Assembly (NCBI GenBank): GCA_965197475.1
Contig: CBDANF010000003.1
Coordinates: 1,504,001-1,568,000, forward strand
Direction of reading: 5' to 3'
From: Candidatus Poribacteria bacterium
GTDB lineage: Bacteria > Poribacteria > WGA-4E > WGA-3G
DNA length: 64,000 nt
The notes beneath the pieces are model-generated. The model did no database searches. It was given only the letters and a program-made list of their open reading frames with translations, and had not been told where the DNA came from. Shown piece by piece: positions 1 through 64,000 of this stretch; positions within the stretch are counted from its first letter, which is position 1; each line of letters begins with the position of its first letter. The position numbers were made by a program, and so were the translations under genes.

Positions 1-45
1 ATTATGTTTGAGATCACTCCATTTTGTTAGAAGTTTACCATGGGT

Positions 46-70
46 GGAAGGGTGTTGTTTTCACCCTTCC
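46..70 (-). terminator. Hairpin, probable original terminator of the 3475-aa gene, now separated from it by the DUF1670 element
   Basis: GGAAGGGTG-ttgtttt-CACCCTTCC inverted repeat; resembles the hairpin region (tggaagcgtgttatcttcatcttc, ~12591-12614) downstream of the paralogous 1082-aa gene. Confidence 0.5.
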
Positions 71-98
71 GGTTGTATAGATACAATTTACTTATAGT

Positions 99-127
99 TT
101 GTATCAAATGACCCCATGAGTTATACT
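99..127 (+). promoter_or_regulatory. sigma70-like promoter spanning the left junction of the element
   Basis: TTGTAT (99-104), 17 nt, TATACT (122-127); the TT of the -35 box comes from flanking DNA. Confidence 0.45.
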
Positions 128-194
128 ATTAGTATTCGTTAAACTAACGAGTAGATGTCCTCGGATCCCCGATAATCTATTCATGGAGGTCAAT

Positions 195-995
195 ATGAAC
201 CGCAAGAAGGATACCGCTTACGGTATCACTCGGCTCGAATCCAAGAATGCCAGAGCCGCGATTATTCAGAAGATTTCAGCAGACTTTAATCTAATGCCTC
301 TCGTTGCTGAAGCCTACTATAAACAGATTTCCACCTACTTTGAACAACACGCCGATGTGCACCTGACATCAGGGCAAATCTGCTACGAGGCAGTCGCCGC
401 AGAGGAACCCGCAGGTAAACATATCGCTTTAGCGAAAAAAGTTTCCTGTCGGCTAACTCTCAATGACACAAACGCCGATCTTGAAGTCTTAGCGAATTAT
501 GGTCTCGCAGGACTCAGACGGCATCGGATCCTCCGATTGACCCAAGAAGCTTATGACCAAGATGCCTTACTGAGCTACGAGGATTTAGCTGTATTATTAA
601 CCACCAGTCCTGCTACAGTCAAACGCGACATTCGACACTTGAAGCAGGATGGGTATTTCGTTATGACGCGCGGGACGAAACACGACATGGGCCCCGGCAC
701 TTCTCATAAAACCCAGGTCCTGGAGTTATATTTCAAAGCCTATACCTTCACCGAAATCGAGAAAAAGACGAACCACAGCGAACGAGCTGTCTACCGCTAC
801 TTGAAAGACTTTACACAAGTCGCTACGCTCCATCATCAAGGCTTTCCTAACGCACAGATACGCCTGATCACCCATCTATCTGACCGGTTGATCCGCGAGT
901 ATCTCTCACTCTATGAGGAATACCAACACACAGATCGCATAACCCAACTCCTTCACCCAGAACCTGAGGACACAAAAAAGGGGGACCTCTCATGA
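195..995 (+). CDS. DUF1670 domain-containing protein (copy A)
   Basis: Motifs RLTQEAYDQDALLSYEDLA..L..S..TVKRDI, TRGTKHDMGPGTSHK and HSERAVYRYLKDF are typical of DUF1670 (two HTH-like segments); GGAGG RBS precedes the ATG at 195. Confidence 0.8.
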   Translation: MNRKKDTAYGITRLESKNARAAIIQKISADFNLMPLVAEAYYKQISTYFEQHADVHLTSGQICYEAVAAEEPAGKHIALAKKVSCRLTLNDTNADLEVLANYGLAGLRRHRILRLTQEAYDQDALLSYEDLAVLLTTSPATVKRDIRHLKQDGYFVMTRGTKHDMGPGTSHKTQVLELYFKAYTFTEIEKKTNHSERAVYRYLKDFTQVATLHHQGFPNAQIRLITHLSDRLIREYLSLYEEYQHTDRITQLLHPEPEDTKKGDLS

Positions 996-1876
996 GCAAA
1001 CCTCTAACCCGCACGCAAATCAACGAGAAGAAATTCAGACGCATCAACGATAAGTCCCTACGACAGTTGCTCATTCACCGCTTTCTCAATGACTATGGTT
1101 ATGACAAAGGCGAAGTCACTGCCACCGCCATTGTTGATGATATTCTTAAGACCGTTGAAGACTATTTCGTGATTACCCTTCCTTTGGAGAAACTCGCCAC
1201 CGGCGATCAACTCCCGGATGAGCGTTTCTTGAGTTATGGACAACTCGTTTGGATGGCCGTCCCTATTGAAGAGCATCCAGAAAGAGGAAAGTCCATCGTC
1301 AAAACCCGCATGAAACCCGTCATCCTGACTTACCTCGCCGCAGAGGATATTGAATCCTTTCGCAACGGTTTCACCTCCCGGCAATTGCGGATCAATCGCT
1401 TGGTCCGCTGGTGTCATCAAGCTTATGACCAAGGGGCATTATTGACACAACTCGACTTGGCAGTTTTGCTCAATGTCTGCGATGCCGTTGTCTGTGATTA
1501 TGTTAATGAATGGCAAAAAACCACTGGAGAACTCTTGCCCACCCGTGGCAATATCCATGACTTATCGGGGGCTATTACCCATAAGAAAGAGATCATAACC
1601 CTCTATCTTCAAGGACATCTCACCCCCAGGATTGCCGCAAAGACCAAACACTCTAAGGAGGCAGTTGACCGATACATTCGCGATTATGAGAGCGTCAAAG
1701 TCGTTCGGAAAGCAACCGCAGATATTGATAAAATCTCACAGATTACACGACTTTCTAAACGCGTCATCTCTCAATATCTCGACCTCATACCGCAGCACCA
1801 ACTCCAAGCCATAGATGCAGACCTTGCCAATTCAGACTCAAACGATGAAGCCACTCACCAAGGAGAAGCCCAATGA
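992..1876 (+). CDS. DUF1670 domain-containing protein (copy B)
   Basis: RWCHQAYDQGALLTQLDLA, PTRGNIHDLSGAITHK and HSKEAVDRYIRDY; ATGA overlap with copy A suggests translational coupling. Confidence 0.8.
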   Translation: MSKPLTRTQINEKKFRRINDKSLRQLLIHRFLNDYGYDKGEVTATAIVDDILKTVEDYFVITLPLEKLATGDQLPDERFLSYGQLVWMAVPIEEHPERGKSIVKTRMKPVILTYLAAEDIESFRNGFTSRQLRINRLVRWCHQAYDQGALLTQLDLAVLLNVCDAVVCDYVNEWQKTTGELLPTRGNIHDLSGAITHKKEIITLYLQGHLTPRIAAKTKHSKEAVDRYIRDYESVKVVRKATADIDKISQITRLSKRVISQYLDLIPQHQLQAIDADLANSDSNDEATHQGEAQ

Positions 1877-1943
1877 GACCCTAATCCTATGTTCCCGACG
1901 AACTTTACTTCGCAAAACCGGGGCAGGTGCCTTGAAAATATGG

Positions 1944-1972
1944 TTGACAACCGCTACTGGTTTTGCTATACT
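1944..1972 (+). promoter_or_regulatory. Near-consensus sigma70 promoter in the 3' non-coding end of the element
   Basis: TTGACA (1944-1949), 17 nt, TATACT (1967-1972). Confidence 0.75.
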
Positions 1973-1978
1973 TTAGAC

Positions 1979-2104
1979 ACGTTTATCGCTAAACGCATCA
2001 TTTCTCAAAGAGGATGCTCGCGATCCCAACGCAACCCACTCATCAACGATCGCTGGGAAGCCAATAAACATCAGCCTTCCAGCTATCCTATGGTCATTTG
2101 ATAC
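1979..2104 (+). ncRNA. Candidate structured ncRNA of the DUF1670 element
   Basis: Starts just after the promoter; four consecutive stems: CGTTTA/TAAACG, GCATC/GATGC, GCGATC/GATCGC (22-nt loop), GCTGGGAAGC/GCCTTCCAGC (12-nt loop). Confidence 0.4.
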
Positions 2105-5100
2105 TATTTTCGTATTAACATTTTGCGTGTAGCAGTGAAATCGCCAGCAGTGAACATATAGAAGTAGACACCACTTGCCACCTTTTCACCGATGTTGTTT
2201 CTGCCATCCCAATGCGCAGCACGGCTGCGAGCCTGATACAGGCCTGCACGCTGATGTCCTAAGTCTAATGTACGCACTACATGTCCCTTGATGTCGTATA
2301 TTGTCAACGTGACATCGGCAGGTTTTGACAACTGATACGGTATCCACGTCTCTGGGTTAAACGGGTTGGGGTAGTTTGCTGCAAGCGCGTTCTCTCGACT
2401 CGCAGTAACCGTTACTTGCGCGGTAAGTGCTGGTCCGTTGTATTCTGCGATAGCGTCTGCGCCAACGGTTATGGTCAACGTGCCATCTGTAGTGAGATTT
2501 CCGTCAAAGGTCAATTCAATGGTGATCTCCGTGTCGCTTTGTCGGTCTATGTCAAAGGTGCCTACGGTAACACCCGATATACCGGTAACAGATACGGCAT
2601 CACTAATGACAAAGATAGACCTTTCAAATTTCCTGCCGCTGAGTGTGAGTGTAATGACGCTCCCATCCAGTGCAGCCTCAGTCAAAGGTGCAGCAGTTGA
2701 GGCAGACACTGATTCTGAAACAGCAGCGACAGATATTTGTGTCGTGAGTGCTGGTCCGTTGTATCCTGCGATAGCGTCTGCGCCAACGGTTATGGTCAAC
2801 GTGCCATCTGTAGTGAGATTTCCGTCAAAGGTCAATTCAATGGTGATCTCCGTGTCGCTTTGTCGGTCTATGTCAAAGGTGCCTACGGTAACACCCGATA
2901 TACCGGTAACAGATACGGCATCACTAATGACAAAGATAGACCTTTCAAATTTCCTGCCGCTGAGCGTGAGTGTAATGACGCTCCCATCCAGTGCAGCCTC
3001 AGTCAAAGGTGCAGCAGTTGAGGCTGCCACCGATTCTGAAACGGCAGCGACAGATATTTGTGTCGTGAGTGCTGGTCCGTTGTATCCCGCGATAGCTTCC
3101 GCTTCAACGGTGATAGTAAGCGTTGCATTGGTATCAAAGTTAGTGCCGTCAAATTCAAGTTTTATAGTAGCTTCCGTATCGCTTTCTTTGTCAGGGTCGT
3201 GCCAAGGGATTGTTACGCCAGCAATACCAGAAACAGATACCGCATTTCTAATGTCAATAGAACTTGCGTATTTCCTACCACTCAGTGTGAGTGTGACGAC
3301 ACTTCCGTGTAGGGTCGCCTCTGTCAAAGGTTCAGTAGTTGAGGCAGACACAGACTCCGTGTTAGCAGTGACCGGTATTTGTGCTATGAGATTGTCTCCA
3401 TCATAATCTTTAATTGCCGCTGCTCCTACAGATACCGTGAGTGTGTCATCAACAGTTAGATTGCCTTCATATTCAAGTTCAATCGTAACTTGTGTATCAC
3501 CGACACGAGTCACACCAAAGGTGTCAACGGTTACCCCTGTTATTCCGGATAGTGTGATTGCATTTCTGATTGTAACACTGGAACGATCAAAAACACCATT
3601 AACAAGTTTTAGAGTAATGACACTTCCATGCAATGTTGCTTCTGTAAGTGAAGCACCTTTGGATACGGTTAAGGTAGGGGTTGCGCCAACAGATTGTGGT
3701 TCGCTTTCGTCCTCATCATCTTCAACCACTTCAACTTCTTCAAGCTCCTCACTCTCTTTGATCTCTTCTTTTGGCGTTACTTCTTTTATCTGCCACGTAT
3801 TACCATCTATTCGCTCAGCAACAAAATTATGCTTCACGCCATTGATCGTACCCTTACTTTGAATGATCGTATTCTTACCTTGAGCGATTTGAAATAAACC
3901 ACCACCTACATGTGATGCAGAACCGTTTTCACGAACTGTAAATGTGCTATTTGTGCCGGGGTCAATACAACTGTCGCCTGGTTCCAACAGGTCTCCCACC
4001 GCACAGTAGTTTTGATCAGAAACATCCGTTTCTGAAACATCTGTTATGTTGATGGTGATATCAATACTATCAGTACCTCCGTTCCCATCCGAAACAGAGA
4101 CCGTAACAGAATAAGATGACTTCGTTTCATAATCCAATGCTGCGTTTGTCTGCAGTTGCCCAGTGGAAGTATCAATGCTAAACGCAGCCGCGTCCGTGCC
4201 AGTAAGGCTATATGTAAGTGTATCCTCACTATCCGCATCGGTTGCAGCGACAGCAGTCCCTATATTTTCACCCGCAGCAGTGTTCTCGGCAATGGAGCGT
4301 GTGGTGCTGTCGCCATCACTAAATACAGGGGCATTGTTTAAGGTTGCATCATCAGGTTGTGTATTACTCCTGTTATCTGCAATCTCCTTGATTTCCCAAG
4401 AATTTCCATCAACCTTTGTAGCGACGAAGCGGTATTCCTTATTATCTACCGTTGCGGAGATACTCATTGAATCATCATTAGAAACTTGGTTTATCCAGCT
4501 GAGCAACCATGGTAAGTTCGGAATATTCCATTTCGACCTCCCATCTTCTGACACTGAGAAAACAGCCTCAGAATCGGGATAGGTGCAGCTTTGTCCTGGT
4601 GTAAGAATGTCTCCTACCTGACACACGTTAGTTGTTGTATCAGTTCCAACCGATTCTGTTTCCGCTACATCAGTGATATTGATGGTGATCTCTATCGTAT
4701 CAGTGCCGCCTCTGGCATCAGAGACAGTGATGATGACAGAAAAGGATGACTGAGTCTCATAATCCAAAGCAGCCATTGTTTGCAGTTGCCCCGTAGCAGT
4801 ATCAATACTAAACGCTGCAGCATCCGTGCCACTAAGGCTATATGTAAGTGTGTCTCCGCTATCGGCATCAGCTGCAGAAACTGGTGTGCCGATGTTTTGC
4901 CCCGATTCAGTGTTTTCGGCGACAGAACGTGTCGTGCTGCTACCATCCGTGAAAACTGGTGCTGTGTTTGTAACGACAGCATCGAATACTGCCAGAGGTA
5001 GTTCTGCAGATTTGACAAACGCATATCCACTGTGGTTATGAGGTAATTCCGGTAATGTGTCAATATCCACAAGCACAGCATCCGTTGTTCCAGTAGTTCG

Positions 5101-8100
5101 ACTTACTGTAAAGACTTCACTCTCTACACTACCTGCAGAAATCGTAATATTCGTTGTACCACCGCTGATGCTCCCATCGGTAACGCTGATCAGCAGCACA
5201 ATATCAAACGGCGCGCCCGTGGGTGCTACTGCCTTAAACTGTCCATCTGCTACCTTTTCCAGTGAAACGTTAATAGGAAATGGGTCAACTGTGTTACCAC
5301 CCAAGCTGACCAAACTCAGCCTATTTAAACCTTTAAAGATGCCATCCGGCAGCGCACTCAAATCGTTGTTAGCCAACGAGAGTTCACTTAGTGATGTAAG
5401 TCTGTCAAAGATGCCAGCAGGCAACGTGGTAAAAGCATTGTTACCCAAGTGGAGCGTCGTCAGTGCGGTGATATCATCAAAGATGCCAGCAGGCAACGTG
5501 GTCAACTCGTTGGCATACAAGTAGAGGCTGTCGAGTGCGGTGAGACCATCAAAGATGTCAGCCGGCAAAGTGGTAAAAGAGTTGGCATACAAGGCGAGGC
5601 TGTCGAGTGCGGTGAGACCATCAAAGATGTCAGCCGGCAAAGTGGTAAAAGAGTTGTTACTCAAGTAGAGCGTCGTCAGTGTGGTGAGACCATCAAAGAT
5701 GTCAGCCGGCAACGTCGTCAACTCGTTGTCCCTCAAGTAGAGGTTGTCAAGTGCGGTGAGACCATCAAAGATGTCAGCCGGCAAAGTGGTCAACTCGTTG
5801 TCCCATAATCTGATCGTTGTCAGCGCGGTGAGACCGTCAAAATCACCGGATTTTAGGGCTGTGATGCCTTTGTTACTTAAGTTGAGTACCGTAATAGCGG
5901 CGAGGTGTGCTTCAGTCACATCCGCTGCATTATTTACGCCCGGCACTGCCTCCACAATCGCATCGCGCACCTGCGGCGTGCGGTTCCCTAACAAAGAACG
6001 GATTTCTGGTAATGGGTAGCTTAATGGTAAATCCGCAGATTTAACGAGTGTATACCCAGCGTGGTTTGATGGGAGGTTCGGTAATGTCCCGATATTTACG
6101 GTGACAGCCCCGGTGGTGTCAGGGGTTCGCGTCACTGTAAGCACTTCACTTTCCACACTACCTACGGAGATTGTGATAGTGCTTGCACCGCCTACAATGC
6201 TACCATTCGTTACGCTAATCGGTAACACAATAGTGAACGTCGCACCAGCGGGTGCAACTGCTTTGAACTGCCCATCTGCAACTTTTTCCAAAGAGATATT
6301 TAACGGTAGCGGATCAACTCCGATTTCACTTAATTGGAGTCCATTTAGTGAGGTAAGTCCGTCAAAAATTCCTGCGGGTAACGCAGTTAAAGCATTTCCG
6401 GTAAGGCCAATCCCTTGCAGTGCGGTAAGTCCCTCAAATACACCCGCTGGCAGTGTTGTCAATTGGTTGTGAGATAGGTCAATCTCTTGCAGTATGGTAA
6501 GTCCCTCAAATACACCCGCTGGCAGTGTTGTCAATTGGTTGTGAGATAGGTTAATCCCTTGCAGTGCGGTAAGTCCCTCAAATACACCCACTGGTAACGA
6601 GGTTATATTGTTACCAGGCATGTGGATACTTATAAGTTCAATGAGTCTGTCAAATACACCCAGTGGTAATGTGTTCAATTGGTTGTTTTCTATTGCAAGT
6701 TTTGTCAGTGAAGTAAGTCCGTCAAATATTCCCGCTGGCAGTGTGGTCAATGGGTTGCCAGATAGCCCGAGTGTTTCAAGTGCGGTGAGTCCGTTAAAAA
6801 TATCCGCTGGTAAGGATATTAATTCGCAGTCGAATATAGTGAGAGTATTAAGCGAAGTGAGACCGTCGAAATCACCGTGCTTTAGTGTAGTGATGTTCTG
6901 ATCAGATATATCCAACTCTTCAATAACAGTAAGGTGTGACTTCGTCACTTCCGCAGCAGAATTTACGTCCGGTATTGCATCCACAATAGCATTGACTACC
7001 TGTGGGGTGCGATGGCTGATCGGTGTGAATACTTCACCACCAAACTCGTTGAACACTAGTGGCAGATCATCGGATTTGACAAGTGTATAGCCAGAATGTT
7101 TTTCTGCTAACTGCGGTAATGTCTCAATATCCGCAGTAACTGCAAACGTTGTGCCGGGAATGCGGCTGACAGAGAAGATTTCGCTTTCCACATCTCCTAC
7201 TGGAATTGTAATATTTTCAACACCGACATCAATAACTCCATAAGCGATCCTGAGTGTGAGTTCAAGATCAAAAGGTGCACCAGAAGGAACAACTGCTTTA
7301 AACTGACCGTCACCAGCATGTTCAAGGCCGACACTAAGCGGCAGCGGGTCAACAGGATTACCTTTCAGATTGATAGTGGTGTCTGGGATAACTAAGTCAT
7401 CTGGTATTATGGAATCCTGTGAAATCACCTCACCTGTGATCAAATAGATGTAAAATGCTTTTATGGTAAAGTCATCTCTGTCATCAAAAATTCCTTTGAA
7501 GATACCTGTTGTCAATGAACGGAACTGGTTGTTCGCCAAATTAACGGCATTCAATGATGGAAGATTCTCAAATAGTCCTGCTGGTAACATCCTCAACTGA
7601 TTGTTACTCATATCTAATATTACCAATTTCGTGAGATTGTCAAAAATACCATCCGGTATTGAATTTAATTCGTTAGAGGATAGATTGAGCACGTTCAGGT
7701 TGGTGAACGTGTCAAAAATAGTGATTGGTAACGAGTTCAAATTGGTATTGGATATAAACAGGGTTCTCAGATTCGTGAGATATTGGAAGATGTTATCTGG
7801 CAATGTTGTGAATTCGTTGTTGTCTAACCCGAGTGCATCAAGGTTGGGCATGCCATCAAAATCACCGGGTTTTAGTTCTGTAATGTTCTTATTGGTCAGA
7901 TCCAGCACGGTAATAGCTGCGAGATGTACCTCAGTTATATCTGTAGCAGTATTGACACCCGGTACTGCGGCTACGATCGCATCTTGCACCTGTTGCGTTC
8001 GGTCAGTTACAGGTGTGTCACCGCTAAAGTCTGGTACTTGTGTCCCAGATATATCGTCTGGTAGAGTCAATACGATTAGGTTCGTCAGGTGGTCAAAATC

Positions 8101-11100
8101 GCTCCTTTGCACAGATATCAACGGGTTATTCGACAGATACAGGTGTGTCAGGTTGGTAAGATTGTGAAAGGGTCTGTCTGGCAGTGAATTCAACTGATTG
8201 CTGCTTAGGTTCAGTGTTGTCAGATGAGTAAGATTGTCAAAGAGCCCCTCTGGTAATGAACTCAACTGGTTGTTGTTTATGTAAAGTTCTTGCAGGTTGG
8301 TGTTATTGTCAAAAATGCCGACTGGTAAAGTGCTGATAACGTTGCTGCTTAGGTTCAGTGTTGTCAGATGAGTAAGATTGTCAAAGATCCTATCGGGTAT
8401 TGAACTCAACTTATTCCCATCCAAACGGATTTCTATGAGGTTATCCAGTCCGTCAAAATCACCGTATTTCAGTTCTGTAAGAGCCTGTGAATCACTAAAC
8501 CAATTGCCTCCAAGGTCTAAGTTAGACCCGCCAGAAGACGCATTTAGGGTGGTAATAGCTGTTAGATGTGCTTCCGTAACAAAGTGCCCCATATTATAAT
8601 TTTTCTTAGAATAAACACCATCAATTATGTATTCCCTCTCTACATTATGTAAAGTAGGATCTATCTCAGGTACTGATCCGATGATAGCATCAAGTATCTT
8701 TGGCGAACGTTCTGATACGGGTGTGGGGGCTCCAGGTAAGGCACTTATTACTGTTAGCGGTAATGATGATCTTAAGAATTCATGTACTATTCGACCGTCA
8801 GAGTTTGATAGACTCGGCAATGATACAATGTCTACAATAACTGCAGCAGTTGTGTTAGGAGTACGAGTCATTGTGAGAAGTCCACTTTCTGAATTACCTT
8901 TGGGTATCGTGATGCTGGTTGCACCACCATTGATACTACCATTTGCAAAGATAAGAGGTAGTTCCAAGTCAATCGGTGCAGGGGTTGGTAAAACAGCCTT
9001 AAATTGACCTTCACCAATCTTTTCCAATCCTATGGATAGAGGATAAGGCTTATTTTTGTGATTGAGATATAAAAGCGAGGTAAGGTTATCAAATATACCC
9101 GGTGGTAAGCTCGTTAGATAGTTGTTAAACAGGTGGAGCCTTTCAAGTGCTGTGAGGTTATCAAATATGCCAGCTGGTAATGTCGTTAGAAGGTTGTTAT
9201 GCAGGTGGAGGATTTCAAGTGCTGTGAGGTTATCAAATATGCCAGCTGGTAATGTCGTTAGAAGGTTGTTATGCAGGTGGAGGATTTCAAGTGCTGTGAG
9301 GTTATCAAATAATCCCTGTGGCAACGATGATAACGGGGTGTTATGCAGGTAGAGCACTTCCAACTCACTGAGGTTATCAAATATGCCAGCTGGTAATGTC
9401 GTTAGAAGGTTGTTATGCAGGTAAAGACCTTTAAGCGATGTGAGGTTATCAAATAAACCCTGTGGCAACGATGATAACTGGTTGTAAGACAGGGAGAGAC
9501 TTTCAAGTGCTGTGAGGTTATCAAATATACTCGGTGGCAACGATGATAACTGGTTGCCAGAACTGTAGAGAGACAGGTAGAGCCCTTCCAATGCGGTGAG
9601 GTCATCAAACAAACCCTGTGGCAACGATGATAACTGGTTGCCAGACAGGTCGAGCCTTTGAAGTGCTGTCAAACCACTGAAATCGCCGTGTTTTAGAGAT
9701 GTAATGTTTTGACGACGCAGATATAAATACGTAATTCCAGCAAGATGACTGGCGGTGATATCCGCAATACTCGAAACATTAAGATCATTTGATTTGACCG
9801 CGTTGAGAATCGCTTCTGCTACCTGCGGTGTCCGAACACCGAAAATATACTGGGATGCCGCCGTTGCAGTGAATGTAATCGTCTGCGAAACGTCTTGCAC
9901 ACTGACATCCACGGTGCTTATGCCTACTATATTGCCAAGCGTCAGTGTGCTTTCTGCTATACCGTCTGCATTGGTCGTGACGTTTATTGTGCTGAGTGTA
10001 CCACCCCCTGCTGTGACAGAAAACGTTACAGGCACACCTTCAAATGCTACATCGCTTGCATCCCGCACTTCCACAACAAACGGCTGTGCAAGCGTTGTGC
10101 CGATGTCCGCCTGCTGTGTATCCCCTGATATTTTCTCAACTGCTGTTACCGTGCGATTGTCAAAGTCTACAATAACATTTCTCACCTGCAGTGTAGGTAT
10201 GTGCGTATAGATAGATGGATAACTCAACAGATTACCCCGCGCATCTATCTCGTCATCCATCCCCAATTCTGTGTTTGCCACTAACGGTGATAGATCGGAT
10301 ACAGCGTTATTCTGAAAATATAACTTTCCCAGACTGGTCAAGTTTTGGACAGCGGATATATCCGATATGCTGTTGTTCGGCATATCTAACCACTCAAGAT
10401 TGATTAGGTTCTGAATAGACGATATACCTGATATTGTGTTATTGCCGATGACGAGTTCTGTTAGGTTCGTTAAGCCTGCAACCGCAGAAATATCCGTAAT
10501 AGTGTTTTCATTCAGATATAACTGTGTCAAATTTATCAGATTTGATACCGTTGATATATCTGTAATACTATTTTCATTGAGTCGCAGCTGCGTGAGATTT
10601 ATCAAACCTGATAAATGAGATATATCTGAAATACTGTTCCCCCATAAATATAGCTTAGATAAATTCGTTAAGCCTGATAGAGAGGAAAAGTTCGTGATAT
10701 TGTTATCCCACAGCTGCAACTCTGCGAGGTTCGTCAGTCCCGCAAGTGCAGATATATCCGAAACCGAGTTGTCGCCAAGAATGAGCGTTGTCAGATTGGT
10801 GGCTGTCTCAAGTCCTGTTAAGTTGTTGATACTGGCAGCTTGGGCATTCAACGTCGTGAGTGTTTCCATCTCTGTTTCTGAAATAGTGGCACCAGATGTT
10901 TTACCGAGCGCGGATTCTATTTTTGCACGTAGATTCGCATCGGGAATGTCTACGATAACCTCTGCAGGTGCGGTTACGGTGACACTGACGGCAATGGAGC
11001 AATTGTTATCAGTATTACTCTCACCGGTGACACTATCCACGCAGGCACCGTAATAGTAAGTGCCAGGGGTTGTTGGTGCAGTAACTGTAATATAGCGACG

Positions 11101-12531
11101 GATGGTGTCATTTACACCCAGTGGGTTACTGGGGTATCCACGGATCTGCGTATCCTCTGTCGAGATGACTGCATCCGAGGAGCGATAATACGTTAGGGTT
11201 GTCGCACTCGATTCTGCTGTGCCAGCATTTCTGAGGGTTGCATAGAGTCTAAACTGCTCTCCAGGTTCAACGGTATCGGGAACTGCCTCCACCGCTTCAA
11301 CGACCAAGTCAGGTGTTGATGGGACAACTTCTGCGGGGATACCGAGGGCAATACCGTCTGGAACATTCAACCCAGTGATGACGTCCTCAACGTTTGAACC
11401 ATCCAAGTTCGCACGCTGGATTTTACCGTTAGTAAACCTTTCCGTAGCAGGATTCCAGTCCGTATGTGTCCAATACATCTTTCCACCCACAACATCTAAT
11501 GCTATACCCCATGGAGCCTCCAGTCCGCTTGTGATGAGGTCTTGCACATTAGAGCCATCAAGGTTGGCACGTTGGATTTTATCCGTGCCATGGTCTATCC
11601 AGTACATCTTACCACCCGATACATCTAACGCTATACCTCTTGGAATGCTCAATCCCTGTGTAACGAGGTCTTCGACGTTGGAACCATCCAAATTCGCACG
11701 TTGGATTTTACTAGGACGCAAATTTGTCCAGTACATCTTACCACCCGACACGTCTAACGTTAAACCTGTTGGAGCGTCCAATCCCTGTGTAACGAGGTCT
11801 TCGACGTTGGAACCATCCAAATTCGCACGTTGGATTTTATCTGTCTGATTATCTACCCAGTACATCTTACCACCCGCTATATCTAACGCTATACCAAATG
11901 GAGAAGTTAGTCCGCTTGTGACGAGGTCTTGAACATTAGAGCCGTCAAGGTTTACGCGCTGGATTTTATCCGTGCCAGCATCTGTCCAATATATCGGTGG
12001 GCTATCGGGGTCAACGACAAGGACTTTGGGTTTGGTGGTTGCTGTCGGGGGTGTTGACGGTAAGTCTCCTGTGACCCGAAGAAGAGTTGAACTGACGTAT
12101 TTTTCCCTGACACCATCAACGTTCATCTCGATAACCACCGTGTATTCACCTGCGCTTGTTGGCGAATAGCCGCACAACTCTTGATCGCGTGCTGTAGTCG
12201 GAACATCAACCCATGGACTTGTTGAATTGTCTCGCCTTATCCATTTTGAACTGTGCATTTGGTAGCTGACACCGTTAATCGAAATGGTACCCTCGCCCTG
12301 TATACAACCTCCGATCCCAACACTTTGAAATAGACCTCCAATTCTGAAGACAATGCGATCTTCTGATACAGTAAGTCCGTCTAACACAGTATATCCGGTA
12401 GGTGGCGAGACGTAATTTTCGACGACTTCTATGCTTAATGCGTAACCAACACAAGGCAGCCCACATATCAACAATACCACTATAAGAATTGACATGTTGA
12501 TTTTTCGATTCACAACTAACATTTTCATCAT
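2104..12531 (-). CDS. Giant secreted eukaryote-like protein: YWTD (LDL-receptor class B) repeats, CARDB, internalin-type LRRs, Big-1 Ig-like, several capped typical-LRR modules, two cadherin domains, Ig-like repeats, C-terminal FlgD-Ig/T9SS-like sorting domain
   Basis: Signal peptide; GGKMYWTD..KIQRANLDGS repeats; PDLVVE..CARDB; IPDANLR internalin cap; LTTLPAGIFDNLT LRRs; APVF..RSVAEN..LDYET cadherins; C-terminal NYPNPFNPETWIPYQL...ASGVYFY...TRKMLIRK. Confidence 0.9.
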   Translation of the reverse strand: MMKMLVVNRKINMSILIVVLLICGLPCVGYALSIEVVENYVSPPTGYTVLDGLTVSEDRIVFRIGGLFQSVGIGGCIQGEGTISINGVSYQMHSSKWIRRDNSTSPWVDVPTTARDQELCGYSPTSAGEYTVVIEMNVDGVREKYVSSTLLRVTGDLPSTPPTATTKPKVLVVDPDSPPIYWTDAGTDKIQRVNLDGSNVQDLVTSGLTSPFGIALDIAGGKMYWVDNQTDKIQRANLDGSNVEDLVTQGLDAPTGLTLDVSGGKMYWTNLRPSKIQRANLDGSNVEDLVTQGLSIPRGIALDVSGGKMYWIDHGTDKIQRANLDGSNVQDLITSGLEAPWGIALDVVGGKMYWTHTDWNPATERFTNGKIQRANLDGSNVEDVITGLNVPDGIALGIPAEVVPSTPDLVVEAVEAVPDTVEPGEQFRLYATLRNAGTAESSATTLTYYRSSDAVISTEDTQIRGYPSNPLGVNDTIRRYITVTAPTTPGTYYYGACVDSVTGESNTDNNCSIAVSVTVTAPAEVIVDIPDANLRAKIESALGKTSGATISETEMETLTTLNAQAASINNLTGLETATNLTTLILGDNSVSDISALAGLTNLAELQLWDNNITNFSSLSGLTNLSKLYLWGNSISDISHLSGLINLTQLRLNENSITDISTVSNLINLTQLYLNENTITDISAVAGLTNLTELVIGNNTISGISSIQNLINLEWLDMPNNSISDISAVQNLTSLGKLYFQNNAVSDLSPLVANTELGMDDEIDARGNLLSYPSIYTHIPTLQVRNVIVDFDNRTVTAVEKISGDTQQADIGTTLAQPFVVEVRDASDVAFEGVPVTFSVTAGGGTLSTINVTTNADGIAESTLTLGNIVGISTVDVSVQDVSQTITFTATAASQYIFGVRTPQVAEAILNAVKSNDLNVSSIADITASHLAGITYLYLRRQNITSLKHGDFSGLTALQRLDLSGNQLSSLPQGLFDDLTALEGLYLSLYSSGNQLSSLPPSIFDNLTALESLSLSYNQLSSLPQGLFDNLTSLKGLYLHNNLLTTLPAGIFDNLSELEVLYLHNTPLSSLPQGLFDNLTALEILHLHNNLLTTLPAGIFDNLTALEILHLHNNLLTTLPAGIFDNLTALERLHLFNNYLTSLPPGIFDNLTSLLYLNHKNKPYPLSIGLEKIGEGQFKAVLPTPAPIDLELPLIFANGSINGGATSITIPKGNSESGLLTMTRTPNTTAAVIVDIVSLPSLSNSDGRIVHEFLRSSLPLTVISALPGAPTPVSERSPKILDAIIGSVPEIDPTLHNVEREYIIDGVYSKKNYNMGHFVTEAHLTAITTLNASSGGSNLDLGGNWFSDSQALTELKYGDFDGLDNLIEIRLDGNKLSSIPDRIFDNLTHLTTLNLSSNVISTLPVGIFDNNTNLQELYINNNQLSSLPEGLFDNLTHLTTLNLSSNQLNSLPDRPFHNLTNLTHLYLSNNPLISVQRSDFDHLTNLIVLTLPDDISGTQVPDFSGDTPVTDRTQQVQDAIVAAVPGVNTATDITEVHLAAITVLDLTNKNITELKPGDFDGMPNLDALGLDNNEFTTLPDNIFQYLTNLRTLFISNTNLNSLPITIFDTFTNLNVLNLSSNELNSIPDGIFDNLTKLVILDMSNNQLRMLPAGLFENLPSLNAVNLANNQFRSLTTGIFKGIFDDRDDFTIKAFYIYLITGEVISQDSIIPDDLVIPDTTINLKGNPVDPLPLSVGLEHAGDGQFKAVVPSGAPFDLELTLRIAYGVIDVGVENITIPVGDVESEIFSVSRIPGTTFAVTADIETLPQLAEKHSGYTLVKSDDLPLVFNEFGGEVFTPISHRTPQVVNAIVDAIPDVNSAAEVTKSHLTVIEELDISDQNITTLKHGDFDGLTSLNTLTIFDCELISLPADIFNGLTALETLGLSGNPLTTLPAGIFDGLTSLTKLAIENNQLNTLPLGVFDRLIELISIHMPGNNITSLPVGVFEGLTALQGINLSHNQLTTLPAGVFEGLTILQEIDLSHNQLTTLPAGVFEGLTALQGIGLTGNALTALPAGIFDGLTSLNGLQLSEIGVDPLPLNISLEKVADGQFKAVAPAGATFTIVLPISVTNGSIVGGASTITISVGSVESEVLTVTRTPDTTGAVTVNIGTLPNLPSNHAGYTLVKSADLPLSYPLPEIRSLLGNRTPQVRDAIVEAVPGVNNAADVTEAHLAAITVLNLSNKGITALKSGDFDGLTALTTIRLWDNELTTLPADIFDGLTALDNLYLRDNELTTLPADIFDGLTTLTTLYLSNNSFTTLPADIFDGLTALDSLALYANSFTTLPADIFDGLTALDSLYLYANELTTLPAGIFDDITALTTLHLGNNAFTTLPAGIFDRLTSLSELSLANNDLSALPDGIFKGLNRLSLVSLGGNTVDPFPINVSLEKVADGQFKAVAPTGAPFDIVLLISVTDGSISGGTTNITISAGSVESEVFTVSRTTGTTDAVLVDIDTLPELPHNHSGYAFVKSAELPLAVFDAVVTNTAPVFTDGSSTTRSVAENTESGQNIGTPVSAADADSGDTLTYSLSGTDAAAFSIDTATGQLQTMAALDYETQSSFSVIITVSDARGGTDTIEITINITDVAETESVGTDTTTNVCQVGDILTPGQSCTYPDSEAVFSVSEDGRSKWNIPNLPWLLSWINQVSNDDSMSISATVDNKEYRFVATKVDGNSWEIKEIADNRSNTQPDDATLNNAPVFSDGDSTTRSIAENTAAGENIGTAVAATDADSEDTLTYSLTGTDAAAFSIDTSTGQLQTNAALDYETKSSYSVTVSVSDGNGGTDSIDITINITDVSETDVSDQNYCAVGDLLEPGDSCIDPGTNSTFTVRENGSASHVGGGLFQIAQGKNTIIQSKGTINGVKHNFVAERIDGNTWQIKEVTPKEEIKESEELEEVEVVEDDEDESEPQSVGATPTLTVSKGASLTEATLHGSVITLKLVNGVFDRSSVTIRNAITLSGITGVTVDTFGVTRVGDTQVTIELEYEGNLTVDDTLTVSVGAAAIKDYDGDNLIAQIPVTANTESVSASTTEPLTEATLHGSVVTLTLSGRKYASSIDIRNAVSVSGIAGVTIPWHDPDKESDTEATIKLEFDGTNFDTNATLTITVEAEAIAGYNGPALTTQISVAAVSESVAASTAAPLTEAALDGSVITLTLSGRKFERSIFVISDAVSVTGISGVTVGTFDIDRQSDTEITIELTFDGNLTTDGTLTITVGADAIAGYNGPALTTQISVAAVSESVSASTAAPLTEAALDGSVITLTLSGRKFERSIFVISDAVSVTGISGVTVGTFDIDRQSDTEITIELTFDGNLTTDGTLTITVGADAIAEYNGPALTAQVTVTASRENALAANYPNPFNPETWIPYQLSKPADVTLTIYDIKGHVVRTLDLGHQRAGLYQARSRAAHWDGRNNIGEKVASGVYFYMFTAGDFTATRKMLIRK
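2426..3067. repeat. Near-identical 321-bp tandem duplication (107-aa Ig-like domain x2)
   Basis: agtgctggtccgttgtat recurs at 2426, 2747 and 3068; the two units are almost identical at DNA level. Confidence 0.9.
5402..5800. repeat. 72-bp tandem LRR-coding repeats
   Basis: tcaaagatgtcagccggcaa recurs with a 72-nt period; a similar array lies at ~9140-9660. Confidence 0.85.
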
Positions 12532-12641
12532 AAACTCCTTTTGAGTGATTTTCCGATTGCAATGTGCAATCGGGGTATTGAATGGAAGGCTGGAAGCGTG
12601 TTATCTTCATCTTCTAACCTTCCATGTTTCTCTAATATGCG

Positions 12642-15600
12642 TTACTTCCGTATCAACATCTTGCGGGTTGCGGTGAAATCGCCTGCGGTGAGGGTGTAAA
12701 AATAGACACCACTTGCAGCAGGTTCACCGACTGCGTTTCTGCCATCCCAATGCGCAGCACGGCTGCGAGCCTGATACAGGCCTGCACGCTGATGCCCCAA
12801 ATCTAAGACACGTATAACATGTCCCTTGATGTCATATATCGTCAGTGTGACATCGGCAGGTTTTGACAACTGATACGGTATCCACGTCTCTGGGTTGAAC
12901 GGGTTCGGATAATTCGCAAGCAGTGCGGTTTCTTCCGGTGTGAACAGTGCCAAGAGTCGCTCCAGAACAGCAATACCCCGTTGGTAGGTGCGAGAGGTGT
13001 TTCCTGATGCGCGTGCCTCAATGAGATATCCTTGGAGTTGTGCTTTCGTGAAATGTGATTGCACATGCGCGCGGGCAGCGGGTGCAGCTGCCGCACTGTC
13101 TACCGCGGCCGCAACCAAGATGAAATCGTCCACGTTGACAATTTCATCTCCGTTGACATCCGCAGCATTGCTCCCGGTACGTCCATACCGTTGTGCGACT
13201 ACAATCAGATCATTAACATCCACAATCCCATCACGGTTCACGTCCTCCTTTACGATTGCGGGATTAACTGGAGAAAAAATGCCAATGGCTATGCCGTCTG
13301 GCCTGTCTAATCCTTGTGTGACGAGGTCTTCGATGTTTGAGCCGTCCAAGTTCGCACGTTGGATTTTATCTGTGCCAAAATCTGTCCAATACATCTTGCC
13401 ACCCACAACATCTAACGCTATGCTCCTTGGATATCTCAATCCTTGTGTGACAAGGTCTTCAACATTGGATCCATCCAGGTTTGCCCGTTGGATTTTATCT
13501 GTGCCAAAATCTGTCCAATACATCTTGCCACCTACCTCGTCTAACGCTATGCCCCTTGGCAAGCTCAATCCTTGTGTGACAAGGTCTTGAACGTCTGATC
13601 CATCAAAGTTTGCCCGTTGGATTTTTGTTGTGCCAAAATCCGTCCAATACATCTTGCCATCCACAACATTTAACGCTATACCCCTTGGCTCCTCCAATCC
13701 TTGTGTGACAAGGTCTTCAACATTGGATCCATCCAGGTTGGCACGTTGGATTTTATCTGTGCCATTATCAGTCCAATACATCTTGCCACCCACAACATCT
13801 AACGCTATGCTCCCTGGATATCTCAATCCTTGTGTGACAAGGTCTTCAACATTGGATCCATCCAGGTTTGCCCGTTGGATTTTATCTGTGCCAAAATCTG
13901 TCCAATACATCTTGCCACCTGCCACGTCTAACGCTATGCCCCTTGGCAAGCTCAATCCTTGTGTGACAAGGTCTTGAACGTCTGATCCATCAAGGTTTGC
14001 CCGTTGGATTTTTGTTGTGCCAAAATCCGTCCAAAAAATGGTTAGCCGAGCTTCATCTCTATTTGCAGTGACAAGTATTTCTGTGGTTAGCGCGGTGCCT
14101 TTATGGTTAGTTATCGCACCATCGGCAACGTTGAAGGTTAGTGGGGTATCAGTGAATAAGTCAGTACCATCAAATTTTAGTTCAAACGTCACTTGTCTAT
14201 CACTGATACGTTGCACTGTATCGGTATCTAAGGTTACACCGTTGATACCAGAAACGTTCACCGCCTCTTTGATTGTGGCAATATCCTCCTCAAAAGCGGC
14301 CCCCGTAATTGCTAACTTGACAGTGCTCCCATTCAACGTTGCTTCTGTCAACGGAGACACGGCCGAAGCGGAAATAAATTCTTTCAAAGCAGTGACAGGT
14401 ATTTCTGTCGTAATATCTTCACCTATATTGTTGGCTATTGCTCCTGTTGCGATGCTAAAGGTGAGTGCGGAATTCGTATCAAAATCGGTGTCATCATAAT
14501 TCAGTTCAACTGTAATTTCTGTATCGCTAATACGTTGCGCAGTAGTGGTATCTAAGGTTACACCACTTATGCCAGAGACCTTCAACGCCTCTCTAATTGT
14601 GGAGATGTCTTGTTCATAAGCGGCACCAGTCAGTGTCAGGGTGACAGTGCTTCCATCCAGCGTCGTTTCTGTCAACGAAGACACAACCGAAGCAGAAACA
14701 CCTTCTTTGATAGTGGTTACAGATATTTCTGTCGTAATATCTTCACCTATATTGTTGGCTATTGCTCCTGTTGCGATGCTAAAGGTGAGTGTGGAATCCG
14801 TATCAAAATCGGTGTCATCATAATCCAGTTCAACTGTAATTTCTGTATCGCTAATACGTTGCGCAGTAATGGTATCTAAGGTTACACCGTTGATACCAGA
14901 GACGGTTACTGCCTCTTTGATTTTGGAGATGTCCTGCTCAAAAACAGCATCTGTAAGGATTAGCGTGACAGTGCTTCCATCCAGCGTCGTTTCTGTCAAT
15001 GGAGACACGACCGAAGCAGAAACAAACTCTTTCACAGCAGTGACAGGTATTTCTGAGGTAAGTGTTTCTCCTATGTCACCTACGATAGCTGATGCATCAA
15101 TACTAAAGGTAAGGACTGTATCCGTGTCAAAGTCAGTATCATCAAAATCCAGTCCAACCGTTATTTCTCTATCGCTGAGGCGTTGTGCTGTAGCAGTGTC
15201 TATCGTTACGCCATCGATACCTGTTACCGTCACGGCATTTATGATCGTGGCAACGTCCGCCTCGTAAGCACCAGTACCCCAACTTAATGTCAATGTGATC
15301 ATACTCTCATCCAAAGTTGTCTCTGTCAACGGAGGTGTAGCGGATGCAAATACGCCTTTATAAGGGGTGACTGGGACTTCTGCAGTGAGTGCGGGACCGT
15401 CGTAGTTATCGATTGCAGCTGCTTCAACGGTGAAGGTGAGCGTGGCATCGGTCTCAAAGTCACCGTCAAATTTAAGCTCAACCGTGACCGTTGTGTCATT
15501 TACTCTATTCACCCGTTCTACCTGCCTGTATCTGGTTTCATAGTATCCCGCACACCATCCGACACAGAACGGATTGAACGGGACGAATTGCCTGTAGCTC

Positions 15601-15869
15601 TCCTGATGTCCATTGAGAAGGACCCCTTCAATGCCTGACACTGATAGCGCATCTGTGATACTTTTCTCGCTCTCGATCCATGTCTGATCGGTCAGTTTCA
15701 ACGTCACCGTCTGCCCATCCAAGTCCGCCTCTGTCAACGTCTGTACTGTTTCTACTTGCAATTCAACAGCAGGATCAGCGGCGGAACTCACGCCTTGTAA
15801 TCCACATAGCAACACTAACATCACGAGAATTGACAAAATAATTTTCCTATTCGTAACTAACATTTTCAT
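12642..15869 (-). CDS. Secreted protein: Ig-like repeats, six-bladed YWTD propeller, dockerin-like EF-hand pair, C-terminal sorting domain
   Basis: Signal peptide MKMLVTNRK.. after AAGGAG RBS; PLTE.TLDGS.VTL.L repeats; MYWTDFGTDKIQRANLDGS-type repeats; EDVNRDGIVDVNDL/ADVNGDEIVNVDDF; NYPNPFNPETW. Confidence 0.9.
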   Translation of the reverse strand: MKMLVTNRKIILSILVMLVLLCGLQGVSSAADPAVELQVETVQTLTEADLDGQTVTLKLTDQTWIESEKSITDALSVSGIEGVLLNGHQESYRQFVPFNPFCVGWCAGYYETRYRQVERVNRVNDTTVTVELKFDGDFETDATLTFTVEAAAIDNYDGPALTAEVPVTPYKGVFASATPPLTETTLDESMITLTLSWGTGAYEADVATIINAVTVTGIDGVTIDTATAQRLSDREITVGLDFDDTDFDTDTVLTFSIDASAIVGDIGETLTSEIPVTAVKEFVSASVVSPLTETTLDGSTVTLILTDAVFEQDISKIKEAVTVSGINGVTLDTITAQRISDTEITVELDYDDTDFDTDSTLTFSIATGAIANNIGEDITTEISVTTIKEGVSASVVSSLTETTLDGSTVTLTLTGAAYEQDISTIREALKVSGISGVTLDTTTAQRISDTEITVELNYDDTDFDTNSALTFSIATGAIANNIGEDITTEIPVTALKEFISASAVSPLTEATLNGSTVKLAITGAAFEEDIATIKEAVNVSGINGVTLDTDTVQRISDRQVTFELKFDGTDLFTDTPLTFNVADGAITNHKGTALTTEILVTANRDEARLTIFWTDFGTTKIQRANLDGSDVQDLVTQGLSLPRGIALDVAGGKMYWTDFGTDKIQRANLDGSNVEDLVTQGLRYPGSIALDVVGGKMYWTDNGTDKIQRANLDGSNVEDLVTQGLEEPRGIALNVVDGKMYWTDFGTTKIQRANFDGSDVQDLVTQGLSLPRGIALDEVGGKMYWTDFGTDKIQRANLDGSNVEDLVTQGLRYPRSIALDVVGGKMYWTDFGTDKIQRANLDGSNIEDLVTQGLDRPDGIAIGIFSPVNPAIVKEDVNRDGIVDVNDLIVVAQRYGRTGSNAADVNGDEIVNVDDFILVAAAVDSAAAAPAARAHVQSHFTKAQLQGYLIEARASGNTSRTYQRGIAVLERLLALFTPEETALLANYPNPFNPETWIPYQLSKPADVTLTIYDIKGHVIRVLDLGHQRAGLYQARSRAAHWDGRNAVGEPAASGVYFYTLTAGDFTATRKMLIRK

Positions 15870-15986
15870 AAGAAACTCCTTTGTAAACATTCCTTGAAGA
15901 TCAGGTGGACAAAGCCACCCACCATTTTTGAAATAGGTTGTAGTTGAGTTGGTTAATGCATTCAGGACTTACGCAAAATCCTATTA

Positions 15987-16137
15987 TACCAAATTTATTT
16001 GATTCATCGTCTTCACATACCGCTCCGCTGGAGCGGAAGACAGAAAACTCCGCGTGTACTATAAACATACCGCTCCGCTGGAGCGAAAGAGTGAAAAAAG
16101 CACTGGAAAAAACAAGACGAATTACGTTAATTTGGTA
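15987..16137. mobile_element. MITE (TACCAAATT...AATTTGGTA family) nested in the previous element, carrying a REP-like doublet
   Basis: TTA direct repeat on both flanks; internal acataccgctccgctggagcg x2. Confidence 0.7.
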
Positions 16138-16269
16138 TTATTTGTAGTTGCGGCGAGGTCAGAAAACCTGCTTACTATGGGGTGCGTAGGTCCTAAGTAA
16201 TTCCGAACGATCTTTCATGCAAGACAATTAGTTAGTTTTGTAAAATTAATATATAATTGACTTATATGA

Positions 16270-16298
16270 AGTATATGCCAGGCATTAAATAGAGTCAA
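16270..16298 (-). promoter_or_regulatory. sigma70 promoter facing the two giant-protein genes
   Basis: Minus strand TTGACT, 17 nt, TATACT. Confidence 0.6.
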
Positions 16299-16401
16299 GC
16301 AAAAAATGAAATTTAGTGGGGTTTTGGGAAAATTAGTCGGATTTTTAAGTGTTAAGGCATCATAATATCATCGGATAACATAATTCTAAAATGCGTAAGT
16401 C

Positions 16402-17500
16402 CTAGCATTTATATCCAACCGCTCCAAGTTCATTCCGAATTTTGTTTATTTCAGCAGTAGACAATTGACACAGTGGTCTGCGCATGGTCATTGATGGAAA
16501 TCTACCCATCAACCATCTGGCACACTTCATCCGCTGGTGTGCATCGCTACTCGGTTCACCGAAGTTATAAACAATCCGAGCCAAAGTATCTACCTGATTG
16601 CGTGCCTTACGTGCGCCTATCAAATCGTTGTTGAGCGCGGCGTGTACGACAGCAACCATCAATTCTGGGACAAATCCAGCAAATCCGATGAGCGCGCCGT
16701 CGCTGCCTTCTAAAAGTGAAGCAAGCAAATATTCGTCATGACAGGTTAAAATAGGGACATGCGGTGCAGCTTCTTTCAATTGTTCGTAATCCCACCGCCA
16801 ACGTGCCATGTCGCGGGTGCCCATTTTGATGCAGACAACTTGTGGAATTTTCACTATCTCCAACATCTCTTCAAGGCTATATCCCGCCTTTGTCCAAGCA
16901 GGGTATTGATGCATAATAATGGGTATATCCGCACCTTCAGCGACATCTTGAAAGTAACCGACTGCTGTTTCAGGTGTCCTACCGAAACGTAACCAGTGAT
17001 GCGCAGGCATCAACAGAATCGCATCTGCCCCCGCTTCCTTCGCTGCAAGTGCATCGTCAATTGCAGGCAAACTCCCTTCCGCACTAACGCCCGAAACAAC
17101 TTTAACCTTTTCACCAACAGCTTCGGCAGTGATTTGGGTGACGCGCTGCCGTTCATGTGGACAGAGCGACATGATTTCACCGGTGTGCCCGTTACAGACA
17201 ACCCCTTTTATGCCATCAACGCTGGCAAGTTCCTGCATATACCGACATAAACCGGCTTCATCAATTGATTCATCTGAATGGAAAGGACAGAGCGTTGCCG
17301 GAAGGACACCTGCCCATGGATGTTGTTGCCAATTATAGTAGATTTTAGAATTACTTGGACATTGTTATCGGTCCAGTTGGGAAACAGTTCCTACCGCATA
17401 TTTTGTAGCACAAACTTTTAGTTTGTGTCGTCCTTGCGCAAACTGAAAGTGGACGCTACAGCAGTGTCCAGATAATTACAGATTTTACTATAAGATTCAT
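16402..17500 (-). pseudogene. Dihydrodipicolinate synthase/class I aldolase family gene interrupted near codon 4 by a MITE
   Basis: GHTGE and Schiff-base region IKMG in the 278-aa ORF; the frame extends upstream as NWQQHPWAGVLPATLCPF...SIDE without a start; removing 17336-17490 plus one TA restores ATG AAT CTT AAT TGG. Confidence 0.75.
17336..17490. mobile_element. MITE with ~26-bp imperfect TIRs and TA target duplication (IS630/Tc1-like ends)
   Basis: tagtagattttagaattacttggaca versus reverse complement of tgtccagataattacagattttacta; TA at 17334-35 and 17491-92; internal GTAG-type REP pair. Confidence 0.8.
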
Positions 17501-17803
17501 GGGGTTATCAATACCTCTCTTTCATTAGAGATGAGGAAAACGCATTGACGCATCAAATCACTTGGTCGAATGTCATAAGCGCATTCAGCGTTGATTTGCT
17601 ACCATAATAAATAAGGATAAACACGGAATTCCGTAATAGTTTTCAATTTGACATCATTTTAACTTGATTTTGAATCCAAAGTCAAGTATTATTTTAAGAT
17701 AAAGAATTCATTCCTATCCAAGTTTTACTGATTTTCAACAACTATAGTTGAGTCCGTTAGGACGTTCTAAGAGACTTTTCGTATTGTTACGGAGGTAGTT
17801 AAC

Positions 17804-18235
17804 ATGAAACAGAGACGAATGAAGATTATCGCTGCCAGTGTCATTATATTCAGTGCTTTAGTGGTATTGGTGGTTGCGGGGATTAGAAACACGGGCGTGC
17901 GACATTTTACCCCTGCTGACCTTGTTGCTAATGCCAATACAATGGACAATCAAAATGTTCAGGTTGATGGAGTCATTGCTGAGGAAAGTTCTACATGGGA
18001 TGCTGCCAATTTTAAGTTGACCTTTGCTATACAAGAACGGGAAGGCAGTGAGACAGTCAACGTTATTTACGCTAAACGTCTTAAACCGGACAACTTCACT
18101 GATGGTGGCAGCGTTTTTGTAGAAGGCAAATATAACGCGGAGAAAAACCTGATTGTCGCTTCAAAACTACAAACGAAATGTGCTTCCAAATACGAAGGCG
18201 CGGAGAGTGCTACATCTAAAAGTGTTTCCTACTAA
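17804..18235 (+). CDS. ccmE: Cytochrome c maturation heme chaperone, CxxxY variant
   Basis: N-terminal TM, OB-fold pattern PDNF..G..V.VEG, motif KCASKY. Confidence 0.9.
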   Translation: MKQRRMKIIAASVIIFSALVVLVVAGIRNTGVRHFTPADLVANANTMDNQNVQVDGVIAEESSTWDAANFKLTFAIQEREGSETVNVIYAKRLKPDNFTDGGSVFVEGKYNAEKNLIVASKLQTKCASKYEGAESATSKSVSY

Positions 18236-18292
18236 TTTTGCATATCAAGAACTCGCGACACTTTGTTCCAGTGATATTATTAGAGGGTCAAT

Positions 18293-20434
18293 ATGCTCAT
18301 AGAGAAGCTTGTGGAAGGTATTCAAGGGGTGGCAGCGGAACTTGGTCAAGCCGCGATATGGCTTTCCATACTCTCTGCGATATGGGCAATTGGCGCACTC
18401 AGCATCGGATTACGGCAGAAAAAATTCAATGTAGTCCAGAGTGGCAGGAACGCCGTTATTGCGACCTTTGCTCTTATCACCGTTGCCACAACCGCATTAA
18501 TCTTTGGCTTTGTAACTGATGATTTCTCAATGAAGTATGTCGTTGAGGTATCCAGTGCAGCACAACCCCTCCTCTATAAATTTACTGCCCTCTGGGGGCG
18601 AATGTCTGGTTCACTCCTATTCTGGCTTTGGTTGCTCACTCTTGGCGGGATTATAGTTGTTTGGCAAAACAGGAAAGCAACTGATACGTTATCAGATTAC
18701 GCGCTGATTCCTATCGCCATCGTACAGCTCTTTTTCATTATCCTTGTGACCGGTTTAATTGAAGGGGTCTACAATCCCCTGGACCGATTTCCTAATGGGC
18801 AGGTGGCAGCTGACGGTCGAGGGATGAACCCACTCCTCCAGACACCCAGCATGGCATTCCATCCACCAACTCTGTATGTCGGTTGGATTAGTTTGACGGT
18901 GCCGTTTGCGTTTGCTGTGGGCGCGCTTGCGTCTGGCAAAATTGGAAGCGATTGGATACTCCGTTCTCGAAGGTGGATGCTATTTTCATGGATTATTCTC
19001 ACTATCGGCATCACCCTTGGCGGTAATTGGGCATATCGCGAACTTGGATGGGGTGGATACTGGGCATGGGACCCGGTTGAAAACGCTTCCTTTATGCCGT
19101 GGCTACTCGGCACCGCTTATCTGCACTCTGTGATGATTCAAGAGAAGCGGAATATGCTCAAAATGTGGAATATCCTCCTGATTACCTTAGCGTTCCAATT
19201 CACCCTATTAGGAACATTTATTACCCGAAGTGGAATTATAACTTCGGTGCATGCTTTCGCACAATCAGACATTGGCGGGTATTTTCTTGGGTTTATCATC
19301 GCTTCAACCGCGGGTGTGCTCGGACTTGTGGCATATCGTTGGCAACGACTCAAAAGTGCTAATCGTCTTGAATCTCTTCTCTCACGTGAAAGTGCTTTTG
19401 TCCTGAACAATTGGCTCCTTGTTGGATTAACGTTGATCATTCTTTGGGGAACATTGTGGCCTATCATCTCAGAAGCGATTCAGGGTGAAAAGACAGCTGT
19501 TCCCGAAGCGTTTTTCAATCAGGTTGTCATTATTCCAGGATTGCTGCTTCTCTTTTTAACCGGTGCCGGTCCTATTATCTCATGGAAGAAGATCACGCCT
19601 AACAATTTTCGCCGTATGTTTGTATCGCCACTTCTTATCGGTTTGGCAGCAGCAGCAGTAGCATGGATATTTCTTGCTTTCAGAGCGCACGCTGCTGCAT
19701 CTGTTACAGCAGTTGCCCCAGAGATAACTACAAATAATTTGTTTATGCAGGCATGGGAATTTCTTGTTTTCAGCGGACAGTCGATCCCTATTTACTCAGT
19801 GCTTTGTGTTTTTGCAAGTGTGTTTGTGTTCGTTGCGATCTTTAGCGAATTTTATCGCGGTGCTAAATTGCGGGCAAAACGGCAGGAGACATCTTTACTC
19901 AACGGACTGTGGCTCCTGCTCCAACGCAACAAACGCCGTTATGGCGGTTATATTGTCCATATCGGAATCGTTATTGTCTACATAGGTATTATGGGGTCCA
20001 AAGGGTATTTTTTACTCAAATCCGAAAGTCTCAAACTGGGACAATCAATGGATGTAGGTTCGTATCAACTTACGATGAAAGATTCATTTCAGGAAGAACA
20101 CGAAAACTTTCTCCGAGCGGGAGTTGTTTTCGATGTTGCAAAAAATGGGCGAAAAGAGACAACGATGAGACCTGCGCGCCACTTCTACTATAAAGCAGGA
20201 CAAGGCGATCAAGATACGATTGAGTCGGCGATCCGCCATAACGGTGTGAATGACCTCTATATCGCCCTCGGGCCTTTGCCATCAAAGATAGATGCAGACA
20301 CCGATGTAACCGTCCAGGTCTACCATAACCCCCTTATTGGAGTTGTCTGGATCGGTGTCGCCGTGATGGTGTTAGGTGGAATTATCGCGATAATTGAGAG
20401 GTCTGACCCTAAACCAAGTTCCCAAACAACATAG
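18293..20434 (+). CDS. ccmF: Cytochrome c heme lyase
   Basis: HPP..Y.G, WGGYWAWDPVENASFMPW, SVHAFA motifs. Confidence 0.95.
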   Translation: MLIEKLVEGIQGVAAELGQAAIWLSILSAIWAIGALSIGLRQKKFNVVQSGRNAVIATFALITVATTALIFGFVTDDFSMKYVVEVSSAAQPLLYKFTALWGRMSGSLLFWLWLLTLGGIIVVWQNRKATDTLSDYALIPIAIVQLFFIILVTGLIEGVYNPLDRFPNGQVAADGRGMNPLLQTPSMAFHPPTLYVGWISLTVPFAFAVGALASGKIGSDWILRSRRWMLFSWIILTIGITLGGNWAYRELGWGGYWAWDPVENASFMPWLLGTAYLHSVMIQEKRNMLKMWNILLITLAFQFTLLGTFITRSGIITSVHAFAQSDIGGYFLGFIIASTAGVLGLVAYRWQRLKSANRLESLLSRESAFVLNNWLLVGLTLIILWGTLWPIISEAIQGEKTAVPEAFFNQVVIIPGLLLLFLTGAGPIISWKKITPNNFRRMFVSPLLIGLAAAAVAWIFLAFRAHAAASVTAVAPEITTNNLFMQAWEFLVFSGQSIPIYSVLCVFASVFVFVAIFSEFYRGAKLRAKRQETSLLNGLWLLLQRNKRRYGGYIVHIGIVIVYIGIMGSKGYFLLKSESLKLGQSMDVGSYQLTMKDSFQEEHENFLRAGVVFDVAKNGRKETTMRPARHFYYKAGQGDQDTIESAIRHNGVNDLYIALGPLPSKIDADTDVTVQVYHNPLIGVVWIGVAVMVLGGIIAIIERSDPKPSSQTT

Positions 20435-20962
20435 GTGATTACAATGAAAACCCTAAATTCACAGTTGGTTAAAAAGGTTTGTGCCTCTATACTGGCGATC
20501 ATTGTGCTATTTATTTTCGTCAGCACTACCTCTGCACAAGAACAGGCAGAGGACATGAGAGACGTAAAAATCATTGATTATGAATCTGAATTAGAAGAAC
20601 TGATAACCACAGTTTACTGTTACTGTGGCTGTACGCGGGAAACCATCAAGGCATGTGTATGTCCAACGGCGCAAAACGTTGAAACAGATTTCCGTAATAA
20701 ATTACTACGCGGTGACACAGTTGATGAAATTCGCACCGAGTATCTTGAAAAATGGGGACCTCAGTTTTCCGCAGTTATGAAGAATCTGATTGCTTATATA
20801 ATGCCCGCAGTTATCCTGATAGCTATTGGTGGTGTTATTTTTATTGTTCGGCATCAATCACGCGGAAACAAGTTACCATCAACACAACATGACAATCAGA
20901 TTTCTGATGAGTTGCAACAACAGGTTGAAGCGGAACTCGAAAAATATAAGGAACAAAATTAG
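20435..20962 (+). CDS. ccmH: CcmH/NrfF-like cytochrome c biogenesis protein
   Basis: Signal peptide, YCYCGC...CVC, G.T.DEI...Y..KWG, C-terminal TM; directly follows ccmF. Confidence 0.7.
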   Translation: MITMKTLNSQLVKKVCASILAIIVLFIFVSTTSAQEQAEDMRDVKIIDYESELEELITTVYCYCGCTRETIKACVCPTAQNVETDFRNKLLRGDTVDEIRTEYLEKWGPQFSAVMKNLIAYIMPAVILIAIGGVIFIVRHQSRGNKLPSTQHDNQISDELQQQVEAELEKYKEQN

Positions 20963-20971
20963 GGGATTGTA

Positions 20972-21307
20972 ATGGTTTTCCTTGTGCTTTTGTGGATTAT
21001 TCTTCTTGGAACGGCACTTTTGGTATATCTCATATTACCGCTTTTTAACAGATCGGATATCTTCCCAGAAGTTAATCCAACGGAGGCACGCATGCAAACC
21101 CTCTCTCTGGAACGCGAACAGAGTTATTCTGCATTAGTTGACCTTGATGAAGATTATGAAACGGGAAAACTTTCAAAAAAAGATTATCAAGAATTACGTG
21201 CCGCTCTCATGCAAGATACGGCTCGTATTATTAGTCAACTGGAAACCGATGCCATGACAGATGTTGAATCTGAGATTGAAAGGTATAAACAGCAGAAACG
21301 CAGATAA
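20972..21307 (+). CDS. CcmI N-terminal-like membrane protein
   Basis: TM followed by L.DLD.DYETGKLSKKDYQELR. Confidence 0.65.
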   Translation: MVFLVLLWIILLGTALLVYLILPLFNRSDIFPEVNPTEARMQTLSLEREQSYSALVDLDEDYETGKLSKKDYQELRAALMQDTARIISQLETDAMTDVESEIERYKQQKRR

Positions 21308-22602
21308 TGAAAACACACAGTAGTCCATTATTAATCAAAAAGAGATGCCACACCTTAAAACATGTGGAAACCGTTAGGTATCTTAGTAATCTGTTAGTAA
21401 TAGTTTTCACTTTTCTGTTGTGGCTTCCTGCCACCTATTCCCAAAATGAAGTTGGTAATATTCATGGCAAACTAACTGACATAAAGTTGGACAAACCTAT
21501 CGCTAACCATCTTGTTACGCTCAATATCTATAATGCGGCGGACGTTACGCGACAGGAAACGAAAACTGATGAAAACGGAACCTATCGTTTTGAAAATCTG
21601 CCGATTGATGCCGAGACACACTATACAATCTCTACAACTTACAATAGCGTTGCGTATACAGAGAAAGATTTAGTGCTTTCTTCATTCGTGCCAAATCTCC
21701 CTGTTAACATTGAAATCACCGCTCCGACAGATGACCCATCGCAGATTCGAATAAAGTCATATACAATTGTTATCGGATTACCCCCTGAAGACCATGCAAC
21801 AGATGGTGCCGTGACGGTTATTGAGGCTTTAGATGTTGAAAACCTGAGTAACTCACCGTTCCAAACCACTCGCGAAAATAAAGTCGTTGGGTTCAATCTC
21901 GATCTTCCGAAAGGGTATGAGGCGTTTCACCCCCATGTACCTACGTCCCTAAAACGCAGTTCTACCGGCAATCGTATCGTTCTCTCGGATCCGTTACCTC
22001 CCGGGCCGACACAAGTAGGATACAGGTACATCTTTCATGCTAATAAGAACAAACTTGATTTATCTCGGCGGCTGCATTTTCGTGCGGATCAGATCTCTAT
22101 CCTTATTCCAGCAGGTATCAACTTGGCTCCACATTCAAAGTATTTTAAGACGACTGACTATGAAGTGATTAACAATGTGGTTTACAAAGTTTACCCAGCA
22201 GCCCCGGCCAGTGGATTCTCAGCAGGCAAAACAGTGAGTTTAAAATTGGGGATACCTAAGCAAAAATTTAATATCGGACAGGTGGTATTTATTGCGATTG
22301 CTGCCTCTTTGGCAGGTGGATTTCTTGCCGCAGCGATTTTTATGCTCCGAGCGAGGCATCGTACCCCTGTTGAATCCGACGCCTCACAGGCAGTAACATT
22401 TGATTCGGGTTGGCTCCGTAAACTTAGAGATGCTGACCTTGAGCACGCCCGTACCACACGGCTTGAATTTATAACCCTGCTTGATAAGGCACACGAAAAA
22501 CAGGAGATTTCGGAACGGGTTTACAACCGATTACGTAAGGAACAGACCGAGCGGCTCACTGAGATAATTAACCAACGCCAAGAACGAGGATTAGATAACT
22601 GA
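21307..22602 (+). CDS. Membrane-anchored protein with carboxypeptidase-regulatory-like/Ig domain, associated with the ccm operon
   Basis: TDENGTYRFENL motif, C-terminal TM, CcmI-like tail (LDKAHEKQEISERVY..LR). Confidence 0.6.
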   Translation: MKTHSSPLLIKKRCHTLKHVETVRYLSNLLVIVFTFLLWLPATYSQNEVGNIHGKLTDIKLDKPIANHLVTLNIYNAADVTRQETKTDENGTYRFENLPIDAETHYTISTTYNSVAYTEKDLVLSSFVPNLPVNIEITAPTDDPSQIRIKSYTIVIGLPPEDHATDGAVTVIEALDVENLSNSPFQTTRENKVVGFNLDLPKGYEAFHPHVPTSLKRSSTGNRIVLSDPLPPGPTQVGYRYIFHANKNKLDLSRRLHFRADQISILIPAGINLAPHSKYFKTTDYEVINNVVYKVYPAAPASGFSAGKTVSLKLGIPKQKFNIGQVVFIAIAASLAGGFLAAAIFMLRARHRTPVESDASQAVTFDSGWLRKLRDADLEHARTTRLEFITLLDKAHEKQEISERVYNRLRKEQTERLTEIINQRQERGLDN

Positions 22603-22809
22603 AGGGTGTGCATAAAAAACCGATTTAAATGTGCGCTTAAAAGTAGTAGGCACACCCCACCAAATACCATACGCGCATTCTGCGTTAATTTGGCGCGCCA
22701 TAACCAAGTCCAAAGAGGCGCGTAAATTTGCGCGACTACAAACGCCGCAAATCTAAAGAAAATGTAATGTATAGGTATTTTAGATTTGACTATAAAAGGA
22801 TTTTATAGG

Positions 22810-23415
22810 ATGAGTAATGAACAATGTATCGCTGACTTGATTGAGGATTTCTCGGAGCTTGACGATGATGTGCGTGATGCTGCGAAGGCAGAGTTGATTG
22901 CTATCGGTGAACCCGCAATACCACAACTCATTGAGGCACTTGCCGATAATTTATGGGATATCGCTGATCAAGCCGCCGATGTCTTAGCAGCAATCGGTGA
23001 ACCCACAATACCTGCACTCATGGAAGAGATGGAGATTGCCGAAAGACATCAAGGTTTCGCTCTCAGCAGTACATTTACTCGTATAGGTGAGCCGGCAATA
23101 CCTGCTTTGGTTGAAGCATTAAATAACAAACTGAATGAAGAGCTTCGAGAATATGCCGTTCGCGCGCTCAGTGGAATGGGCGTTGCCGCAATTAGCGCAA
23201 TACCCGCACTTATTCAAGCTTTGAGCGATCCCGCGGACGAGGTTCGAACTTATACAGCCTACGCACTCGCTAAAATGGAGGAAGCAGCAGCGGATGCTGT
23301 GCCTGCTCTCATCAAAGCTCTTGAAGATGATTCTGAACGCGTTCAACACCATGTGGCATTTGCATTAGACAAAATTGGGACCCCAGAGGCACAGGAAGCA
23401 CTTAGATCTCTGTAG
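22810..23415 (+). CDS. HEAT/PBS-lyase repeat protein
   Basis: Repeated IGEPAIPALxEAL.D....VR..AA.AL. Confidence 0.85.
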   Translation: MSNEQCIADLIEDFSELDDDVRDAAKAELIAIGEPAIPQLIEALADNLWDIADQAADVLAAIGEPTIPALMEEMEIAERHQGFALSSTFTRIGEPAIPALVEALNNKLNEELREYAVRALSGMGVAAISAIPALIQALSDPADEVRTYTAYALAKMEEAAADAVPALIKALEDDSERVQHHVAFALDKIGTPEAQEALRSL

Positions 23416-23430
23416 GAGAAGGAGATAGTC

Positions 23431-24270
23431 ATGGCTGAAGCAAGACAAAAACTTGATGATATAAGAATGGAAGAAACTCATCGAAAACGTGCCAATGAAC
23501 TTGATGGTAAAACGTGGTTGCGATATTCAGTATCAGTATGGAGTGATATTAGAAAAACAAAGGAAGAAACTGCGCTAAAACACCCCGCAATGTTTCCCAT
23601 TGCACTCGCGTGTCGTCTTATTGAATGTTTTACAAATTCTGATGCTTCTTTAATATTGGATCCCTTCGCTGGAGTTGGTTCTACATTACTCGCTGCTAAG
23701 GAGTCGGGCAAAGATGCTATCGGATTAGAGATTTCTCCTGAATTCGTCCAGATTGCCGAAGGTCGCCTAAGTCAAATGAACCTGTTTGGAGAGGAGACTG
23801 AGATAAAAATTCATACTGCCGATAGTCGTGAACTTTATCGGTATATTTCCCCAAACAGTGTGGATATGGTAGTAACATCACCTCCGTATTGGGATATTCT
23901 GTTGCAAAAAAGGACTGCTGATAATAAAGAGCAGCGGGATTATGGGGATACAGTGGCAGACTTAGGAAAAATTCGAGATTATGAGAAATTCTTATTAGAA
24001 CTTCGCAAAATTTTTGAGCAAGTCTATGGTGTGATGAAGCCCGAAAGTTATTGTTGTGTTATCGTCATGGATTTGCGAAAAAAGAACCGGTTTTATCCCT
24101 ATCATATTGACATTTCTCAGTTGATGGTGGATATCGGTTTTAATTTCGATGACACTATTATATGGAACCGAGCACAAGAATATAACAACTTGCGGCCGTT
24201 AGGCTATCCGAGTGTCTTCCGTGTTAATAAAGTCCATGAGTTTATTTTGATTTTCCAAAAGCCCGCATAA
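23431..24270 (+). CDS. DNA amino-methyltransferase, probably N4-cytosine (motif I before motif IV)
   Basis: HPAMFP, DPFAGVGST, TSPPYW. Confidence 0.9.
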   Translation: MAEARQKLDDIRMEETHRKRANELDGKTWLRYSVSVWSDIRKTKEETALKHPAMFPIALACRLIECFTNSDASLILDPFAGVGSTLLAAKESGKDAIGLEISPEFVQIAEGRLSQMNLFGEETEIKIHTADSRELYRYISPNSVDMVVTSPPYWDILLQKRTADNKEQRDYGDTVADLGKIRDYEKFLLELRKIFEQVYGVMKPESYCCVIVMDLRKKNRFYPYHIDISQLMVDIGFNFDDTIIWNRAQEYNNLRPLGYPSVFRVNKVHEFILIFQKPA

Positions 24271-24302
24271 GCATTCACATTTTGTAGGCATGGACATATC
24301 CA

Positions 24303-25262
24303 ATGAGTTTAATCGAAGTAATAGACTATATTGACGCGGATGTTGCCTATCTGTTAGGTATGATTACGGCACGAGGTAGAATCTCTGAAAGTGGAGGCGT
24401 TAAGCAAATTATTGAGTTTCCTTATCATGCACTTAGAGTTGATGGTGTCTCTGGCACTTTTGACACTGATACGTCTATACGGTTGGGTTTGCAACAGATA
24501 CAAGAACGGGTTTTTGAGTTAACTGGAGCGGATGTCAGTATTGTTAGTGGTGAGAATAATGTTGCCCTCGTGTTACGTTTTCTTAGAAATACGATGGTGT
24601 GGCGAAATATTTTGATGCATACACAGGAACGCACGGGGTATGAATATTTTGGAGTTCCAGAGATATTTTTTTCTTCATCTGTTCCTAAGGATTGGAAACG
24701 GGAATATCTCAGGGGTTTTGCCGATGTTGCTGGAAATGTCAGGCGTGCAAATCGTTATATAGATAAATCAAACCGCGTTCGACTTGATGTATTAAACTAT
24801 CCTACAAACTGGGACATGCCGGTTCAACTCTGTACTCTTCTGGAAGAGCATTTAACGATTCCCGTTCAGTTAATCACTTGGGGACATCCCAATTTGGGAC
24901 GGGATTTTCGTGAACATCAAATCAATATCTTTGCTGTTCCATTTGGAAATATCGGTTTTTCATTGCCACACAAGCAAAATATTTTGGAAGAATTTATTGA
25001 GCAGGACAAGAAAAATCATCCTCAGAAAACTTACAGTCCCTGTCTTGGCAGACGAAAGTTAAGAAAAGGAAAACGAAAATCGAAGGACGATAGAGAAAAT
25101 TCCGAAAAACTTGATGATCGGTTAAATGACAAACATTTCAACGCGTACCGGCAAATTTGCAAAAAGTTAGGGTGTCCGCGCACACCGAAAATTCTCCAAC
25201 AAGGAGATTGGAGGGTTGACGCACAGGACGCATTAGAGGAAGTAACAGAGGATAAAGTATAA
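24303..25262 (+). CDS. LAGLIDADG-like protein with degenerate catalytic positions
   Basis: AYLLGMITARG and EYLRGFADVAG about 120 aa apart; basic, Cys-containing C-terminus. Confidence 0.55.
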   Translation: MSLIEVIDYIDADVAYLLGMITARGRISESGGVKQIIEFPYHALRVDGVSGTFDTDTSIRLGLQQIQERVFELTGADVSIVSGENNVALVLRFLRNTMVWRNILMHTQERTGYEYFGVPEIFFSSSVPKDWKREYLRGFADVAGNVRRANRYIDKSNRVRLDVLNYPTNWDMPVQLCTLLEEHLTIPVQLITWGHPNLGRDFREHQINIFAVPFGNIGFSLPHKQNILEEFIEQDKKNHPQKTYSPCLGRRKLRKGKRKSKDDRENSEKLDDRLNDKHFNAYRQICKKLGCPRTPKILQQGDWRVDAQDALEEVTEDKV

Positions 25263-25275
25263 ATCCGAAAAGGAT

Positions 25276-25761
25276 ATGTACCCTAATGTTTGTGAGTGGT
25301 TAGCGGATTTTCTAAAGGACCGCTTCAAAAAAGCACATGTTGAGGTCTATGAACTTTCTCAAAAGCCAATTTCCCGTTTTCTCAGAACATATAACCGAGG
25401 TAACTTTCCCGCAGAATGGGTCACATGGAACATCAAGGTTGATGTTGTTGGATTTGTGCACCGTTCAAACAAACCAACCTCAATGGCTTTTGTGGAATGC
25501 AAAAATACCAAACTTACAATGGCACACCTTTCGCAACTCTTGGGCTACAGCCGCATTGCACAACCCCTTTATTCATTTCTGATTTCTCCTATAGGTTTTT
25601 CTCCAACGCTTGTCTCTTTGCTTCAAGAATATCGGAGACAGGATGTGTTGGAATATCAGTGGGAAACTGGGAGAATACCACGGAAAATTGTCTTAGCACA
25701 GTGGGATATGGCTACAGCTAATCTGAATAGACATACTATGATAGGAGGAATAGGGGTATAA
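25276..25761 (+). CDS. Small PD-(D/E)XK nuclease-family protein
   Basis: KVDVVGF...FVECK...SQLLGY (D...ExK...QxxxY, Mrr/NucS-like). Confidence 0.65.
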   Translation: MYPNVCEWLADFLKDRFKKAHVEVYELSQKPISRFLRTYNRGNFPAEWVTWNIKVDVVGFVHRSNKPTSMAFVECKNTKLTMAHLSQLLGYSRIAQPLYSFLISPIGFSPTLVSLLQEYRRQDVLEYQWETGRIPRKIVLAQWDMATANLNRHTMIGGIGV

Positions 25762-25827
25762 AACCTGATATTTCTGAATGTAGATACAAAGTAAACATTA
25801 TGGTAAATTGTTGGATTAAATAAAAAC

Positions 25828-25856
25828 TTGAAAACAATATGTAAATATGATATAAT
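25828..25856 (+). promoter_or_regulatory. sigma70 promoter of the oxidoreductase operon
   Basis: TTGAAA, 17 nt, TATAAT. Confidence 0.6.
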
Positions 25857-25979
25857 TAGAAAAAGTGGAATACAAGGATTGTTATAAAGGAAATTTCACG
25901 AACCTCATTCAAGAAAACGCGAATTAATAAAAATAATTAACAGTCGAACGAATTTGCTTACAATTAGAAAGGAGCCAAG

Positions 25980-27773
25980 ATGGCAAAGTACGATTTTGTA
26001 GTCGCCATAGGTGGGGCACCGGGGCAAGGTATAGCTACAGCAGGAAAAAACTTGAGTCAACTCTGTGCTCAGCACGGTCTCCATGTTTTTGCTTATAGTG
26101 CTTACCAATCCCTCATCCGTGGCGGTCATACCTTCCTTACTATCAGAATTAGTTCTGAACCTGTCTCAAACCACGGCGACAAGATTGACCTTATCATTGC
26201 TCTTGATCGTAACAGTTTAGAAAAACATGTGCCGCATGTCAGACCCGGCGGTGCAATTATATATAACAGTAATGATGTAAAAAAACAGGCACCAGAACGA
26301 GACGATATCCAGTTGTGTCCTATTCCTTATAAAGAATACTCCAGCGTAATTGAAGATAGAAAGTTACAGAGAGCATGTCTGAATACGTGTCTGCTTGGTG
26401 CTGCTTTGGCACTCGTGGGTGCAGATTTAACGATGCTTGAGGAGATAATAACCGCTGCGCTTCTCAAAAAAGGACAGGAAGTTGTGGATGCCAACATCTC
26501 GGTGGCGACTGCAGGTTATGAGCACGCTATCCAGCACTTCACGCAATTTGATACCAAGTTTGAGAAACACGGACCTCCACTTGCTTTCGGTCAAGGCAAT
26601 TCTCTTATGGCAATGGGTGGTGCAGCAGCAGGTGTAAAATTTTATTGTGCCTACCCAATGAGTCCCTCAACCGGTGTTCTACATTGGATGGCGAGAAACG
26701 CTCGTGATCTCAATATTATGGTCCGTCAATGTGAAGACGAAATCAGTGTTGTCAACATGGTAATCGGTGCAGCACATGCTGGATGCCGTGCGATGTGTGC
26801 AACATCTGGTGGTGGATTTGCACTCATGTCAGAAGCAATCGGGAGTGCTGGTATGATGGAAATTCCGATTGTTGTCATTAATGTTCAACGTGGGGGGCCT
26901 TCTACAGGTTTGCCAACGAAAACTGAACAGGGTGATCTATGGCAGATACTTGGGGCAAGTCAAGGTGACTTTCCCAAAATCGTTGTCGCGCCTACCAGTA
27001 TTATTGATGGGTTTAATACTATCCCTGAACTTTTCAATCTCGTTGATAAATTCCAGTGTCCCGGTATGGTTCTCTCAGATCTTATGCTCGGCGAAGGTTA
27101 TACTACATTTGAGCCAGATTCTATCAATTGGCAACCAGAAATTGACCGTGGCGAGATGATAACTGAACTTGGACAAACAGATGGAGAATACCTGCGTTAC
27201 CAGATTACCGACAGTGGAATTTCACCACGGGCAATCCCAGGCACAGCTGATCATGTGCACGTCGTCGCTACCGATGACCATGATCAAGATGGCGGACTAA
27301 TTAGTGATGAATTTACGGACCCGCATAAACGACGTGACATCATGGAAAAACGGCAACGGAAAATGGACGGTATCGTTGAACTGCTCCCACCCCCAACGCT
27401 TGAAGGACCTGAAGATGCAGAAGTCACGCTCATTGGATGGGGGTCTACACACGGTGTCATTAGTGAAGCAGCACAAATGTTGAATGAAGATGGTATTAAG
27501 ACTAACCATATCCAATTCAAATGGCTCTATCCGATGGACGAAGATGCTGTAAATGAAGTGTTGGCAAATTCAGGACACGCTATTATTGTTGAGTGCAACT
27601 ACACAGGCCAGTTCGCTCGGTTCTTGCGGGGCGAAACAGGCTTTAAGGCAGATGGACACATCCGCAAGTATGATGGTGAACCGTTTATGCCACACCACAT
27701 CGTTGACGGAGCCCGTGAACTATTAATCGATAAAACTGAACTCTACGTCCCATACCAGGAAATTGTTGTCTAA
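25980..27773 (+). CDS. korA: 2-oxoacid:ferredoxin oxidoreductase alpha (gamma-alpha fusion) subunit
   Basis: GGAPGQG, IRGGH, YPMSPST, EDEIS, TSGGGF, RGGPSTGLPTKTEQGD. Confidence 0.9.
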   Translation: MAKYDFVVAIGGAPGQGIATAGKNLSQLCAQHGLHVFAYSAYQSLIRGGHTFLTIRISSEPVSNHGDKIDLIIALDRNSLEKHVPHVRPGGAIIYNSNDVKKQAPERDDIQLCPIPYKEYSSVIEDRKLQRACLNTCLLGAALALVGADLTMLEEIITAALLKKGQEVVDANISVATAGYEHAIQHFTQFDTKFEKHGPPLAFGQGNSLMAMGGAAAGVKFYCAYPMSPSTGVLHWMARNARDLNIMVRQCEDEISVVNMVIGAAHAGCRAMCATSGGGFALMSEAIGSAGMMEIPIVVINVQRGGPSTGLPTKTEQGDLWQILGASQGDFPKIVVAPTSIIDGFNTIPELFNLVDKFQCPGMVLSDLMLGEGYTTFEPDSINWQPEIDRGEMITELGQTDGEYLRYQITDSGISPRAIPGTADHVHVVATDDHDQDGGLISDEFTDPHKRRDIMEKRQRKMDGIVELLPPPTLEGPEDAEVTLIGWGSTHGVISEAAQMLNEDGIKTNHIQFKWLYPMDEDAVNEVLANSGHAIIVECNYTGQFARFLRGETGFKADGHIRKYDGEPFMPHHIVDGARELLIDKTELYVPYQEIVV

Positions 27774-27782
27774 CAATGGAGG

Positions 27783-28682
27783 ATGAATCAAATGGCAAAA
27801 AAAGAAAGACCTATTCAAGGTGCTCCTACTGCGAGAGATTTTAAAGGCGATGTTAATCCCGATTGGTGTCCCGGTTGTGGTGATTTCGGTGTGCTTAATG
27901 CGCTACAAAATGCTTATGCCAAACTCGGTCGTGGCAATCATGATCACCTTACCGTCAGCGGAATCGGGTGTTCCTCTAATCTGCCTGGCTTCATTCGTAC
28001 TTACGGAATGCACACCCTACATGGACGTTCACTTGCCGTAGCAACGGGTGCTAAACTCGCTAATCATGAGTTGAATGTCGTCGTCACTGGTGGTGATGGA
28101 GATGGATACGGCATCGGCGGAAATCACTTCATTCACACGATGCGAAAAAATATTGATCTCCTCTACATTGTGATGAACAACGAGACTTACGGGTTAACTG
28201 TCGGTCAAGCCTCACCTACGACGCAAGTAGACGAGATAACCAATAGCACCCCGTTCGGCAATATAGAAACACCTCTCAATCCCGTAGCAATGGCAATTGT
28301 CGCAGGTGCTACTTATGTCGCAAGAGCATTTAGTTCTGAAGGAAAACCACTCGCTGAATTAATGTACAACGGGATGCAGCACAAAGGTTTTGCGTTTATT
28401 GATGTTATCAGTCCTTGTTTGACGTGGAAGGGTGATGAAATTTTCGATTATTGGAAAGAACGTGTCAACTCTCTTGAAAATCATGACACAAGTGACAAAG
28501 CTGCGGCACTTGAACAAGCGGTCAAGACCGGTCATGACACTCAGCTTGGGTTATTCTATCACGATACAAGTCGTCCCTCCTTGGAACAGTTGGAACCCGT
28601 TTTGGAAAACGGTCCTATGGTACATCAACCCCTCGGCATTACCCCAGAGCAGGGTGCCTCAATCATCCAGCGCATGATGTAA
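27783..28682 (+). CDS. korB: 2-oxoacid:ferredoxin oxidoreductase beta subunit
   Basis: WCPGCGDF, SGIGCS, HGR, GDGD...NN TPP motif. Confidence 0.9.
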   Translation: MNQMAKKERPIQGAPTARDFKGDVNPDWCPGCGDFGVLNALQNAYAKLGRGNHDHLTVSGIGCSSNLPGFIRTYGMHTLHGRSLAVATGAKLANHELNVVVTGGDGDGYGIGGNHFIHTMRKNIDLLYIVMNNETYGLTVGQASPTTQVDEITNSTPFGNIETPLNPVAMAIVAGATYVARAFSSEGKPLAELMYNGMQHKGFAFIDVISPCLTWKGDEIFDYWKERVNSLENHDTSDKAAALEQAVKTGHDTQLGLFYHDTSRPSLEQLEPVLENGPMVHQPLGITPEQGASIIQRMM

Positions 28683-28694
28683 AACATATCGGTT

Positions 28695-28726
28695 AGGGCA
28701 GGCATTGTTCCTGCCCTTTTCTTTTT
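28695..28726 (+). terminator. Rho-independent terminator
   Basis: AGGGCAGG/CCTGCCCT stem followed by a T-run. Confidence 0.8.
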
Positions 28727-28769
28727 GAATTTACGACGGTGCTGAAACCACAAATTTCTCCTACACCCT

Positions 28770-29489
28770 ATGCGTCTTTTTGCTTCCCAGATCACAAAAA
28801 ATTTCGGGCACCGAACGATTGTCAGAAACGTATCGCTCACGATAAACCCTGGGGAAGTCGTTGCGATCTTCGGACCGAACGGCGCAGGTAAGACGACGCT
28901 TATCAAAATTCTGGCAACTCTCCTCCGCCCAACATCCGGGAAGTTTGAGATCGAAGGCACGGACGCAATTGCAGACTACGCACAAGTGCGAAACGTTTTA
29001 GGTGTCGTTATCCATGAGCATTTGGCGTACCCTGCTTTGACCCCGTATGAAAATCTGAAGTTTTTCGGACAGATGTACGGCATCAATCACTTAGAAACCC
29101 GATGCAAAACACTTCTTTATGAAGTCGGCTTAAGCCGCTTTATCCATGAACCGCTTCACATCTTTTCACGTGGCATGACCCAACGTTTTATGATTGCCAG
29201 AGCCCTCCTCCATCACCCCTCAATTTTATTACTTGATGAGCCCTTCTCTGGACTTGATGCGTCTGCGAAGCAGTTTGTCATAGATCGCATCGCACAAGAA
29301 CAACAAAACGGGAAAAGTATACTCATTACAACACATAACACCGAATTGGGGCACCTTGTAGGGTCAAGATTTTGCTTTATGATAAATGGTGAATTGGAAG
29401 AGATTGCACAAAAGGATGAAATTTCTGAAGATGTGTTACTGAGCATGTATGAGGAGAGATTATTAGACACCGCTTCAAAACGGTTGTAG
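28770..29489 (+). CDS. ccmA: Heme exporter ATP-binding protein
   Basis: GPNGAGKT, FSRGM, LLLDEP; adjacent to ccmB. Confidence 0.85.
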   Translation: MRLFASQITKNFGHRTIVRNVSLTINPGEVVAIFGPNGAGKTTLIKILATLLRPTSGKFEIEGTDAIADYAQVRNVLGVVIHEHLAYPALTPYENLKFFGQMYGINHLETRCKTLLYEVGLSRFIHEPLHIFSRGMTQRFMIARALLHHPSILLLDEPFSGLDASAKQFVIDRIAQEQQNGKSILITTHNTELGHLVGSRFCFMINGELEEIAQKDEISEDVLLSMYEERLLDTASKRL

Positions 29490-29514
29490 GTGGCTCTTTC
29501 AAATTGAGACAAAC

Positions 29515-30207
29515 ATGAAGGCACTCCGACAGATTGCAGCGTTGATTCGCAAAGACCTATGGATTCAATTCCGTTCAAAGGAAACGCTGGCGTTAATTTT
29601 CGTTTTTAGTGTACTCGTTGTCCTCATTTTTGTTTTTGCGTTTGGACAGGAATTCCCTGAAAAGATTGAACGTAGTAAATTAACCGCTAGTGTCCTCTGG
29701 GCAACATTCGTTTTTGCAGGAATTATCACCTTGAATCGTTCATTCGCGTTAGAACGTACACATGGGGCTTTGCACGGTATCCGGCTTACCGGTGTTGATG
29801 CGAGCAATGTTTACCTTTCCAAAGTTATCAGTAACGTCGTTTTCCTATTGCTACTGGAAGTCGTTATTACTCCCATCGCACTTCAATTCTTGGATCTATT
29901 TGATGAAGTGACGGTGGGTATGTTGCTAAAACTGCTTGGTGTGCTGAGTATCGGCACGCTCGGATTTTGTGCTGTTGGTGTGCTGTTAGCTGGGATGTCT
30001 ACAACCACAGATGGTGGTGAAAGCTTACTTTCTGTCATCTTACTTCCGCTTGTTATTCCAATTATTATGGGTGGTGCAAAATGCACCGTTTCTATTTTGA
30101 TAACCGGTGGCTTAGAAGAAGGATTCTGGTTGAGTATGTTGGTAGGTTCAAGTCTTGTTTTTTTGGCATCAGCATATCTGCTTGCCGATGCTGTTATTGA
30201 GGAATAG
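29515..30207 (+). CDS. ccmB: Heme exporter membrane protein
   Basis: KDL...FRSKE, LNRSF..E...G.L, LL.VILLPLVIP. Confidence 0.85.
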   Translation: MKALRQIAALIRKDLWIQFRSKETLALIFVFSVLVVLIFVFAFGQEFPEKIERSKLTASVLWATFVFAGIITLNRSFALERTHGALHGIRLTGVDASNVYLSKVISNVVFLLLLEVVITPIALQFLDLFDEVTVGMLLKLLGVLSIGTLGFCAVGVLLAGMSTTTDGGESLLSVILLPLVIPIIMGGAKCTVSILITGGLEEGFWLSMLVGSSLVFLASAYLLADAVIEE

Positions 30208-30218
30208 TGGTAGCGTAA

Positions 30219-31664
<1,446 letters not shown>

Positions 31665-31764
31665 ACCTTACCGAATCAAAGCAGAATGCGCGTTCGGCAT
31701 TCTGCGTATCAATATTGGGACAGTGCTTGTACTGTTCCAATACGCGCTCTTGAAGGTTAGTCTT

Positions 31765-32052
31765 ATGCGTATTTTTCGCGCCATCTTACTTATTATCGCA
31801 TTAGCACTACTTATAGTCAGCATTAGACAATTCCAGCGTGGTTATAGAGACTGGCAACATGCACAAAGCGTTGAGGAAGGCTACCAAGATGAGCTTCGTA
31901 GGCTTGAAACTGAGCGTGACGAGTTAAAGCATCGCGTAGAATTGTTAAAAAATGATACCCTAACCAAGGAACGCCTCGTCAGAAAAAGATTTGGTTATGT
32001 TAAGTTTGGTGAAATCAAGTTCAAAATCTCTAAACCTGCACAACCCGAATGA
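31765..32052 (+). CDS. ftsB: Septum formation initiator FtsB/DivIC
   Basis: TM plus coiled coil, E.L.RK.FGYVK.GE; conserved position after eno. Confidence 0.75.
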   Translation: MRIFRAILLIIALALLIVSIRQFQRGYRDWQHAQSVEEGYQDELRRLETERDELKHRVELLKNDTLTKERLVRKRFGYVKFGEIKFKISKPAQPE

Positions 32053-32290
32053 TCTGCGAATAAGACATACCGTTAGTTTTGTAGATGCGCCCTCCTTAGT
32101 TCAATCCTTACACGGCACTGAATTGGAAACATCAGTGACCTCATCCATATCTCTCACCTTGTTCGACAAACTCTTTGCAATATAGAAAAATATCAGTTAT
32201 AATTGACTAAGCTTTGAACAATTTTTAGGGTTCTTGTGTGAGATATTGAATTTTTAGAACCTCTTAGACATCAATACAGATTTATTATAC

Positions 32291-32360
32291 ACATTTCGCC
32301 CCGCTGGGCTTAGTATGCTAAGGTTATCGCGTTTCTATAAACATTCCGCCCCGCTGGGCT
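32291..32360. repeat. REP-like doublet
   Basis: acatttcgccccgctgggct and acattccgccccgctgggct 50 nt apart; related to the doublet at 16015-16085. Confidence 0.6.
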
Positions 32361-32378
32361 GCTCTTTGCTACTACTTA

Positions 32379-32467
32379 TACCAAATTAATGGGATTAGTC
32401 TTATTTTTCTGGGCAGACTGCGCGCTTACAAAGCGCGCCTACCGAGTGGGATCAAGTTAATTTGGTA
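32379..32467. mobile_element. MITE (TACCAAATTAA...TTAATTTGGTA family)
   Basis: Perfect TIR, TTA/TAA flanks, highly similar to 50930-51017. Confidence 0.8.
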
Positions 32468-32701
32468 TAAGGTGCTTTTTCTCCGAGTTACATCTCCGCG
32501 CAATACTCGCTGAAAATCAAAACATATTTGAAAACTCAACATGAAACTGACAAAAATTGTCCAAACTTCAGTATAATTGAAGATAGCACAAATAGATAGA
32601 GTCAGAGGTACAAACCCTCCGATACCCTTCTAAACGGAGTTGGATACAACCTCTTCCATAAAAAGGCGTGCTACTACTGCCATAAAATGTAGGGTACTTT
32701 T

Positions 32702-34054
32702 ATGTACACAGAAAAAAATCACCGTAACCCTTTTTCTAAGTTGATCGCTATATGCGGACTCCTCCTGCTTTTTATTTTAGTGATTAATGCTATGCGAGTT
32801 TTTCAGAAAGAGGCATCTCCACCATCCATCCCTAAGGTTGAGGTGAAGGAAAAACATTCTAAATCTAATACGGTTGAAGCGAAGGAAATACGTCCGAAAT
32901 CTGTTAGACGCAGGGATACGCTTGATACCAAGCAATCACCCGACGGATTCCGGCTATACCGCTATTGGTGGGTTGGAAGTGCTGCCGTTTACGTGGCAGA
33001 GATGGATCGTGATGCCAAAGACCTTCAATTCGACGTGGAACTCTCTAATTCCCAAATTCTCAGGCGTGAAACTATCACCGGTGCAACAAGACGACTTAAA
33101 AGAAAAGGAATACAGACACTGGCAGGTGTTAATGGGAGTTTCGGGATTCGTGAGGATAATTATGGGCGTGGCGGAATGATTTTCAACCTTCATATTCAAA
33201 AAGGGGAACTTGTCAGTGTCCCCAAATTGATTGATAGATGGGGCTATTCACCTCCATCACCGTGGGGTGAAACCAGTTTTGGAGTTACCCCCGATGGCGA
33301 ATTTCTCTTGGATGCTGTTCTCTTAAACGGTAGACTTCGCATCGGCGAAGAAACCCTGACGATAGACGCTATTAACCAAATTTGCGATTCGTCATGTCCG
33401 GTAGTGCTTTACACGCCTCGCTTTGGAAGAACAACTTTAACGCGCCGATGCTACGAATTTACGCTCGAAAAACTGACACTTCCGCTTACTGGAAAATATA
33501 CGAGTCGTTTTGTCGTCACCGAAGTCAATCCGCGTGGTAATAGCATAATCCCTTCTGATGGTGTTATCCTGGCGATAGAACCACGCGTCGCAATCAACTG
33601 GTATAGGAAAATCGGAAAGTCTGCGACTGGTGTGTTGGATATTGCGCTCACGCCTGAAAAATGGCAGACAGTTCAGACGGGTATCGGTGGCAATCTACGG
33701 CTTTTACGTAACGGTGAAATTGAACCTGAGTTGATTGAATTTGACCGTACCAGAGGTGCCAGTGCTTTCGGACACCGCAACGGTGCTCAGCGGCATCCGC
33801 GGAGTGCATTGGGATTTAACGATGAAAAACTTTTTCTTATTGTTGTTGATGGCAGGCGTCCCGGTCACAGCTCGGGAATGACTTTTTATGATATGGCAAG
33901 TTTTTTTAAAGATATCGGCATCAAACATGCTATTAACTTTGATGGTGGTAGTTCCTCAGCCTTGTGGGCATTGGGCAGAATTGTGAATAAACCCGCACAC
34001 GATTATGAGCGACCTATCTTCAACGTGGCGATGATTCGCAGAAAAGAAAAATAA
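32702..34054 (+). CDS. Phosphodiester glycosidase (NAGPA) family protein
   Basis: AGVNGSF, RHPRSALG, VVDGR, AINFDGGSS. Confidence 0.85.
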   Translation: MYTEKNHRNPFSKLIAICGLLLLFILVINAMRVFQKEASPPSIPKVEVKEKHSKSNTVEAKEIRPKSVRRRDTLDTKQSPDGFRLYRYWWVGSAAVYVAEMDRDAKDLQFDVELSNSQILRRETITGATRRLKRKGIQTLAGVNGSFGIREDNYGRGGMIFNLHIQKGELVSVPKLIDRWGYSPPSPWGETSFGVTPDGEFLLDAVLLNGRLRIGEETLTIDAINQICDSSCPVVLYTPRFGRTTLTRRCYEFTLEKLTLPLTGKYTSRFVVTEVNPRGNSIIPSDGVILAIEPRVAINWYRKIGKSATGVLDIALTPEKWQTVQTGIGGNLRLLRNGEIEPELIEFDRTRGASAFGHRNGAQRHPRSALGFNDEKLFLIVVDGRRPGHSSGMTFYDMASFFKDIGIKHAINFDGGSSSALWALGRIVNKPAHDYERPIFNVAMIRRKEK

Positions 34055-34058
34055 TCCC

Positions 34059-34472
34059 ATGAAACCACGATATGTCATATTATTTTCTGTCCTGTTGTTA
34101 ATCGCTTGTTCAAATAGGAATACCCCGCAAGCAGTCACTGAAGATTTTATCTATAATTACTATAAACTCGCAAATCAAGAAGCGTCACTCCAGTTAAGTT
34201 CGGGACTTGCCACAGAAAAATTGGAAGCTGAAATAGCACGGTTGCAAGAGGTACGCAAACCGGGCGATCCCGCACCCGAAATGCCAAAAATTGAATATAA
34301 GCAGATCGGAAAAGAGACAGCAGATGAAATTGAAAACATAGTCCATGTGTTATTCAACTATCAATTGACAATCAAAAATAGCGATGGTCCAACAACCCAC
34401 ACCCGAAATGTCGTTATTACCACTGAAAACATTGATGGTCAATGGAAGGTTGTTAATTTTGACGAGTATTAA
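34059..34472 (+). CDS. Hypothetical lipoprotein (NTF2-like/DUF4878-like)
   Basis: Lipobox LIAC; C-terminal DGQWKV. Confidence 0.6.
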   Translation: MKPRYVILFSVLLLIACSNRNTPQAVTEDFIYNYYKLANQEASLQLSSGLATEKLEAEIARLQEVRKPGDPAPEMPKIEYKQIGKETADEIENIVHVLFNYQLTIKNSDGPTTHTRNVVITTENIDGQWKVVNFDEY

Positions 34473-34517
34473 AAGTGTCAGTAGTTTGAGGTAAAGCGGA
34501 GATTCCGATCTTATCCG

Positions 34518-35636
34518 ATGGAGACTTCCATGAAAACTGGCAGGGTTGCTATCTTTACACAACCACAGGCACCGTTGGAATTTCGGGAATACCCGGTTCC
34601 ATCCGTAACAGCCGGCGACATGCTGGTGCGAATCCGACTGGCGAATATTTGCGGTTCCGATTTACATTTTTGGCGTGGACACGGTCCTAAAATCAGTAGT
34701 GGCATTCCACAGGTGCTCGGTCATGAAATGATCGGCACCATTGAAGCGATGGGACGAAATGTGCAAGTTGACAGTATAGGTCAGCCGCTAACTGAAGGGG
34801 ATCGGATCGTCTATTCCTATTTCAAACCTTGTCAACGTTGTTGGGTATGTCTCAACGGTAAACCTGGCTGTCCGAATCGCTACCGAGATTGGCTCGGTGT
34901 CTCCAGCGAACAACACCCGCACTTCCACGGTGCTTATGGCGAATACTACTACATGAAAGCAGGACATTGGGTTTTTAAAGTGCCTGATGAACTGCCGGAT
35001 AAGCTCGTATCCCCAATTAACTGCGCCTTATCGGAAGTTATCTACGGACTCAATCAGATCGGCATTACGCTTGGAGACACAGTTGTTATCCAAGGAGCAG
35101 GCGGGCTCGGGCTTTATGCGACTGCTGTGGCAAGGGAAATGGGCGCGGGAAAAATCATTGTCCTTGATCGGTTGCCTGCCCGTCTCGCGCTTGCTCATGA
35201 ATTTGGTGCGGATTATACCCTCAACGTTGATGAACTTGAAATGGAAGATCGCATTGATTATGTCCTTGAGCAGACAAACGGTATCGGTGCTGACCTGGTG
35301 GCAGAATTTGTAGGTTCTCCGCGTGTTCTTGCTGAAGGTGTAGAAATGCTTCGGTGGGGTGGACGTTATCTTTGGATTGGCAACATCAATCTCGGATTTC
35401 CAACGGAAATTGATCCGGGTAATATCGTTCGGTGTAGCAAAACTATCCGAGGTGTGATCGTCTATGAACCGTGGGTAATCCCACGTGCACTTGATTTCCT
35501 AAGCCGAACACGAGACAAATATCCGTTCCACAAAATCATCTCTGATACCTTTTCATTTGATCATATTAACGATGCTTTCTCTTACGCTAATGAGGGTTCT
35601 GCTATCCGTGTCGGTTTGGAATTTGGCGAGGTCTAA
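34518..35636 (+). CDS. Zinc-binding alcohol dehydrogenase (MDR family)
   Basis: ICGSD, GHE..G, CxxCxxC...C, GAGGLG. Confidence 0.9.
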   Translation: METSMKTGRVAIFTQPQAPLEFREYPVPSVTAGDMLVRIRLANICGSDLHFWRGHGPKISSGIPQVLGHEMIGTIEAMGRNVQVDSIGQPLTEGDRIVYSYFKPCQRCWVCLNGKPGCPNRYRDWLGVSSEQHPHFHGAYGEYYYMKAGHWVFKVPDELPDKLVSPINCALSEVIYGLNQIGITLGDTVVIQGAGGLGLYATAVAREMGAGKIIVLDRLPARLALAHEFGADYTLNVDELEMEDRIDYVLEQTNGIGADLVAEFVGSPRVLAEGVEMLRWGGRYLWIGNINLGFPTEIDPGNIVRCSKTIRGVIVYEPWVIPRALDFLSRTRDKYPFHKIISDTFSFDHINDAFSYANEGSAIRVGLEFGEV

Positions 35637-35890
35637 TAATTTATGCTATGGAATTAGAAAATGCGTAACTACAGAAAATTAAAAGATTACCATATTCAAC
35701 TACGCGATCCAGGGGACCCAAAGATATCTTTCTGTGTCACTTGAGGATTATGAGAAGAATGGGGACATAGACGGGTTTTTTATTACTCGCGGTCAAAGAT
35801 GTCGCTGAGGCACAAGGAAATCGGGCTTAGAAAGCCCTCCCAAAGAGTGTTTTGTGACAATTGAATAGCTATGTTCCAAAATATTAAAAG

Positions 35891-35919
35891 TTGACAATAT
35901 CTTTTTTATATAATATACT
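35891..35919 (+). promoter_or_regulatory. sigma70 promoter of ndk
   Basis: TTGACA, 17 nt, TATACT. Confidence 0.7.
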
Positions 35920-35996
35920 TAAAAGATTAGGTGTCAAGACAGACATCTGTATTCAATCCTACAGGAACTTGCTTTTAACGTTGAAACGGAGTTGAT

Positions 35997-36416
35997 ATGG
36001 AAATAGAACAGACACTGATTCTGGTGAAACCAGATGGTGTTCAACGCGGACTTATCGGAGAGATCATTTCCCGCTACGAACAAAAAGGACTTAAACTTAT
36101 TGGTCTAAAGTTAATACAATTCCCGCGCGTTAAAGCGGAAGAGCTATACGCAATCCATAAGGGACAGTCGTTTTATGATCGACTCATTGAATTCATGACC
36201 TCAACGCCCATTGTTGCTATTGCTGTTGAGGGCAAGAACGCGATTAAATTATCTCGTATCATTAACGGTGCAACGGATCCGATTGAATCCGCACCTGGCA
36301 GTATTCGCGGGGACTATTCAACTGACATCACATATAACCTCGTGCATGCTTCGGATTGCTTGGAGAACGCTAAGCGGGAATTAGCCATCTTGTTTTCATC
36401 AGAAGAACTCTGTTAA
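35997..36416 (+). CDS. ndk: Nucleoside diphosphate kinase
   Basis: KPDGVQRGLIGEII.R.E.KG, PGSIRGD, NLVHASD. Confidence 0.97.
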   Translation: MEIEQTLILVKPDGVQRGLIGEIISRYEQKGLKLIGLKLIQFPRVKAEELYAIHKGQSFYDRLIEFMTSTPIVAIAVEGKNAIKLSRIINGATDPIESAPGSIRGDYSTDITYNLVHASDCLENAKRELAILFSSEELC

Positions 36417-36598
36417 CACTTTTGAATTGTTTTGACGCGGTGCTCATAATTTTATCTTCAACACAAAAGTTATTTCAAAAAGTTTCATCAAAGTTTTCGG
36501 GATAGAAACCTCGCCTTATAAGTTTACTATTACCAAAACGTGCCAGCGTTGACTATACCCGTTTATCCGTTTAATCGCATCAGAGAAGTCCGCAACTC

Positions 36599-37504
36599 TC
36601 ACATTTGTGAGCAGCCAATTGAATTCAGGTACTGGAAATTCCGTTTGGCACTCCGATATGGACTGCCCATGCCCGGTAAAACATCCTGCTCAACGACAAC
36701 CCATCCATCATAATTGCGATTTCGCAACTCCCCTATGAACGCAGGAAAATCAATATCTCCTTTGCCCAATTCACAGAAAACGCCTTTCCCTACAGACTCA
36801 AAGTAATTCCAACCATCTCTGCGGGAACGGGCAGCGATTTCAGGGTGGCAATCCTTGAAATGCACGTGCCATATCCGTTCAGCGTGCCGATCAAATATGT
36901 CAAGTGGGTCACCACCACCGAATCGGTAATGTCCCGTATCAAAACATAACCCGACCAGATTCGGATCGGTGCGTTGCATCAACGTGTCCACTTCCGCAGG
37001 TGTTTCTACATATCCCGCACAGTGATGATGAAATACGGTGCGTAGTCCCGATTCGTCTCGTACTGATTGCGCGATACGATGCACACCCTCCACAAAAGTG
37101 TCCCACTGATCATGCGTTAAGCCGTGTTCTGGACAGATGCGCCCAGCATTGTGCGTGCGCTGTTCCACAGTGCCGTTGTCATCTGAAAGCACGATGAACG
37201 CAGTATCCCCGCTTGCATCTGCCAACAGACGTGCATGCTGTCCTGCTGATGCCTCACCCGTTGCGTGTGTCTCAGCATCTGCAAGCGCGACCGGCACAAA
37301 TGCACCTAACAAGGTCAACTCGCGTGCTGCAAGTTCGTCGCGGAGTTGTGCGGGGTCAGTCGGCATGAAACCCCAATCTCCCAATTCGGTGCCACTATAA
37401 CCGATTGCGTGCATCTCGTCTAATACTTGGGTGTAGTCGGGGGATTTGCCTTGTAGGTCAAATTCAAGCACACCCCAGGAACATGGGGCATTTGCGATTT
37501 TCAT
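36599..37504 (-). CDS. iolE: Myo-inosose-2 dehydratase-like sugar phosphate isomerase/epimerase
   Basis: ANAPCSWG, FHHH, DTGH, HVHFKD, ELG.G..DF, VVEQD. Confidence 0.7.
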   Translation of the reverse strand: MKIANAPCSWGVLEFDLQGKSPDYTQVLDEMHAIGYSGTELGDWGFMPTDPAQLRDELAARELTLLGAFVPVALADAETHATGEASAGQHARLLADASGDTAFIVLSDDNGTVEQRTHNAGRICPEHGLTHDQWDTFVEGVHRIAQSVRDESGLRTVFHHHCAGYVETPAEVDTLMQRTDPNLVGLCFDTGHYRFGGGDPLDIFDRHAERIWHVHFKDCHPEIAARSRRDGWNYFESVGKGVFCELGKGDIDFPAFIGELRNRNYDGWVVVEQDVLPGMGSPYRSAKRNFQYLNSIGCSQM

Positions 37505-37507
37505 GGG

Positions 37508-38188
37508 TTATCGGTTCCTTACGACCTTTCTGAAATCCTTAACAAAATGCCCGAAAAGTTTGACTTGATCAGTTTCCTCAAGATCCTCTGTTGTTAACAC
37601 ATAAGTCCCATCAAGATCACTTTCCGCAATGGCCCGTCCTTTTTTGTGAGGTTCAATTTTTGTCAAGGTGCCGTCAGTATCAGGAGTAATTAGATATACC
37701 TTGATATGTTTTGTATTGCCATTTTGGCAAAATTTGAATTTCCAATAACCTGTCTGAGCAACCCTTTCTCTCAAAGAAGTTTTACATGAGATTATAGCGA
37801 TAACTCGGAAATTTTTAGGGTTGTAAACAACTATATCAGCATCTGGTAAATGCATCCCATTTTTTCCATAATTGATGACCACATTTCGCTTTACAGCATC
37901 TAATTGATCTGACAATTTTTTCTTGTTTAACTCATTGTCGTTAACAGTCTTTAACCCTAAAGTTTCAATTGAATCTGTAATAATATATTGAATCAATTTT
38001 TGAAAATTCTTTCCTTTAAATGAACGCCAACTTTGGCCTTTGTCTTTGTCTGGATCATGTTCAGCAAGGTAAGCATAACGGAGTTCCTTTGCCTCATCCA
38101 AAAGTTCATGCATGTATCTGTATGCTTCTTCACCTCTTCTCTCTTTCATTCTGAGATACAAATTTTTTAAATCTTCAAAATCTTTCAC
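37508..38188 (-). CDS. BsaWI-family type II restriction endonuclease, paralog 2
   Basis: QSWRSFKGKNF, PDADI, SCKTSLRERVAQTGYWK (CCGG-family signature). Confidence 0.75.
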   Translation of the reverse strand: MKDFEDLKNLYLRMKERRGEEAYRYMHELLDEAKELRYAYLAEHDPDKDKGQSWRSFKGKNFQKLIQYIITDSIETLGLKTVNDNELNKKKLSDQLDAVKRNVVINYGKNGMHLPDADIVVYNPKNFRVIAIISCKTSLRERVAQTGYWKFKFCQNGNTKHIKVYLITPDTDGTLTKIEPHKKGRAIAESDLDGTYVLTTEDLEETDQVKLFGHFVKDFRKVVRNR

Positions 38189-38200
38189 TGTAATTATTCC

Positions 38201-38881
38201 TTAATTGTCTTCTATCAGTTGTTTGAAATCCTCAATAAAATGCTCAAAAAGCTTTACCTTATCGCTCTCTTCTATGTCCGCTTCGGTTAGTACATAAGTG
38301 CCGTCAAGGTCAATCTCAACAATGGCACGTCCTTTTTTGGGAAGATATGTTGTTGTCAAGGTGCCATCTTCGTCAGGGGTGATAAAGTATACCTTAATGT
38401 GTTCTGTGGTTTCATCTGCTAATAATTTGAGTTTCCAATAGCCTGTTTGGGCAATTCGCTCACGAAGTGTAACTTTGCTTGAAATAACAGCAATTACTTT
38501 CATGTTGTTAGGATTGTAGACCACAATATCAACATCGGGTAAATGCAACCCAAATTCCCCGTAATCAATAGCTAAATTTCTTTTAACTAAGCCCAGCTCG
38601 TAGGATAGACTTCTACTACGTTCTAATTTATTACCGTTGATGACCTTCATACCCATGGCTTCAATTGATGCCGTGATAATGTGCTGAATCAGTTTCTCAA
38701 AATTCTTTCCCTTAAAAGCACGCCAGCTCTGTTCATGATCTCCTTCGGGTTTGTCTTTTAAAAAATCCTGCTTATGCTGTTCTTTCGCATCCTGCAAAAG
38801 TTGAGAAATCGACTTGTAAGCTTCTACTCCTTCTTGCAATTGTGTCCTACTGTACATTTCTTTTAAATCTTCAAATTTCAT
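38201..38881 (-). CDS. BsaWI-family type II restriction endonuclease, paralog 1
   Basis: QSWRAFKGKNFEKLI, PDVDI, SSKVTLRERIAQTGYWK. Confidence 0.8.
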   Translation of the reverse strand: MKFEDLKEMYSRTQLQEGVEAYKSISQLLQDAKEQHKQDFLKDKPEGDHEQSWRAFKGKNFEKLIQHIITASIEAMGMKVINGNKLERSRSLSYELGLVKRNLAIDYGEFGLHLPDVDIVVYNPNNMKVIAVISSKVTLRERIAQTGYWKLKLLADETTEHIKVYFITPDEDGTLTTTYLPKKGRAIVEIDLDGTYVLTEADIEESDKVKLFEHFIEDFKQLIEDN

Positions 38882-38888
38882 AAAATAC

Positions 38889-40202
38889 TTACTCCTTTAA
38901 GCCGATAACAATGTACTCCGTCGGATATGCCTGTGCGTCGGCTTTGTCCTTACTTGCAAATCTTCCCGTTTTTTCGTCCCTTGTTTGAGGTAGAATCTTC
39001 AATGGAATTTCTCGTTTAATTAGTTTATCAAGTTTAAAGCCTGAATGTTGTAAAGAATCGGCGAATGCTTCTGCGTTAAGAATATCAACCCCGCGTAACT
39101 TGGTGTTCCCAATGACATAGCAACACCTACCACCCGGTTTCAAAATTCTGAAACTTTCGTTAAAAACCTCCTGCATATCAATAAAGAAAGCATCAATTTC
39201 CTTCGCTTTTTTACTATTCTTCTCTACCATTTCATCAACAATCTTGGATGCTATTTGACTCTTTAGTGCCTTGTTCTCATAATGCTTGTAGGAGGTGCCA
39301 ATAAATATTTTTCTATACTCTTTGAGATCGCCTGCTAAATCCAACCAGAGCGTTGAGAGTTGATGTAGATCTGCATATTCGTAACTTGTCACATACGGAC
39401 TTGAACTTACAATTAGATCAACACTATCATCTGGAACAGGCTGTTCTTTGGCGCAACCAATTCGGATTTTTAGGTAACTATCAGGATCGTCTTTAACGTG
39501 AGACGGTACAACATCGTAAAATTGAGAATTTCCCTTTAGCATTTTCAGAAGGTGTCTTTTGATAGCATCGTAGGGACGTGTGGACCGCTTATTGAAATCG
39601 CGTGCTGGCTTAGTGCTACTTAGACTCCAAATTGAACATGTTTTGAGGACATGACTAAACGCAACAAGGAGAAAGGACTTGATTACGGATTCATCTTCTT
39701 TACGAATTACGGCTAAAATTTTCGCAAGTTCGTCTCGTGCAGATTCCGTGAACCAATAGTCTATCTTTTCTAAATGTTTCTCAGGGATGTAAGGCTCTAT
39801 CTGATTTTTACTAAATAATCCATTCTCTACCTCAGGAGGACAAATCTGTAACAGAAAGTCATTAACTTTTTTCTTAAGATAGTCTGGACAGATCGCTTTT
39901 GCTTTTGCTCCAGTCATCAAATAAGCAATTCTGTTAATATCTGTTCCACTTGCATGAAATCCGCGCGATATCGCGCTAACAATGGTTGTGCCACACCCCA
40001 TAAACGGGTCGTTTACACTAGCAGCCTCATTGTCTATGTAGGTATCCATTAACTTCTCAACAAGTTGCGGAATGAACTTGGCGGGATAGCGGTGGTAGCC
40101 ATGCGTCCATTTTCCCGTGTCTGATGGCTTACATTCGCTGAACGACCAGTCTTTGTCAATGGATGTCTGGTCAAACCATTCATGTATTTCGTTTGGTGAC
40201 AT
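38889..40202 (-). CDS. N4-cytosine DNA methyltransferase (alpha-type motif order)
   Basis: THGYHRYPAKFIPQ, DPFMGCGTT, SSPY (SPPY variant). Confidence 0.85.
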   Translation of the reverse strand: MSPNEIHEWFDQTSIDKDWSFSECKPSDTGKWTHGYHRYPAKFIPQLVEKLMDTYIDNEAASVNDPFMGCGTTIVSAISRGFHASGTDINRIAYLMTGAKAKAICPDYLKKKVNDFLLQICPPEVENGLFSKNQIEPYIPEKHLEKIDYWFTESARDELAKILAVIRKEDESVIKSFLLVAFSHVLKTCSIWSLSSTKPARDFNKRSTRPYDAIKRHLLKMLKGNSQFYDVVPSHVKDDPDSYLKIRIGCAKEQPVPDDSVDLIVSSSPYVTSYEYADLHQLSTLWLDLAGDLKEYRKIFIGTSYKHYENKALKSQIASKIVDEMVEKNSKKAKEIDAFFIDMQEVFNESFRILKPGGRCCYVIGNTKLRGVDILNAEAFADSLQHSGFKLDKLIKREIPLKILPQTRDEKTGRFASKDKADAQAYPTEYIVIGLKE

Positions 40203-40314
40203 GAAATTGCCTCAATTTTGTTCGGGTGGAAAAGTCCATATATCTTAAAAACAAAGAAAATCGTAACTTCTTAATAAACGTCTCAGTGAGTGTAACTGTT
40301 TCGGAGACACTCGT

Positions 40315-40743
40315 TTATGCAGCTTCCCCTCTAATAGTAACGATGCTCTCAGGTGTTTTGTATCTTTCAAAAAGCACGTCTGACACCTCTCCTATTAACA
40401 TAGGATAACTCTTAGATATTTCACAGTCATCTACAAAATAATATAAGGCACCAACAGGTGCACGAGGGCAAAGGTCTTTATGGTAATCAATGTAATAATT
40501 TACCATTATGTTTACAATCGTCTTAACAGGTAAAAATTCATTTTTTCCAATATGCTCCCCAACCGTGCGGTTAAGGGCAGCTCGCCAAGGACCAGAACGA
40601 TTAAGAGGATTAAAAGGTTCGGATTTATCCGCTAATACACTTTTTGCAGCTGTAATAATTTTTTTATGCGGGATTGTGTCCGCAATTGCCGTTGCTATCT
40701 CGTTGAACGTCATTTCTGGATGGATAGTCAATGTATAGACCAT
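40315..40743 (-). CDS. Hypothetical protein
   Basis: 142-aa ORF with AAGGAG RBS; family not recognised. Confidence 0.55.
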   Translation of the reverse strand: MVYTLTIHPEMTFNEIATAIADTIPHKKIITAAKSVLADKSEPFNPLNRSGPWRAALNRTVGEHIGKNEFLPVKTIVNIMVNYYIDYHKDLCPRAPVGALYYFVDDCEISKSYPMLIGEVSDVLFERYKTPESIVTIRGEAA

Positions 40744-40793
40744 GAGTTTCTCCTTTATGTTTTTCGTTACATAATTTTACTTGAAATAGGTTT

Positions 40794-41873
40794 TTACAAA
40801 TCCTGTTTCAACTCTGAAATCTTGTCAAAATCTTGCATGGCAGCCTCCAAATTGTCCAGTCGTAAGTAAGTCATAGCGCGTTCAAAGTAAAGCTCTGTGA
40901 AGGTAGGGATTAGTTTAATCGCCTCAGTAAAATCGGCAATTGCTTTTTCATACTCGCCTTTTTTGACGTAAATTTTACCGCGTTCTTCGTAGATTTCGGC
41001 ATCATAGGGTCGGAGTTCTATTTCCTTGCTAAATCCTTCAATTGCTTTGTCATACTCACCTCGTTCACCGTAAAGAGTAGCACGATAACCGGACGCATCG
41101 GCATGCTCTGGAGCAAGTTTAATTGCCATGCTAAAATCAGCGATTGCCTTGTCATACTCTTCTCCCTCAACGTAAAGTTTTCCACGAGTGTAATATGCAT
41201 CAACATCTTGCGGATTGAGTTCTATTGCTTTGGTATAGTCTTCAATAGCCTTGTCAAAATCAACTTTTTTGAGGTGGGCTTTCGCGCGATTACTGTACGC
41301 TTCAGCATAATCAGATTTAAGTTTTATCGCTTCACTATAATCTGCAATGGCTTTGTCATACTCGCCAATGTAACTATAGGCATTGCCCCGCTTGATATAA
41401 CCCTCAACCATTTTCGGATTAAGTGTTAAACCTGCCGTGTAAAGCGCAATTTCTTTTTCGGCATCTTCTTTATTCTGAATGTGATCAATAGGATAGCCTC
41501 TGTTAATCTCTTGACACTGTTGTAAAAACCGCCAGTATCCAGCGACTCCAAGTTTATCAATAAGAACTTTAAGTCCGATTTCAAAAATTTCAATATCCGT
41601 CATTTTTCGGATTTCGCTTTGAGGTGCTGCGAGTCTTTCAGCGTACTTGCGTGCTTCCGCTTCTTTCACTGCGCGTCTCTCTTGGATCCGCTCAACGATA
41701 GTGTCAATATCACCCTGATTTGCTAACAATTTATGACGATCAACAGAGTAATCACCCCCACCCGGCTTGCATTGGCGAATAAATCGCTCAACTTGATCGG
41801 CACCAAGTTTATCAGCAAGTATCTTATGACCGAGTTCATAAAGTTCTTTGTCTGTCATTTCAAGTATTTTCAT
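40794..41873 (-). CDS. TPR protein with a duplicated N-terminal antitoxin-like domain
   Basis: Two MTD.E..E.G...L.DKLG.....RF..QC repeats, then ~6 TPRs (RG..Y...GEYDKAIAD...AI.L). Confidence 0.75.
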   Translation of the reverse strand: MKILEMTDKELYELGHKILADKLGADQVERFIRQCKPGGGDYSVDRHKLLANQGDIDTIVERIQERRAVKEAEARKYAERLAAPQSEIRKMTDIEIFEIGLKVLIDKLGVAGYWRFLQQCQEINRGYPIDHIQNKEDAEKEIALYTAGLTLNPKMVEGYIKRGNAYSYIGEYDKAIADYSEAIKLKSDYAEAYSNRAKAHLKKVDFDKAIEDYTKAIELNPQDVDAYYTRGKLYVEGEEYDKAIADFSMAIKLAPEHADASGYRATLYGERGEYDKAIEGFSKEIELRPYDAEIYEERGKIYVKKGEYEKAIADFTEAIKLIPTFTELYFERAMTYLRLDNLEAAMQDFDKISELKQDL

Positions 41874-42475
41874 TTCTTGTCACCTTCAGTAACCATTCCA
41901 GAGGATTGTCAACTTGAATATTGAGTTGGGTTTGCACATTTTTTGCTTTCTTGAATAACTTGTCATCTGTTGTTAATCAGGACTTACGCAATGTGTTTAA
42001 AAGTCCCACTGATAAGGGGGATTTAGGGGGTTAAAAGCACAAATTCTGCCTATTTAACCCCCCTAACCCCCTTATCAAGGGGGAATGCGTAAGTCCTGGT
42101 TAATAATACATCCGCCGATCCGCTCTCAGCACAGGCAAGATGCAAAGCATCCATCGATTGAAACGTCAATGTTTCTAACTGTTTACCTCTTGATATTTCA
42201 CTTGTCTCAACAGAAATATCTTGGTCTACGTGAATTAGCCATCTTTTGATTTGAATCCGTTTTGTTTCATTAGGATTGTTTTCAATTTCATCAACCAAAA
42301 CGTCACTGGATATCCAAATCCAATGTCGTACTTGCAAATTATTAAGGATCCGTCTGATTGCTTCAGTTTCTTGGTGAATCCGAGTCTGTGTCTGATCGTC
42401 AAAAAGCCGACTCAAACAGCAAGTATCAAGATAAATTTTCAAAGGTCGTGAATCGGTTTGCACACGTGTATCCAA
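41860..42475 (-). pseudogene. PIN-domain (VapC-like) toxin gene interrupted by a MITE
   Basis: IYLDTCCLSR.FDDQTQ.RI..E.EA and DALHLACAE; removing the MITE restores ...DVLLTTDDKLFKKA...VDNPLEWL...ENT*. Confidence 0.85.
41978..42098. mobile_element. 121-bp MITE with CAGGACTTACGCA TIRs and 6-bp TSD
   Basis: Perfect 13-bp TIR; GTTAAT duplicated at 41972-77 and 42099-104; internal cccccttatcaaggggg palindrome. Confidence 0.9.
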
Positions 42476-42676
42476 ACTCCATCAAAATCGTTTTTTAGGA
42501 GGTGGTCTGTAGTCCTTATTTTCTATTTCTCCTATTCATACATCAGTATAGCATAACTCACACCACATCGCAAGTTGTTTTCGTTACGACTCGCATAAAT
42601 TGGCTTTGCCATCAATACCCTTTCGTGGTAAAATAACACACGTTTTGAAAACGGAGAACAATAGGAGACACAGATT

Positions 42677-43696
42677 ATGGCAATAGAGAGATTTTTAACA
42701 GCAGAACAGAGTGTCCAACATCTTCTGAAAACAACGCCACCGCTTCACTTCAACGGAAATCCAACACAAACGGAGTTCCGAGAATGGCGGAGAAAATTTA
42801 GACGCAACATCGCTCGGTATTTAGGTCCAAAACCTGAACCTGTGCCGTTGGCGGTAGAAATCTTAGAACAGGGACAACAAGATGGGTATACAAGAGAAAA
42901 AATAATTTTCAATCCAGATGCATTCTCCTCAATTCCAGCATACATTTTAATACCAGATAGCGCAAGTCCAGAGAATCCTGCGCCAGCAGTACTATGTGCA
43001 CACGGGCATGGGGTTGGTAAAGATGGGGCTGTCGGCATCGTGGAGGACTATCAGAAACAGTATGCTGTGGAACTTGCACAAAGAGGGTTTGTTACAATTG
43101 CCCCGGATTGGCGATGCTTCGGTGAGCGAAAAGACAGAGATGAGTGGGTGCGCCGTCCCGGCAGAGATGGATGCAACGCTGCTTATTTCGCACTCGGGTA
43201 TTTTGGTTATCAACTGCTACAACTCAACATTTCGGATGGGCAGCGATGTTTGGATTATCTGCAGTCCCGTCCTGAAGTGGATGGCAGTCGGTTGGGATGT
43301 ATGGGATGTTCGTTTGGCGGCACAATGACGACCTATATTTCAGCATTTGATCGGCGGATTAAGGCGGCTGTCATTGTCTGTTATCTTAGCACTTTGACAG
43401 ATGCATTGGGTGACCGTGGGCGAGGGAATACGTGTGGATCACAATTTATGTTTGGGTTACGGGCAGCGGGTGATATTGCTGATGTAGCCGGACTTATCGC
43501 GCCGCGCTCGTGTATGGTGCAAATCGGTTCTGATGACCGATGCTTTATTGAGTCTGATGCTTTAGCGGCGTTTGAACATCTTGAAAAGATATATGCTGCA
43601 TGCGGGAAACGCGATCGGTTAGTGTTGGACCATTTTGAAGGAGAACACGAGATTGATCTGGAGCCTGGGATCGCGTTTTTGGAAGAACGTTTATAA
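42677..43696 (+). CDS. Alpha/beta hydrolase (dienelactone hydrolase/acetylxylan esterase-like)
   Basis: PAVLCAHGHG, GCSFGG nucleophile elbow, C-terminal FEGEH. Confidence 0.85.
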   Translation: MAIERFLTAEQSVQHLLKTTPPLHFNGNPTQTEFREWRRKFRRNIARYLGPKPEPVPLAVEILEQGQQDGYTREKIIFNPDAFSSIPAYILIPDSASPENPAPAVLCAHGHGVGKDGAVGIVEDYQKQYAVELAQRGFVTIAPDWRCFGERKDRDEWVRRPGRDGCNAAYFALGYFGYQLLQLNISDGQRCLDYLQSRPEVDGSRLGCMGCSFGGTMTTYISAFDRRIKAAVIVCYLSTLTDALGDRGRGNTCGSQFMFGLRAAGDIADVAGLIAPRSCMVQIGSDDRCFIESDALAAFEHLEKIYAACGKRDRLVLDHFEGEHEIDLEPGIAFLEERL

Positions 43697-43740
43697 GCAC
43701 AAGGTGTTTATCATGAAATTCAAAGGGTTTAAAATCAGAA

Positions 43741-43767
43741 AGGACAGGTAATATACCTGTCCCTACT
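43741..43767 (-). repeat. GTAG-type REP hairpin between convergent genes
   Basis: Minus strand GTAGGGACAGGTA-tat-TACCTGTCC. Confidence 0.55.
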
Positions 43768-43802
43768 AACTTATTATTCAACACGTGTGACAGAGATACA
43801 GA

Positions 43803-44159
<357 letters not shown>

Positions 44160-44434
44160 CTACGCAAATTGGATAGGGTTGTCTTGGCGGATACAGAGAT
44201 TCGCCGTAAGGTTTCATAATAGTTTTGTGGACGGATACGAAATTCGCCCTTACAAATGAACTAAGGCATCAAATTAACACGTTTTCTTTACGTTGATCTA
44301 AGATATGCGTGCTGCAGAAACTTGTTCTACGGAATAAAAATAATTAACGAGTCAATTCACGCGTATCTTCAAATCAACGCCCGCGCTTATGCGATGCCTC
44401 AGACTCGGGTTCTTGCCCCATAATAAATACAATA

Positions 44435-44509
44435 GAAACTATCTCGTATTTGGTAGAGGATAACAACTTCTAAAAGTGCACCTACAAACAAAATTTATGA
44501 GATAGGTTC
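44435..44509. mobile_element. Short MITE-like element at the glnA stop codon
   Basis: gaaactatctcgta versus reverse complement of tatgagataggttc; TA on both flanks. Confidence 0.5.
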
Positions 44510-45930
44510 TAAATATCGTGATAGAGGAAGAATTCGTACGGATGTGGTCGAATATTAATGGCATCTACCTCATTTTCGCGTTTGTAATCGATCCAGACAT
44601 CAAGTACGTCTTCAGTAAACACATCACCTTTGAGAAGATATTCGTGGTCATCCTCAAGCGCATCAAGTGCGTCACCAAGAGAAGCAGGTGTGGATTCAAT
44701 ATCGTCAAGTTCCTCTGGTTCAAGGTCATAGAGGTCTTTGTCCAACGGATCGCCAGGGTGAATTCGGTTCTGAATTCCATCAAGACCAGCCATAAGCAAC
44801 GCGCTGAATGCAAGATACGGGTTACAAGATGGGTCAGGGGTACGGAATTCAACACGTTTGGATTTTTCACTCTTAGAGTAGACCGGAATTCGGACACATG
44901 CGCTTCGGTTCCGCTGGGAATAAGCGATATTAACTGGTGCTTCATACCCTGGGACTAACCGTTTATAAGAATTGGTTGTCGGTGCGATAATTGCACATAA
45001 CGAACGTGCATGCGCGAGTAAACCACCGATGTAATAGAGTGCTGTCTCACTTAGGAGTGAGTATCCTTGTGGATCATAAAAAACGTTTTTTCCGTCTTTC
45101 CATAGGCTTGTGTGCACGTGCATTCCTGAACCGTTGTCTTGGAAGAGCGGCTTCGGCATGAAAGTGGCTACCAAATTATGAGAACGGGCAACATTTTTGA
45201 TAATATATTTATACAAGGCTATACTATCACCGGCACTGGTTAGTGTGTCATATCGAATGTCAATTTCACCTTGTCCTGCAGTGCCGACCTCGTGGTGATG
45301 TACTTCAACATCAACACCGGATTCAATAAGTTTCAGGCATATTTCAGATCGGATGTCTTGGAGCGTATCTGACGGGGGAACGGGGAAATAACCCTCTTTA
45401 TAGCGGGGTTTGTAACCGAGGTTCGGATTTTCTTCGCGCCCAGAATTCCAACTACCTTCAACGGAATCAACATAGTAGAATCCAGAATGTTGGTTCTGTC
45501 CGTAACGGATATCGTTCAATAGATAAAATTCTGCCTCAGGTCCCCAATAACTAATATCAGCAATGCCTGTAGATTGAAGATAGGCTTCCGCTTTCTGTGC
45601 AATATGCCGCACGTCGCGGGTATAATTTTCCAATGTAATTGGGTCTTTAATATTACACGTAACGCTCAATGTTGGTATTTGACAGACTGGGTCAACCAGT
45701 GCTGTTGAGGGATCAGGAAAGAGCAACATGTCGCTCTCGTTAATGGCTTGAAAACCGCGGATACTTGACCCATCAAAACCGATTCCTTCTTCAAATAGGT
45801 CTTCGCTCAATTCTCCAACCATAATGGAGAAGTGTTGCCACATCCCTGGCATGTCCATGAATTTGAGGTCAACTATCTTAACATTATTTTCTTTTGCAAG
45901 TGCAATCACCTCACTTGGTGTCATTCGCAA
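44509..45930 (-). CDS. glnA: Glutamine synthetase type I
   Basis: FDGSSIRGF, HHHEV, FMPKP..DNGSGMH, RNRSA, DKDLYDL adenylylation site. Confidence 0.97.
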   Translation of the reverse strand: MRMTPSEVIALAKENNVKIVDLKFMDMPGMWQHFSIMVGELSEDLFEEGIGFDGSSIRGFQAINESDMLLFPDPSTALVDPVCQIPTLSVTCNIKDPITLENYTRDVRHIAQKAEAYLQSTGIADISYWGPEAEFYLLNDIRYGQNQHSGFYYVDSVEGSWNSGREENPNLGYKPRYKEGYFPVPPSDTLQDIRSEICLKLIESGVDVEVHHHEVGTAGQGEIDIRYDTLTSAGDSIALYKYIIKNVARSHNLVATFMPKPLFQDNGSGMHVHTSLWKDGKNVFYDPQGYSLLSETALYYIGGLLAHARSLCAIIAPTTNSYKRLVPGYEAPVNIAYSQRNRSACVRIPVYSKSEKSKRVEFRTPDPSCNPYLAFSALLMAGLDGIQNRIHPGDPLDKDLYDLEPEELDDIESTPASLGDALDALEDDHEYLLKGDVFTEDVLDVWIDYKRENEVDAINIRPHPYEFFLYHDI

Positions 45931-46027
45931 TTCCTCCTAAGTGGATCAAATATATTAATTGTAACTCATGATGGGTCGTCAATTGAATGTGCAATTTATT
46001 ATATGACAAGAATCCCATGATAGACTA

Positions 46028-46044
46028 TGCAAAGTCTATGCCAA
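46028..46044 (-). promoter_or_regulatory. sigma54 (-24/-12) promoter of glnA-glnB
   Basis: Minus strand TTGGCATAGACTTTGCA (GG-N10-GC). Confidence 0.8.
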
Positions 46045-46088
46045 TTTTGGAAACGTGTCTCGGTTGAGATATTCCGACACGCATCAAT

Positions 46089-46140
46089 GACAACAGCGTT
46101 ATACAGAACACAGAGACAACAGCGTTATACAGAACACAGA
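46089..46140. repeat. Exact 26-bp tandem duplication
   Basis: gacaacagcgttatacagaacacaga x2. Confidence 0.9.
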
Positions 46141-46209
46141 AAGGACAATAACTTAACCGCTGTTAATGCCGTGTGTTTATACGGATCAACAGAGATATGC
46201 CGAAGAATT

Positions 46210-46249
46210 TGCTAAATTATTAGGCATAGAATTGCCCAAATTTTCAGCA
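46210..46249. promoter_or_regulatory. Two NtrC-like enhancer sites
   Basis: TGCTAAATTATTAGGCA and TGCCCAAATTTTCAGCA (TGC-N11-GCA) upstream of the sigma54 promoter. Confidence 0.55.
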
Positions 46250-46252
46250 GAA

Positions 46253-46840
46253 TCACGGCTTTTTCTTTAATTCAACATCTTCAGCAAATCTGCTGGTTTC
46301 GGGTCCATCTTGCCCAGAATATTTATTCGCAGGTTTCAGGCGGTAAGGCATACTTGATGGCGATGAAAGTTGTTCAAAGGTAAAGGCACAAATCCGCATG
46401 CCTGGATAGAGTAAGACAGGCATCCGTCCGAGATTGCCTAATTCCAAAGTAGCATTTCCTACCCAACCAGGATCGAATAGACCAGCGGTGCTGTGGACAA
46501 TAATACCGAGTCTGCCGAGACTACTTCTCCCTTCAAGCCGCGCCATCACATCATCTGCTAATTCCAGTTTTTCGTGTGTTGCTGCGAGAACAAACTCACC
46601 CGGTTGCATCGTGAAAGCCTCACCATCAGACACCTTAACTTTCCGCATCAGATCATCAGCATCAACCTTTTCCTTTAAATCAATAAACGGATATTTGCTG
46701 TGTTCAAAAACACGAAAGGTGTTGCTCAATCTGAAATCCATTGAACAACTCCCTAACTGTATATCTAAATCGGGCTCGGGGGTAATCTTAATTTTCCCTT
46801 CGCGCATATATTTTTCAATGTCCACATTTGATAAAACCAT
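46253..46840 (-). CDS. dcd: dCTP deaminase
   Basis: GRSSLGRLG..VH.TAG.FDPGW.G..TLE, KYSGQ. Confidence 0.95.
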   Translation of the reverse strand: MVLSNVDIEKYMREGKIKITPEPDLDIQLGSCSMDFRLSNTFRVFEHSKYPFIDLKEKVDADDLMRKVKVSDGEAFTMQPGEFVLAATHEKLELADDVMARLEGRSSLGRLGIIVHSTAGLFDPGWVGNATLELGNLGRMPVLLYPGMRICAFTFEQLSSPSSMPYRLKPANKYSGQDGPETSRFAEDVELKKKP

Positions 46841-46923
46841 ATTATAATATTACCATAATTTTGCAAAGATGTCACGTTTTTTGTTTTTAATGTTGTTTCG
46901 TCACGCAATCTGGAATGCCGATT

Positions 46924-48252
46924 CTATTCATCCCATTCTTCTGGGGCAACACTGCGATAGGCATAGTCTAAAAGAGTCACGGGATGCATCGCCTTCATCT
47001 TCAACCCATGCTTTTGGATACCGACTTGAATTTGCAGTAAACAGCCGGGGTTTCCAGTTGCGACAATATCTGCCTCAGTTTCAGCGATGTGTGTCATCTT
47101 GCGTTCAAGTATCTCCTGTGAAAGTTCCGGTTGTGTGATATTATAAATACCCGCACTCCCACAACACCATTCGGATTCTGTCAACTCAATTAACTCAAGC
47201 TCTGGTATTATTTGCAGGACTTTTCGAGGTTGTGACTTCACACGTTGCCCGTGTAGGAGATGGCACGGTTCATCATAAGTCACGCGCCTGGGAATTGCGC
47301 CTTTTGGCGGTATCATCTCAATTTCGGCTAAGAATTCGCTGATGTCACGCATTTTGTGGCTGAAGTGTTCTGCTTTCTCTACGTAAACCGTATCGTTTTC
47401 CAGAAGTGCTTCGTACTCCTTGAGTGTTGCGCCACAACCAGCAGAGTTAATAATAATTGCATCTAAATTCTCGTTCTCAAACGCATCTATGTTCTGTTTG
47501 GCAAGTGCAGAGGCGACATCGCGTACGCCGTTGTGTAGGTGCAGTGCCCCACAGCAAGTTTGCTTACGCGGTGTAACAACTTCACATCCGTTTTCCGCTA
47601 ACACACGAATAGTAGCCAAATTGGTCTCGGTAAAAACCTGATTCATGATACACCCAGGGATAAATCCCACGCGATATCGAGTTTCACCTTCGGCGGGTGT
47701 GATGTCACGTATCGTGTATTTGAGATGCGGAGGGGGAATTTTCGGCAGTAACGACTCCATTTGACCGAGTTGCCCCATCAATTTAAGGATTCCTGTTTTC
47801 TGGACGAGCCATCGGATACCGAGTTTTTGGTAGAGCCACATCAGTTCAAAGATGAGGTCTAACCGTTCTTTGTTCGGTAAAATTTGTTTGAAAACGAGGT
47901 TGGTCCAGAATCGGTAGCTTACGGATCGAGGGGCGTTGAGCTCATAGATCGCACGTGCCTGTTCAAGAAGTTCTCCGAAGTGTACGCCAGAAGGGCACGC
48001 GGTCTCACAGGCGCGGCAATCCAAGCACCGGTAGATGTATTCTGCCCACTCCTTGCTGAGTGGCGTGGCATCTTGCGGTTTGAACGCACTCCCCATAAGA
48101 TACAATCTTCCTCTGGGGGAATCGGTTTCTAATCCTAATTCTCGATAGGTTGGACAAGTAGGTAAGCAAAGACCACAATGGGTACAGGCATCCCATTTTT
48201 TCCAACTAAAGGTGTCCATGCCGATTAGTGGTTGGGTTTGTTGGTTGGGCAT
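46924..48252 (-). CDS. glcF: Glycolate oxidase iron-sulfur subunit-like (Fe-S/CCG domains)
   Basis: CTHCGLCLPTCPTY...SPRGR, CLDCRACETACPSGV, two CCG motifs. Confidence 0.85.
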   Translation of the reverse strand: MPNQQTQPLIGMDTFSWKKWDACTHCGLCLPTCPTYRELGLETDSPRGRLYLMGSAFKPQDATPLSKEWAEYIYRCLDCRACETACPSGVHFGELLEQARAIYELNAPRSVSYRFWTNLVFKQILPNKERLDLIFELMWLYQKLGIRWLVQKTGILKLMGQLGQMESLLPKIPPPHLKYTIRDITPAEGETRYRVGFIPGCIMNQVFTETNLATIRVLAENGCEVVTPRKQTCCGALHLHNGVRDVASALAKQNIDAFENENLDAIIINSAGCGATLKEYEALLENDTVYVEKAEHFSHKMRDISEFLAEIEMIPPKGAIPRRVTYDEPCHLLHGQRVKSQPRKVLQIIPELELIELTESEWCCGSAGIYNITQPELSQEILERKMTHIAETEADIVATGNPGCLLQIQVGIQKHGLKMKAMHPVTLLDYAYRSVAPEEWDE

Positions 48253-48301
48253 CTCAAAGTTTATTAGATTGGTGATATTACTCTCGATTTCAATAATTTG
48301 A

Positions 48302-48646
48302 TTAATTTTTTTGGAACGTCATAATGATCATTCCGATAACAAATAGAAGTTGAAGTGCCATCAGAATGATTGGAACTAACAGCATGAATTTGGATAATTT
48401 CGTAAAAGATGAGTTTTGCTTGAGGCTACTCATCTTGTTTTCACTTATTTTCTCTGTAATGAGATGCTCTTCACTCTGCGGGAACAATGTTTTTTTAATA
48501 GAAGATTCGGGTGAAATTGGTAAGTGTTTAGGTTGTCTCTTCCGTTTAGGTAAGACTAGTACAAGAAGTAGAATACATCCAACAAACATCATGATATGAA
48601 CGGGATATGCCGAAATGACTTCTAAAACACCATACAAATCTGACAT
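48302..48646 (-). CDS. Hypothetical 2-TM membrane protein
   Basis: Two hydrophobic segments flanking a basic loop. Confidence 0.55.
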   Translation of the reverse strand: MSDLYGVLEVISAYPVHIMMFVGCILLLVLVLPKRKRQPKHLPISPESSIKKTLFPQSEEHLITEKISENKMSSLKQNSSFTKLSKFMLLVPIILMALQLLFVIGMIIMTFQKN

Positions 48647-48701
48647 CTTTGTTCCTTTTGTGTTTGTTGAGTGGACATAGATAACTTATTTCACAAGCTA
48701 A

Positions 48702-49106
48702 TTATTTGTGGAATCTTTCCAATATAATATGGGTAAACCAAAGCAGGACTAACACAATCAAGCCAATAGTGGCAAATATCATGCCTTTGGAACTTACTGT
48801 GCCAGCGAAACTTTTCTTGATATTATCCTTTCTGCTTTCGTTAATCTTGTCTGCAAGCATTCTTTTTTCGTACTCTGTCAAATTTTTCTTTTGTGTAGGC
48901 AGTAGGTCTGATGGCGTGCGTCTATAAATTCGGTTTTTCCACTTTCTGTACAAGATACGAAAAATTACTACGCCTCCTGCTACACCAATTAAAACAGCAA
49001 CACTGATGAGAATATCTGTTATAGGTAGGAATTCAATCGGATCAACCGGGCTCGGTTCGGCATATAGAGTTTCACTTATGATGAAAACTGCATGAATAGT
49101 TTCCAT
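48702..49106 (-). CDS. Hypothetical 2-TM membrane protein
   Basis: Same topology as its neighbour; starts 2 nt after the larE stop. Confidence 0.55.
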   Translation of the reverse strand: METIHAVFIISETLYAEPSPVDPIEFLPITDILISVAVLIGVAGGVVIFRILYRKWKNRIYRRTPSDLLPTQKKNLTEYEKRMLADKINESRKDNIKKSFAGTVSSKGMIFATIGLIVLVLLWFTHIILERFHK

Positions 49107-49108
49107 TT

Positions 49109-49942
49109 TTACGTCCCCGTGATGATTTTGGTGATCCCTTCGTTCAGGCTACCGGATCGATATCCCTGTAGGTCAAGCGTAACGTGGGCGTATCCCAGAG
49201 TTTTGAAGTGTGCGCTGATTTGGTTTCGGGTTTCTTTCTGATGCAATCGCGAAATTTCTTCTGCTTCAAGTTCAATTCGGGCGAGTTCACCGTGGTGACG
49301 GACGCGGAATTGACGAATGCCTAAATCGTAGAGAAATTGTTCTGCAGCGTCAACCTGCCGCAGCAATTCACGCGTGATACGCATGCCGTAAGGAAACCGC
49401 GAGGATAGACAGGCGAATGCAGGCTTATCCCATGTCGGAAGTTCCCACGCTTTTGAAATCTCGCGTATCTCTGCTTTCGTGAGGTCAACATCAATCAAAG
49501 GTGCTTTGATACCCATCTGTTTAGCGGCATCCATTCCAGGACGATGGTCGCCGACATCATCCGGGATTGCGCCGTAGATAATTGTTCCGACATTGTATTT
49601 TTCGGCGATTGGCTGTAGTTTATCAAACAATTCCGTCTTGCAAAAGAAACATCGGTTGGTGGGGTTGCTCGCGTATCCCTCCAGTTCTAACTCTTCAGTG
49701 TGAACAGTTTCAAAGCGGATGCCGATCTGTTGGGCAATATCTTGCGCAGCTTGCATCTCTCTTATAGGATAGGAATCTGATATTGCGGTGACCGCAAGTG
49801 CATTTTCGCCTAAGGCATGCTGTGCCGCCTCCGCAAGAAACGTGCTGTCGACTCCACCTGAAAAGGCGACGATCACCTTTTCATAACTACGTAGGCAATC
49901 ATAAAGTCTGTTTACTTTTGATTGTAAAGGTTTCGGTAACAT
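49109..49942 (-). CDS. larE: ATP-dependent sacrificial sulfur transferase
   Basis: PP-loop AFSGGVDS, RCFFCK, DHRPG, ACLSSRFPYG, GYRSGSLN. Confidence 0.92.
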   Translation of the reverse strand: MLPKPLQSKVNRLYDCLRSYEKVIVAFSGGVDSTFLAEAAQHALGENALAVTAISDSYPIREMQAAQDIAQQIGIRFETVHTEELELEGYASNPTNRCFFCKTELFDKLQPIAEKYNVGTIIYGAIPDDVGDHRPGMDAAKQMGIKAPLIDVDLTKAEIREISKAWELPTWDKPAFACLSSRFPYGMRITRELLRQVDAAEQFLYDLGIRQFRVRHHGELARIELEAEEISRLHQKETRNQISAHFKTLGYAHVTLDLQGYRSGSLNEGITKIITGT

Positions 49943-49961
49943 CTATTCACATCCTAAGGTG

Positions 49962-50561
49962 TTACAACGGTCGATCAGTTTGTTGTAGTTTTTTCAGTTC
50001 GCTCATGAGTAATTGTCTTTTTAAGCCGCTAATTCTGTCAATAAAAAGGGTTCCGTTGAGATGGTCAATTTCGTGTTGAAGCACACGTGCAAGAAGTCCA
50101 TCTGCCTCAAATTCAATCTCTTTGTTTCTAAGGTCCATTGCTTTAACGACTATCTTTTCTGGACGTTTTACATCAGCTCGGAGATCGGGTATGCTCAAAC
50201 ATCCTTCCTCTGCTACACTTTCTCCTTCAACACTCAAAATTTCAGGATTAAACAGCATCAACAGTTCAAATTTTTCGTCTTCGTTTTCACCTAAGTCAAC
50301 AATGAGGAATTGTTTTAAAATGCCTACCTGCGTTGCAGCGAGACCGATACCGTTCCCTGTCGCGTAAAGTGTCATTAACATCTCCTCAGCAAGTTTGACT
50401 TCTGCGTAGGTGATTTCCTGAACCGGTTCGGCTCTTTTGCGGAGGACAGAGTCACCGTAATATCGAAGCTGTAGCGGTTTTGTTATTGGCAAGCGTAATG
50501 TTTCGTCTGTCGCTGAATCTGAGGATTGTCGGTTTTTACGTTTTCTTTTCGGTTTTGACAT
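49962..50561 (-). CDS. def: Peptide deformylase
   Basis: GIGLAATQVG, EGCLS, QHEIDHLNG. Confidence 0.97.
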   Translation of the reverse strand: MSKPKRKRKNRQSSDSATDETLRLPITKPLQLRYYGDSVLRKRAEPVQEITYAEVKLAEEMLMTLYATGNGIGLAATQVGILKQFLIVDLGENEDEKFELLMLFNPEILSVEGESVAEEGCLSIPDLRADVKRPEKIVVKAMDLRNKEIEFEADGLLARVLQHEIDHLNGTLFIDRISGLKRQLLMSELKKLQQTDRPL

Positions 50562-50654
50562 GCGTCGGACATCTCTCCATTATTCTTTCATCAATGAAAA
50601 AGTTTTAAATATCATAACACCCACAGCGGATTATGTCAAGTAAATTAATGGACG

Positions 50655-50778
50655 GCAGAGCCATTCAGTTTTCGGTTTTTTGTGCATTTTAGTGGTTAAA
50701 TCGCGACAGGAGGTCGCTCCTACAGAGGAAAGACCGTGATCAGAAGGTAGCAACTACCGGAGAATTGAATGGCTCTGC
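50655..50778. repeat. Inverted-repeat-bounded MITE-like element with REP cargo
   Basis: GCAGAGCCATTCA / TGAATGGCTCTGC; internal tcgcgacaggaggtcgctcctac, also seen at ~30228. Confidence 0.6.
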
Positions 50779-50929
50779 TTCTTCTAAATACACTTTAACT
50801 TTGACTTCGCAGCTTTCTAAGGGATATACTAAACATTGGTATCCTCTCCTATAATGTGAGAAAAGTTTATTAGGAAAGGATACCATTTATCGGAATACCT
50901 CCGCAACATCCCTCTCCAATTCATACTTA

Positions 50930-51017
50930 TACCAGATTAACGAGATTTATCTTATTTTTCTGGGCAGACAGCGCGCGGACAAAGCGCGCCTACAAGTTGA
51001 ATCAAGTTAATTTGGTA
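50930..51017. mobile_element. MITE (TACCA.ATTAA...TTAATTTGGTA family)
   Basis: TTA duplication on both flanks; near copy of 32379-32467. Confidence 0.8.
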
Positions 51018-51139
51018 TTATAACAAAAACTTTACACACACGAATCTACCTGGGACTTGTTTAAATGGAATAGTCTGCCATCCAGCAAAGATTGACTGAT
51101 GACAGACTATTCCGTTATGTTCATCTAACGCTGGGATTA

Positions 51140-52309
51140 CTAAAAATCTTGCTGAATCCCATCCTTGACGATGAGAACAATCGTTTCAATATCTTCATAG
51201 ATTGCCTCTCCATTGAGGTCAAAAGAGAAAGGACCTAAGATCGTGGGAAAATGCAAAGTCTTTGCCAGTGCGTCCCGAATTGCGGTTGAATCTGTTGATT
51301 CTGCTTTCGCAATCGCAGCCGCCAGAATATTGAGTGTGGCATACGCCTGTGCTGCCCAAGGTTCCGGGGTAAATCCGTATTTCGTCATGTAACTCTGGAC
51401 GAAGGCTTGGTTTTCCGGTGTGTTAGTCAGACTTGACCATCCCGCAAAAGCTATCGCGCCCTCTGCGGCACTATCCGCATTTTGAGCTTCAGCATTAGTC
51501 AAATCAGGAACAATCAACTCAACATCACTTGATATTCCGTCTTCTCCGCGTGCTTGTATTATTATCTCAGTCATCTGTTTTGACAAAGCAGCGATAAAGA
51601 GTGCATCAGGTTGAGTTTCAAGGTTCTTTATATTGCTTATTAATTGTGTCGAATAATCGGCAGCTTCCCTGTCGAATGCTTCCTCGGTCAGAATGTTAAC
51701 ACCTTTTTCCTCAAGTGCCTTCTTCAATTCATCTTTAACACTTATGGAGTAGGTATCAACCTCATCATATATCACCGCTACGTTTTGATATACCAGTTTC
51801 GCATGAGTCTTTGTCACGCCACCGGGAACCAGTATATTTGTGGCGATGCCAGCGCGGAAGGCATAATCCCCAATCTCACCACTCAAGCCAGCAGCGGAGG
51901 AAATCGGGCTAAAAGCAACCACTCCAGCAGCTTGTGCTATCGGAAAAGCCTGTTTGAGATGCCTTGAGATACCAATACCAATGATCGCAGAGACATCTTG
52001 ATCTACCAATGCTTGAACGGATGCCTTCCCACCCTCTATAGTGCTCAGAGCGTCTTCATATACGAACTTAATGTTTGCTCCCTTCATATTAAGCTCTTCT
52101 TTTGCTAATTCAAGACCACGTTTCATTGGAAGCCCATACGGTTTGGCGTGTTCCCCTGTCTCTGCTACGGCGATACCGATAGTAACCTCTTGAGGCGTGT
52201 CACCATCAGGAGGCACCATCGTCATCATCTTTTCGCAACCGGAAAACCCCACAGCTAAAGCAATAATTGCCAAAACAGATGTGAATATTGTGATTTTTTT
52301 AATGTACAT
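51140..52309 (-). CDS. ABC transporter substrate-binding lipoprotein (LivK/LivJ-like)
   Basis: Lipobox FSGC; periplasmic binding protein type 1 pattern. Confidence 0.85.
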   Translation of the reverse strand: MYIKKITIFTSVLAIIALAVGFSGCEKMMTMVPPDGDTPQEVTIGIAVAETGEHAKPYGLPMKRGLELAKEELNMKGANIKFVYEDALSTIEGGKASVQALVDQDVSAIIGIGISRHLKQAFPIAQAAGVVAFSPISSAAGLSGEIGDYAFRAGIATNILVPGGVTKTHAKLVYQNVAVIYDEVDTYSISVKDELKKALEEKGVNILTEEAFDREAADYSTQLISNIKNLETQPDALFIAALSKQMTEIIIQARGEDGISSDVELIVPDLTNAEAQNADSAAEGAIAFAGWSSLTNTPENQAFVQSYMTKYGFTPEPWAAQAYATLNILAAAIAKAESTDSTAIRDALAKTLHFPTILGPFSFDLNGEAIYEDIETIVLIVKDGIQQDF

Positions 52310-52748
52310 GTTGAATCTCCTTTATTTTAAGTTAAAAACTCAGGAGGGTAATTACGTTACTACCCTCTCCCAGATAAGTTAACGCTGAAAAAACGAATTT
52401 TGTATCAAGTCTTTCTTGATATCCAAAACTACCTAAGGTCAAGCATTCCAACCTGAAGTTTGATGTGAAAAACTTAACCTTCTCTTATTATTTCATAATT
52501 TGGAAGTTAGTGTCAACTAAAAACGAAAATCATTGTTCGATTGTTTTGCGCTTGACATTGAATTGATTTTTTACTAAAATCAAATTTTAAATGTGTGGCA
52601 ATTTTATTGTCGGTGCGCTTAGAAGCGCGCTTTCAATGATTTCCAAGTAATTAATCGATCAGTTTATAGGTTGGTTGAACACATTGATAGTCAACAAATC
52701 ATATTTTGAGGTACACTCTAAAAACCCGATTAGGGGAGGAGAAATATC

Positions 52749-53180
52749 ATGGAAGCCCTCAAGAAAGTTATAGGCGTTGTTCTCATCATCATTGCGGCAA
52801 TAGTCGCAATCCACACAGTCATTGAACCTTTATACTACACTTCCACTGGAGATAGCCCATACAGTCCTATTTGGGATTCTATTAACGTAATCTCTGCAAT
52901 TTCAATAGTGTTAGGGTTAATATTTAGTTACATTCGCCTGAACAAAGTCGGAGACAATTCAAGCGTTCAAGAGTTCATAGCGGCTAATACGTTATTCTAC
53001 GGGTTTATGTTTGGAGCCATATTATTCTTCTGGAACTGGTTTGGCATTCTCAATGCCACAACCTTTACCGCTGTCGCTGGAGAAACACGATCGGTGGTAT
53101 GGATTATTTTCGATGCCTTACTCCCGTTGTTGAATGGTGCTTTAGGGGCACACTTGCTGCGCTCAAGTGCCAGCGAATAG
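52749..53180 (+). CDS. Hypothetical 4-TM membrane protein
   Basis: GGAGG RBS; four hydrophobic helices. Confidence 0.7.
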   Translation: MEALKKVIGVVLIIIAAIVAIHTVIEPLYYTSTGDSPYSPIWDSINVISAISIVLGLIFSYIRLNKVGDNSSVQEFIAANTLFYGFMFGAILFFWNWFGILNATTFTAVAGETRSVVWIIFDALLPLLNGALGAHLLRSSASE

Positions 53181-53387
53181 GCAACAGAGTCTGTCAGTTT
53201 TTTAGAATACAAACATTGTTCTTCTGCGTTCACTTGTCGGACACAGAAGTTTTATTTTGAAATGAACCCATTTAAAGTAGATTTAATATAAATTCTACAC
53301 AAATTGTGTTATAATTAAAATTATATTCAACCAAAATAGAAAATTTTGATTACTCATACTATACGGTAGTCTATACAATTATAGGAG

Positions 53388-54536
53388 ATGTTTATGAACA
53401 CAAAAATTTTTAGATTAACATTATGCGTATTACTCACACTTTCAGTTGCTTGGCTTTCTGGATGTGAAAAAATGATGGATATGGTCCCTCCTCCAGATAA
53501 CGAAACGACGCTTAAAGTGGGGTTGATTCATCCGCAGCCAAACTACACCAGTTTTGGCAAAGGGGCAGAACTGTCACTTGCCGAAATCAACGCAGCTGGC
53601 GGTGTTCTTGGGATGCCAGTTGAATTTATTTATAGAGAGGAATTAACTGAAACCGTCGCTCAGTCTGCGACAGAATTAGCTGAGATGGAAAATGTTGTTG
53701 CGATATTAGGGCCCCTCTTTTCGAGCCATGCGGTGAAAGTTGGACCCGTTGCCACTGTGCCGGTCCTTCTGGGAGCCACAAGGGCAGAGGTGACGGCTGA
53801 AGCAACAGACCCTAACGATTTCATGTTTCTTGTAGCAGGTTCTAATGTGTTGCAGGCAGAACTTCTGGCTAAAGTTGTTGTAAATCAACTCAAAAAGAAA
53901 ACCGCCGCAATGATTTGGCAGAATAAGGATGTGTATTCTGAGGGTTTTGTCGGATCATTTAAGGCAAGTTTTACAGAACTTGGTGGAAACGTAGTTGTAG
54001 AGAAAACCTATGAGGGGATCGACGAGACGATGTTTGATTCACAACTTACTGCAGTTAAAGAGGCAAATCCTGATGTCCTTCTTCTCGCCAGTTTTCCGGA
54101 AGCAGTACCACGGATAATGGCACAAGCAAAGGAAATGGGAATTACATCTACCTTTATTGGCAGCGATGGTTGGGATGATCCGTTGATGTCTACGACTTTA
54201 GAGGATAATGAACCTGTTGATGGTTACTTCTGTACCAACTTAGATCCGGATGCTGTAGGTTTTATTTCTACTTATGCAATGGAATATGGCTCTGTTGATG
54301 GGATTGCTGCAACTGGCTATGATGCCATGAAAATTTTGGCAATGGCAATTGAGAGCGTAGGATCGGCCGATGATCCGGGTGCGATTCGAGATGCAATCGC
54401 TAAAATTACAAACTATAAAGGTGCTACAACTATCTCTCGTTTCGATGAGAACCGTAATCCTGTCAAAAGTGTTGGGGTGCGGCAAATTCTTAATGGAATG
54501 CCGCAGTCTGACATAATTTTAGCAGCACCTGAATAG
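53388..54536 (+). CDS. ABC transporter substrate-binding lipoprotein (LivK/LivJ-like)
   Basis: Lipobox LSGC; EINAAGGVLG, GSDGW, GYDA, FDENRNPVK. Confidence 0.88.
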   Translation: MFMNTKIFRLTLCVLLTLSVAWLSGCEKMMDMVPPPDNETTLKVGLIHPQPNYTSFGKGAELSLAEINAAGGVLGMPVEFIYREELTETVAQSATELAEMENVVAILGPLFSSHAVKVGPVATVPVLLGATRAEVTAEATDPNDFMFLVAGSNVLQAELLAKVVVNQLKKKTAAMIWQNKDVYSEGFVGSFKASFTELGGNVVVEKTYEGIDETMFDSQLTAVKEANPDVLLLASFPEAVPRIMAQAKEMGITSTFIGSDGWDDPLMSTTLEDNEPVDGYFCTNLDPDAVGFISTYAMEYGSVDGIAATGYDAMKILAMAIESVGSADDPGAIRDAIAKITNYKGATTISRFDENRNPVKSVGVRQILNGMPQSDIILAAPE

Positions 54537-54635
54537 GCGCAAAACGATTCAACGCAGACCTATTCAAACAAGTCCGAGTTCTCAATGATGTGAGAACTTG
54601 GACATTTTAAAATTTTAGCAAATAAGGAGATCAAA

Positions 54636-55823
54636 ATGAAGATAACAACTTTTGCGTATGTATTCGCAATTATTGTGCTGTTTGGAGGTGTTATTGGCTG
54701 CGAACGAATTGGGCAAGTTGTCCAACCTACTCAGATGGAAGGTCTCAGTGGGGAAATTAGCATTGGTGTCGTTTTACCTCAGACAGGTCACTTAGGACCG
54801 GGTGAATTCGGTCCGGGTGCTTCAGTGATGGAAAATAGTTTTAACATGGCACTCGAAGAAATCAACGCATCACCACTGCTCGGTGATGCAAAACTCAAAT
54901 TCATCATTGAGGACGATATGAGTACTGCCGAAGGTGCAGTTGCGGCTTTCAATAAACTAATCCATCAAGACAAGATTTCAGTTATCCTCGGTGTCTGGAC
55001 ATCAGAAGTCGCTAAATCTGTTTTTCCGATTGCACAAGAAAACCGGGTTGTGGCTTTCAGTCCTGTCGTCATTGCCTCTGGCTTGACTGAGATTGGCGAA
55101 TTTATTTTCCGAGCCAGCCACGCTACAGATGTCCTGATTCCTGGAGGTGTTAAGGTTACACAGGAGAAACTCGGTTATCAACGAGTAGCGACTATAGTGG
55201 ATACAGTTGATGAAGCATCGCGGAGTAGTGACGAGATATACAGGAAAACACTCGTTGAAAACGGTGTTGAGGTACTACCTCCAGAGACTTTCGAGACTGG
55301 TGCTACCAACTTTTATGAGCAATTAACTCGGATAAAGGATTTGAATCCGGAAGCGATTTTTGTCTCTGCCCAACAAATTGAGGTTATTAAGATTCTCACC
55401 CAAGGACGAGAGGTCGGGATTCCTGCTGATATTCCGTTTATTAGTCTTGTCCTGTCTATAGATGAGATTCAAAGTGCGGGGGATGCCGCCGAAGGTGCTA
55501 TCACCTTCACCGATTGGGTCAGCACGGCTGACACGCCTGGGAATCAAGATTTCGTTCAGAATTACACCGCGAAATACGGTATGGAACCAAGCGTTTGGGC
55601 TGCGCAGCCTTATGCCGCTGTCTATATCCTTACAGAAGCGATCAGAAACGCGCAATCAATGGATTCAGAGGCGATCGCTGCTGCGCTCGCTGAGATCAAA
55701 GATTTTCAAACCATTTTGGGTAAGTTTTCTTTTGATTCTAACGGAGACGCTATTTACGACCCTGTTGTCTTAATTGTAAGGAATGGCAAACTTGAGGTTT
55801 ACGATCAGGAATCTATCCAATAA
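54636..55823 (+). CDS. ABC transporter substrate-binding lipoprotein (LivK/LivJ-like)
   Basis: Lipobox VIGC; paralog of 51140-52309 (WAAQ.YA, TILG.FSFD.NG.AIY). Confidence 0.88.
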   Translation: MKITTFAYVFAIIVLFGGVIGCERIGQVVQPTQMEGLSGEISIGVVLPQTGHLGPGEFGPGASVMENSFNMALEEINASPLLGDAKLKFIIEDDMSTAEGAVAAFNKLIHQDKISVILGVWTSEVAKSVFPIAQENRVVAFSPVVIASGLTEIGEFIFRASHATDVLIPGGVKVTQEKLGYQRVATIVDTVDEASRSSDEIYRKTLVENGVEVLPPETFETGATNFYEQLTRIKDLNPEAIFVSAQQIEVIKILTQGREVGIPADIPFISLVLSIDEIQSAGDAAEGAITFTDWVSTADTPGNQDFVQNYTAKYGMEPSVWAAQPYAAVYILTEAIRNAQSMDSEAIAAALAEIKDFQTILGKFSFDSNGDAIYDPVVLIVRNGKLEVYDQESIQ

Positions 55824-55827
55824 ATAG

Positions 55828-55870
55828 AAGCGCGCTGCAACGGAATTTCAAATTCCGTTGCAGCGCGCTT
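55828..55870. terminator. Perfect 21-bp inverted repeat between convergent genes (bidirectional terminator)
   Basis: aagcgcgctgcaacggaattt-c-aaattccgttgcagcgcgctt. Confidence 0.75.
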
Positions 55871-55898
55871 TACTTTTTACATAACCAAAGTTTTTGTG

Positions 55899-57098
55899 TT
55901 ACTCAAATGTAAACTGTGCGACAACACCAGCGTGGTCAGAGGGCCACAACCCGGAAGGAAGTCGGTCAGACGGTTTATCGCCGACCGTGAATGACAAGAC
56001 AGGTAGGGATACATCCATATTTCGCACAAAGATTTGGTCAATCCGTACCGTGAAATTGCTCACCTCATTTAATATGTCATCGTCTTGACAGCACGTGTTG
56101 CCAGCCTCGTTTCCAACCCTCATGGCATAAAGTTTGCTTATTATATCATTAGCCTTGCGATTTGCAATTGCGCAAGCTATGCATGAAGGATCGTCAGCAT
56201 CTAGACAGCAGGCGTAGGGCCAATCATCAAGAGGCCATACGTCAACATACCCAGCCGATAGCAACATCTGATATCCCGATCCATCGGTTGCTCTCGTATT
56301 GAAATCCCCTAACAATATAATCGGCATGGTCTCGCCGCTGAGAATATCCACAAGTTCTTGTGTTTGGGCAACCCTATTTACCTCTGCAAATGCTTCTAAA
56401 TGTGTATTAACAACACGGTAAGTGACACCAGAAACAGTGGCATCAACCGCAGCATATCCTCTTTTTACTTCTAGACCGAGCAGTATCTCTATAGTAAGCG
56501 CATTTGCGTAGTTTGCACTCATCGGACGTGATATTTCAACATCACTTCGCGCCAATATCACATCATAATCGGTTAATCGGATATCGTCAAATCCCGTATC
56601 AGTAGACATCGGCATTTCAATATCTATGTTTTCAACTTTTGCAGCGACTTGATAATTTAAGCCTTCTGCTTGAAGCGCGCCCATCAAGATTTGCAGATAA
56701 TCCAAGATTACTTCTTGAGGAAGAACATTCTCGCCTGAAAGGAAGTCACTCGGACTTTGGCGGCGGATTAGCGATATTTCTTGTAGCCCGATAACGTGCG
56801 GTTGATGTGCTTTTATAGATTTGGCAATTGCTGTTGCACGACTTGGAAAATCGGATGCCATAACGTTGTTATACATGGTAGCAACTTCTGTTGGTGCTTG
56901 TAGCAAATTTTCTACAGAAAGGAGTGGTTCTGCACTGCTGCCAACGTATACATTATAGGTCATCACAGTGAGCGGTGCTGCATCTGAGGTATCGGGTGGT
57001 GGTATCACTGTGTCTGTTATTCTTTCACACCCTGACACGGCAAAAAGTATTACAAATAACAAAAAAACAATCTTTAATTTTGACAAAGTTTCCTCCAA
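55899..57098 (-). CDS. Endonuclease/exonuclease/phosphatase family lipoprotein
   Basis: VSGC lipobox; VMTYN, IGLQE, NTHL, GDFN, RIDQIF, PSDH. Confidence 0.88.
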   Translation of the reverse strand: MEETLSKLKIVFLLFVILFAVSGCERITDTVIPPPDTSDAAPLTVMTYNVYVGSSAEPLLSVENLLQAPTEVATMYNNVMASDFPSRATAIAKSIKAHQPHVIGLQEISLIRRQSPSDFLSGENVLPQEVILDYLQILMGALQAEGLNYQVAAKVENIDIEMPMSTDTGFDDIRLTDYDVILARSDVEISRPMSANYANALTIEILLGLEVKRGYAAVDATVSGVTYRVVNTHLEAFAEVNRVAQTQELVDILSGETMPIILLGDFNTRATDGSGYQMLLSAGYVDVWPLDDWPYACCLDADDPSCIACAIANRKANDIISKLYAMRVGNEAGNTCCQDDDILNEVSNFTVRIDQIFVRNMDVSLPVLSFTVGDKPSDRLPSGLWPSDHAGVVAQFTFE

Positions 57099-57221
57099 GG
57101 GAATAGTGTAAGACGAGGCTTTTGCCTCAATTTTATTAGATATTATAACGATTTAGTTGCGGATGTCATTGGTTTATGAAATCTTAATAAATATCATTAC
57201 CGAGACAAAATACCCAAAATT

Positions 57222-59477
57222 TCATTCACTCAGCTTCCCAAGGAAAGGGTTCTTGAGTTGCTTTTTCGGAGCATCTAAAGCCGAATTTACTGCTGGAACT
57301 TCTGGATCCCCATAGATCTCAACGTAATTATTATAACTGTTGATAACCTTTTTGATGTGCAACCGTGTTTCTCGGATAGTAATCTTTTCAACGAATTCGT
57401 CAAGGTCTTTGATATTTTTCGATTCCAACCACCGCTGCATTCGCCCTGGACCGCCGTTATATGCACCAGATACCAGCAGTGCATTACCATCAAAAATAGA
57501 ATTTAGATAGCCGATATATTTAGTACCCATTCGTATATTAACCTCAGGGTCCTTAAGCATTGAGGTGCGGAATCGGCGGATATTGAGTTGGCGTGCAAGT
57601 TGTCTACCGGTAGCAGGCATAATCTGCATCAGACCGATCGCCCCTGCCCAACTAATAGCGTCCTTCCGATACCTACTCTCCTCTAAAATCATAGCGAAAA
57701 TTAAGGCGGTGTCTACCTTATATTGCTTAGCGTACTTCTTAACCAACTGTTCAAAATGGAGTGGGTAGAGCAATCTGCGGAGTTTTGCTAAATCTCTACT
57801 CGGTTGATTCTGGAATGATGGACTCGTCAGTGCTTTATAGACTATCTCACGAGCTTTCTCATACCTTGACATATTTTCGTAACACGTAATCAATGTATAG
57901 TAACATTCCTTTGCAGCATTTGGTGTTTGATTGATGTAGTACGAGAGTTGATAAACAGCATCTTCATAAAGTCTAAGTTTCATTAACATTGGGATGTGCT
58001 CTGGGCACGTTATCTGCTTTGGCAATTTTGCATCCGGTATGGCTTTCGGTTCTAATTCAGAGGCGGTGATCCCAAGAATCGCCTTTGCCCTCGCGCTGTA
58101 ATACCAATATCGTGCTTTTGCCACTTCGGTATATATCTCTTGAGCAAGTTCAGGTTTATTTTGACGTTCCCGAATCTTTGCCATCCAGAAATGCGCTCCC
58201 ATCGCATAGCGATTACCAGGGAAATTCTCCTTCAATCCCTTAAATGCTTTGTAACTCTCTTCATACTGTTTTTGGTCAAACCGTTGCCATCCAATTCGCC
58301 ATGCTGCCAAATCCGCATAGTCGCTATCGGGAGCTACTTCAATTAACCTTGAATATACCTTGAGTACCAATTCAGACTTTTCCTGTTTTTCATGAATTTG
58401 CGCAATATCGTATAGTGCGTTATCAACAAATTGGCTCCAAGGGTACATTTTCACAAAACTTTCAAGGCGGTTTACAGCAGTTGTGAGACTCCCCTTTTGT
58501 CTATAGCATTGCGCGATTTGGTAATGTGCACGCGTTAGATATTCAGTTTTGCCACCAAGAGCGATAACCGCATTGTATTTTTTCATTGCAGTATTATACC
58601 ACTTCCGGCCCTGATAACTCTGTCCCAGATGGTAGAGTGCACGGCCTCTCAATTTCATATCCGAACTTGTCGTAAGTGGCGTAAGTTCATCTATGGATGA
58701 TTTCCAACTTTTTTGGTAATAATGTACTAATCCACAATTCAATCGATCCTTAGGTGTAAGTACCAGGGATTTATGATCACCCGCAAGCATTTTCAACTTC
58801 ATGACTACGCCTTCTGCGACTGTATCTGAATGCGTTTTAGCTATGAGTTTTTGATACATTTCAAAAGCTGTCGAAAAGTTGCTTAATCCTTCTTCACAAC
58901 GTGCCAACGCATAAGCGGCCTGACGGGCAAAACGCTGTTCGTTCAAAATCTCAACACAAAGTGTTTTTGCGTCTACATACTTTTTTTGTTTTAAGTAAAG
59001 TTGAGCAAGCTTCCATTTTGCATCTATAAGATAGGGGCTTGTCGGGTTATCCTTTACGAGATGCTTATACCATTTTATTGCTTTTATCTCGTTATTCATT
59101 CCTTCATAAAGCTTTGCGAGACGATACGCCGCAGTATCCGCAAGTGGATAGTCATGAGTGATAACCCTAACGTAGTTGCCAACTGCTTTTGGACGATTCT
59201 GCAGCTTCTCATAGTTATAACCGAGTGCGTGATGAATCTCAAGTTTTTCTGATTCGGACAGATCCGTTTGCAATAAACTTTCTAATTTCGACACCGCAAG
59301 TTTGTGATTACCCTTATCAACGGCTGCGAAAGCAGCTTCCCATATTGGGCTGTGCCTTTGTTCCGCGAAAACCAACGTTCCAGATATGAAGCAGCAAAAG
59401 ACAAGGACGAATGAAACTATTAGGAATGTTAGAATTTTGGTGGGATGACGTTTGATAATAGATTGTATGGTTTTCAT
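57222..59477 (-). CDS. TPR-containing soluble lytic murein transglycosylase
   Basis: TPRs then SLT motifs EES, GLMQIMP.T, AYNGGPG, ETR. Confidence 0.9.
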   Translation of the reverse strand: MKTIQSIIKRHPTKILTFLIVSFVLVFCCFISGTLVFAEQRHSPIWEAAFAAVDKGNHKLAVSKLESLLQTDLSESEKLEIHHALGYNYEKLQNRPKAVGNYVRVITHDYPLADTAAYRLAKLYEGMNNEIKAIKWYKHLVKDNPTSPYLIDAKWKLAQLYLKQKKYVDAKTLCVEILNEQRFARQAAYALARCEEGLSNFSTAFEMYQKLIAKTHSDTVAEGVVMKLKMLAGDHKSLVLTPKDRLNCGLVHYYQKSWKSSIDELTPLTTSSDMKLRGRALYHLGQSYQGRKWYNTAMKKYNAVIALGGKTEYLTRAHYQIAQCYRQKGSLTTAVNRLESFVKMYPWSQFVDNALYDIAQIHEKQEKSELVLKVYSRLIEVAPDSDYADLAAWRIGWQRFDQKQYEESYKAFKGLKENFPGNRYAMGAHFWMAKIRERQNKPELAQEIYTEVAKARYWYYSARAKAILGITASELEPKAIPDAKLPKQITCPEHIPMLMKLRLYEDAVYQLSYYINQTPNAAKECYYTLITCYENMSRYEKAREIVYKALTSPSFQNQPSRDLAKLRRLLYPLHFEQLVKKYAKQYKVDTALIFAMILEESRYRKDAISWAGAIGLMQIMPATGRQLARQLNIRRFRTSMLKDPEVNIRMGTKYIGYLNSIFDGNALLVSGAYNGGPGRMQRWLESKNIKDLDEFVEKITIRETRLHIKKVINSYNNYVEIYGDPEVPAVNSALDAPKKQLKNPFLGKLSE

Positions 59478-59859
59478 TTTTTAGCGACAAGCGTAATGTA
59501 CGCTTTTGTCCTCCTCATGTGAATTCACGTGAATTGAACCGTAATAGTAGATATTTTATATAAAATTGGTGTAGACAAAGATTTTCCATCTAAACAGTAT
59601 ATTGTAACGTTACTTTTAAACGAAAGGCAACAAAAAATAGTGTGAGGACGCATTGTTAGTGATAGAATGGGAGATTATTCTCTATCAACTTAGGATTTTG
59701 AATAAAATCCTAAGTTTACATCTTGCTTGATATTATAAAGAAAGATTCTCATGGTCACTTACAATTAGGCACGTTGCAAATGATTTGTTATATTTTATTT
59801 GCCAGATTTGCAATAATATGGTATACTTTCTTTAATTTTTATGGTCAGAGAGGTGAATT

Positions 59860-60636
59860 GTGATGGAAATTGTAGCACTTGGCAAAACAGGTTTAGATGT
59901 TTCACGGCTTTCAATTGGCACAGGGTCAAACGGATGGAATGGACGTTCAAATCAGACAGATTTGGGATTTGAAGGGTTGCGCGATCTTCTGCTGTTTGCT
60001 CATGAAAACGGGGTTACGTTTTGGGATTCTGCCGACCAATATGGGAGTCATCCGCATATCAAAGAGGCTCTCAAACATGTGCCTCGGAATAGTGTAACTA
60101 TCACCACAAAAACAGTATCTCGAACTGCAGAAGAAGTAGAGGCAGATGTTAAACGGTTCCTAAAAGAAATTGATTCTGATTATGTTGATATTGTGTTACT
60201 ACACTGCCTCACGCAGGTAGATTGGCCACAACGTTATCCTGATGCAATGGAAGCACTTGCACGTTGTAAAGAGCAAGGATTAATTCGCGCACACGGTGTT
60301 TCTTGCCACGACTTCGGTGCATTCCAAACAGCCGCTATGACCGAGTGGGTTGAAGTTGTGTTGGCTCGGATAAATCATGCGGGTGTTTCAATGGACGCTT
60401 CCCCTGCCGATATCATCCGAACAATGGAACAGATGGCGTTTGTTGGTAAGGGTATTTACGGCATGAAGGTCTTAGGAATGGGTAAATTAGCGAAAGATTC
60501 TGAGGGTCAACGCGATGCAATCGAATTTGTAATGGGGTTACCCTGTGTTCACGCTATGACTATCGGCATGACTTCTCGTGCTGAAGTGGAAGCAAACGTA
60601 GCCGTTGTGAATGAATTGTCGGAGAGCGGTATATAA
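59860..60636 (+). CDS. Aldo/keto reductase
   Basis: LGKTGLDVSRL..GT, DSADQYG, DYVDIVLLH. Confidence 0.9.
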   Translation: MMEIVALGKTGLDVSRLSIGTGSNGWNGRSNQTDLGFEGLRDLLLFAHENGVTFWDSADQYGSHPHIKEALKHVPRNSVTITTKTVSRTAEEVEADVKRFLKEIDSDYVDIVLLHCLTQVDWPQRYPDAMEALARCKEQGLIRAHGVSCHDFGAFQTAAMTEWVEVVLARINHAGVSMDASPADIIRTMEQMAFVGKGIYGMKVLGMGKLAKDSEGQRDAIEFVMGLPCVHAMTIGMTSRAEVEANVAVVNELSESGI

Positions 60637-60737
60637 CGGAATTGTATTATATTGTAGCGCGAGATGTCCTACCTTGCATCTTAAGATGGATACTCGCGCT
60701 GTTTCTTATAGCATGCAACTAAAACAAGAGTGAATTC

Positions 60738-62183
60738 ATGGAAAAATATGAAATAGTTATTGGTCTGGAAATCCACGCAGAATTATGCACAGAGAGTAAG
60801 TTATTCTGCAACTGTGCTTATACTTTCGGCGCATCGGCAAATGACTGCACATGTCCAATCTGTTTAGGGATGCCGGGGACACTGCCGGTTATCAATAAAC
60901 GCGCGTTGGAGTTCGCTGTTCGCGCGGGCTTAGCGATGAATTGTGAAATAACGTCATATAGTAAGTTCGATCGGAAAAACTATTTCTATCCTGATCTGCC
61001 GAAAAACTATCAGATTTCGCAGTATGATCTTCCATTGTGTAAAAATGGTGAGGTGACATTTGAATTTGAGGGACAACCCCGCACCGTTGCACTCCGTAGG
61101 ATTCATTTGGAAGAGGATGCTGGAAAATCTATTCACGCCGAAGTCACGGGTGATCCTACCCGCAGTTTTATGGATTTCAATCGTGCTGGTGTACCACTAA
61201 TGGAAATTGTAAGCGAGCCAGAAATTCATTCCACTGAAGAAGCGATCGCCTACTGCCGTGCAGTTAAAGAGATTTTAGAATACATTGAAGTAAGCGATTG
61301 TAATATGGAGGAGGGCAGCCTTCGCTGTGAACCGAATATATCGCTGCGTCCAAAAGGTAGTCACGAATTGGGAACGCGCACTGAAATTAAAAACAAAAAC
61401 TCGTTTCAAGAGCTACTTGTCGCAATGGATTACGAGGTGAAACGGCAGGCACGTATCCTTGATTCAGGTGGCAAGGTTGTCCAAGAAACTCTGCTGTTTG
61501 ATGCAAATACGGGTAAGACTGTTGCGATGCGCGGAAAGGAAGAAGCGGACGATTACCGTTATTTCCCTGAACCCGATCTGGTTCACGTTCAGGTAGATGA
61601 TGAATGGATTGATGAGATACAGCCAACGCTCCCAGAACTTCCTGCTGTCCGCCGTAAAAGGTTTATTGCGGACTACGACATCTCCCCCGAAAACGCTGAA
61701 TTTCTAACCACCACTCGGCAAATTGCTGATTTCTTTGATGAAGCTGCACAACTCAGCGGCGAACCTACGACCTGCGCAAACTGGATAATGAGTGATCTCA
61801 CACGACTATTGAACACAACTGAAATAGAGATACAAGATTCCAAAGTAACTCCTTCTCATCTCAATGAACTCATTCAGTTGATAGACAATGATACCATCAG
61901 CGGGAAGATTGCCAAATCTGTGCTTGATGATGCTTTTGACACCGGCAAAATGCCGAAACAGATTGTTGAAGAAAAAGGCTTATCACAGATTACCGATACA
62001 TCAGAGATAGAAACAATTGTCTTACAGGTTATTGAGGAGCATCCCGGTCCTACCCAGGATTATCGGGATGGCACGAAGAAAGCCATCGGATTTCTTGTTG
62101 GGCAAGTGATGCGCGCAACTCGCGGCAAGGCAAATCCGCAATTAGTAAATCAAATTTTGGCGCGGGTTTTGACAGAAAATTAG
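60738..62183 (+). CDS. gatB: Asp/Glu-tRNA amidotransferase subunit B
   Basis: IGLEIH, FDRKNYFYPDLPKNYQISQ, DYRYFPEPDL, GKANP. Confidence 0.97.
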   Translation: MEKYEIVIGLEIHAELCTESKLFCNCAYTFGASANDCTCPICLGMPGTLPVINKRALEFAVRAGLAMNCEITSYSKFDRKNYFYPDLPKNYQISQYDLPLCKNGEVTFEFEGQPRTVALRRIHLEEDAGKSIHAEVTGDPTRSFMDFNRAGVPLMEIVSEPEIHSTEEAIAYCRAVKEILEYIEVSDCNMEEGSLRCEPNISLRPKGSHELGTRTEIKNKNSFQELLVAMDYEVKRQARILDSGGKVVQETLLFDANTGKTVAMRGKEEADDYRYFPEPDLVHVQVDDEWIDEIQPTLPELPAVRRKRFIADYDISPENAEFLTTTRQIADFFDEAAQLSGEPTTCANWIMSDLTRLLNTTEIEIQDSKVTPSHLNELIQLIDNDTISGKIAKSVLDDAFDTGKMPKQIVEEKGLSQITDTSEIETIVLQVIEEHPGPTQDYRDGTKKAIGFLVGQVMRATRGKANPQLVNQILARVLTEN

Positions 62184-62224
62184 GATATCCAATAGTCTCG
62201 CCACTGACGAAACAAGGAGAATTT

Positions 62225-62986
62225 ATGAAAAAATTGACCCCCGCAGAGGAGAACCTTAGTCTTTTTTCTGACGCAAATGATGGGGTTACAAACAATGTAT
62301 TCTCCACTGAGCGGACTGTTCAAACCCCTCCTATAGATTTACCCGAATTTCTGAAACCTAATACACGGTTAAAGATGGATGGTCTAAAGTTTCTGTCTCA
62401 TCTTCCAATAGAATCTATACCTATAGCGTTTCTTGACCCACAGTACAGAGGCGTGCTTGATAAAATGAATTATGGTAATGAGGGAAAGAGTAGAGAGAAA
62501 CGCAGAAGTTCATTGATGCAAATGCCTGAAGAACTAATTGGAGAATTCATTCGAGGCATTGACAATGTGCTTATCCCTTCTGGACATCTCTTTCTGTGGA
62601 TGGATAAGTTTCATCTTTGCCAAGGGTTCAAAACATGGTTTGATGACACACAGTTAGATATTGTTGATTTGATCGTCTGGAATAAAGACAGGTTTGGAAT
62701 GGGGTACCGATCCAGACGCGTGAGCGAATATTGTGTTGTTCTACAGAAGCATCCCAGAAAGGCTAAAGGGGTTTGGCAAATTCACACTATCCGCGATGTC
62801 TGGCTTGAACGAACGAAAACAAGAGAACATCCCCATCAAAAACCTATCGGTTTACAGTCTGAACTTATTGCTGCTGTTAGTAATGAAGGCGATTTTGTGA
62901 TTGATCCCGCCGCAGGTTCCTTTTCTGTCATGGAAGCAGCACTCTCAAAAGGTCGGAATTTCATTGGATGTGATCTGGAGGGATAA
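62225..62986 (+). CDS. DNA amino-methyltransferase (beta-type motif order)
   Basis: LDPQY (motif IV variant), HPHQKP, IDPAAGS. Confidence 0.85.
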   Translation: MKKLTPAEENLSLFSDANDGVTNNVFSTERTVQTPPIDLPEFLKPNTRLKMDGLKFLSHLPIESIPIAFLDPQYRGVLDKMNYGNEGKSREKRRSSLMQMPEELIGEFIRGIDNVLIPSGHLFLWMDKFHLCQGFKTWFDDTQLDIVDLIVWNKDRFGMGYRSRRVSEYCVVLQKHPRKAKGVWQIHTIRDVWLERTKTREHPHQKPIGLQSELIAAVSNEGDFVIDPAAGSFSVMEAALSKGRNFIGCDLEG

Positions 62987-62987
62987 A

Positions 62988-63701
62988 ATGGCAAAAATTA
63001 GAGGTAGAATTCCGAAGGAATCTTCTGGTGGATACGCTCGCTTATTCGACAATGAAGCATTAGGCGAACTCATGAGCAAAGTACAAGGGACAGTGATTTC
63101 CGCCGGAAGCGAACTAGAGAGACTTATAACGGAGAGAGTCGAAACTATAGATGACTTGGATGCCTTTCTTCGCAAAGACATCATGTCGGATGGCGTACTT
63201 CTGGCAGAAAAGAAAAAGATTAAGAAGTGCACTGAGTTAGATTCTCAAGGTTCAGAACCTGATTTTATGATTTTCAAGAGACGAGAAGGTCACCAACGTT
63301 GTCATATTGTTGAGTTGAAAGATGGTCATGTCTTTGATACCAAAAAAGTTGATAGCGAACGTGAAGCATTGCATGGTTTTGCCAAACGAAATGCTGGAAG
63401 ACTCCCGTATAGAGTTTCAACACACTTTTGCGCCTTTAATCAAGATGATCCTGAGGTCATTTGGAAGGGATTTAAGCAAAGAATTGACATTAAAGAAGCA
63501 ATGACAGGTCGAGAGTTTTGCGATCTACTAGAAATTAATTATGATGAGATCGTGGAAGTACGTAAAACAGATGCCGAGGATAATATTCGTTATTTCCTTG
63601 AAGAACTTCTGCGTATACTTGAAGCTAATAGTATTATTGAGGATATCCTCTCGTCCGAATCTCACTTAGCAGAAGAGCAAAAACTATTTCGCAACTTGTA
63701 A
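62988..63701 (+). CDS. Putative type II restriction endonuclease
   Basis: G.ELE, PDF...VELKDG (PD-(D/E)XK); begins 1 nt after the MTase stop. Confidence 0.75.
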   Translation: MAKIRGRIPKESSGGYARLFDNEALGELMSKVQGTVISAGSELERLITERVETIDDLDAFLRKDIMSDGVLLAEKKKIKKCTELDSQGSEPDFMIFKRREGHQRCHIVELKDGHVFDTKKVDSEREALHGFAKRNAGRLPYRVSTHFCAFNQDDPEVIWKGFKQRIDIKEAMTGREFCDLLEINYDEIVEVRKTDAEDNIRYFLEELLRILEANSIIEDILSSESHLAEEQKLFRNL

Positions 63702-63751
63702 ATCAGATTTTGACGCGGGAGTTATCCATAGATTAACGGAAATCTGTAGAA

Positions 63752-64000
63752 ATGTCTACGGGAAGCCTGAAATATAAAGACGCATCGTGGGACTTCCGAG
63801 AGTCTGATACCAAAGAGTACACACACTGCTTCCACACCTATCCCGCTATGATGATTCCGCAGATTGCAAGGAAACTGCTAAATCAGCATGGTGTCAAAGG
63901 TGGATGGCTTCTTGATCCGTATTGTGGCACTGGCACCTCACTGGTCGAAGCATCTCTGTTTGGCATGCACAGTGTTGGGTGCGACATCAACCCGCTTGTG
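63752..64000 (+). CDS. N4-cytosine DNA methyltransferase, partial (runs off the window)
   Basis: Manual translation: WDFRESDTKEYTHCFHTYPAMMIPQIAR...LDPYCGTGTSLVEA...GCDINPL. Confidence 0.85.
   Translation, partial: MSTGSLKYKDASWDFRESDTKEYTHCFHTYPAMMIPQIARKLLNQHGVKGGWLLDPYCGTGTSLVEASLFGMHSVGCDINPLV

What the first reader, a model, noticed from the sequence alone, without database searches (positions are those of the whole stretch)
101..2104. TIR-bounded 2-kb element whose only genes are two DUF1670 paralogs: candidate new transposon class
Seen: perfect 13-bp TIRs (GTATCAAATGACC) enclose two translationally coupled paralogous ORFs. The right TIR ends inside the TAG stop of the 3475-aa gene. 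Joining the flanks restores a TAA stop followed by a hairpin that resembles the one after the paralogous gene, which is what an insertion scar looks like. There is no exact multi-base TSD (flanks TAGTTT | TATTTT). Known: DUF1670 is functionally uncharacterised to my knowledge, and I see no DDE, HUH, serine- or classical tyrosine-recombinase motif. Inference: the two proteins form a heteromeric transposase/recombinase. Residues shared by both copies (TRG..HD....S/T-HK and HS..AV.RY..D) are candidate catalytic R/H/K/Y positions.
Basis: partly seen in the sequence, partly recalled or inferred. Interest (0 to 1): 0.9.

Follow-up and report, generated by a model that had tools for sequence, protein, structure and literature searches.

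The report
New site-specific insertion element family
This is one of about twenty copies of a 2-kb jumping-gene element whose only genes are two related DNA-binding proteins of unknown function; it slips in at the very end of secreted-protein genes without changing the protein, and may work through an unknown kind of DNA-moving enzyme.

Summary
The element is real and mobile. The genome holds 18 full-length copies (92-100% identical) plus two deletion derivatives. Three kinds of evidence for an empty site give the true insert as 2,016 bp, window 94-2109: a same-genus genome, contigs from two sequencing runs, and a second empty/filled pair in another genus.

There is no target duplication beyond an ambiguous TT. 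Insertion is specific for orientation and site. In 18 of 20 cases the right end abuts the final Lys codon of a gene with a T9SS sorting domain, and the element supplies its own AAA-TAG, so the host protein is unchanged. Sister lineages insert into the loop of a REP-like palindrome.

ORF A and ORF B are ancient DUF1670 paralogues under purifying selection. The same A-then-B, TIR-bounded, multicopy 1.7-2.0 kb unit occurs in many bacterial and archaeal phyla. B usually lies in the -1 frame behind a slippery A AAA AAG, and natural A-B fusions exist.

Neither protein shows a known catalytic fold: both look like multi-HTH DNA binders.

Best reading: a new insertion-sequence family whose DUF1670 pair is, or recruits, a non-canonical recombinase.

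The parts
94..2109 (+). Whole insertion element, 2,016 bp. It can equally be placed at 92-2107 because of a 2-bp TT ambiguity.
   Evidence: Empty site in a same-genus genome. Contigs in runs X1 and X3 skip 91->2108 = 2016 bp, both=2. The genome holds 18 full-length copies with identical ends.
94..113 (+). Left end: ATAGTTT plus the left 13-bp TIR (101-113).
   Evidence: The sequence ATAGTTTGTATCAAATGACC is conserved in all the genera sampled.
2092..2109 (+). Right end: the right 13-bp TIR (2092-2104) plus TATTT. On the minus strand, TATTT plus the last TIR base supplies the AAA codon and TAG stop of the host gene.
   Evidence: TATTT is present at all 20 right ends in the genome, whatever the target.
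88..93 (-). Displaced original end of the host gene (AAG TAA on the minus strand), now left of the element.
   Evidence: The empty site reads ...CGA AAG TAA. Across 18 left ends, position -6 is Y in 17, -5/-4 is TA (or CA, giving TGA), and -3 is Y.
195..995 (+). ORF A, a DUF1670 protein of 266 aa. An upstream ATG at 183 gives 270 aa; GGAGG at 186-190 favours the start at 195.
   Evidence: PF07900 E 4e-62. Of 122 variable columns among copies, 82 are at codon position 3. AF2 pLDDT 88.8, helical with one beta hairpin.
974..980 (+). A AAA AAG heptamer in the ORF A frame. A -1 slip here reads on into ORF B without a stop, giving a putative A-B fusion.
   Evidence: Read. The same kind of in-frame heptamer, with the B frame open, occurs in 22 of 37 pairs from other phyla, and B is in the -1 frame in 31 of 37. 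Copy 11 is a natural 564-aa fusion, and fused 2x and 3x DUF1670 proteins exist.
992..1876 (+). ORF B, a DUF1670 paralogue of 294 aa.
   Evidence: PF07900 E 1.2e-61. Of 95 variable columns, 75 are at codon position 3. The B clade separates from the A clade with 100/100 support.
1877..2091 (+). Conserved non-coding right arm. The 70-aa ORF at 1889-2101 is not coding.
   Evidence: 19 of 215 columns are variable, the lowest share in the element. ORF3 shows variable columns 5/6/8 by codon position.
1944..1972 (+). Outward-facing sigma-70-like promoter TTGACA-17-TATACT with TG before the -10.
   Evidence: 11 of 12 matches. The -35/-10 pair is kept in all 10 diverged elements aligned. Function is not shown.
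2104..12531 (-). Target gene: a 3475-aa LRR/cadherin/LDL-receptor-repeat protein with a T9SS type A sorting domain at its C terminus. Its last codon and its stop are encoded by the element.
   Evidence: TIGR04183 38.2 bits (cut-off 23) and PF18962 28.6 bits (cut-off 27) on the last 150 aa.

Best explanation
Window 94-2109 is an autonomous, site-specific insertion element of a previously undescribed family. The family is defined by an ancient gene pair, DUF1670-A followed by DUF1670-B.

Proposed mechanism:
1. A and B, and probably an A-B fusion made by a -1 frameshift at A AAA AAG, are multi-HTH proteins that bind the pseudo-palindromic CA-N3-TG core inside each 13-bp TIR.
2. They pair the two ends. 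Joined head to tail, the ends would read ...GATACTAT-TT-ATAGTTTGTATC..., a palindrome centred on TT.
3. They themselves exchange strands at a TT dinucleotide with a chosen target, conservatively and in one orientation. No target duplication results.
4. In this genome the chosen target is the last Lys codon of genes with a T9SS sorting domain. The right end carries AAA-TAG, so the host protein is unchanged.
5. The conserved outward promoter in the right arm would drive A/B only from a circular or tandem junction.

Shown: mobility, exact ends, empty sites, target and orientation specificity, gene content, purifying selection, cross-phylum distribution, and absence of known catalytic folds.

Inferred: DNA binding to the TIRs, the A-B frameshift, a circular intermediate, and catalysis by A/B.
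For: - Copies: 18 full copies and 2 deletion derivatives, nine at about 100% identity.
- Partner element: all 38 exact TIR hits in the genome lie in these copies. Near-matches of the TIR core number 441, against about 429 that I calculated by hand to expect by chance (not a tool result), so no partner element is indicated.
- Empty sites: G003 against the window, contigs of runs X1 and X3 skipping exactly 2016 bp, and G014 against G033.
- Target: 18 of 20 right ends abut CTD-type ORF ends, always in the same orientation. 15 of 38 ORFs with the CTD motif carry the element. The target domain was identified.
- Selection: third-codon-position bias in A (82 of 122 variable columns) and B (75 of 95), but not in ORF3.
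- Family range: PF07900 was found in 37 of 121 genomes of the phylum, with 1 to 22 hits per genome. 88 of 90 candidate loci were confirmed in other phyla and in archaea.
- Same unit elsewhere, 1.7 kb and TIR-bounded: an actinomycete MAG (6 copies), Halanaerobium congolense (3 copies plus a fragment), Methanovorans and Atribacteria.
- Ancient pair: A and B form two clades split by one 100/100 branch with largely matching internal groupings.
- Fusion: frame and slippery-site statistics and natural fusions.
- No known enzyme: no family in Pfam, NCBIfam, PHROGs or PADLOC, none in PDB profile searches, and no Foldseek hit at E<=0.001 for either model.
Against: - Both proteins look like pure DNA binders (wHTH + linker + two HTH units + a small helical/beta-hairpin N domain). 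No nuclease, DDE, HUH, Ser- or Tyr-recombinase-like fold was seen.
- The conserved polar residues (R, D, H, K, H, Y) sit in HTH or linker positions that could simply contact DNA.
- No circle junction appeared among the joints listed from the four runs. These were contigs only, and 10 joints were not shown.
- Expression was not shown: the RNA-library runs were available only as contigs.
- I could not consult ISfinder, so an unpublished database entry for such elements cannot be excluded.
Confidence: 0.45

Rival explanations
1. Host-enzyme hijack. A/B are only the element's end-binding and target-choosing adaptors. Cutting and joining are done by a universal host enzyme that they recruit, for example a Xer-type tyrosine recombinase or a topoisomerase, as elements that exploit Xer do at dif.
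For: - Neither protein has a catalytic fold, despite confident models.
- The family spans Bacteria and Archaea, which fits dependence on a universal host factor.
- Insertion is conservative, orientation-specific and free of duplication.
- The head-to-tail junction would be a palindrome around a short central TT (read).
Against: - The insertion sites are many (20 in this genome) and are not a single dif-like site.
- By eye I saw no convincing resemblance of the ends or targets to the dif consensus as I recall it. No systematic dif search was run.
- The known Xer-exploiting elements, as I recall them, carry no such targeting proteins.
Confidence: 0.3
2. Non-autonomous cassette. The element is a mobile insertion cassette (MIC-like) whose DUF1670 genes are passengers or regulators. 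It is moved in trans by a known transposase encoded elsewhere that recognises the same ends.
For: No catalytic domain is encoded in the element. Deletion derivatives that keep both ends exist (432 bp and 1772 bp), which shows that the ends suffice in cis.
Against: - No other sequence in the genome carries the TIR: 38 of 38 exact hits lie in the copies, and near-matches are at my hand-calculated chance level.
- The same two-gene unit with lineage-specific TIRs recurs across many phyla and both domains, with A and B co-diverging. That is hard to reconcile with dependence on an unlinked partner.
- A and B are under purifying selection within the copy family.
Confidence: 0.1
3. Nucleic-acid-guided element. 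An RNA made from the conserved right-arm promoter guides or catalyses insertion, by analogy with the bridge or seeker RNAs of IS110/IS1111 or the guide sequences of IS200/IS605. A/B would act as its protein partners.
For: - The right arm is the most conserved part of the element and carries a near-consensus outward promoter kept in all 10 lineages aligned.
- The element inserts 3' of a TAYTT-like pentamer and itself ends in TATTT. This recalls the IS200/IS605 cleavage-site logic as I remember it.
Against: - No Rfam family matched.
- RNAalifold on 8 lineages gave a covariation term of -0.23 and only 1 compensatory pair out of 15.
- 8-mer identity or complementarity between the non-coding ends and the 20 target flanks was not above shuffles: 0 and 1 hits, against shuffled means of 2.7 and 4.2.
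Confidence: 0.07
4. Not a transposon. In this reading it is a regulator gene pair attached to T9SS cargo genes and spread among them by homologous recombination or gene conversion through the conserved CTD sequence.
For: The right flank is a conserved coding sequence in 18 of 20 cases.
Against: - The left flanks are unrelated between copies.
- Two copies lie at sites with no CTD.
- Sister lineages sit in REP-like hairpins.
- Elements in other phyla have different flanks.
- The boundaries are exact to the base, and empty sites are precise.
Confidence: 0.03

Closest known systems
IS1 and IS3 families (OrfA / OrfAB made by a -1 frameshift)
   Same: Small TIR-bounded element. Two overlapping ORFs with the second in the -1 frame behind an A-rich slippery heptamer. 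The first ORF is an HTH protein. A possible junction-driven promoter logic. The IS1/IS3 properties are recalled; the features of this element come.
   Different: No DDE/RNase-H domain in ORF B or anywhere else. No 3-9 bp target duplication. Strict site and orientation specificity.
IS110/IS1111 family
   Same: Site- and orientation-specific insertion, often into REP-like palindromes. No or minimal duplication. A long non-coding region with a promoter. Subterminal inverted repeats in IS1111. These properties are recalled, and partly seen in the abstract of bioRxiv 10.1101/2024.04.26.591405 listed.
   Different: No DEDD transposase. No evidence for a structured or target-complementary RNA.
IS200/IS605 family
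   Same: Insertion 3' of a short specific motif next to the left end. The right end finishes with a similar motif. No duplication. Precise empty sites. The family logic is recalled; the data for this element are.
   Different: This element has true terminal inverted repeats and no HUH/Y1 TnpA.
Serine-recombinase elements (IS607, large serine integrases)
   Same: Conservative exchange at a central 2-bp overlap within a palindromic junction, with directionality from a non-palindromic dinucleotide. The mechanism is recalled. Here a 2-bp TT ambiguity sits at the centre of ACTAT-TT-ATAGT.
   Different: No serine recombinase domain or fold was found.
Xer-exploiting integrative elements (IMEX) and mobile insertion cassettes (MIC)
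   Same: Mobile DNA that encodes no recognisable recombinase of its own (recalled).
   Different: IMEX use one dif site per replicon, whereas this element occupies 20 sites. MICs share their ends with a resident IS, and none was found here.

Membership tests
Pfam PF07900 (DUF1670) | Match to the family HMM above the gathering score (25 bits). | tested here: met
   ORF A scores 209.9 bits and ORF B 208.3 bits.
DDE transposase insertion sequences (IS1, IS3, IS4, IS5, IS630 and others) | RNase-H-like DDE catalytic domain in an element-encoded protein. | tested here: not met
   No transposase family in Pfam or NCBIfam; the only such hit is an IS1 HTH-region match at E 0.056. Foldseek found no hit at E<=0.001 for A or B. 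The models contain only 2-3 short strands.
DDE transposase insertion sequences | Fixed-length direct target duplication flanking the element. | tested here: not met
   Two empty/filled pairs and the run contigs show at most 2-3 bp of ambiguous T.
IS110/IS1111 | DEDD (RuvC-like) transposase plus a structured guide RNA in the non-coding region. | tested here: not met
   No such domain. No Rfam hit, no covariation and no 8-mer complementarity to targets.
IS200/IS605 | HUH Y1 transposase, and subterminal hairpins instead of TIRs. | tested here: not met
   No Y1_Tnp match. A perfect 13-bp TIR is present. Hairpin folding of the ends was not run.
Serine or tyrosine site-specific recombinases | Resolvase/invertase or phage-integrase catalytic domain. 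| tested here: not met
   No Pfam or NCBIfam match. PDB profile searches return only a designed HTH repeat protein. In Foldseek, resolvase chains appear only at E about 2.
Insertion sequence in the broad sense | Multiple copies with identical ends at unrelated sites, plus empty alleles. | tested here: met
T9SS type A sorting domain (the target gene) | Match to TIGR04183 / PF18962 above the cut-offs at the C terminus. | tested here: met
   38.2 bits against a cut-off of 23, and 28.6 bits against 27, on the last 150 aa.
ISfinder families, including ISNCY orphans | Listing of a DUF1670-type element in the curated IS database. | not testable with these tools
   No access to ISfinder. The NCBIfam transposase models gave no match. 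Full-text searches for DUF1670 and PF07900 found 0 papers.

The most novel reading that the evidence does not exclude
The DUF1670 A/B pair, or its frameshift fusion, is a new class of DNA recombinase/transposase built only from HTH-type modules and unrelated to DDE, DEDD, HUH, serine or tyrosine enzymes. It would perform scarless insertion, specific for orientation and sequence, in both Bacteria and Archaea. Lineages would retarget between gene 3' ends and REP-like hairpins.
Probability: 0.4. Interest if true: 0.95.

Novelty: categorically new. Interest (0 to 1): 0.85.

Why it matters
All well-studied prokaryotic insertion sequences move by a handful of enzyme classes. This compact element is clearly active: it has near-identical copies, population-level empty alleles, and a spread across many phyla and both prokaryotic domains. 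Yet it encodes only two paralogous multi-HTH proteins.

Either these proteins are a new kind of recombinase, or they show a new way of borrowing a host enzyme. Both outcomes would be new mobile-DNA biology. The first might also yield a small, sequence-specific, scarless DNA-insertion tool.

The element also assigns a biological role, as a mobile-element protein, to a widespread domain of unknown function (PF07900).

In this genome, apparently a sponge symbiont, the element sits at the end of at least 15 of 38 T9SS cargo genes identified by motif. These include genes for giant eukaryote-like repeat proteins. The element leaves the proteins intact, but it replaces their 3' context and points a strong promoter back into them, which could affect their expression and recombination.

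Tried and rejected
- A-B binding. Complex prediction gave no verdict: scores 0.26 and 0.29, below the mark of 0.32, and the controls were not run. I take nothing from it for or against binding.
- Structured RNA in the right arm. No Rfam family. RNAalifold showed no covariation.
- Guide-like matches. No 8-mer match between the non-coding ends and the target flanks above shuffles. Shorter guides are not excluded.
- Third small ORF (1889-2101). Rejected as coding: variable columns by codon position are 5/6/8, and it has no family.
- Partner IS with related ends. None found.
- More empty sites. Searching five same-genus genomes with loci L005 and L001 found flanks only on one side.
- tblastn against plasmids: no match.
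- PHROGs gave only transcription-regulator hits, and PADLOC gave none.
- The Atlas returned only DUF1670 or HTH clusters.
- The PDB hit 8vd6 is a designed HTH repeat protein and is not informative. I saw the search listing and abstract of PMC12339374 only.
- Circle junction. No such joint appeared among the joints listed. That call laid contigs only, and 10 joints were not shown, so it is not evidence of absence. Parts of the window without cover in RNA contigs are likewise not evidence.
- Literature searches. DUF1670: 0 papers. PF07900: 0 papers. Poribacteria + insertion sequence + transposase: 4 papers, none relevant by title or abstract. The ISNCY queries gave 2 and 5 papers, none relevant by title or abstract. 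IS + T9SS + stop codon gave 38 papers, of which 10 were listed and none describes this. I read no paper in full, and supplements were not available.
- I considered a 5-bp duplication (TAYTT) and rejected it. The left pentamer varies with the original stop context (TACTT, TATTT, CACTT) while the right one is always TATTT, and in the REP-type lineage the left pentamer is TTTTT.
Full report
**1. The observation**

The 13-bp perfect inverted repeats GTATCAAATGACC lie at 101-113 and 2092-2104 (I2; sequence). Between them, two ORFs (183 or 195 to 995, and 992 to 1876) overlap as ATGA. Both match Pfam DUF1670, with E 4e-62 and 1.2e-61. They are 35% identical to each other over 192 residues. The last base of the right repeat is the G of the TAG stop of the 3475-aa gene on the minus strand.

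**2. It is mobile, and its real ends are 94 and 2109**

- The window's own genome (5.7 Mb, 3 contigs) holds 22 BLAST matches to 101-2104. These are 18 full-length copies at 92-100% identity (nine at about 100%), one copy with an internal deletion, and one 432-bp derivative that keeps both ends.
- All 38 exact occurrences of the repeat belong to these copies.
- Sequence left of position 89 is unrelated between copies. Positions 94-100 (ATAGTTT) are constant, and 89-93 reads TAYTT or CACTT.
- A genome of the same genus (G003) carries the same locus empty. It reads ...GATACAATT TACTT TCGTATTAAC..., against ...CAATT TACTT [ATAGTTT-TIR...TIR-TATTT] TCGTATT... in the window.
- Independently, contigs of two sequencing runs from two studies (X1, depth 280, 23 nt on the short side; X3, depth 789, 91 nt) join 91 to 2108. 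They skip exactly 2016 bp with 2 ambiguous bases.
- The insert is therefore 2,016 bp, at 94-2109 or, shifted by the TT, at 92-2107. There is no target duplication beyond that TT.
- A second, unrelated empty/filled pair gives the same ends. G014 has GAAACCGAGTTTTTT|TCTTCAAAACTCGGTTTC followed by ttaatcgcagca. G033 has the element between the same two halves and the same flanks.

**3. Target choice**

- On the minus strand the empty site reads ...CGA AAG TAA, and the filled site reads ...CGA AAA TAG. The element has gone in between the penultimate codon and the final Lys codon. It pushes the old AAG-TAA to its left side (window 88-93) and provides a new AAA-TA from its last five bases, plus G from the repeat. 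The host protein sequence is unchanged.
- This holds generally. Among 18 left ends, the base at -6 is T or C in 17, which gives stop base A or G. Positions -5/-4 are TA (or CA, giving TGA), and position -3 is C or T, giving AAG or AAA.
- Of the 20 right ends in the genome, 18 abut an ORF ending ...G.YFY.L.....(R/K)(K/R)M.I.K, always in the same orientation.
- The last 150 residues of the window's target match the T9SS type A sorting domain: TIGR04183 at 38.2 bits (cut-off 23) and PF18962 at 28.6 bits (cut-off 27).
- The target protein itself is a giant LRR/cadherin/LDL-receptor-repeat protein.
- A motif scan found 38 ORFs of at least 150 aa with such a tail. Fifteen carry the element. The other 23 mostly end AAG TAA with unrelated downstream sequence. 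This shows that ATAGTTT is part of the element and not part of the target.
- In two other genera (G033/G014 and G119) the same element core sits in the loop of a 13-bp-stem palindrome. That palindrome is itself a REP-like repeat, with 151, 88 and 254 copies against 0 for the reversed control.
- In an actinomycete MAG, the right flanks of 6 copies share a GC-rich motif (TGCGCGCGTTC...).
- Site specificity is thus a family trait, and the site differs between lineages.

**4. The genes**

- Among the 18 aligned copies, variable columns fall mostly at third codon positions in A (19/21/82) and in B (13/7/75). In the 70-aa ORF at 1889-2101 they do not (5/6/8), so that ORF is not a gene.
- A and B are intact in 15 of the 18 copies. 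Copy 11 has one extra base and encodes a 564-aa A-B fusion.
- In the window, the A frame contains A AAA AAG at 974-980. A -1 slip there runs without a stop into B.
- I picked 37 complete A/B pairs from other phyla. In 31 of them B is in the -1 frame. In 22 there is an in-frame X XXY YYZ heptamer, mostly A-rich, within the last 120 nt of A with the B frame open. An A/G-rich run here could also simply be the ribosome-binding site of B, so frameshifting is an inference.
- A search of 1.84 billion representatives found 1254 relatives at E<=0.001. These include single polypeptides with two (about 500-545 aa) or three (about 930-950 aa) DUF1670 units and no other Pfam domain.

**5. What the proteins look like**

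- AlphaFold models are confident: A has pLDDT 88.8 and B has 79.6. They show a three-helix N-terminal part, one beta hairpin carrying the conserved (E)PAGK motif, a long helix, a winged HTH, a lower-confidence linker (TRG...D.G...SHK), and two further HTH-like units.
- Foldseek against the PDB gave no hit at E<=0.001 for either model. The weak hits are MntR-type winged helices, paired domains, TFIIB-like cyclin folds and a CRISPR-repeat-binding HTH protein.
- Profile searches of PDB sequences returned only a designed HTH repeat protein.
- NCBIfam, which carries the models NCBI uses to name IS transposases, gave nothing better than E 0.056, and that hit was in the HTH region of IS1.
- PHROGs and PADLOC added nothing.
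I read it as a recognition helix by recalled comparison with those families.
- The residues conserved in both paralogues are R118/R139, D168/D190, H175/H197, K176/K198, H198/H220, Y206/Y228 and Y240/Y262. They remain candidates either for DNA contact or for chemistry.

**6. The family beyond this genome**

- PF07900 is present in 37 of 121 sampled genomes of the phylum, with 1 to 22 hits per genome. The phylum is Candidatus Poribacteria, going by the names two sources give to 91%-identical proteins. Among the 14 control genomes only Methanosarcina acetivorans was positive. This patchy, copy-variable pattern is typical of an IS.
- A scan of one genome per species with a 12-sequence alignment confirmed 88 of 90 candidates. 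The 80 loci kept carry titles from Thermoplasmatota, Methanosarcinales, ANME lineages, Atribacteria, Actinomycetota, Chloroflexota, Halanaerobium, Neomarinimicrobiota, Acidobacteriota and others.
- Where several copies were available, the shared block is 1.68-1.75 kb and holds only A then B. The cases are an actinomycete MAG (6 copies at about 100%), Halanaerobium congolense (3 copies plus a fragment), Methanovorans (2) and Atribacteria (2).
- Each has lineage-specific inverted repeats sharing a CA-N3-TG core (GGACATTTGTCC, GGGCATATGCCC, GGTCAAATGGG, CGAATGAGCCG) and shows no evident duplication.
- In a maximum-likelihood tree of the window plus 25 pairs, A and B are separated by one branch with 100/100 support. 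The two halves show largely the same groupings, and these cut across phyla and domains. The pair is therefore ancient, co-inherited and horizontally mobile.

**7. Other features**

- The right arm (1877-2091) is the most conserved part, with 19 of 215 columns variable.
- It holds a near-consensus outward promoter, TTGACA-17-TATACT, at 1944-1972, kept in all 10 diverged elements aligned.
- I found no RNA family, no covariation and no guide-like matches to targets.
- Joined head to tail, the ends would read GATACTAT-TT-ATAGTTTGTATC, a palindrome centred on the ambiguous TT. Such a junction occurs naturally next to one copy in G089.
- The promoter would then read into A/B. I infer this junction-driven expression by analogy with circle-forming IS (recalled).

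**8. Explanation and rivals**

- The data fit a conservative insertion with fixed orientation at a TT. This resembles site-specific recombination more than DDE transposition.
- I rate self-catalysis by A/B (or the A-B fusion) at 0.45.
- I rate recruitment of a universal host enzyme at 0.30.
- I rate mobilisation by an unlinked known transposase at 0.10. No partner with these ends exists in the genome, and the unit is self-contained in many phyla.
- I rate a nucleic-acid-guided mechanism at 0.07 and a non-transposon reading at 0.03.

**9. Novelty**

- Full-text searches found no paper mentioning DUF1670 or PF07900. None of the listings describes such an element.
- In organisation the element resembles IS1/IS3. 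In behaviour it resembles IS110, IS607 and IS200/605. It fails the defining enzyme test of each (see the membership table).
- I therefore rate it as lying outside the known kinds. The caveat is that its chemistry is unknown.

Noticed in passing
G000:C3:685919-687923 (locus L011): Copy 11 of the element is 2005 bp, one base longer than the others, and encodes a single 564-aa A-B fusion protein.
   Followed up: partly
G000:C3:94120-94551 (L020/L021) and G000:C3:434730-436501 (L019/L022): Two internal-deletion derivatives, 432 bp and 1772 bp, keep both ends. The 432-bp one is MITE-like and also sits at the end of a CTD gene.
   Followed up: partly
L014 (G000:C3:845190-847193) and L016 (G000:C2:1160548-1162551): Two copies share an identical 50-nt left flank but have different right flanks. 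L012 and L015 share nearly identical right flanks but have different left flanks. This suggests recombination between copies, duplicated cargo genes, or an assembly effect.
   Followed up: no
L041 (G089:C1, about 244000-250000), left junction: A right-end-like 18-mer (GGTTATTTGATACTATTT) lies directly against the left end of a full copy. This is a natural head-to-tail junction, or the remnant of a tandem insertion.
   Followed up: partly
L133, L138, L139 (G119, G014) and genome-wide in G033/G119/G014: A REP-like palindrome GAAACCGAGTTTT-N6-AAAACTCGGTTTC occurs 88-254 times per genome. Some pairs of arms are about 82 bp apart and enclose a short unit, so they may be a MITE.
   Followed up: partly
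L001 1027-1163 and 1338-1478 (left flank of copy 1): A repeat of about 137 bp is present in dozens of copies (88-99% identity) in the same-genus genome G003.
   Followed up: no
window 2104-12531 (-) and 12642-15890 (-): The target is a 3475-aa eukaryote-like repeat protein (LRR, cadherin, LDL-receptor class B, CARDB) with a T9SS tail. A 1082-aa ORF follows on the same strand.
   Followed up: partly
window about 2000-2013 (right arm) and homologous positions in other lineages: The conserved motif ATTTCTC(A/G)AAG reads ATTTCTTGA(A/C)G in lineages that target the REP-like hairpin. There it resembles the target around the insertion point (TTT|CTTGAA). With 8 lineages this cannot be told from chance.
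   Followed up: partly
window 98-127: A weak promoter-like pair (TTGTAT-17-TATACT) overlaps the left TIR. Its -10 is kept as TAnAnT in other lineages, which could allow autoregulation by proteins bound to the TIR.
   Followed up: no

What the first reader, a model, noticed from the sequence alone, without database searches (positions are those of the whole stretch)
1944..2104. Strong promoter plus multi-hairpin candidate ncRNA in the element's right end (possible guide/bridge-like RNA)
Seen: the ~215-nt non-coding tail after ORF B holds TTGACA-17-TATACT. Four back-to-back stems follow (1980-1995, 1995-2017, 2020-2053, 2052-2083). The last two have large A/C-rich loops, each with CCAA at the stem-loop junction. 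No credible ORF lies downstream on this strand. Known: IS110/IS1111 bridge/seek RNAs and IS200/605 omegaRNAs are encoded in element non-coding ends. Inference: this may be an RNA cofactor of the DUF1670 proteins. Alternatives are an antisense promoter against the host gene, or a promoter that drives the ORFs after circularisation.
Basis: partly seen in the sequence, partly recalled or inferred. Interest (0 to 1): 0.82.

Follow-up and report, generated by a model that had tools for sequence, protein, structure and literature searches.

The report
Outward promoter in new transposon end
The right end of a previously undescribed mobile element of sponge bacteria carries a strong, conserved outward-pointing promoter followed by hairpins, so an RNA is probably made there, but it shows none of the tested hallmarks of a bridge or guide RNA.

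Summary
The promoter is real. TTGACA-17-TGcTATACT (1944-1972) scores 11 of 12 and recurs, pointing outward, in 59 of 62 distinct right ends of homologous elements.

It lies in a ~2.0-kb, ~19-copy element of Candidatus Poribacteria that encodes two DUF1670 multi-HTH proteins. An empty orthologous site shows insertion without target duplication at the last Lys codon of T9SS cargo genes. The element's own end rebuilds Lys-stop. Some lineages use a REP-like hairpin loop instead.

- 1980-1995, which covaries;
- 1996-2016;
- 2048-2087.

Stem 2020-2053 is not supported.

Against a bridge or guide scaffold:
- there is no family-wide consensus fold;
- the distance from the -10 box to the element end varies (37-38, 99-103 or 131-136 nt) among proteins 78-88% identical;
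- the loops are not complementary to target or donor;
- the loops do not change when the target changes.

Best reading: a promoter-centred right-end read-out RNA. In place it is antisense to the host gene, and it would drive the ORFs if the ends were joined. A flank-guided RNA role stays open. RNA data were contigs only.

The parts
92..2109 (+). DUF1670 insertion element. The boundaries are ambiguous by a shared TT: start 92-94, end 2107-2109.
   Evidence: About 19 copies of 90-100% identity in the genome. The empty orthologous site in a sister genome reads left flank ...AATTTA + CTT + TCGTATTAAC....
88..93 (-). Displaced original end of the host gene (AAG TAA on the - strand), now separated from the gene by the element.
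   Evidence: empty site. In 61 of 78 distinct left junctions the flank ends in an antisense stop codon followed by YTT.
101..113 (+). Left terminal inverted repeat GTATCAAATGACC.
   Evidence: 13 of 13 complementary to 2092-2104; conserved in homologues.
183..995 (+). ORF A, a DUF1670 protein. The likely start is the ATG at 195, after GGAGG at 185-189.
   Evidence: PF07900 E 4e-62 plus HTH families; ORF list.
992..1876 (+). ORF B, a DUF1670 protein of 294 aa.
   Evidence: PF07900 E 1.2e-61. AlphaFold model pLDDT 84, all-HTH-like, with no PDB fold match better than E 0.2.
1944..1972 (+). Outward promoter P_out: -35 TTGACA, 17-nt spacer, TG, -10 TATACT.
1977..1979 (+). Predicted transcription start, 5-7 nt after the -10 box. 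Inferred, not measured.
   Evidence: Inference from promoter geometry. RNA contigs cannot show starts.
1980..1995 (+). Hairpin H0 (CGTTTA / TAAACG, loop TCGC), a 5'-terminal stem-loop of the predicted RNA.
   Evidence: 4 of 6 pairs change on both sides; 82.6% of cells paired. G-U 41 against A-C 13 cells.
1996..2016 (+). Hairpin H1 (CATC/GATG outer stem, CTC/GAG inner stem, loop AAA).
   Evidence: 88% and 78% of cells paired; 3 of 7 pairs with double changes. No strand bias: G-U 24, A-C 35.
2017..2047 (+). A/C-rich linker with conserved CCAAC (2026-2030) and ACTCAT (2038-2043). ACTCAT is the inverse of ATGAGT at 117-122 in the window's left end; most homologues' left ends carry ATGAGT twice. 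It is probably a protein-binding DNA motif.
Evidence: Conserved columns. Left-end sequences.
2048..2087 (+). Long imperfect hairpin H3 (GATCGCTGGGAAG / CCTTCCAGCTATC) with loop CCAATAAACATCAG at 2061-2074.
   Evidence: Found in individual folds of most homologues. 74.5% of cells paired, variation mostly one-sided or G-U. G-U 82 against A-C 41. Identity 0.84 against 0.59 at four-fold sites.
2092..2104 (+). Right terminal inverted repeat GGTCATTTGATAC.
2104..2109 (-). Element-borne AAA TAG that now ends the host protein (rebuilt Lys-stop).
   Evidence: All 20 right ends in the genome read GATAC TATTT. All 17 occupied CTD genes end AAA TAG. The empty orthologue ends AAG TAA.
2110..12531 (-). Host gene: a 3475-aa T9SS cargo protein whose last codons are the target. 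The P_out transcript is antisense to it.
   Evidence: ORF list. TIGR04183 Por_Secre_tail E 1.2e-9 on the last 198 aa.

Best explanation
Positions 1944-1972 are a genuine, family-wide conserved sigma-70 promoter (P_out). It lies in the right end of a new DUF1670 insertion element and fires outward. It should start an RNA near 1977-1979. That RNA carries a 5' stem-loop (1980-1995), a second hairpin (1996-2016), an A/C-rich linker and a long hairpin (2048-2087). It then reads through the terminal inverted repeat and leaves the element.

The element always inserts in one orientation at the last Lys codon of T9SS cargo genes. The integrated copy therefore makes an RNA antisense to the 3' end of the host gene, head-on to host transcription that would otherwise run antisense through the DUF1670 genes. 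If right and left ends become joined, as a circle or tandem, the same promoter would transcribe ORF A and ORF B.

The selected feature is the promoter and transcription across the right end. The hairpins are lineage-specific stabilising or regulatory parts of the leader, mixed with DNA sites for the element's proteins. It is not a bridge-type guide RNA.

Shown: the promoter, its conservation and orientation, purifying selection, recurrent hairpins, the insertion geometry, and the absence of guide-like complementarity.
Inferred: that transcription occurs from this promoter, the start site, and both functional consequences.
For: - The promoter scores 11 of 12 with an extended -10. It is present in 59 of 62 distinct tails.
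- It is also present in relatives with 58-78% ORF B identity. The distance from the -10 box to the element end varies: 37-38 nt (2 tails), 65 (1), 99-103 (11), 131-136 (45). So the promoter is conserved, not a fixed scaffold.
- Orientation is fixed. 17 of 20 right ends in the genome abut intact T9SS C-terminal domains head-on, 1 abuts a truncated one and 2 abut non-CTD sites.
- The region 1980-2104 is more conserved than four-fold sites of ORF B: 0.70, 0.68, 0.84 and 0.94 against 0.59.
- H0 covaries, and a 5' hairpin of different sequence sits at the same place in the short type.
- The left end has only a weak promoter-like match by eye (TTGTAT-18-TATACT). The scan lists none of 9 or more of 12 inside the left end.
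- Metatranscriptome contigs of 4 runs from 2 studies cover 1951-2109, and one contig spans 1720-2043.
- The predicted joined ends (CTAT-TT-ATAG) form an imperfect palindrome read directly. This fits a joined-end intermediate.
Against: - No transcript start, strand or 3' end is known, because the runs were contigs only.
- No joined-end (circle or tandem) junction was found in 159 genomes. The single hit is an 18-nt right-end-like remnant beside a left end.
- No go-back joint appeared in the RNA contigs.
- A promoter-only role does not explain why H0 and H1, 90-125 nt from the end, are at 0.76-1.00 identity when four-fold sites are at 0.56-0.77.
- It also does not explain why folds are better on the + strand.
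- In lineages that target REP-like hairpins there is no host gene to be antisense to.
Confidence: 0.45

Rival explanations
1. Right-end RNA with a flank-derived guide, in the layout of TnpB reRNA. The P_out transcript (leader plus inverted repeat plus the first ~16-20 nt of flank) binds the DUF1670 proteins. Its flank part steers new insertions, or re-insertion, to sequences like the present flank: paralogous T9SS gene ends, or REP-like copies.
For: - The RNA must read from inside the right end into the flank, in the same direction as the ORFs. This is as described for reRNA: about 150 nt, with the last ~16 nt from the flank (PMC8612924, passages read).
- Targets are families of similar sequences. 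17 of 53 T9SS C-terminal-domain genes are occupied. The 2 non-CTD sites resemble the consensus by eye.
- Closely related elements use quite different target families, CTD ends or REP loops, with nearly the same right end. A flank-copied guide would explain this without any change in the element.
- Insertion leaves no target duplication and lies next to a fixed TAYTT.
- The proteins have no recognisable catalytic or targeting domain.
Against: - There is no TnpB/IscB-like or other RNA-binding domain.
- The leader is cut to about 37 nt in relatives with 78% identical ORF B. A protein-specific scaffold is therefore unlikely.
- Complementarity to the flank is trivial here and cannot be tested in silico.
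- No discrete RNA has been shown.
Confidence: 0.2
2. Top-strand DNA structures. The hairpins and the TAYTT cleavage points act as single-stranded DNA substrates, in the logic of IS200/IS605. P_out transcription merely exposes the non-template (+) strand.
For: - There is no target duplication.
- The same pentanucleotide precedes both cut points: flank TAYTT|ATAG and element ...CTATTT|flank.
- One target is the loop of a hairpin.
- Folding and G-T wobble favour the + strand, which is the non-template strand of P_out.
- The genome holds two Y1 transposase genes elsewhere.
Against: - The element has perfect 13-bp terminal inverted repeats, unlike IS200/IS605. That family is described as having subterminal palindromes (PMC8612924).
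- There is no HUH/Y1 gene in the element.
- The left end has no hairpin resembling H3 (read).
- Y1 genes are common: 6 of 14 control genomes have them.
- The + strand bias fits RNA equally well.
Confidence: 0.12
3. Bridge or seek RNA as in IS110/IS1111: two loops of the right-end RNA base-pair with target and donor.
For: - The long non-coding right end lies downstream of the genes, as in the IS1111 group (PMC11208160).
- There are terminal repeats of 13 bp.
- Insertion is scarless, with a 2-nt shared TT.
- Some lineages target REP-like sequences.
- Two conserved A/C-rich single-stranded stretches are present.
Against: - No DEDD or Ser recombinase is present.
- The promoter is complete inside the right end rather than rebuilt across the junction.
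- There is no excess complementarity of 1979-2087 to the flanks, left end or right end. The best P was 0.04-0.06 among 16 comparisons (8 target-by-sense combinations, each scored two ways), and the lowest of these was against the left flank, which is not conserved among copies.
- Loops stay the same when the target changes.
- There is no consensus fold.
Confidence: 0.03
4. No RNA function. The conservation reflects only protein-binding DNA sites of a complex transposon end, and the promoter match is incidental.
For: - ACTCAT in the right end is the inverse of ATGAGT in the left end (117-122 in the window, twice in most homologues).
- In distant lineages the same place holds a 10 of 12 copy of the terminal repeat, read by eye.
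- H3's 3' arm lies in the best-conserved subterminal 30 nt.
Against: - A site of 11 of 12 plus TG keeps its hexamers and 17-18-nt spacing in 59 of 62 tails, while the sequence around it varies.
- It survives even where the rest of the tail is gone.
- H0 covaries.
Confidence: 0.08

Closest known systems
IS1111-group (IS110 family) bridge / seek RNA encoded in the right non-coding end
   Same: Shared features are a long non-coding right end downstream of the genes, terminal or sub-terminal repeats (13 bp here; 7-17 bp in IS1111), sequence- and orientation-specific scarless insertion around a very short shared core, and REP-type targets in some lineages. The IS1111 features come from PMC11208160, passages read.
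   Different: The proteins are two DUF1670 multi-HTH paralogues, not a DEDD/Ser recombinase. The promoter is complete inside the right end. There are no target- or donor-complementary loops and no conserved two-loop fold.
IS200/IS605 TnpB reRNA (omega RNA)
   Same: The RNA would start in the 3' part of the element, contain right-end hairpins and run into flanking DNA. The element sits next to a fixed pentanucleotide without target duplication. The reRNA features come from PMC8612924, passages read.
   Different: There is no TnpB and no TnpA in the element. The terminal inverted repeats are perfect. The leader length varies from about 37 to 136 nt among close relatives.
Outward-facing promoters of insertion sequences (IS6110, IS3 family and others) and junction promoters of circular IS forms
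   Same: A promoter near one end points out of the element. It can transcribe neighbouring DNA, or the element's own genes once the ends are joined. Two papers, PMC9330008 and PMC12095673, appeared in a search listing only. The junction promoter of IS110 circles is described in PMC11208160. Details for IS6110, IS911 and IS10 are recalled, not read.
   Different: Here the promoter is complete, near-consensus, and followed by up to 130 nt of selected, hairpin-rich leader. Its direction relative to the host gene is fixed by site-specific insertion.

Membership tests
IS110/IS1111 bridge RNA system | Recombinase with a DEDD RuvC-like domain (PF01548) and a C-terminal Ser domain (PF02371) | tested here: not met
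   Pfam scan of both ORFs gives only PF07900 and HTH families. NCBIfam gives nothing relevant. There is no PDB fold match.
IS110/IS1111 bridge RNA system | ncRNA with two loops complementary to target and donor around a shared core | tested here: not met
   The window RNA 1979-2087 was compared with its right flank, left flank, left end and right end on both strands, in 16 comparisons. The best P was 0.04-0.06. The loops are nearly the same in elements with CTD and REP targets.
IS110/IS1111 bridge RNA system | Conserved RNA secondary structure across the family | tested here: inconclusive
   RNAalifold gives no consensus over 29 sequences (-0.14 kcal/mol). Three local hairpins have modest support: covariation score 0.164 against a shuffle mean of 0.125, reached by 0 of 500 shuffles, and 0.072 or less when slid.
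IS110/IS1111 bridge RNA system | Promoter rebuilt across the joined RE-LE of a circular form | tested here: not met
   Both hexamers lie inside the right end, 132 nt from its repeat. No good hexamer pair appears across the predicted junction; this was checked by eye.
IS110/IS1111 bridge RNA system | Scarless, sequence-specific insertion without target duplication | tested here: met
   Empty orthologous site. Left and right junctions of 20 own copies and 78 distinct relatives.
IS200/IS605 reRNA / omega RNA | TnpB or IscB RuvC nuclease encoded beside the RNA | tested here: not met
IS200/IS605 reRNA / omega RNA | RNA of about 150 nt from the right end whose last ~16 nt come from the flank | not testable with these tools
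   The promoter geometry predicts read-out into the flank. Only contigs of RNA runs were available, so there are no ends and no strand.
IS200/IS605 reRNA / omega RNA | Subterminal palindromes instead of terminal inverted repeats, with a Y1 (HUH) transposase | tested here: not met
   Perfect 13-bp terminal repeats. No Y1 gene in the element. Two Y1 genes lie elsewhere in the genome.
Rfam families | Match to any curated RNA family | tested here: not met
   cmscan of window 1-3000 at E up to 10 gave only four chance-level hits, none in 1973-2090.
IS outward promoter (P_out type) | Sigma-70 promoter near an IS end directed outward | tested here: met
   (by sequence only; activity not measured).

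The most novel reading that the evidence does not exclude
The two DUF1670 proteins and the P_out read-out RNA (leader + right inverted repeat + flank) form a new kind of RNA-assisted, scarless, site-specific insertion system. No known recombinase or nuclease domain is involved. The flank-derived 3' part of the RNA directs new copies to sequences that resemble the present neighbour. This would explain how one element family colonises the last codon of many paralogous T9SS cargo genes in some genomes and REP-like hairpin loops in others, with no change in its own sequence.
Probability: 0.15. Interest if true: 0.9.

Novelty: new variant of a known kind. Interest (0 to 1): 0.6.

Why it matters
Full-text searches for 'DUF1670' and 'PF07900' found no paper. 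The family has about 1000 clusters at 50% identity.

This work shows that DUF1670 pairs mark an active mobile element. It has no recognisable transposase fold. It inserts without target duplication at the very last codon of secreted-protein genes, and it repairs the reading frame with its own end.

The conserved outward promoter is the one non-coding feature shared by near and far relatives, so it is the natural entry point for experiments on how the element moves and picks its sites.

If the RNA takes part in targeting, this would be a third, independent transposon-encoded RNA system beside IS110 and IS200/IS605. If not, it is a clean case of an element that shields itself from, or interferes with, the host genes it always sits behind in sponge symbionts.

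Tried and rejected
- Rfam scan: nothing.
- RNAalifold on all 29 tails and on subsets: no family-wide structure. Main group -8.0 kcal/mol, main plus distant -0.3.
- The window's MFE long-range stems (1980-1983 with 2031-2034; 1985-1989 with 2022-2026): no better than shuffles.
- Similarity of the H3 loop to the consensus target (9 of 10, same sense): seen by eye, then rejected. It is not present for the window's own flank, and the loop does not follow the target.
- My first idea that AAG-ending genes are immune was wrong. The empty site shows that the element itself supplies AAA, and the old AAR codon stays at the left flank.
- TSD models (TA or TTT): rejected by TGA-type left flanks and by CTT against TTT.
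- RNA runs: contigs of X1, X2, X3 and X5 cover the element. They end at 1951-1954 and 2102-2109, which coincide with a deletion-derivative breakpoint and with the element end. So they say nothing about transcript ends or level. No go-back joint was seen there.
- Joined-end search in 159 genomes: one hit, which is not a tandem copy.
- First AlphaFold run with 9 close sequences: useless, pLDDT 37.5.
- Foldseek against PDB: no match below E 0.2.
- PDB sequence searches: nothing.
- ESM Atlas: only HTH-type leads below 0.9.
- Plasmid collection: no match.
- Deletion derivatives (L020/21, L035/51, L041) are single decayed copies and give no rule on which parts are needed in cis.
- A promoter in the 62%-identity group (L165): none above 9 of 12.
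- Complex prediction, the phage collection and paper supplements were not used. Supplements of PMC11208160 may hold covariance models that could have been compared.

Full report
WHAT IS THERE. Window 1-2110 holds a compact element with two overlapping genes. ORF A runs 183/195-995 and ORF B 992-1876. Both match Pfam DUF1670 (E about 1e-62) together with several HTH families. A 228-nt tail follows. Perfect 13-bp inverted repeats sit at 101-113 and 2092-2104. The tail contains TTGACA-17-TATACT with an upstream TG. This is the only site above 10 of 12 in 2.6 kb. No Rfam family matches.

THE ELEMENT IS MOBILE AND NEW.
- The genome holds about 19 near-full copies at 90-100% identity, plus one deletion derivative.
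- ORF B relatives occur in 48 of 176 genomes of the phylum. Sources name the phylum Candidatus Poribacteria.
- The wider family has 1017 clusters at 50% identity.
- Full-text searches for 'DUF1670' and 'PF07900' returned no paper. A search on Poribacteria insertion sequences gave nothing relevant (listing only).
- A deep-alignment AlphaFold model of ORF B (pLDDT 84) is built largely of helix-turn-helix units. It has no PDB neighbour better than E 0.2.
- Sequence searches of PDB, the ESM Atlas and the plasmid collection add nothing.
- No known transposase, recombinase or RNA-guided nuclease domain is present.

WHERE IT INSERTS. All 20 right ends in the genome read ...GGTCATTTGATAC TATTT. Of these, 17 abut an intact T9SS C-terminal sorting domain head-on, 1 abuts a truncated one, and 2 abut other sites that still end ..LK-stop. 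A profile built from the occupied domains finds 53 such gene ends, of which 17 are occupied. That profile was derived from the occupied set.

The orthologous gene in a sister genome is empty. It reads ...GATACAATTTA CTT TCGTATTAAC.... Comparison with the window gives these results:
- The element spans 92/94 to 2107/2109, with a shared TT that cannot be assigned to either side.
- There is no target duplication.
- The original Lys-stop (AAG TAA) now lies at the left flank (88-93).
- The protein is finished by AAA TAG from the element's own right end (2104-2109).

In 61 of 78 distinct left junctions of relatives the flank ends in an antisense stop codon followed by YTT. Some lineages instead sit in the loop of a REP-like hairpin, AAACCGAGTTTTTT|CTTCAAAACTCGGTTT. 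That hairpin has 77 and 427 copies in two genomes. Both cut points follow TAYTT or TTTTT. The predicted joined ends, CTAT-TT-ATAG, are an imperfect palindrome.

THE PROMOTER. In 59 of 62 distinct tails a site of 9 or more of 12 is present. TTGACA occurs in 40, TATACT in 52, and the spacer is 17 nt in 39 and 18 nt in 17 (alignment). Relatives with 58-78% ORF B identity keep an outward TTGACA-17/18-TATTAT or TAATAT. A 62% group has none above 9 of 12. The distance from the -10 box to the element end falls into classes: 37-38, 65, 99-103 and 131-136 nt.

THE TRANSCRIBED STRETCH. Identity to the window, averaged over 28 genomes, is 0.70 (1980-2016), 0.68 (2017-2047), 0.84 (2048-2087) and 0.94 (2088-2104). 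Four-fold degenerate sites of ORF B are at 0.59. The whole stretch is therefore under selection.

Each homologue folds better than its shuffles. Mean z is -2.42 on the + strand and -1.67 on the - strand; the window gives -1.9 to -2.1. Yet RNAalifold finds no common structure over 29 sequences, and only weak ones in subsets. The window's long-range MFE stems are not supported.

On 46 distinct long-type sequences, three local hairpins taken together reach a covariation score of 0.164. The shuffle mean is 0.125 (0 of 500 shuffles reach the observed value), and slid controls give 0.072 or less.
- H0 (1980-1995) has 4 of 6 pairs with changes on both sides.
- H3 (2048-2087) is kept mainly through G-U and one-sided changes.
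- G-U cells outnumber A-C cells in H0 (41:13) and H3 (82:41), but not in H1 (24:35).

These sequences are related, so shuffle counts overstate support. In the 99-nt type, H0 and H1 are replaced by one unrelated 5' hairpin. In the 37-nt type, H3 is gone as well. The conserved ACTCAT (2038-2043) is the inverse of ATGAGT, which sits at 117-122 in the window's left end and occurs twice in most homologues' left ends. In distant lineages that place holds a near copy of the terminal repeat. This part looks like a protein-binding DNA site.

GUIDE TESTS. The window RNA 1979-2087 shows no excess identity or complementarity to its right flank, left flank, left end or right end. The best P was 0.04-0.06 among 16 comparisons (8 target-by-sense combinations, each scored two ways), and the lowest of these was against the left flank, which is not conserved among copies. 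Elements with T9SS and REP targets have almost the same H3 loop. So the two-loop bridge model fails its defining tests. A flank-derived guide, as in reRNA (PMC8612924), cannot be tested by sequence.

RNA EVIDENCE. Four sponge metatranscriptome runs from two studies hold contigs over the whole element, including 1951-2109 and 1720-2043. They are contigs. They break where copies diverge, and they give no start, end, strand or level.

JOINED ENDS. A search of 159 genomes for the predicted junction found one site. It is an 18-nt right-end-like remnant beside a left end, not a tandem copy.

READING. The one feature shared by all lineages is a strong promoter that transcribes across the right repeat and out of the element. 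In place it must give an RNA antisense to the host gene's last codons. With joined ends it must transcribe ORF A and ORF B. I take this promoter-centred reading as most likely (0.45). The hairpins would be leader elements and DNA sites. Alternatives:
- a flank-guided cofactor RNA (0.2);
- top-strand DNA substrates (0.12);
- DNA sites only (0.08);
- a true bridge RNA (0.03).

Noticed in passing
window 88-93 and 2104-2109; L184: The element inserts at the terminal Lys codon of T9SS cargo genes and rebuilds Lys-stop (AAA TAG) from its own end, so the host protein is unchanged. The old AAG TAA is left at the other side. 17 of 53 such genes in this genome are occupied.
   Followed up: yes
L150-L153, L156, L157, L171, L086; L174-L182: This is a REP-like palindrome, AAACCGAGTTTT(6 nt)AAAACTCGGTTT. 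It has 77 copies in one Poribacteria genome and 427 in another. Its loop is the insertion site of a sister lineage of the element.
   Followed up: partly
window 2104-12531 (- strand): The host gene encodes a 3475-aa protein with YWTD/LDL-receptor-like repeats, many leucine-rich repeats, cadherin-like parts and a T9SS sorting tail. Near its 3' end it has almost identical 321-bp tandem repeats: 2423-2600 recurs at +321 with 99% identity.
   Followed up: no
L015 and L016 (G000 C2:1160525-1162565 and C3:845185-847207): Two copies share an identical left flank but have different right flanks, one a T9SS gene end and one not. This suggests recombination between copies or a duplication.
   Followed up: no
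L197 (G081), next to the left end of the copy in L079/L141: An 18-nt sequence, GGTTATTTGATACTATTT, like the element's right end, lies directly against a left end with no element upstream. It is either a relic of a tandem pair or a sign that right-end-like sequence is itself a target.
   Followed up: partly
proteins P0133, P0135, P0141, P0143 (930-952 aa) and P0183, P0239, P0261 (519-532 aa): These are long proteins with three or two DUF1670 units in one chain, that is, fused forms of the ORF A/ORF B pair.
   Followed up: no
alignment A4 (77 DUF1670 proteins); ORF B residues 183-198 and 220-228: The motif P-x-RG-x-x-HD-x-G-x-x-x-THK is nearly invariant, and H197, H220 and Y228 are invariant. 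The motif lies in a loop between two HTH units and is a candidate active or DNA-contact site.
   Followed up: no
L195, L196 (G000 C3:1868465-1868800 and 968177-968539): Two Y1 (IS200-type / RAYT-like) transposase genes lie elsewhere in the genome. No link to the DUF1670 element was shown.
   Followed up: no
L020/L021 (G000 C3:94084-94563), L035/L051, L041: These are internally deleted copies of 325-730 bp that keep about 185-330 nt of the left end. They also keep the right end from about the -10 box onward, and L035/L051 keeps the whole promoter.
   Followed up: partly
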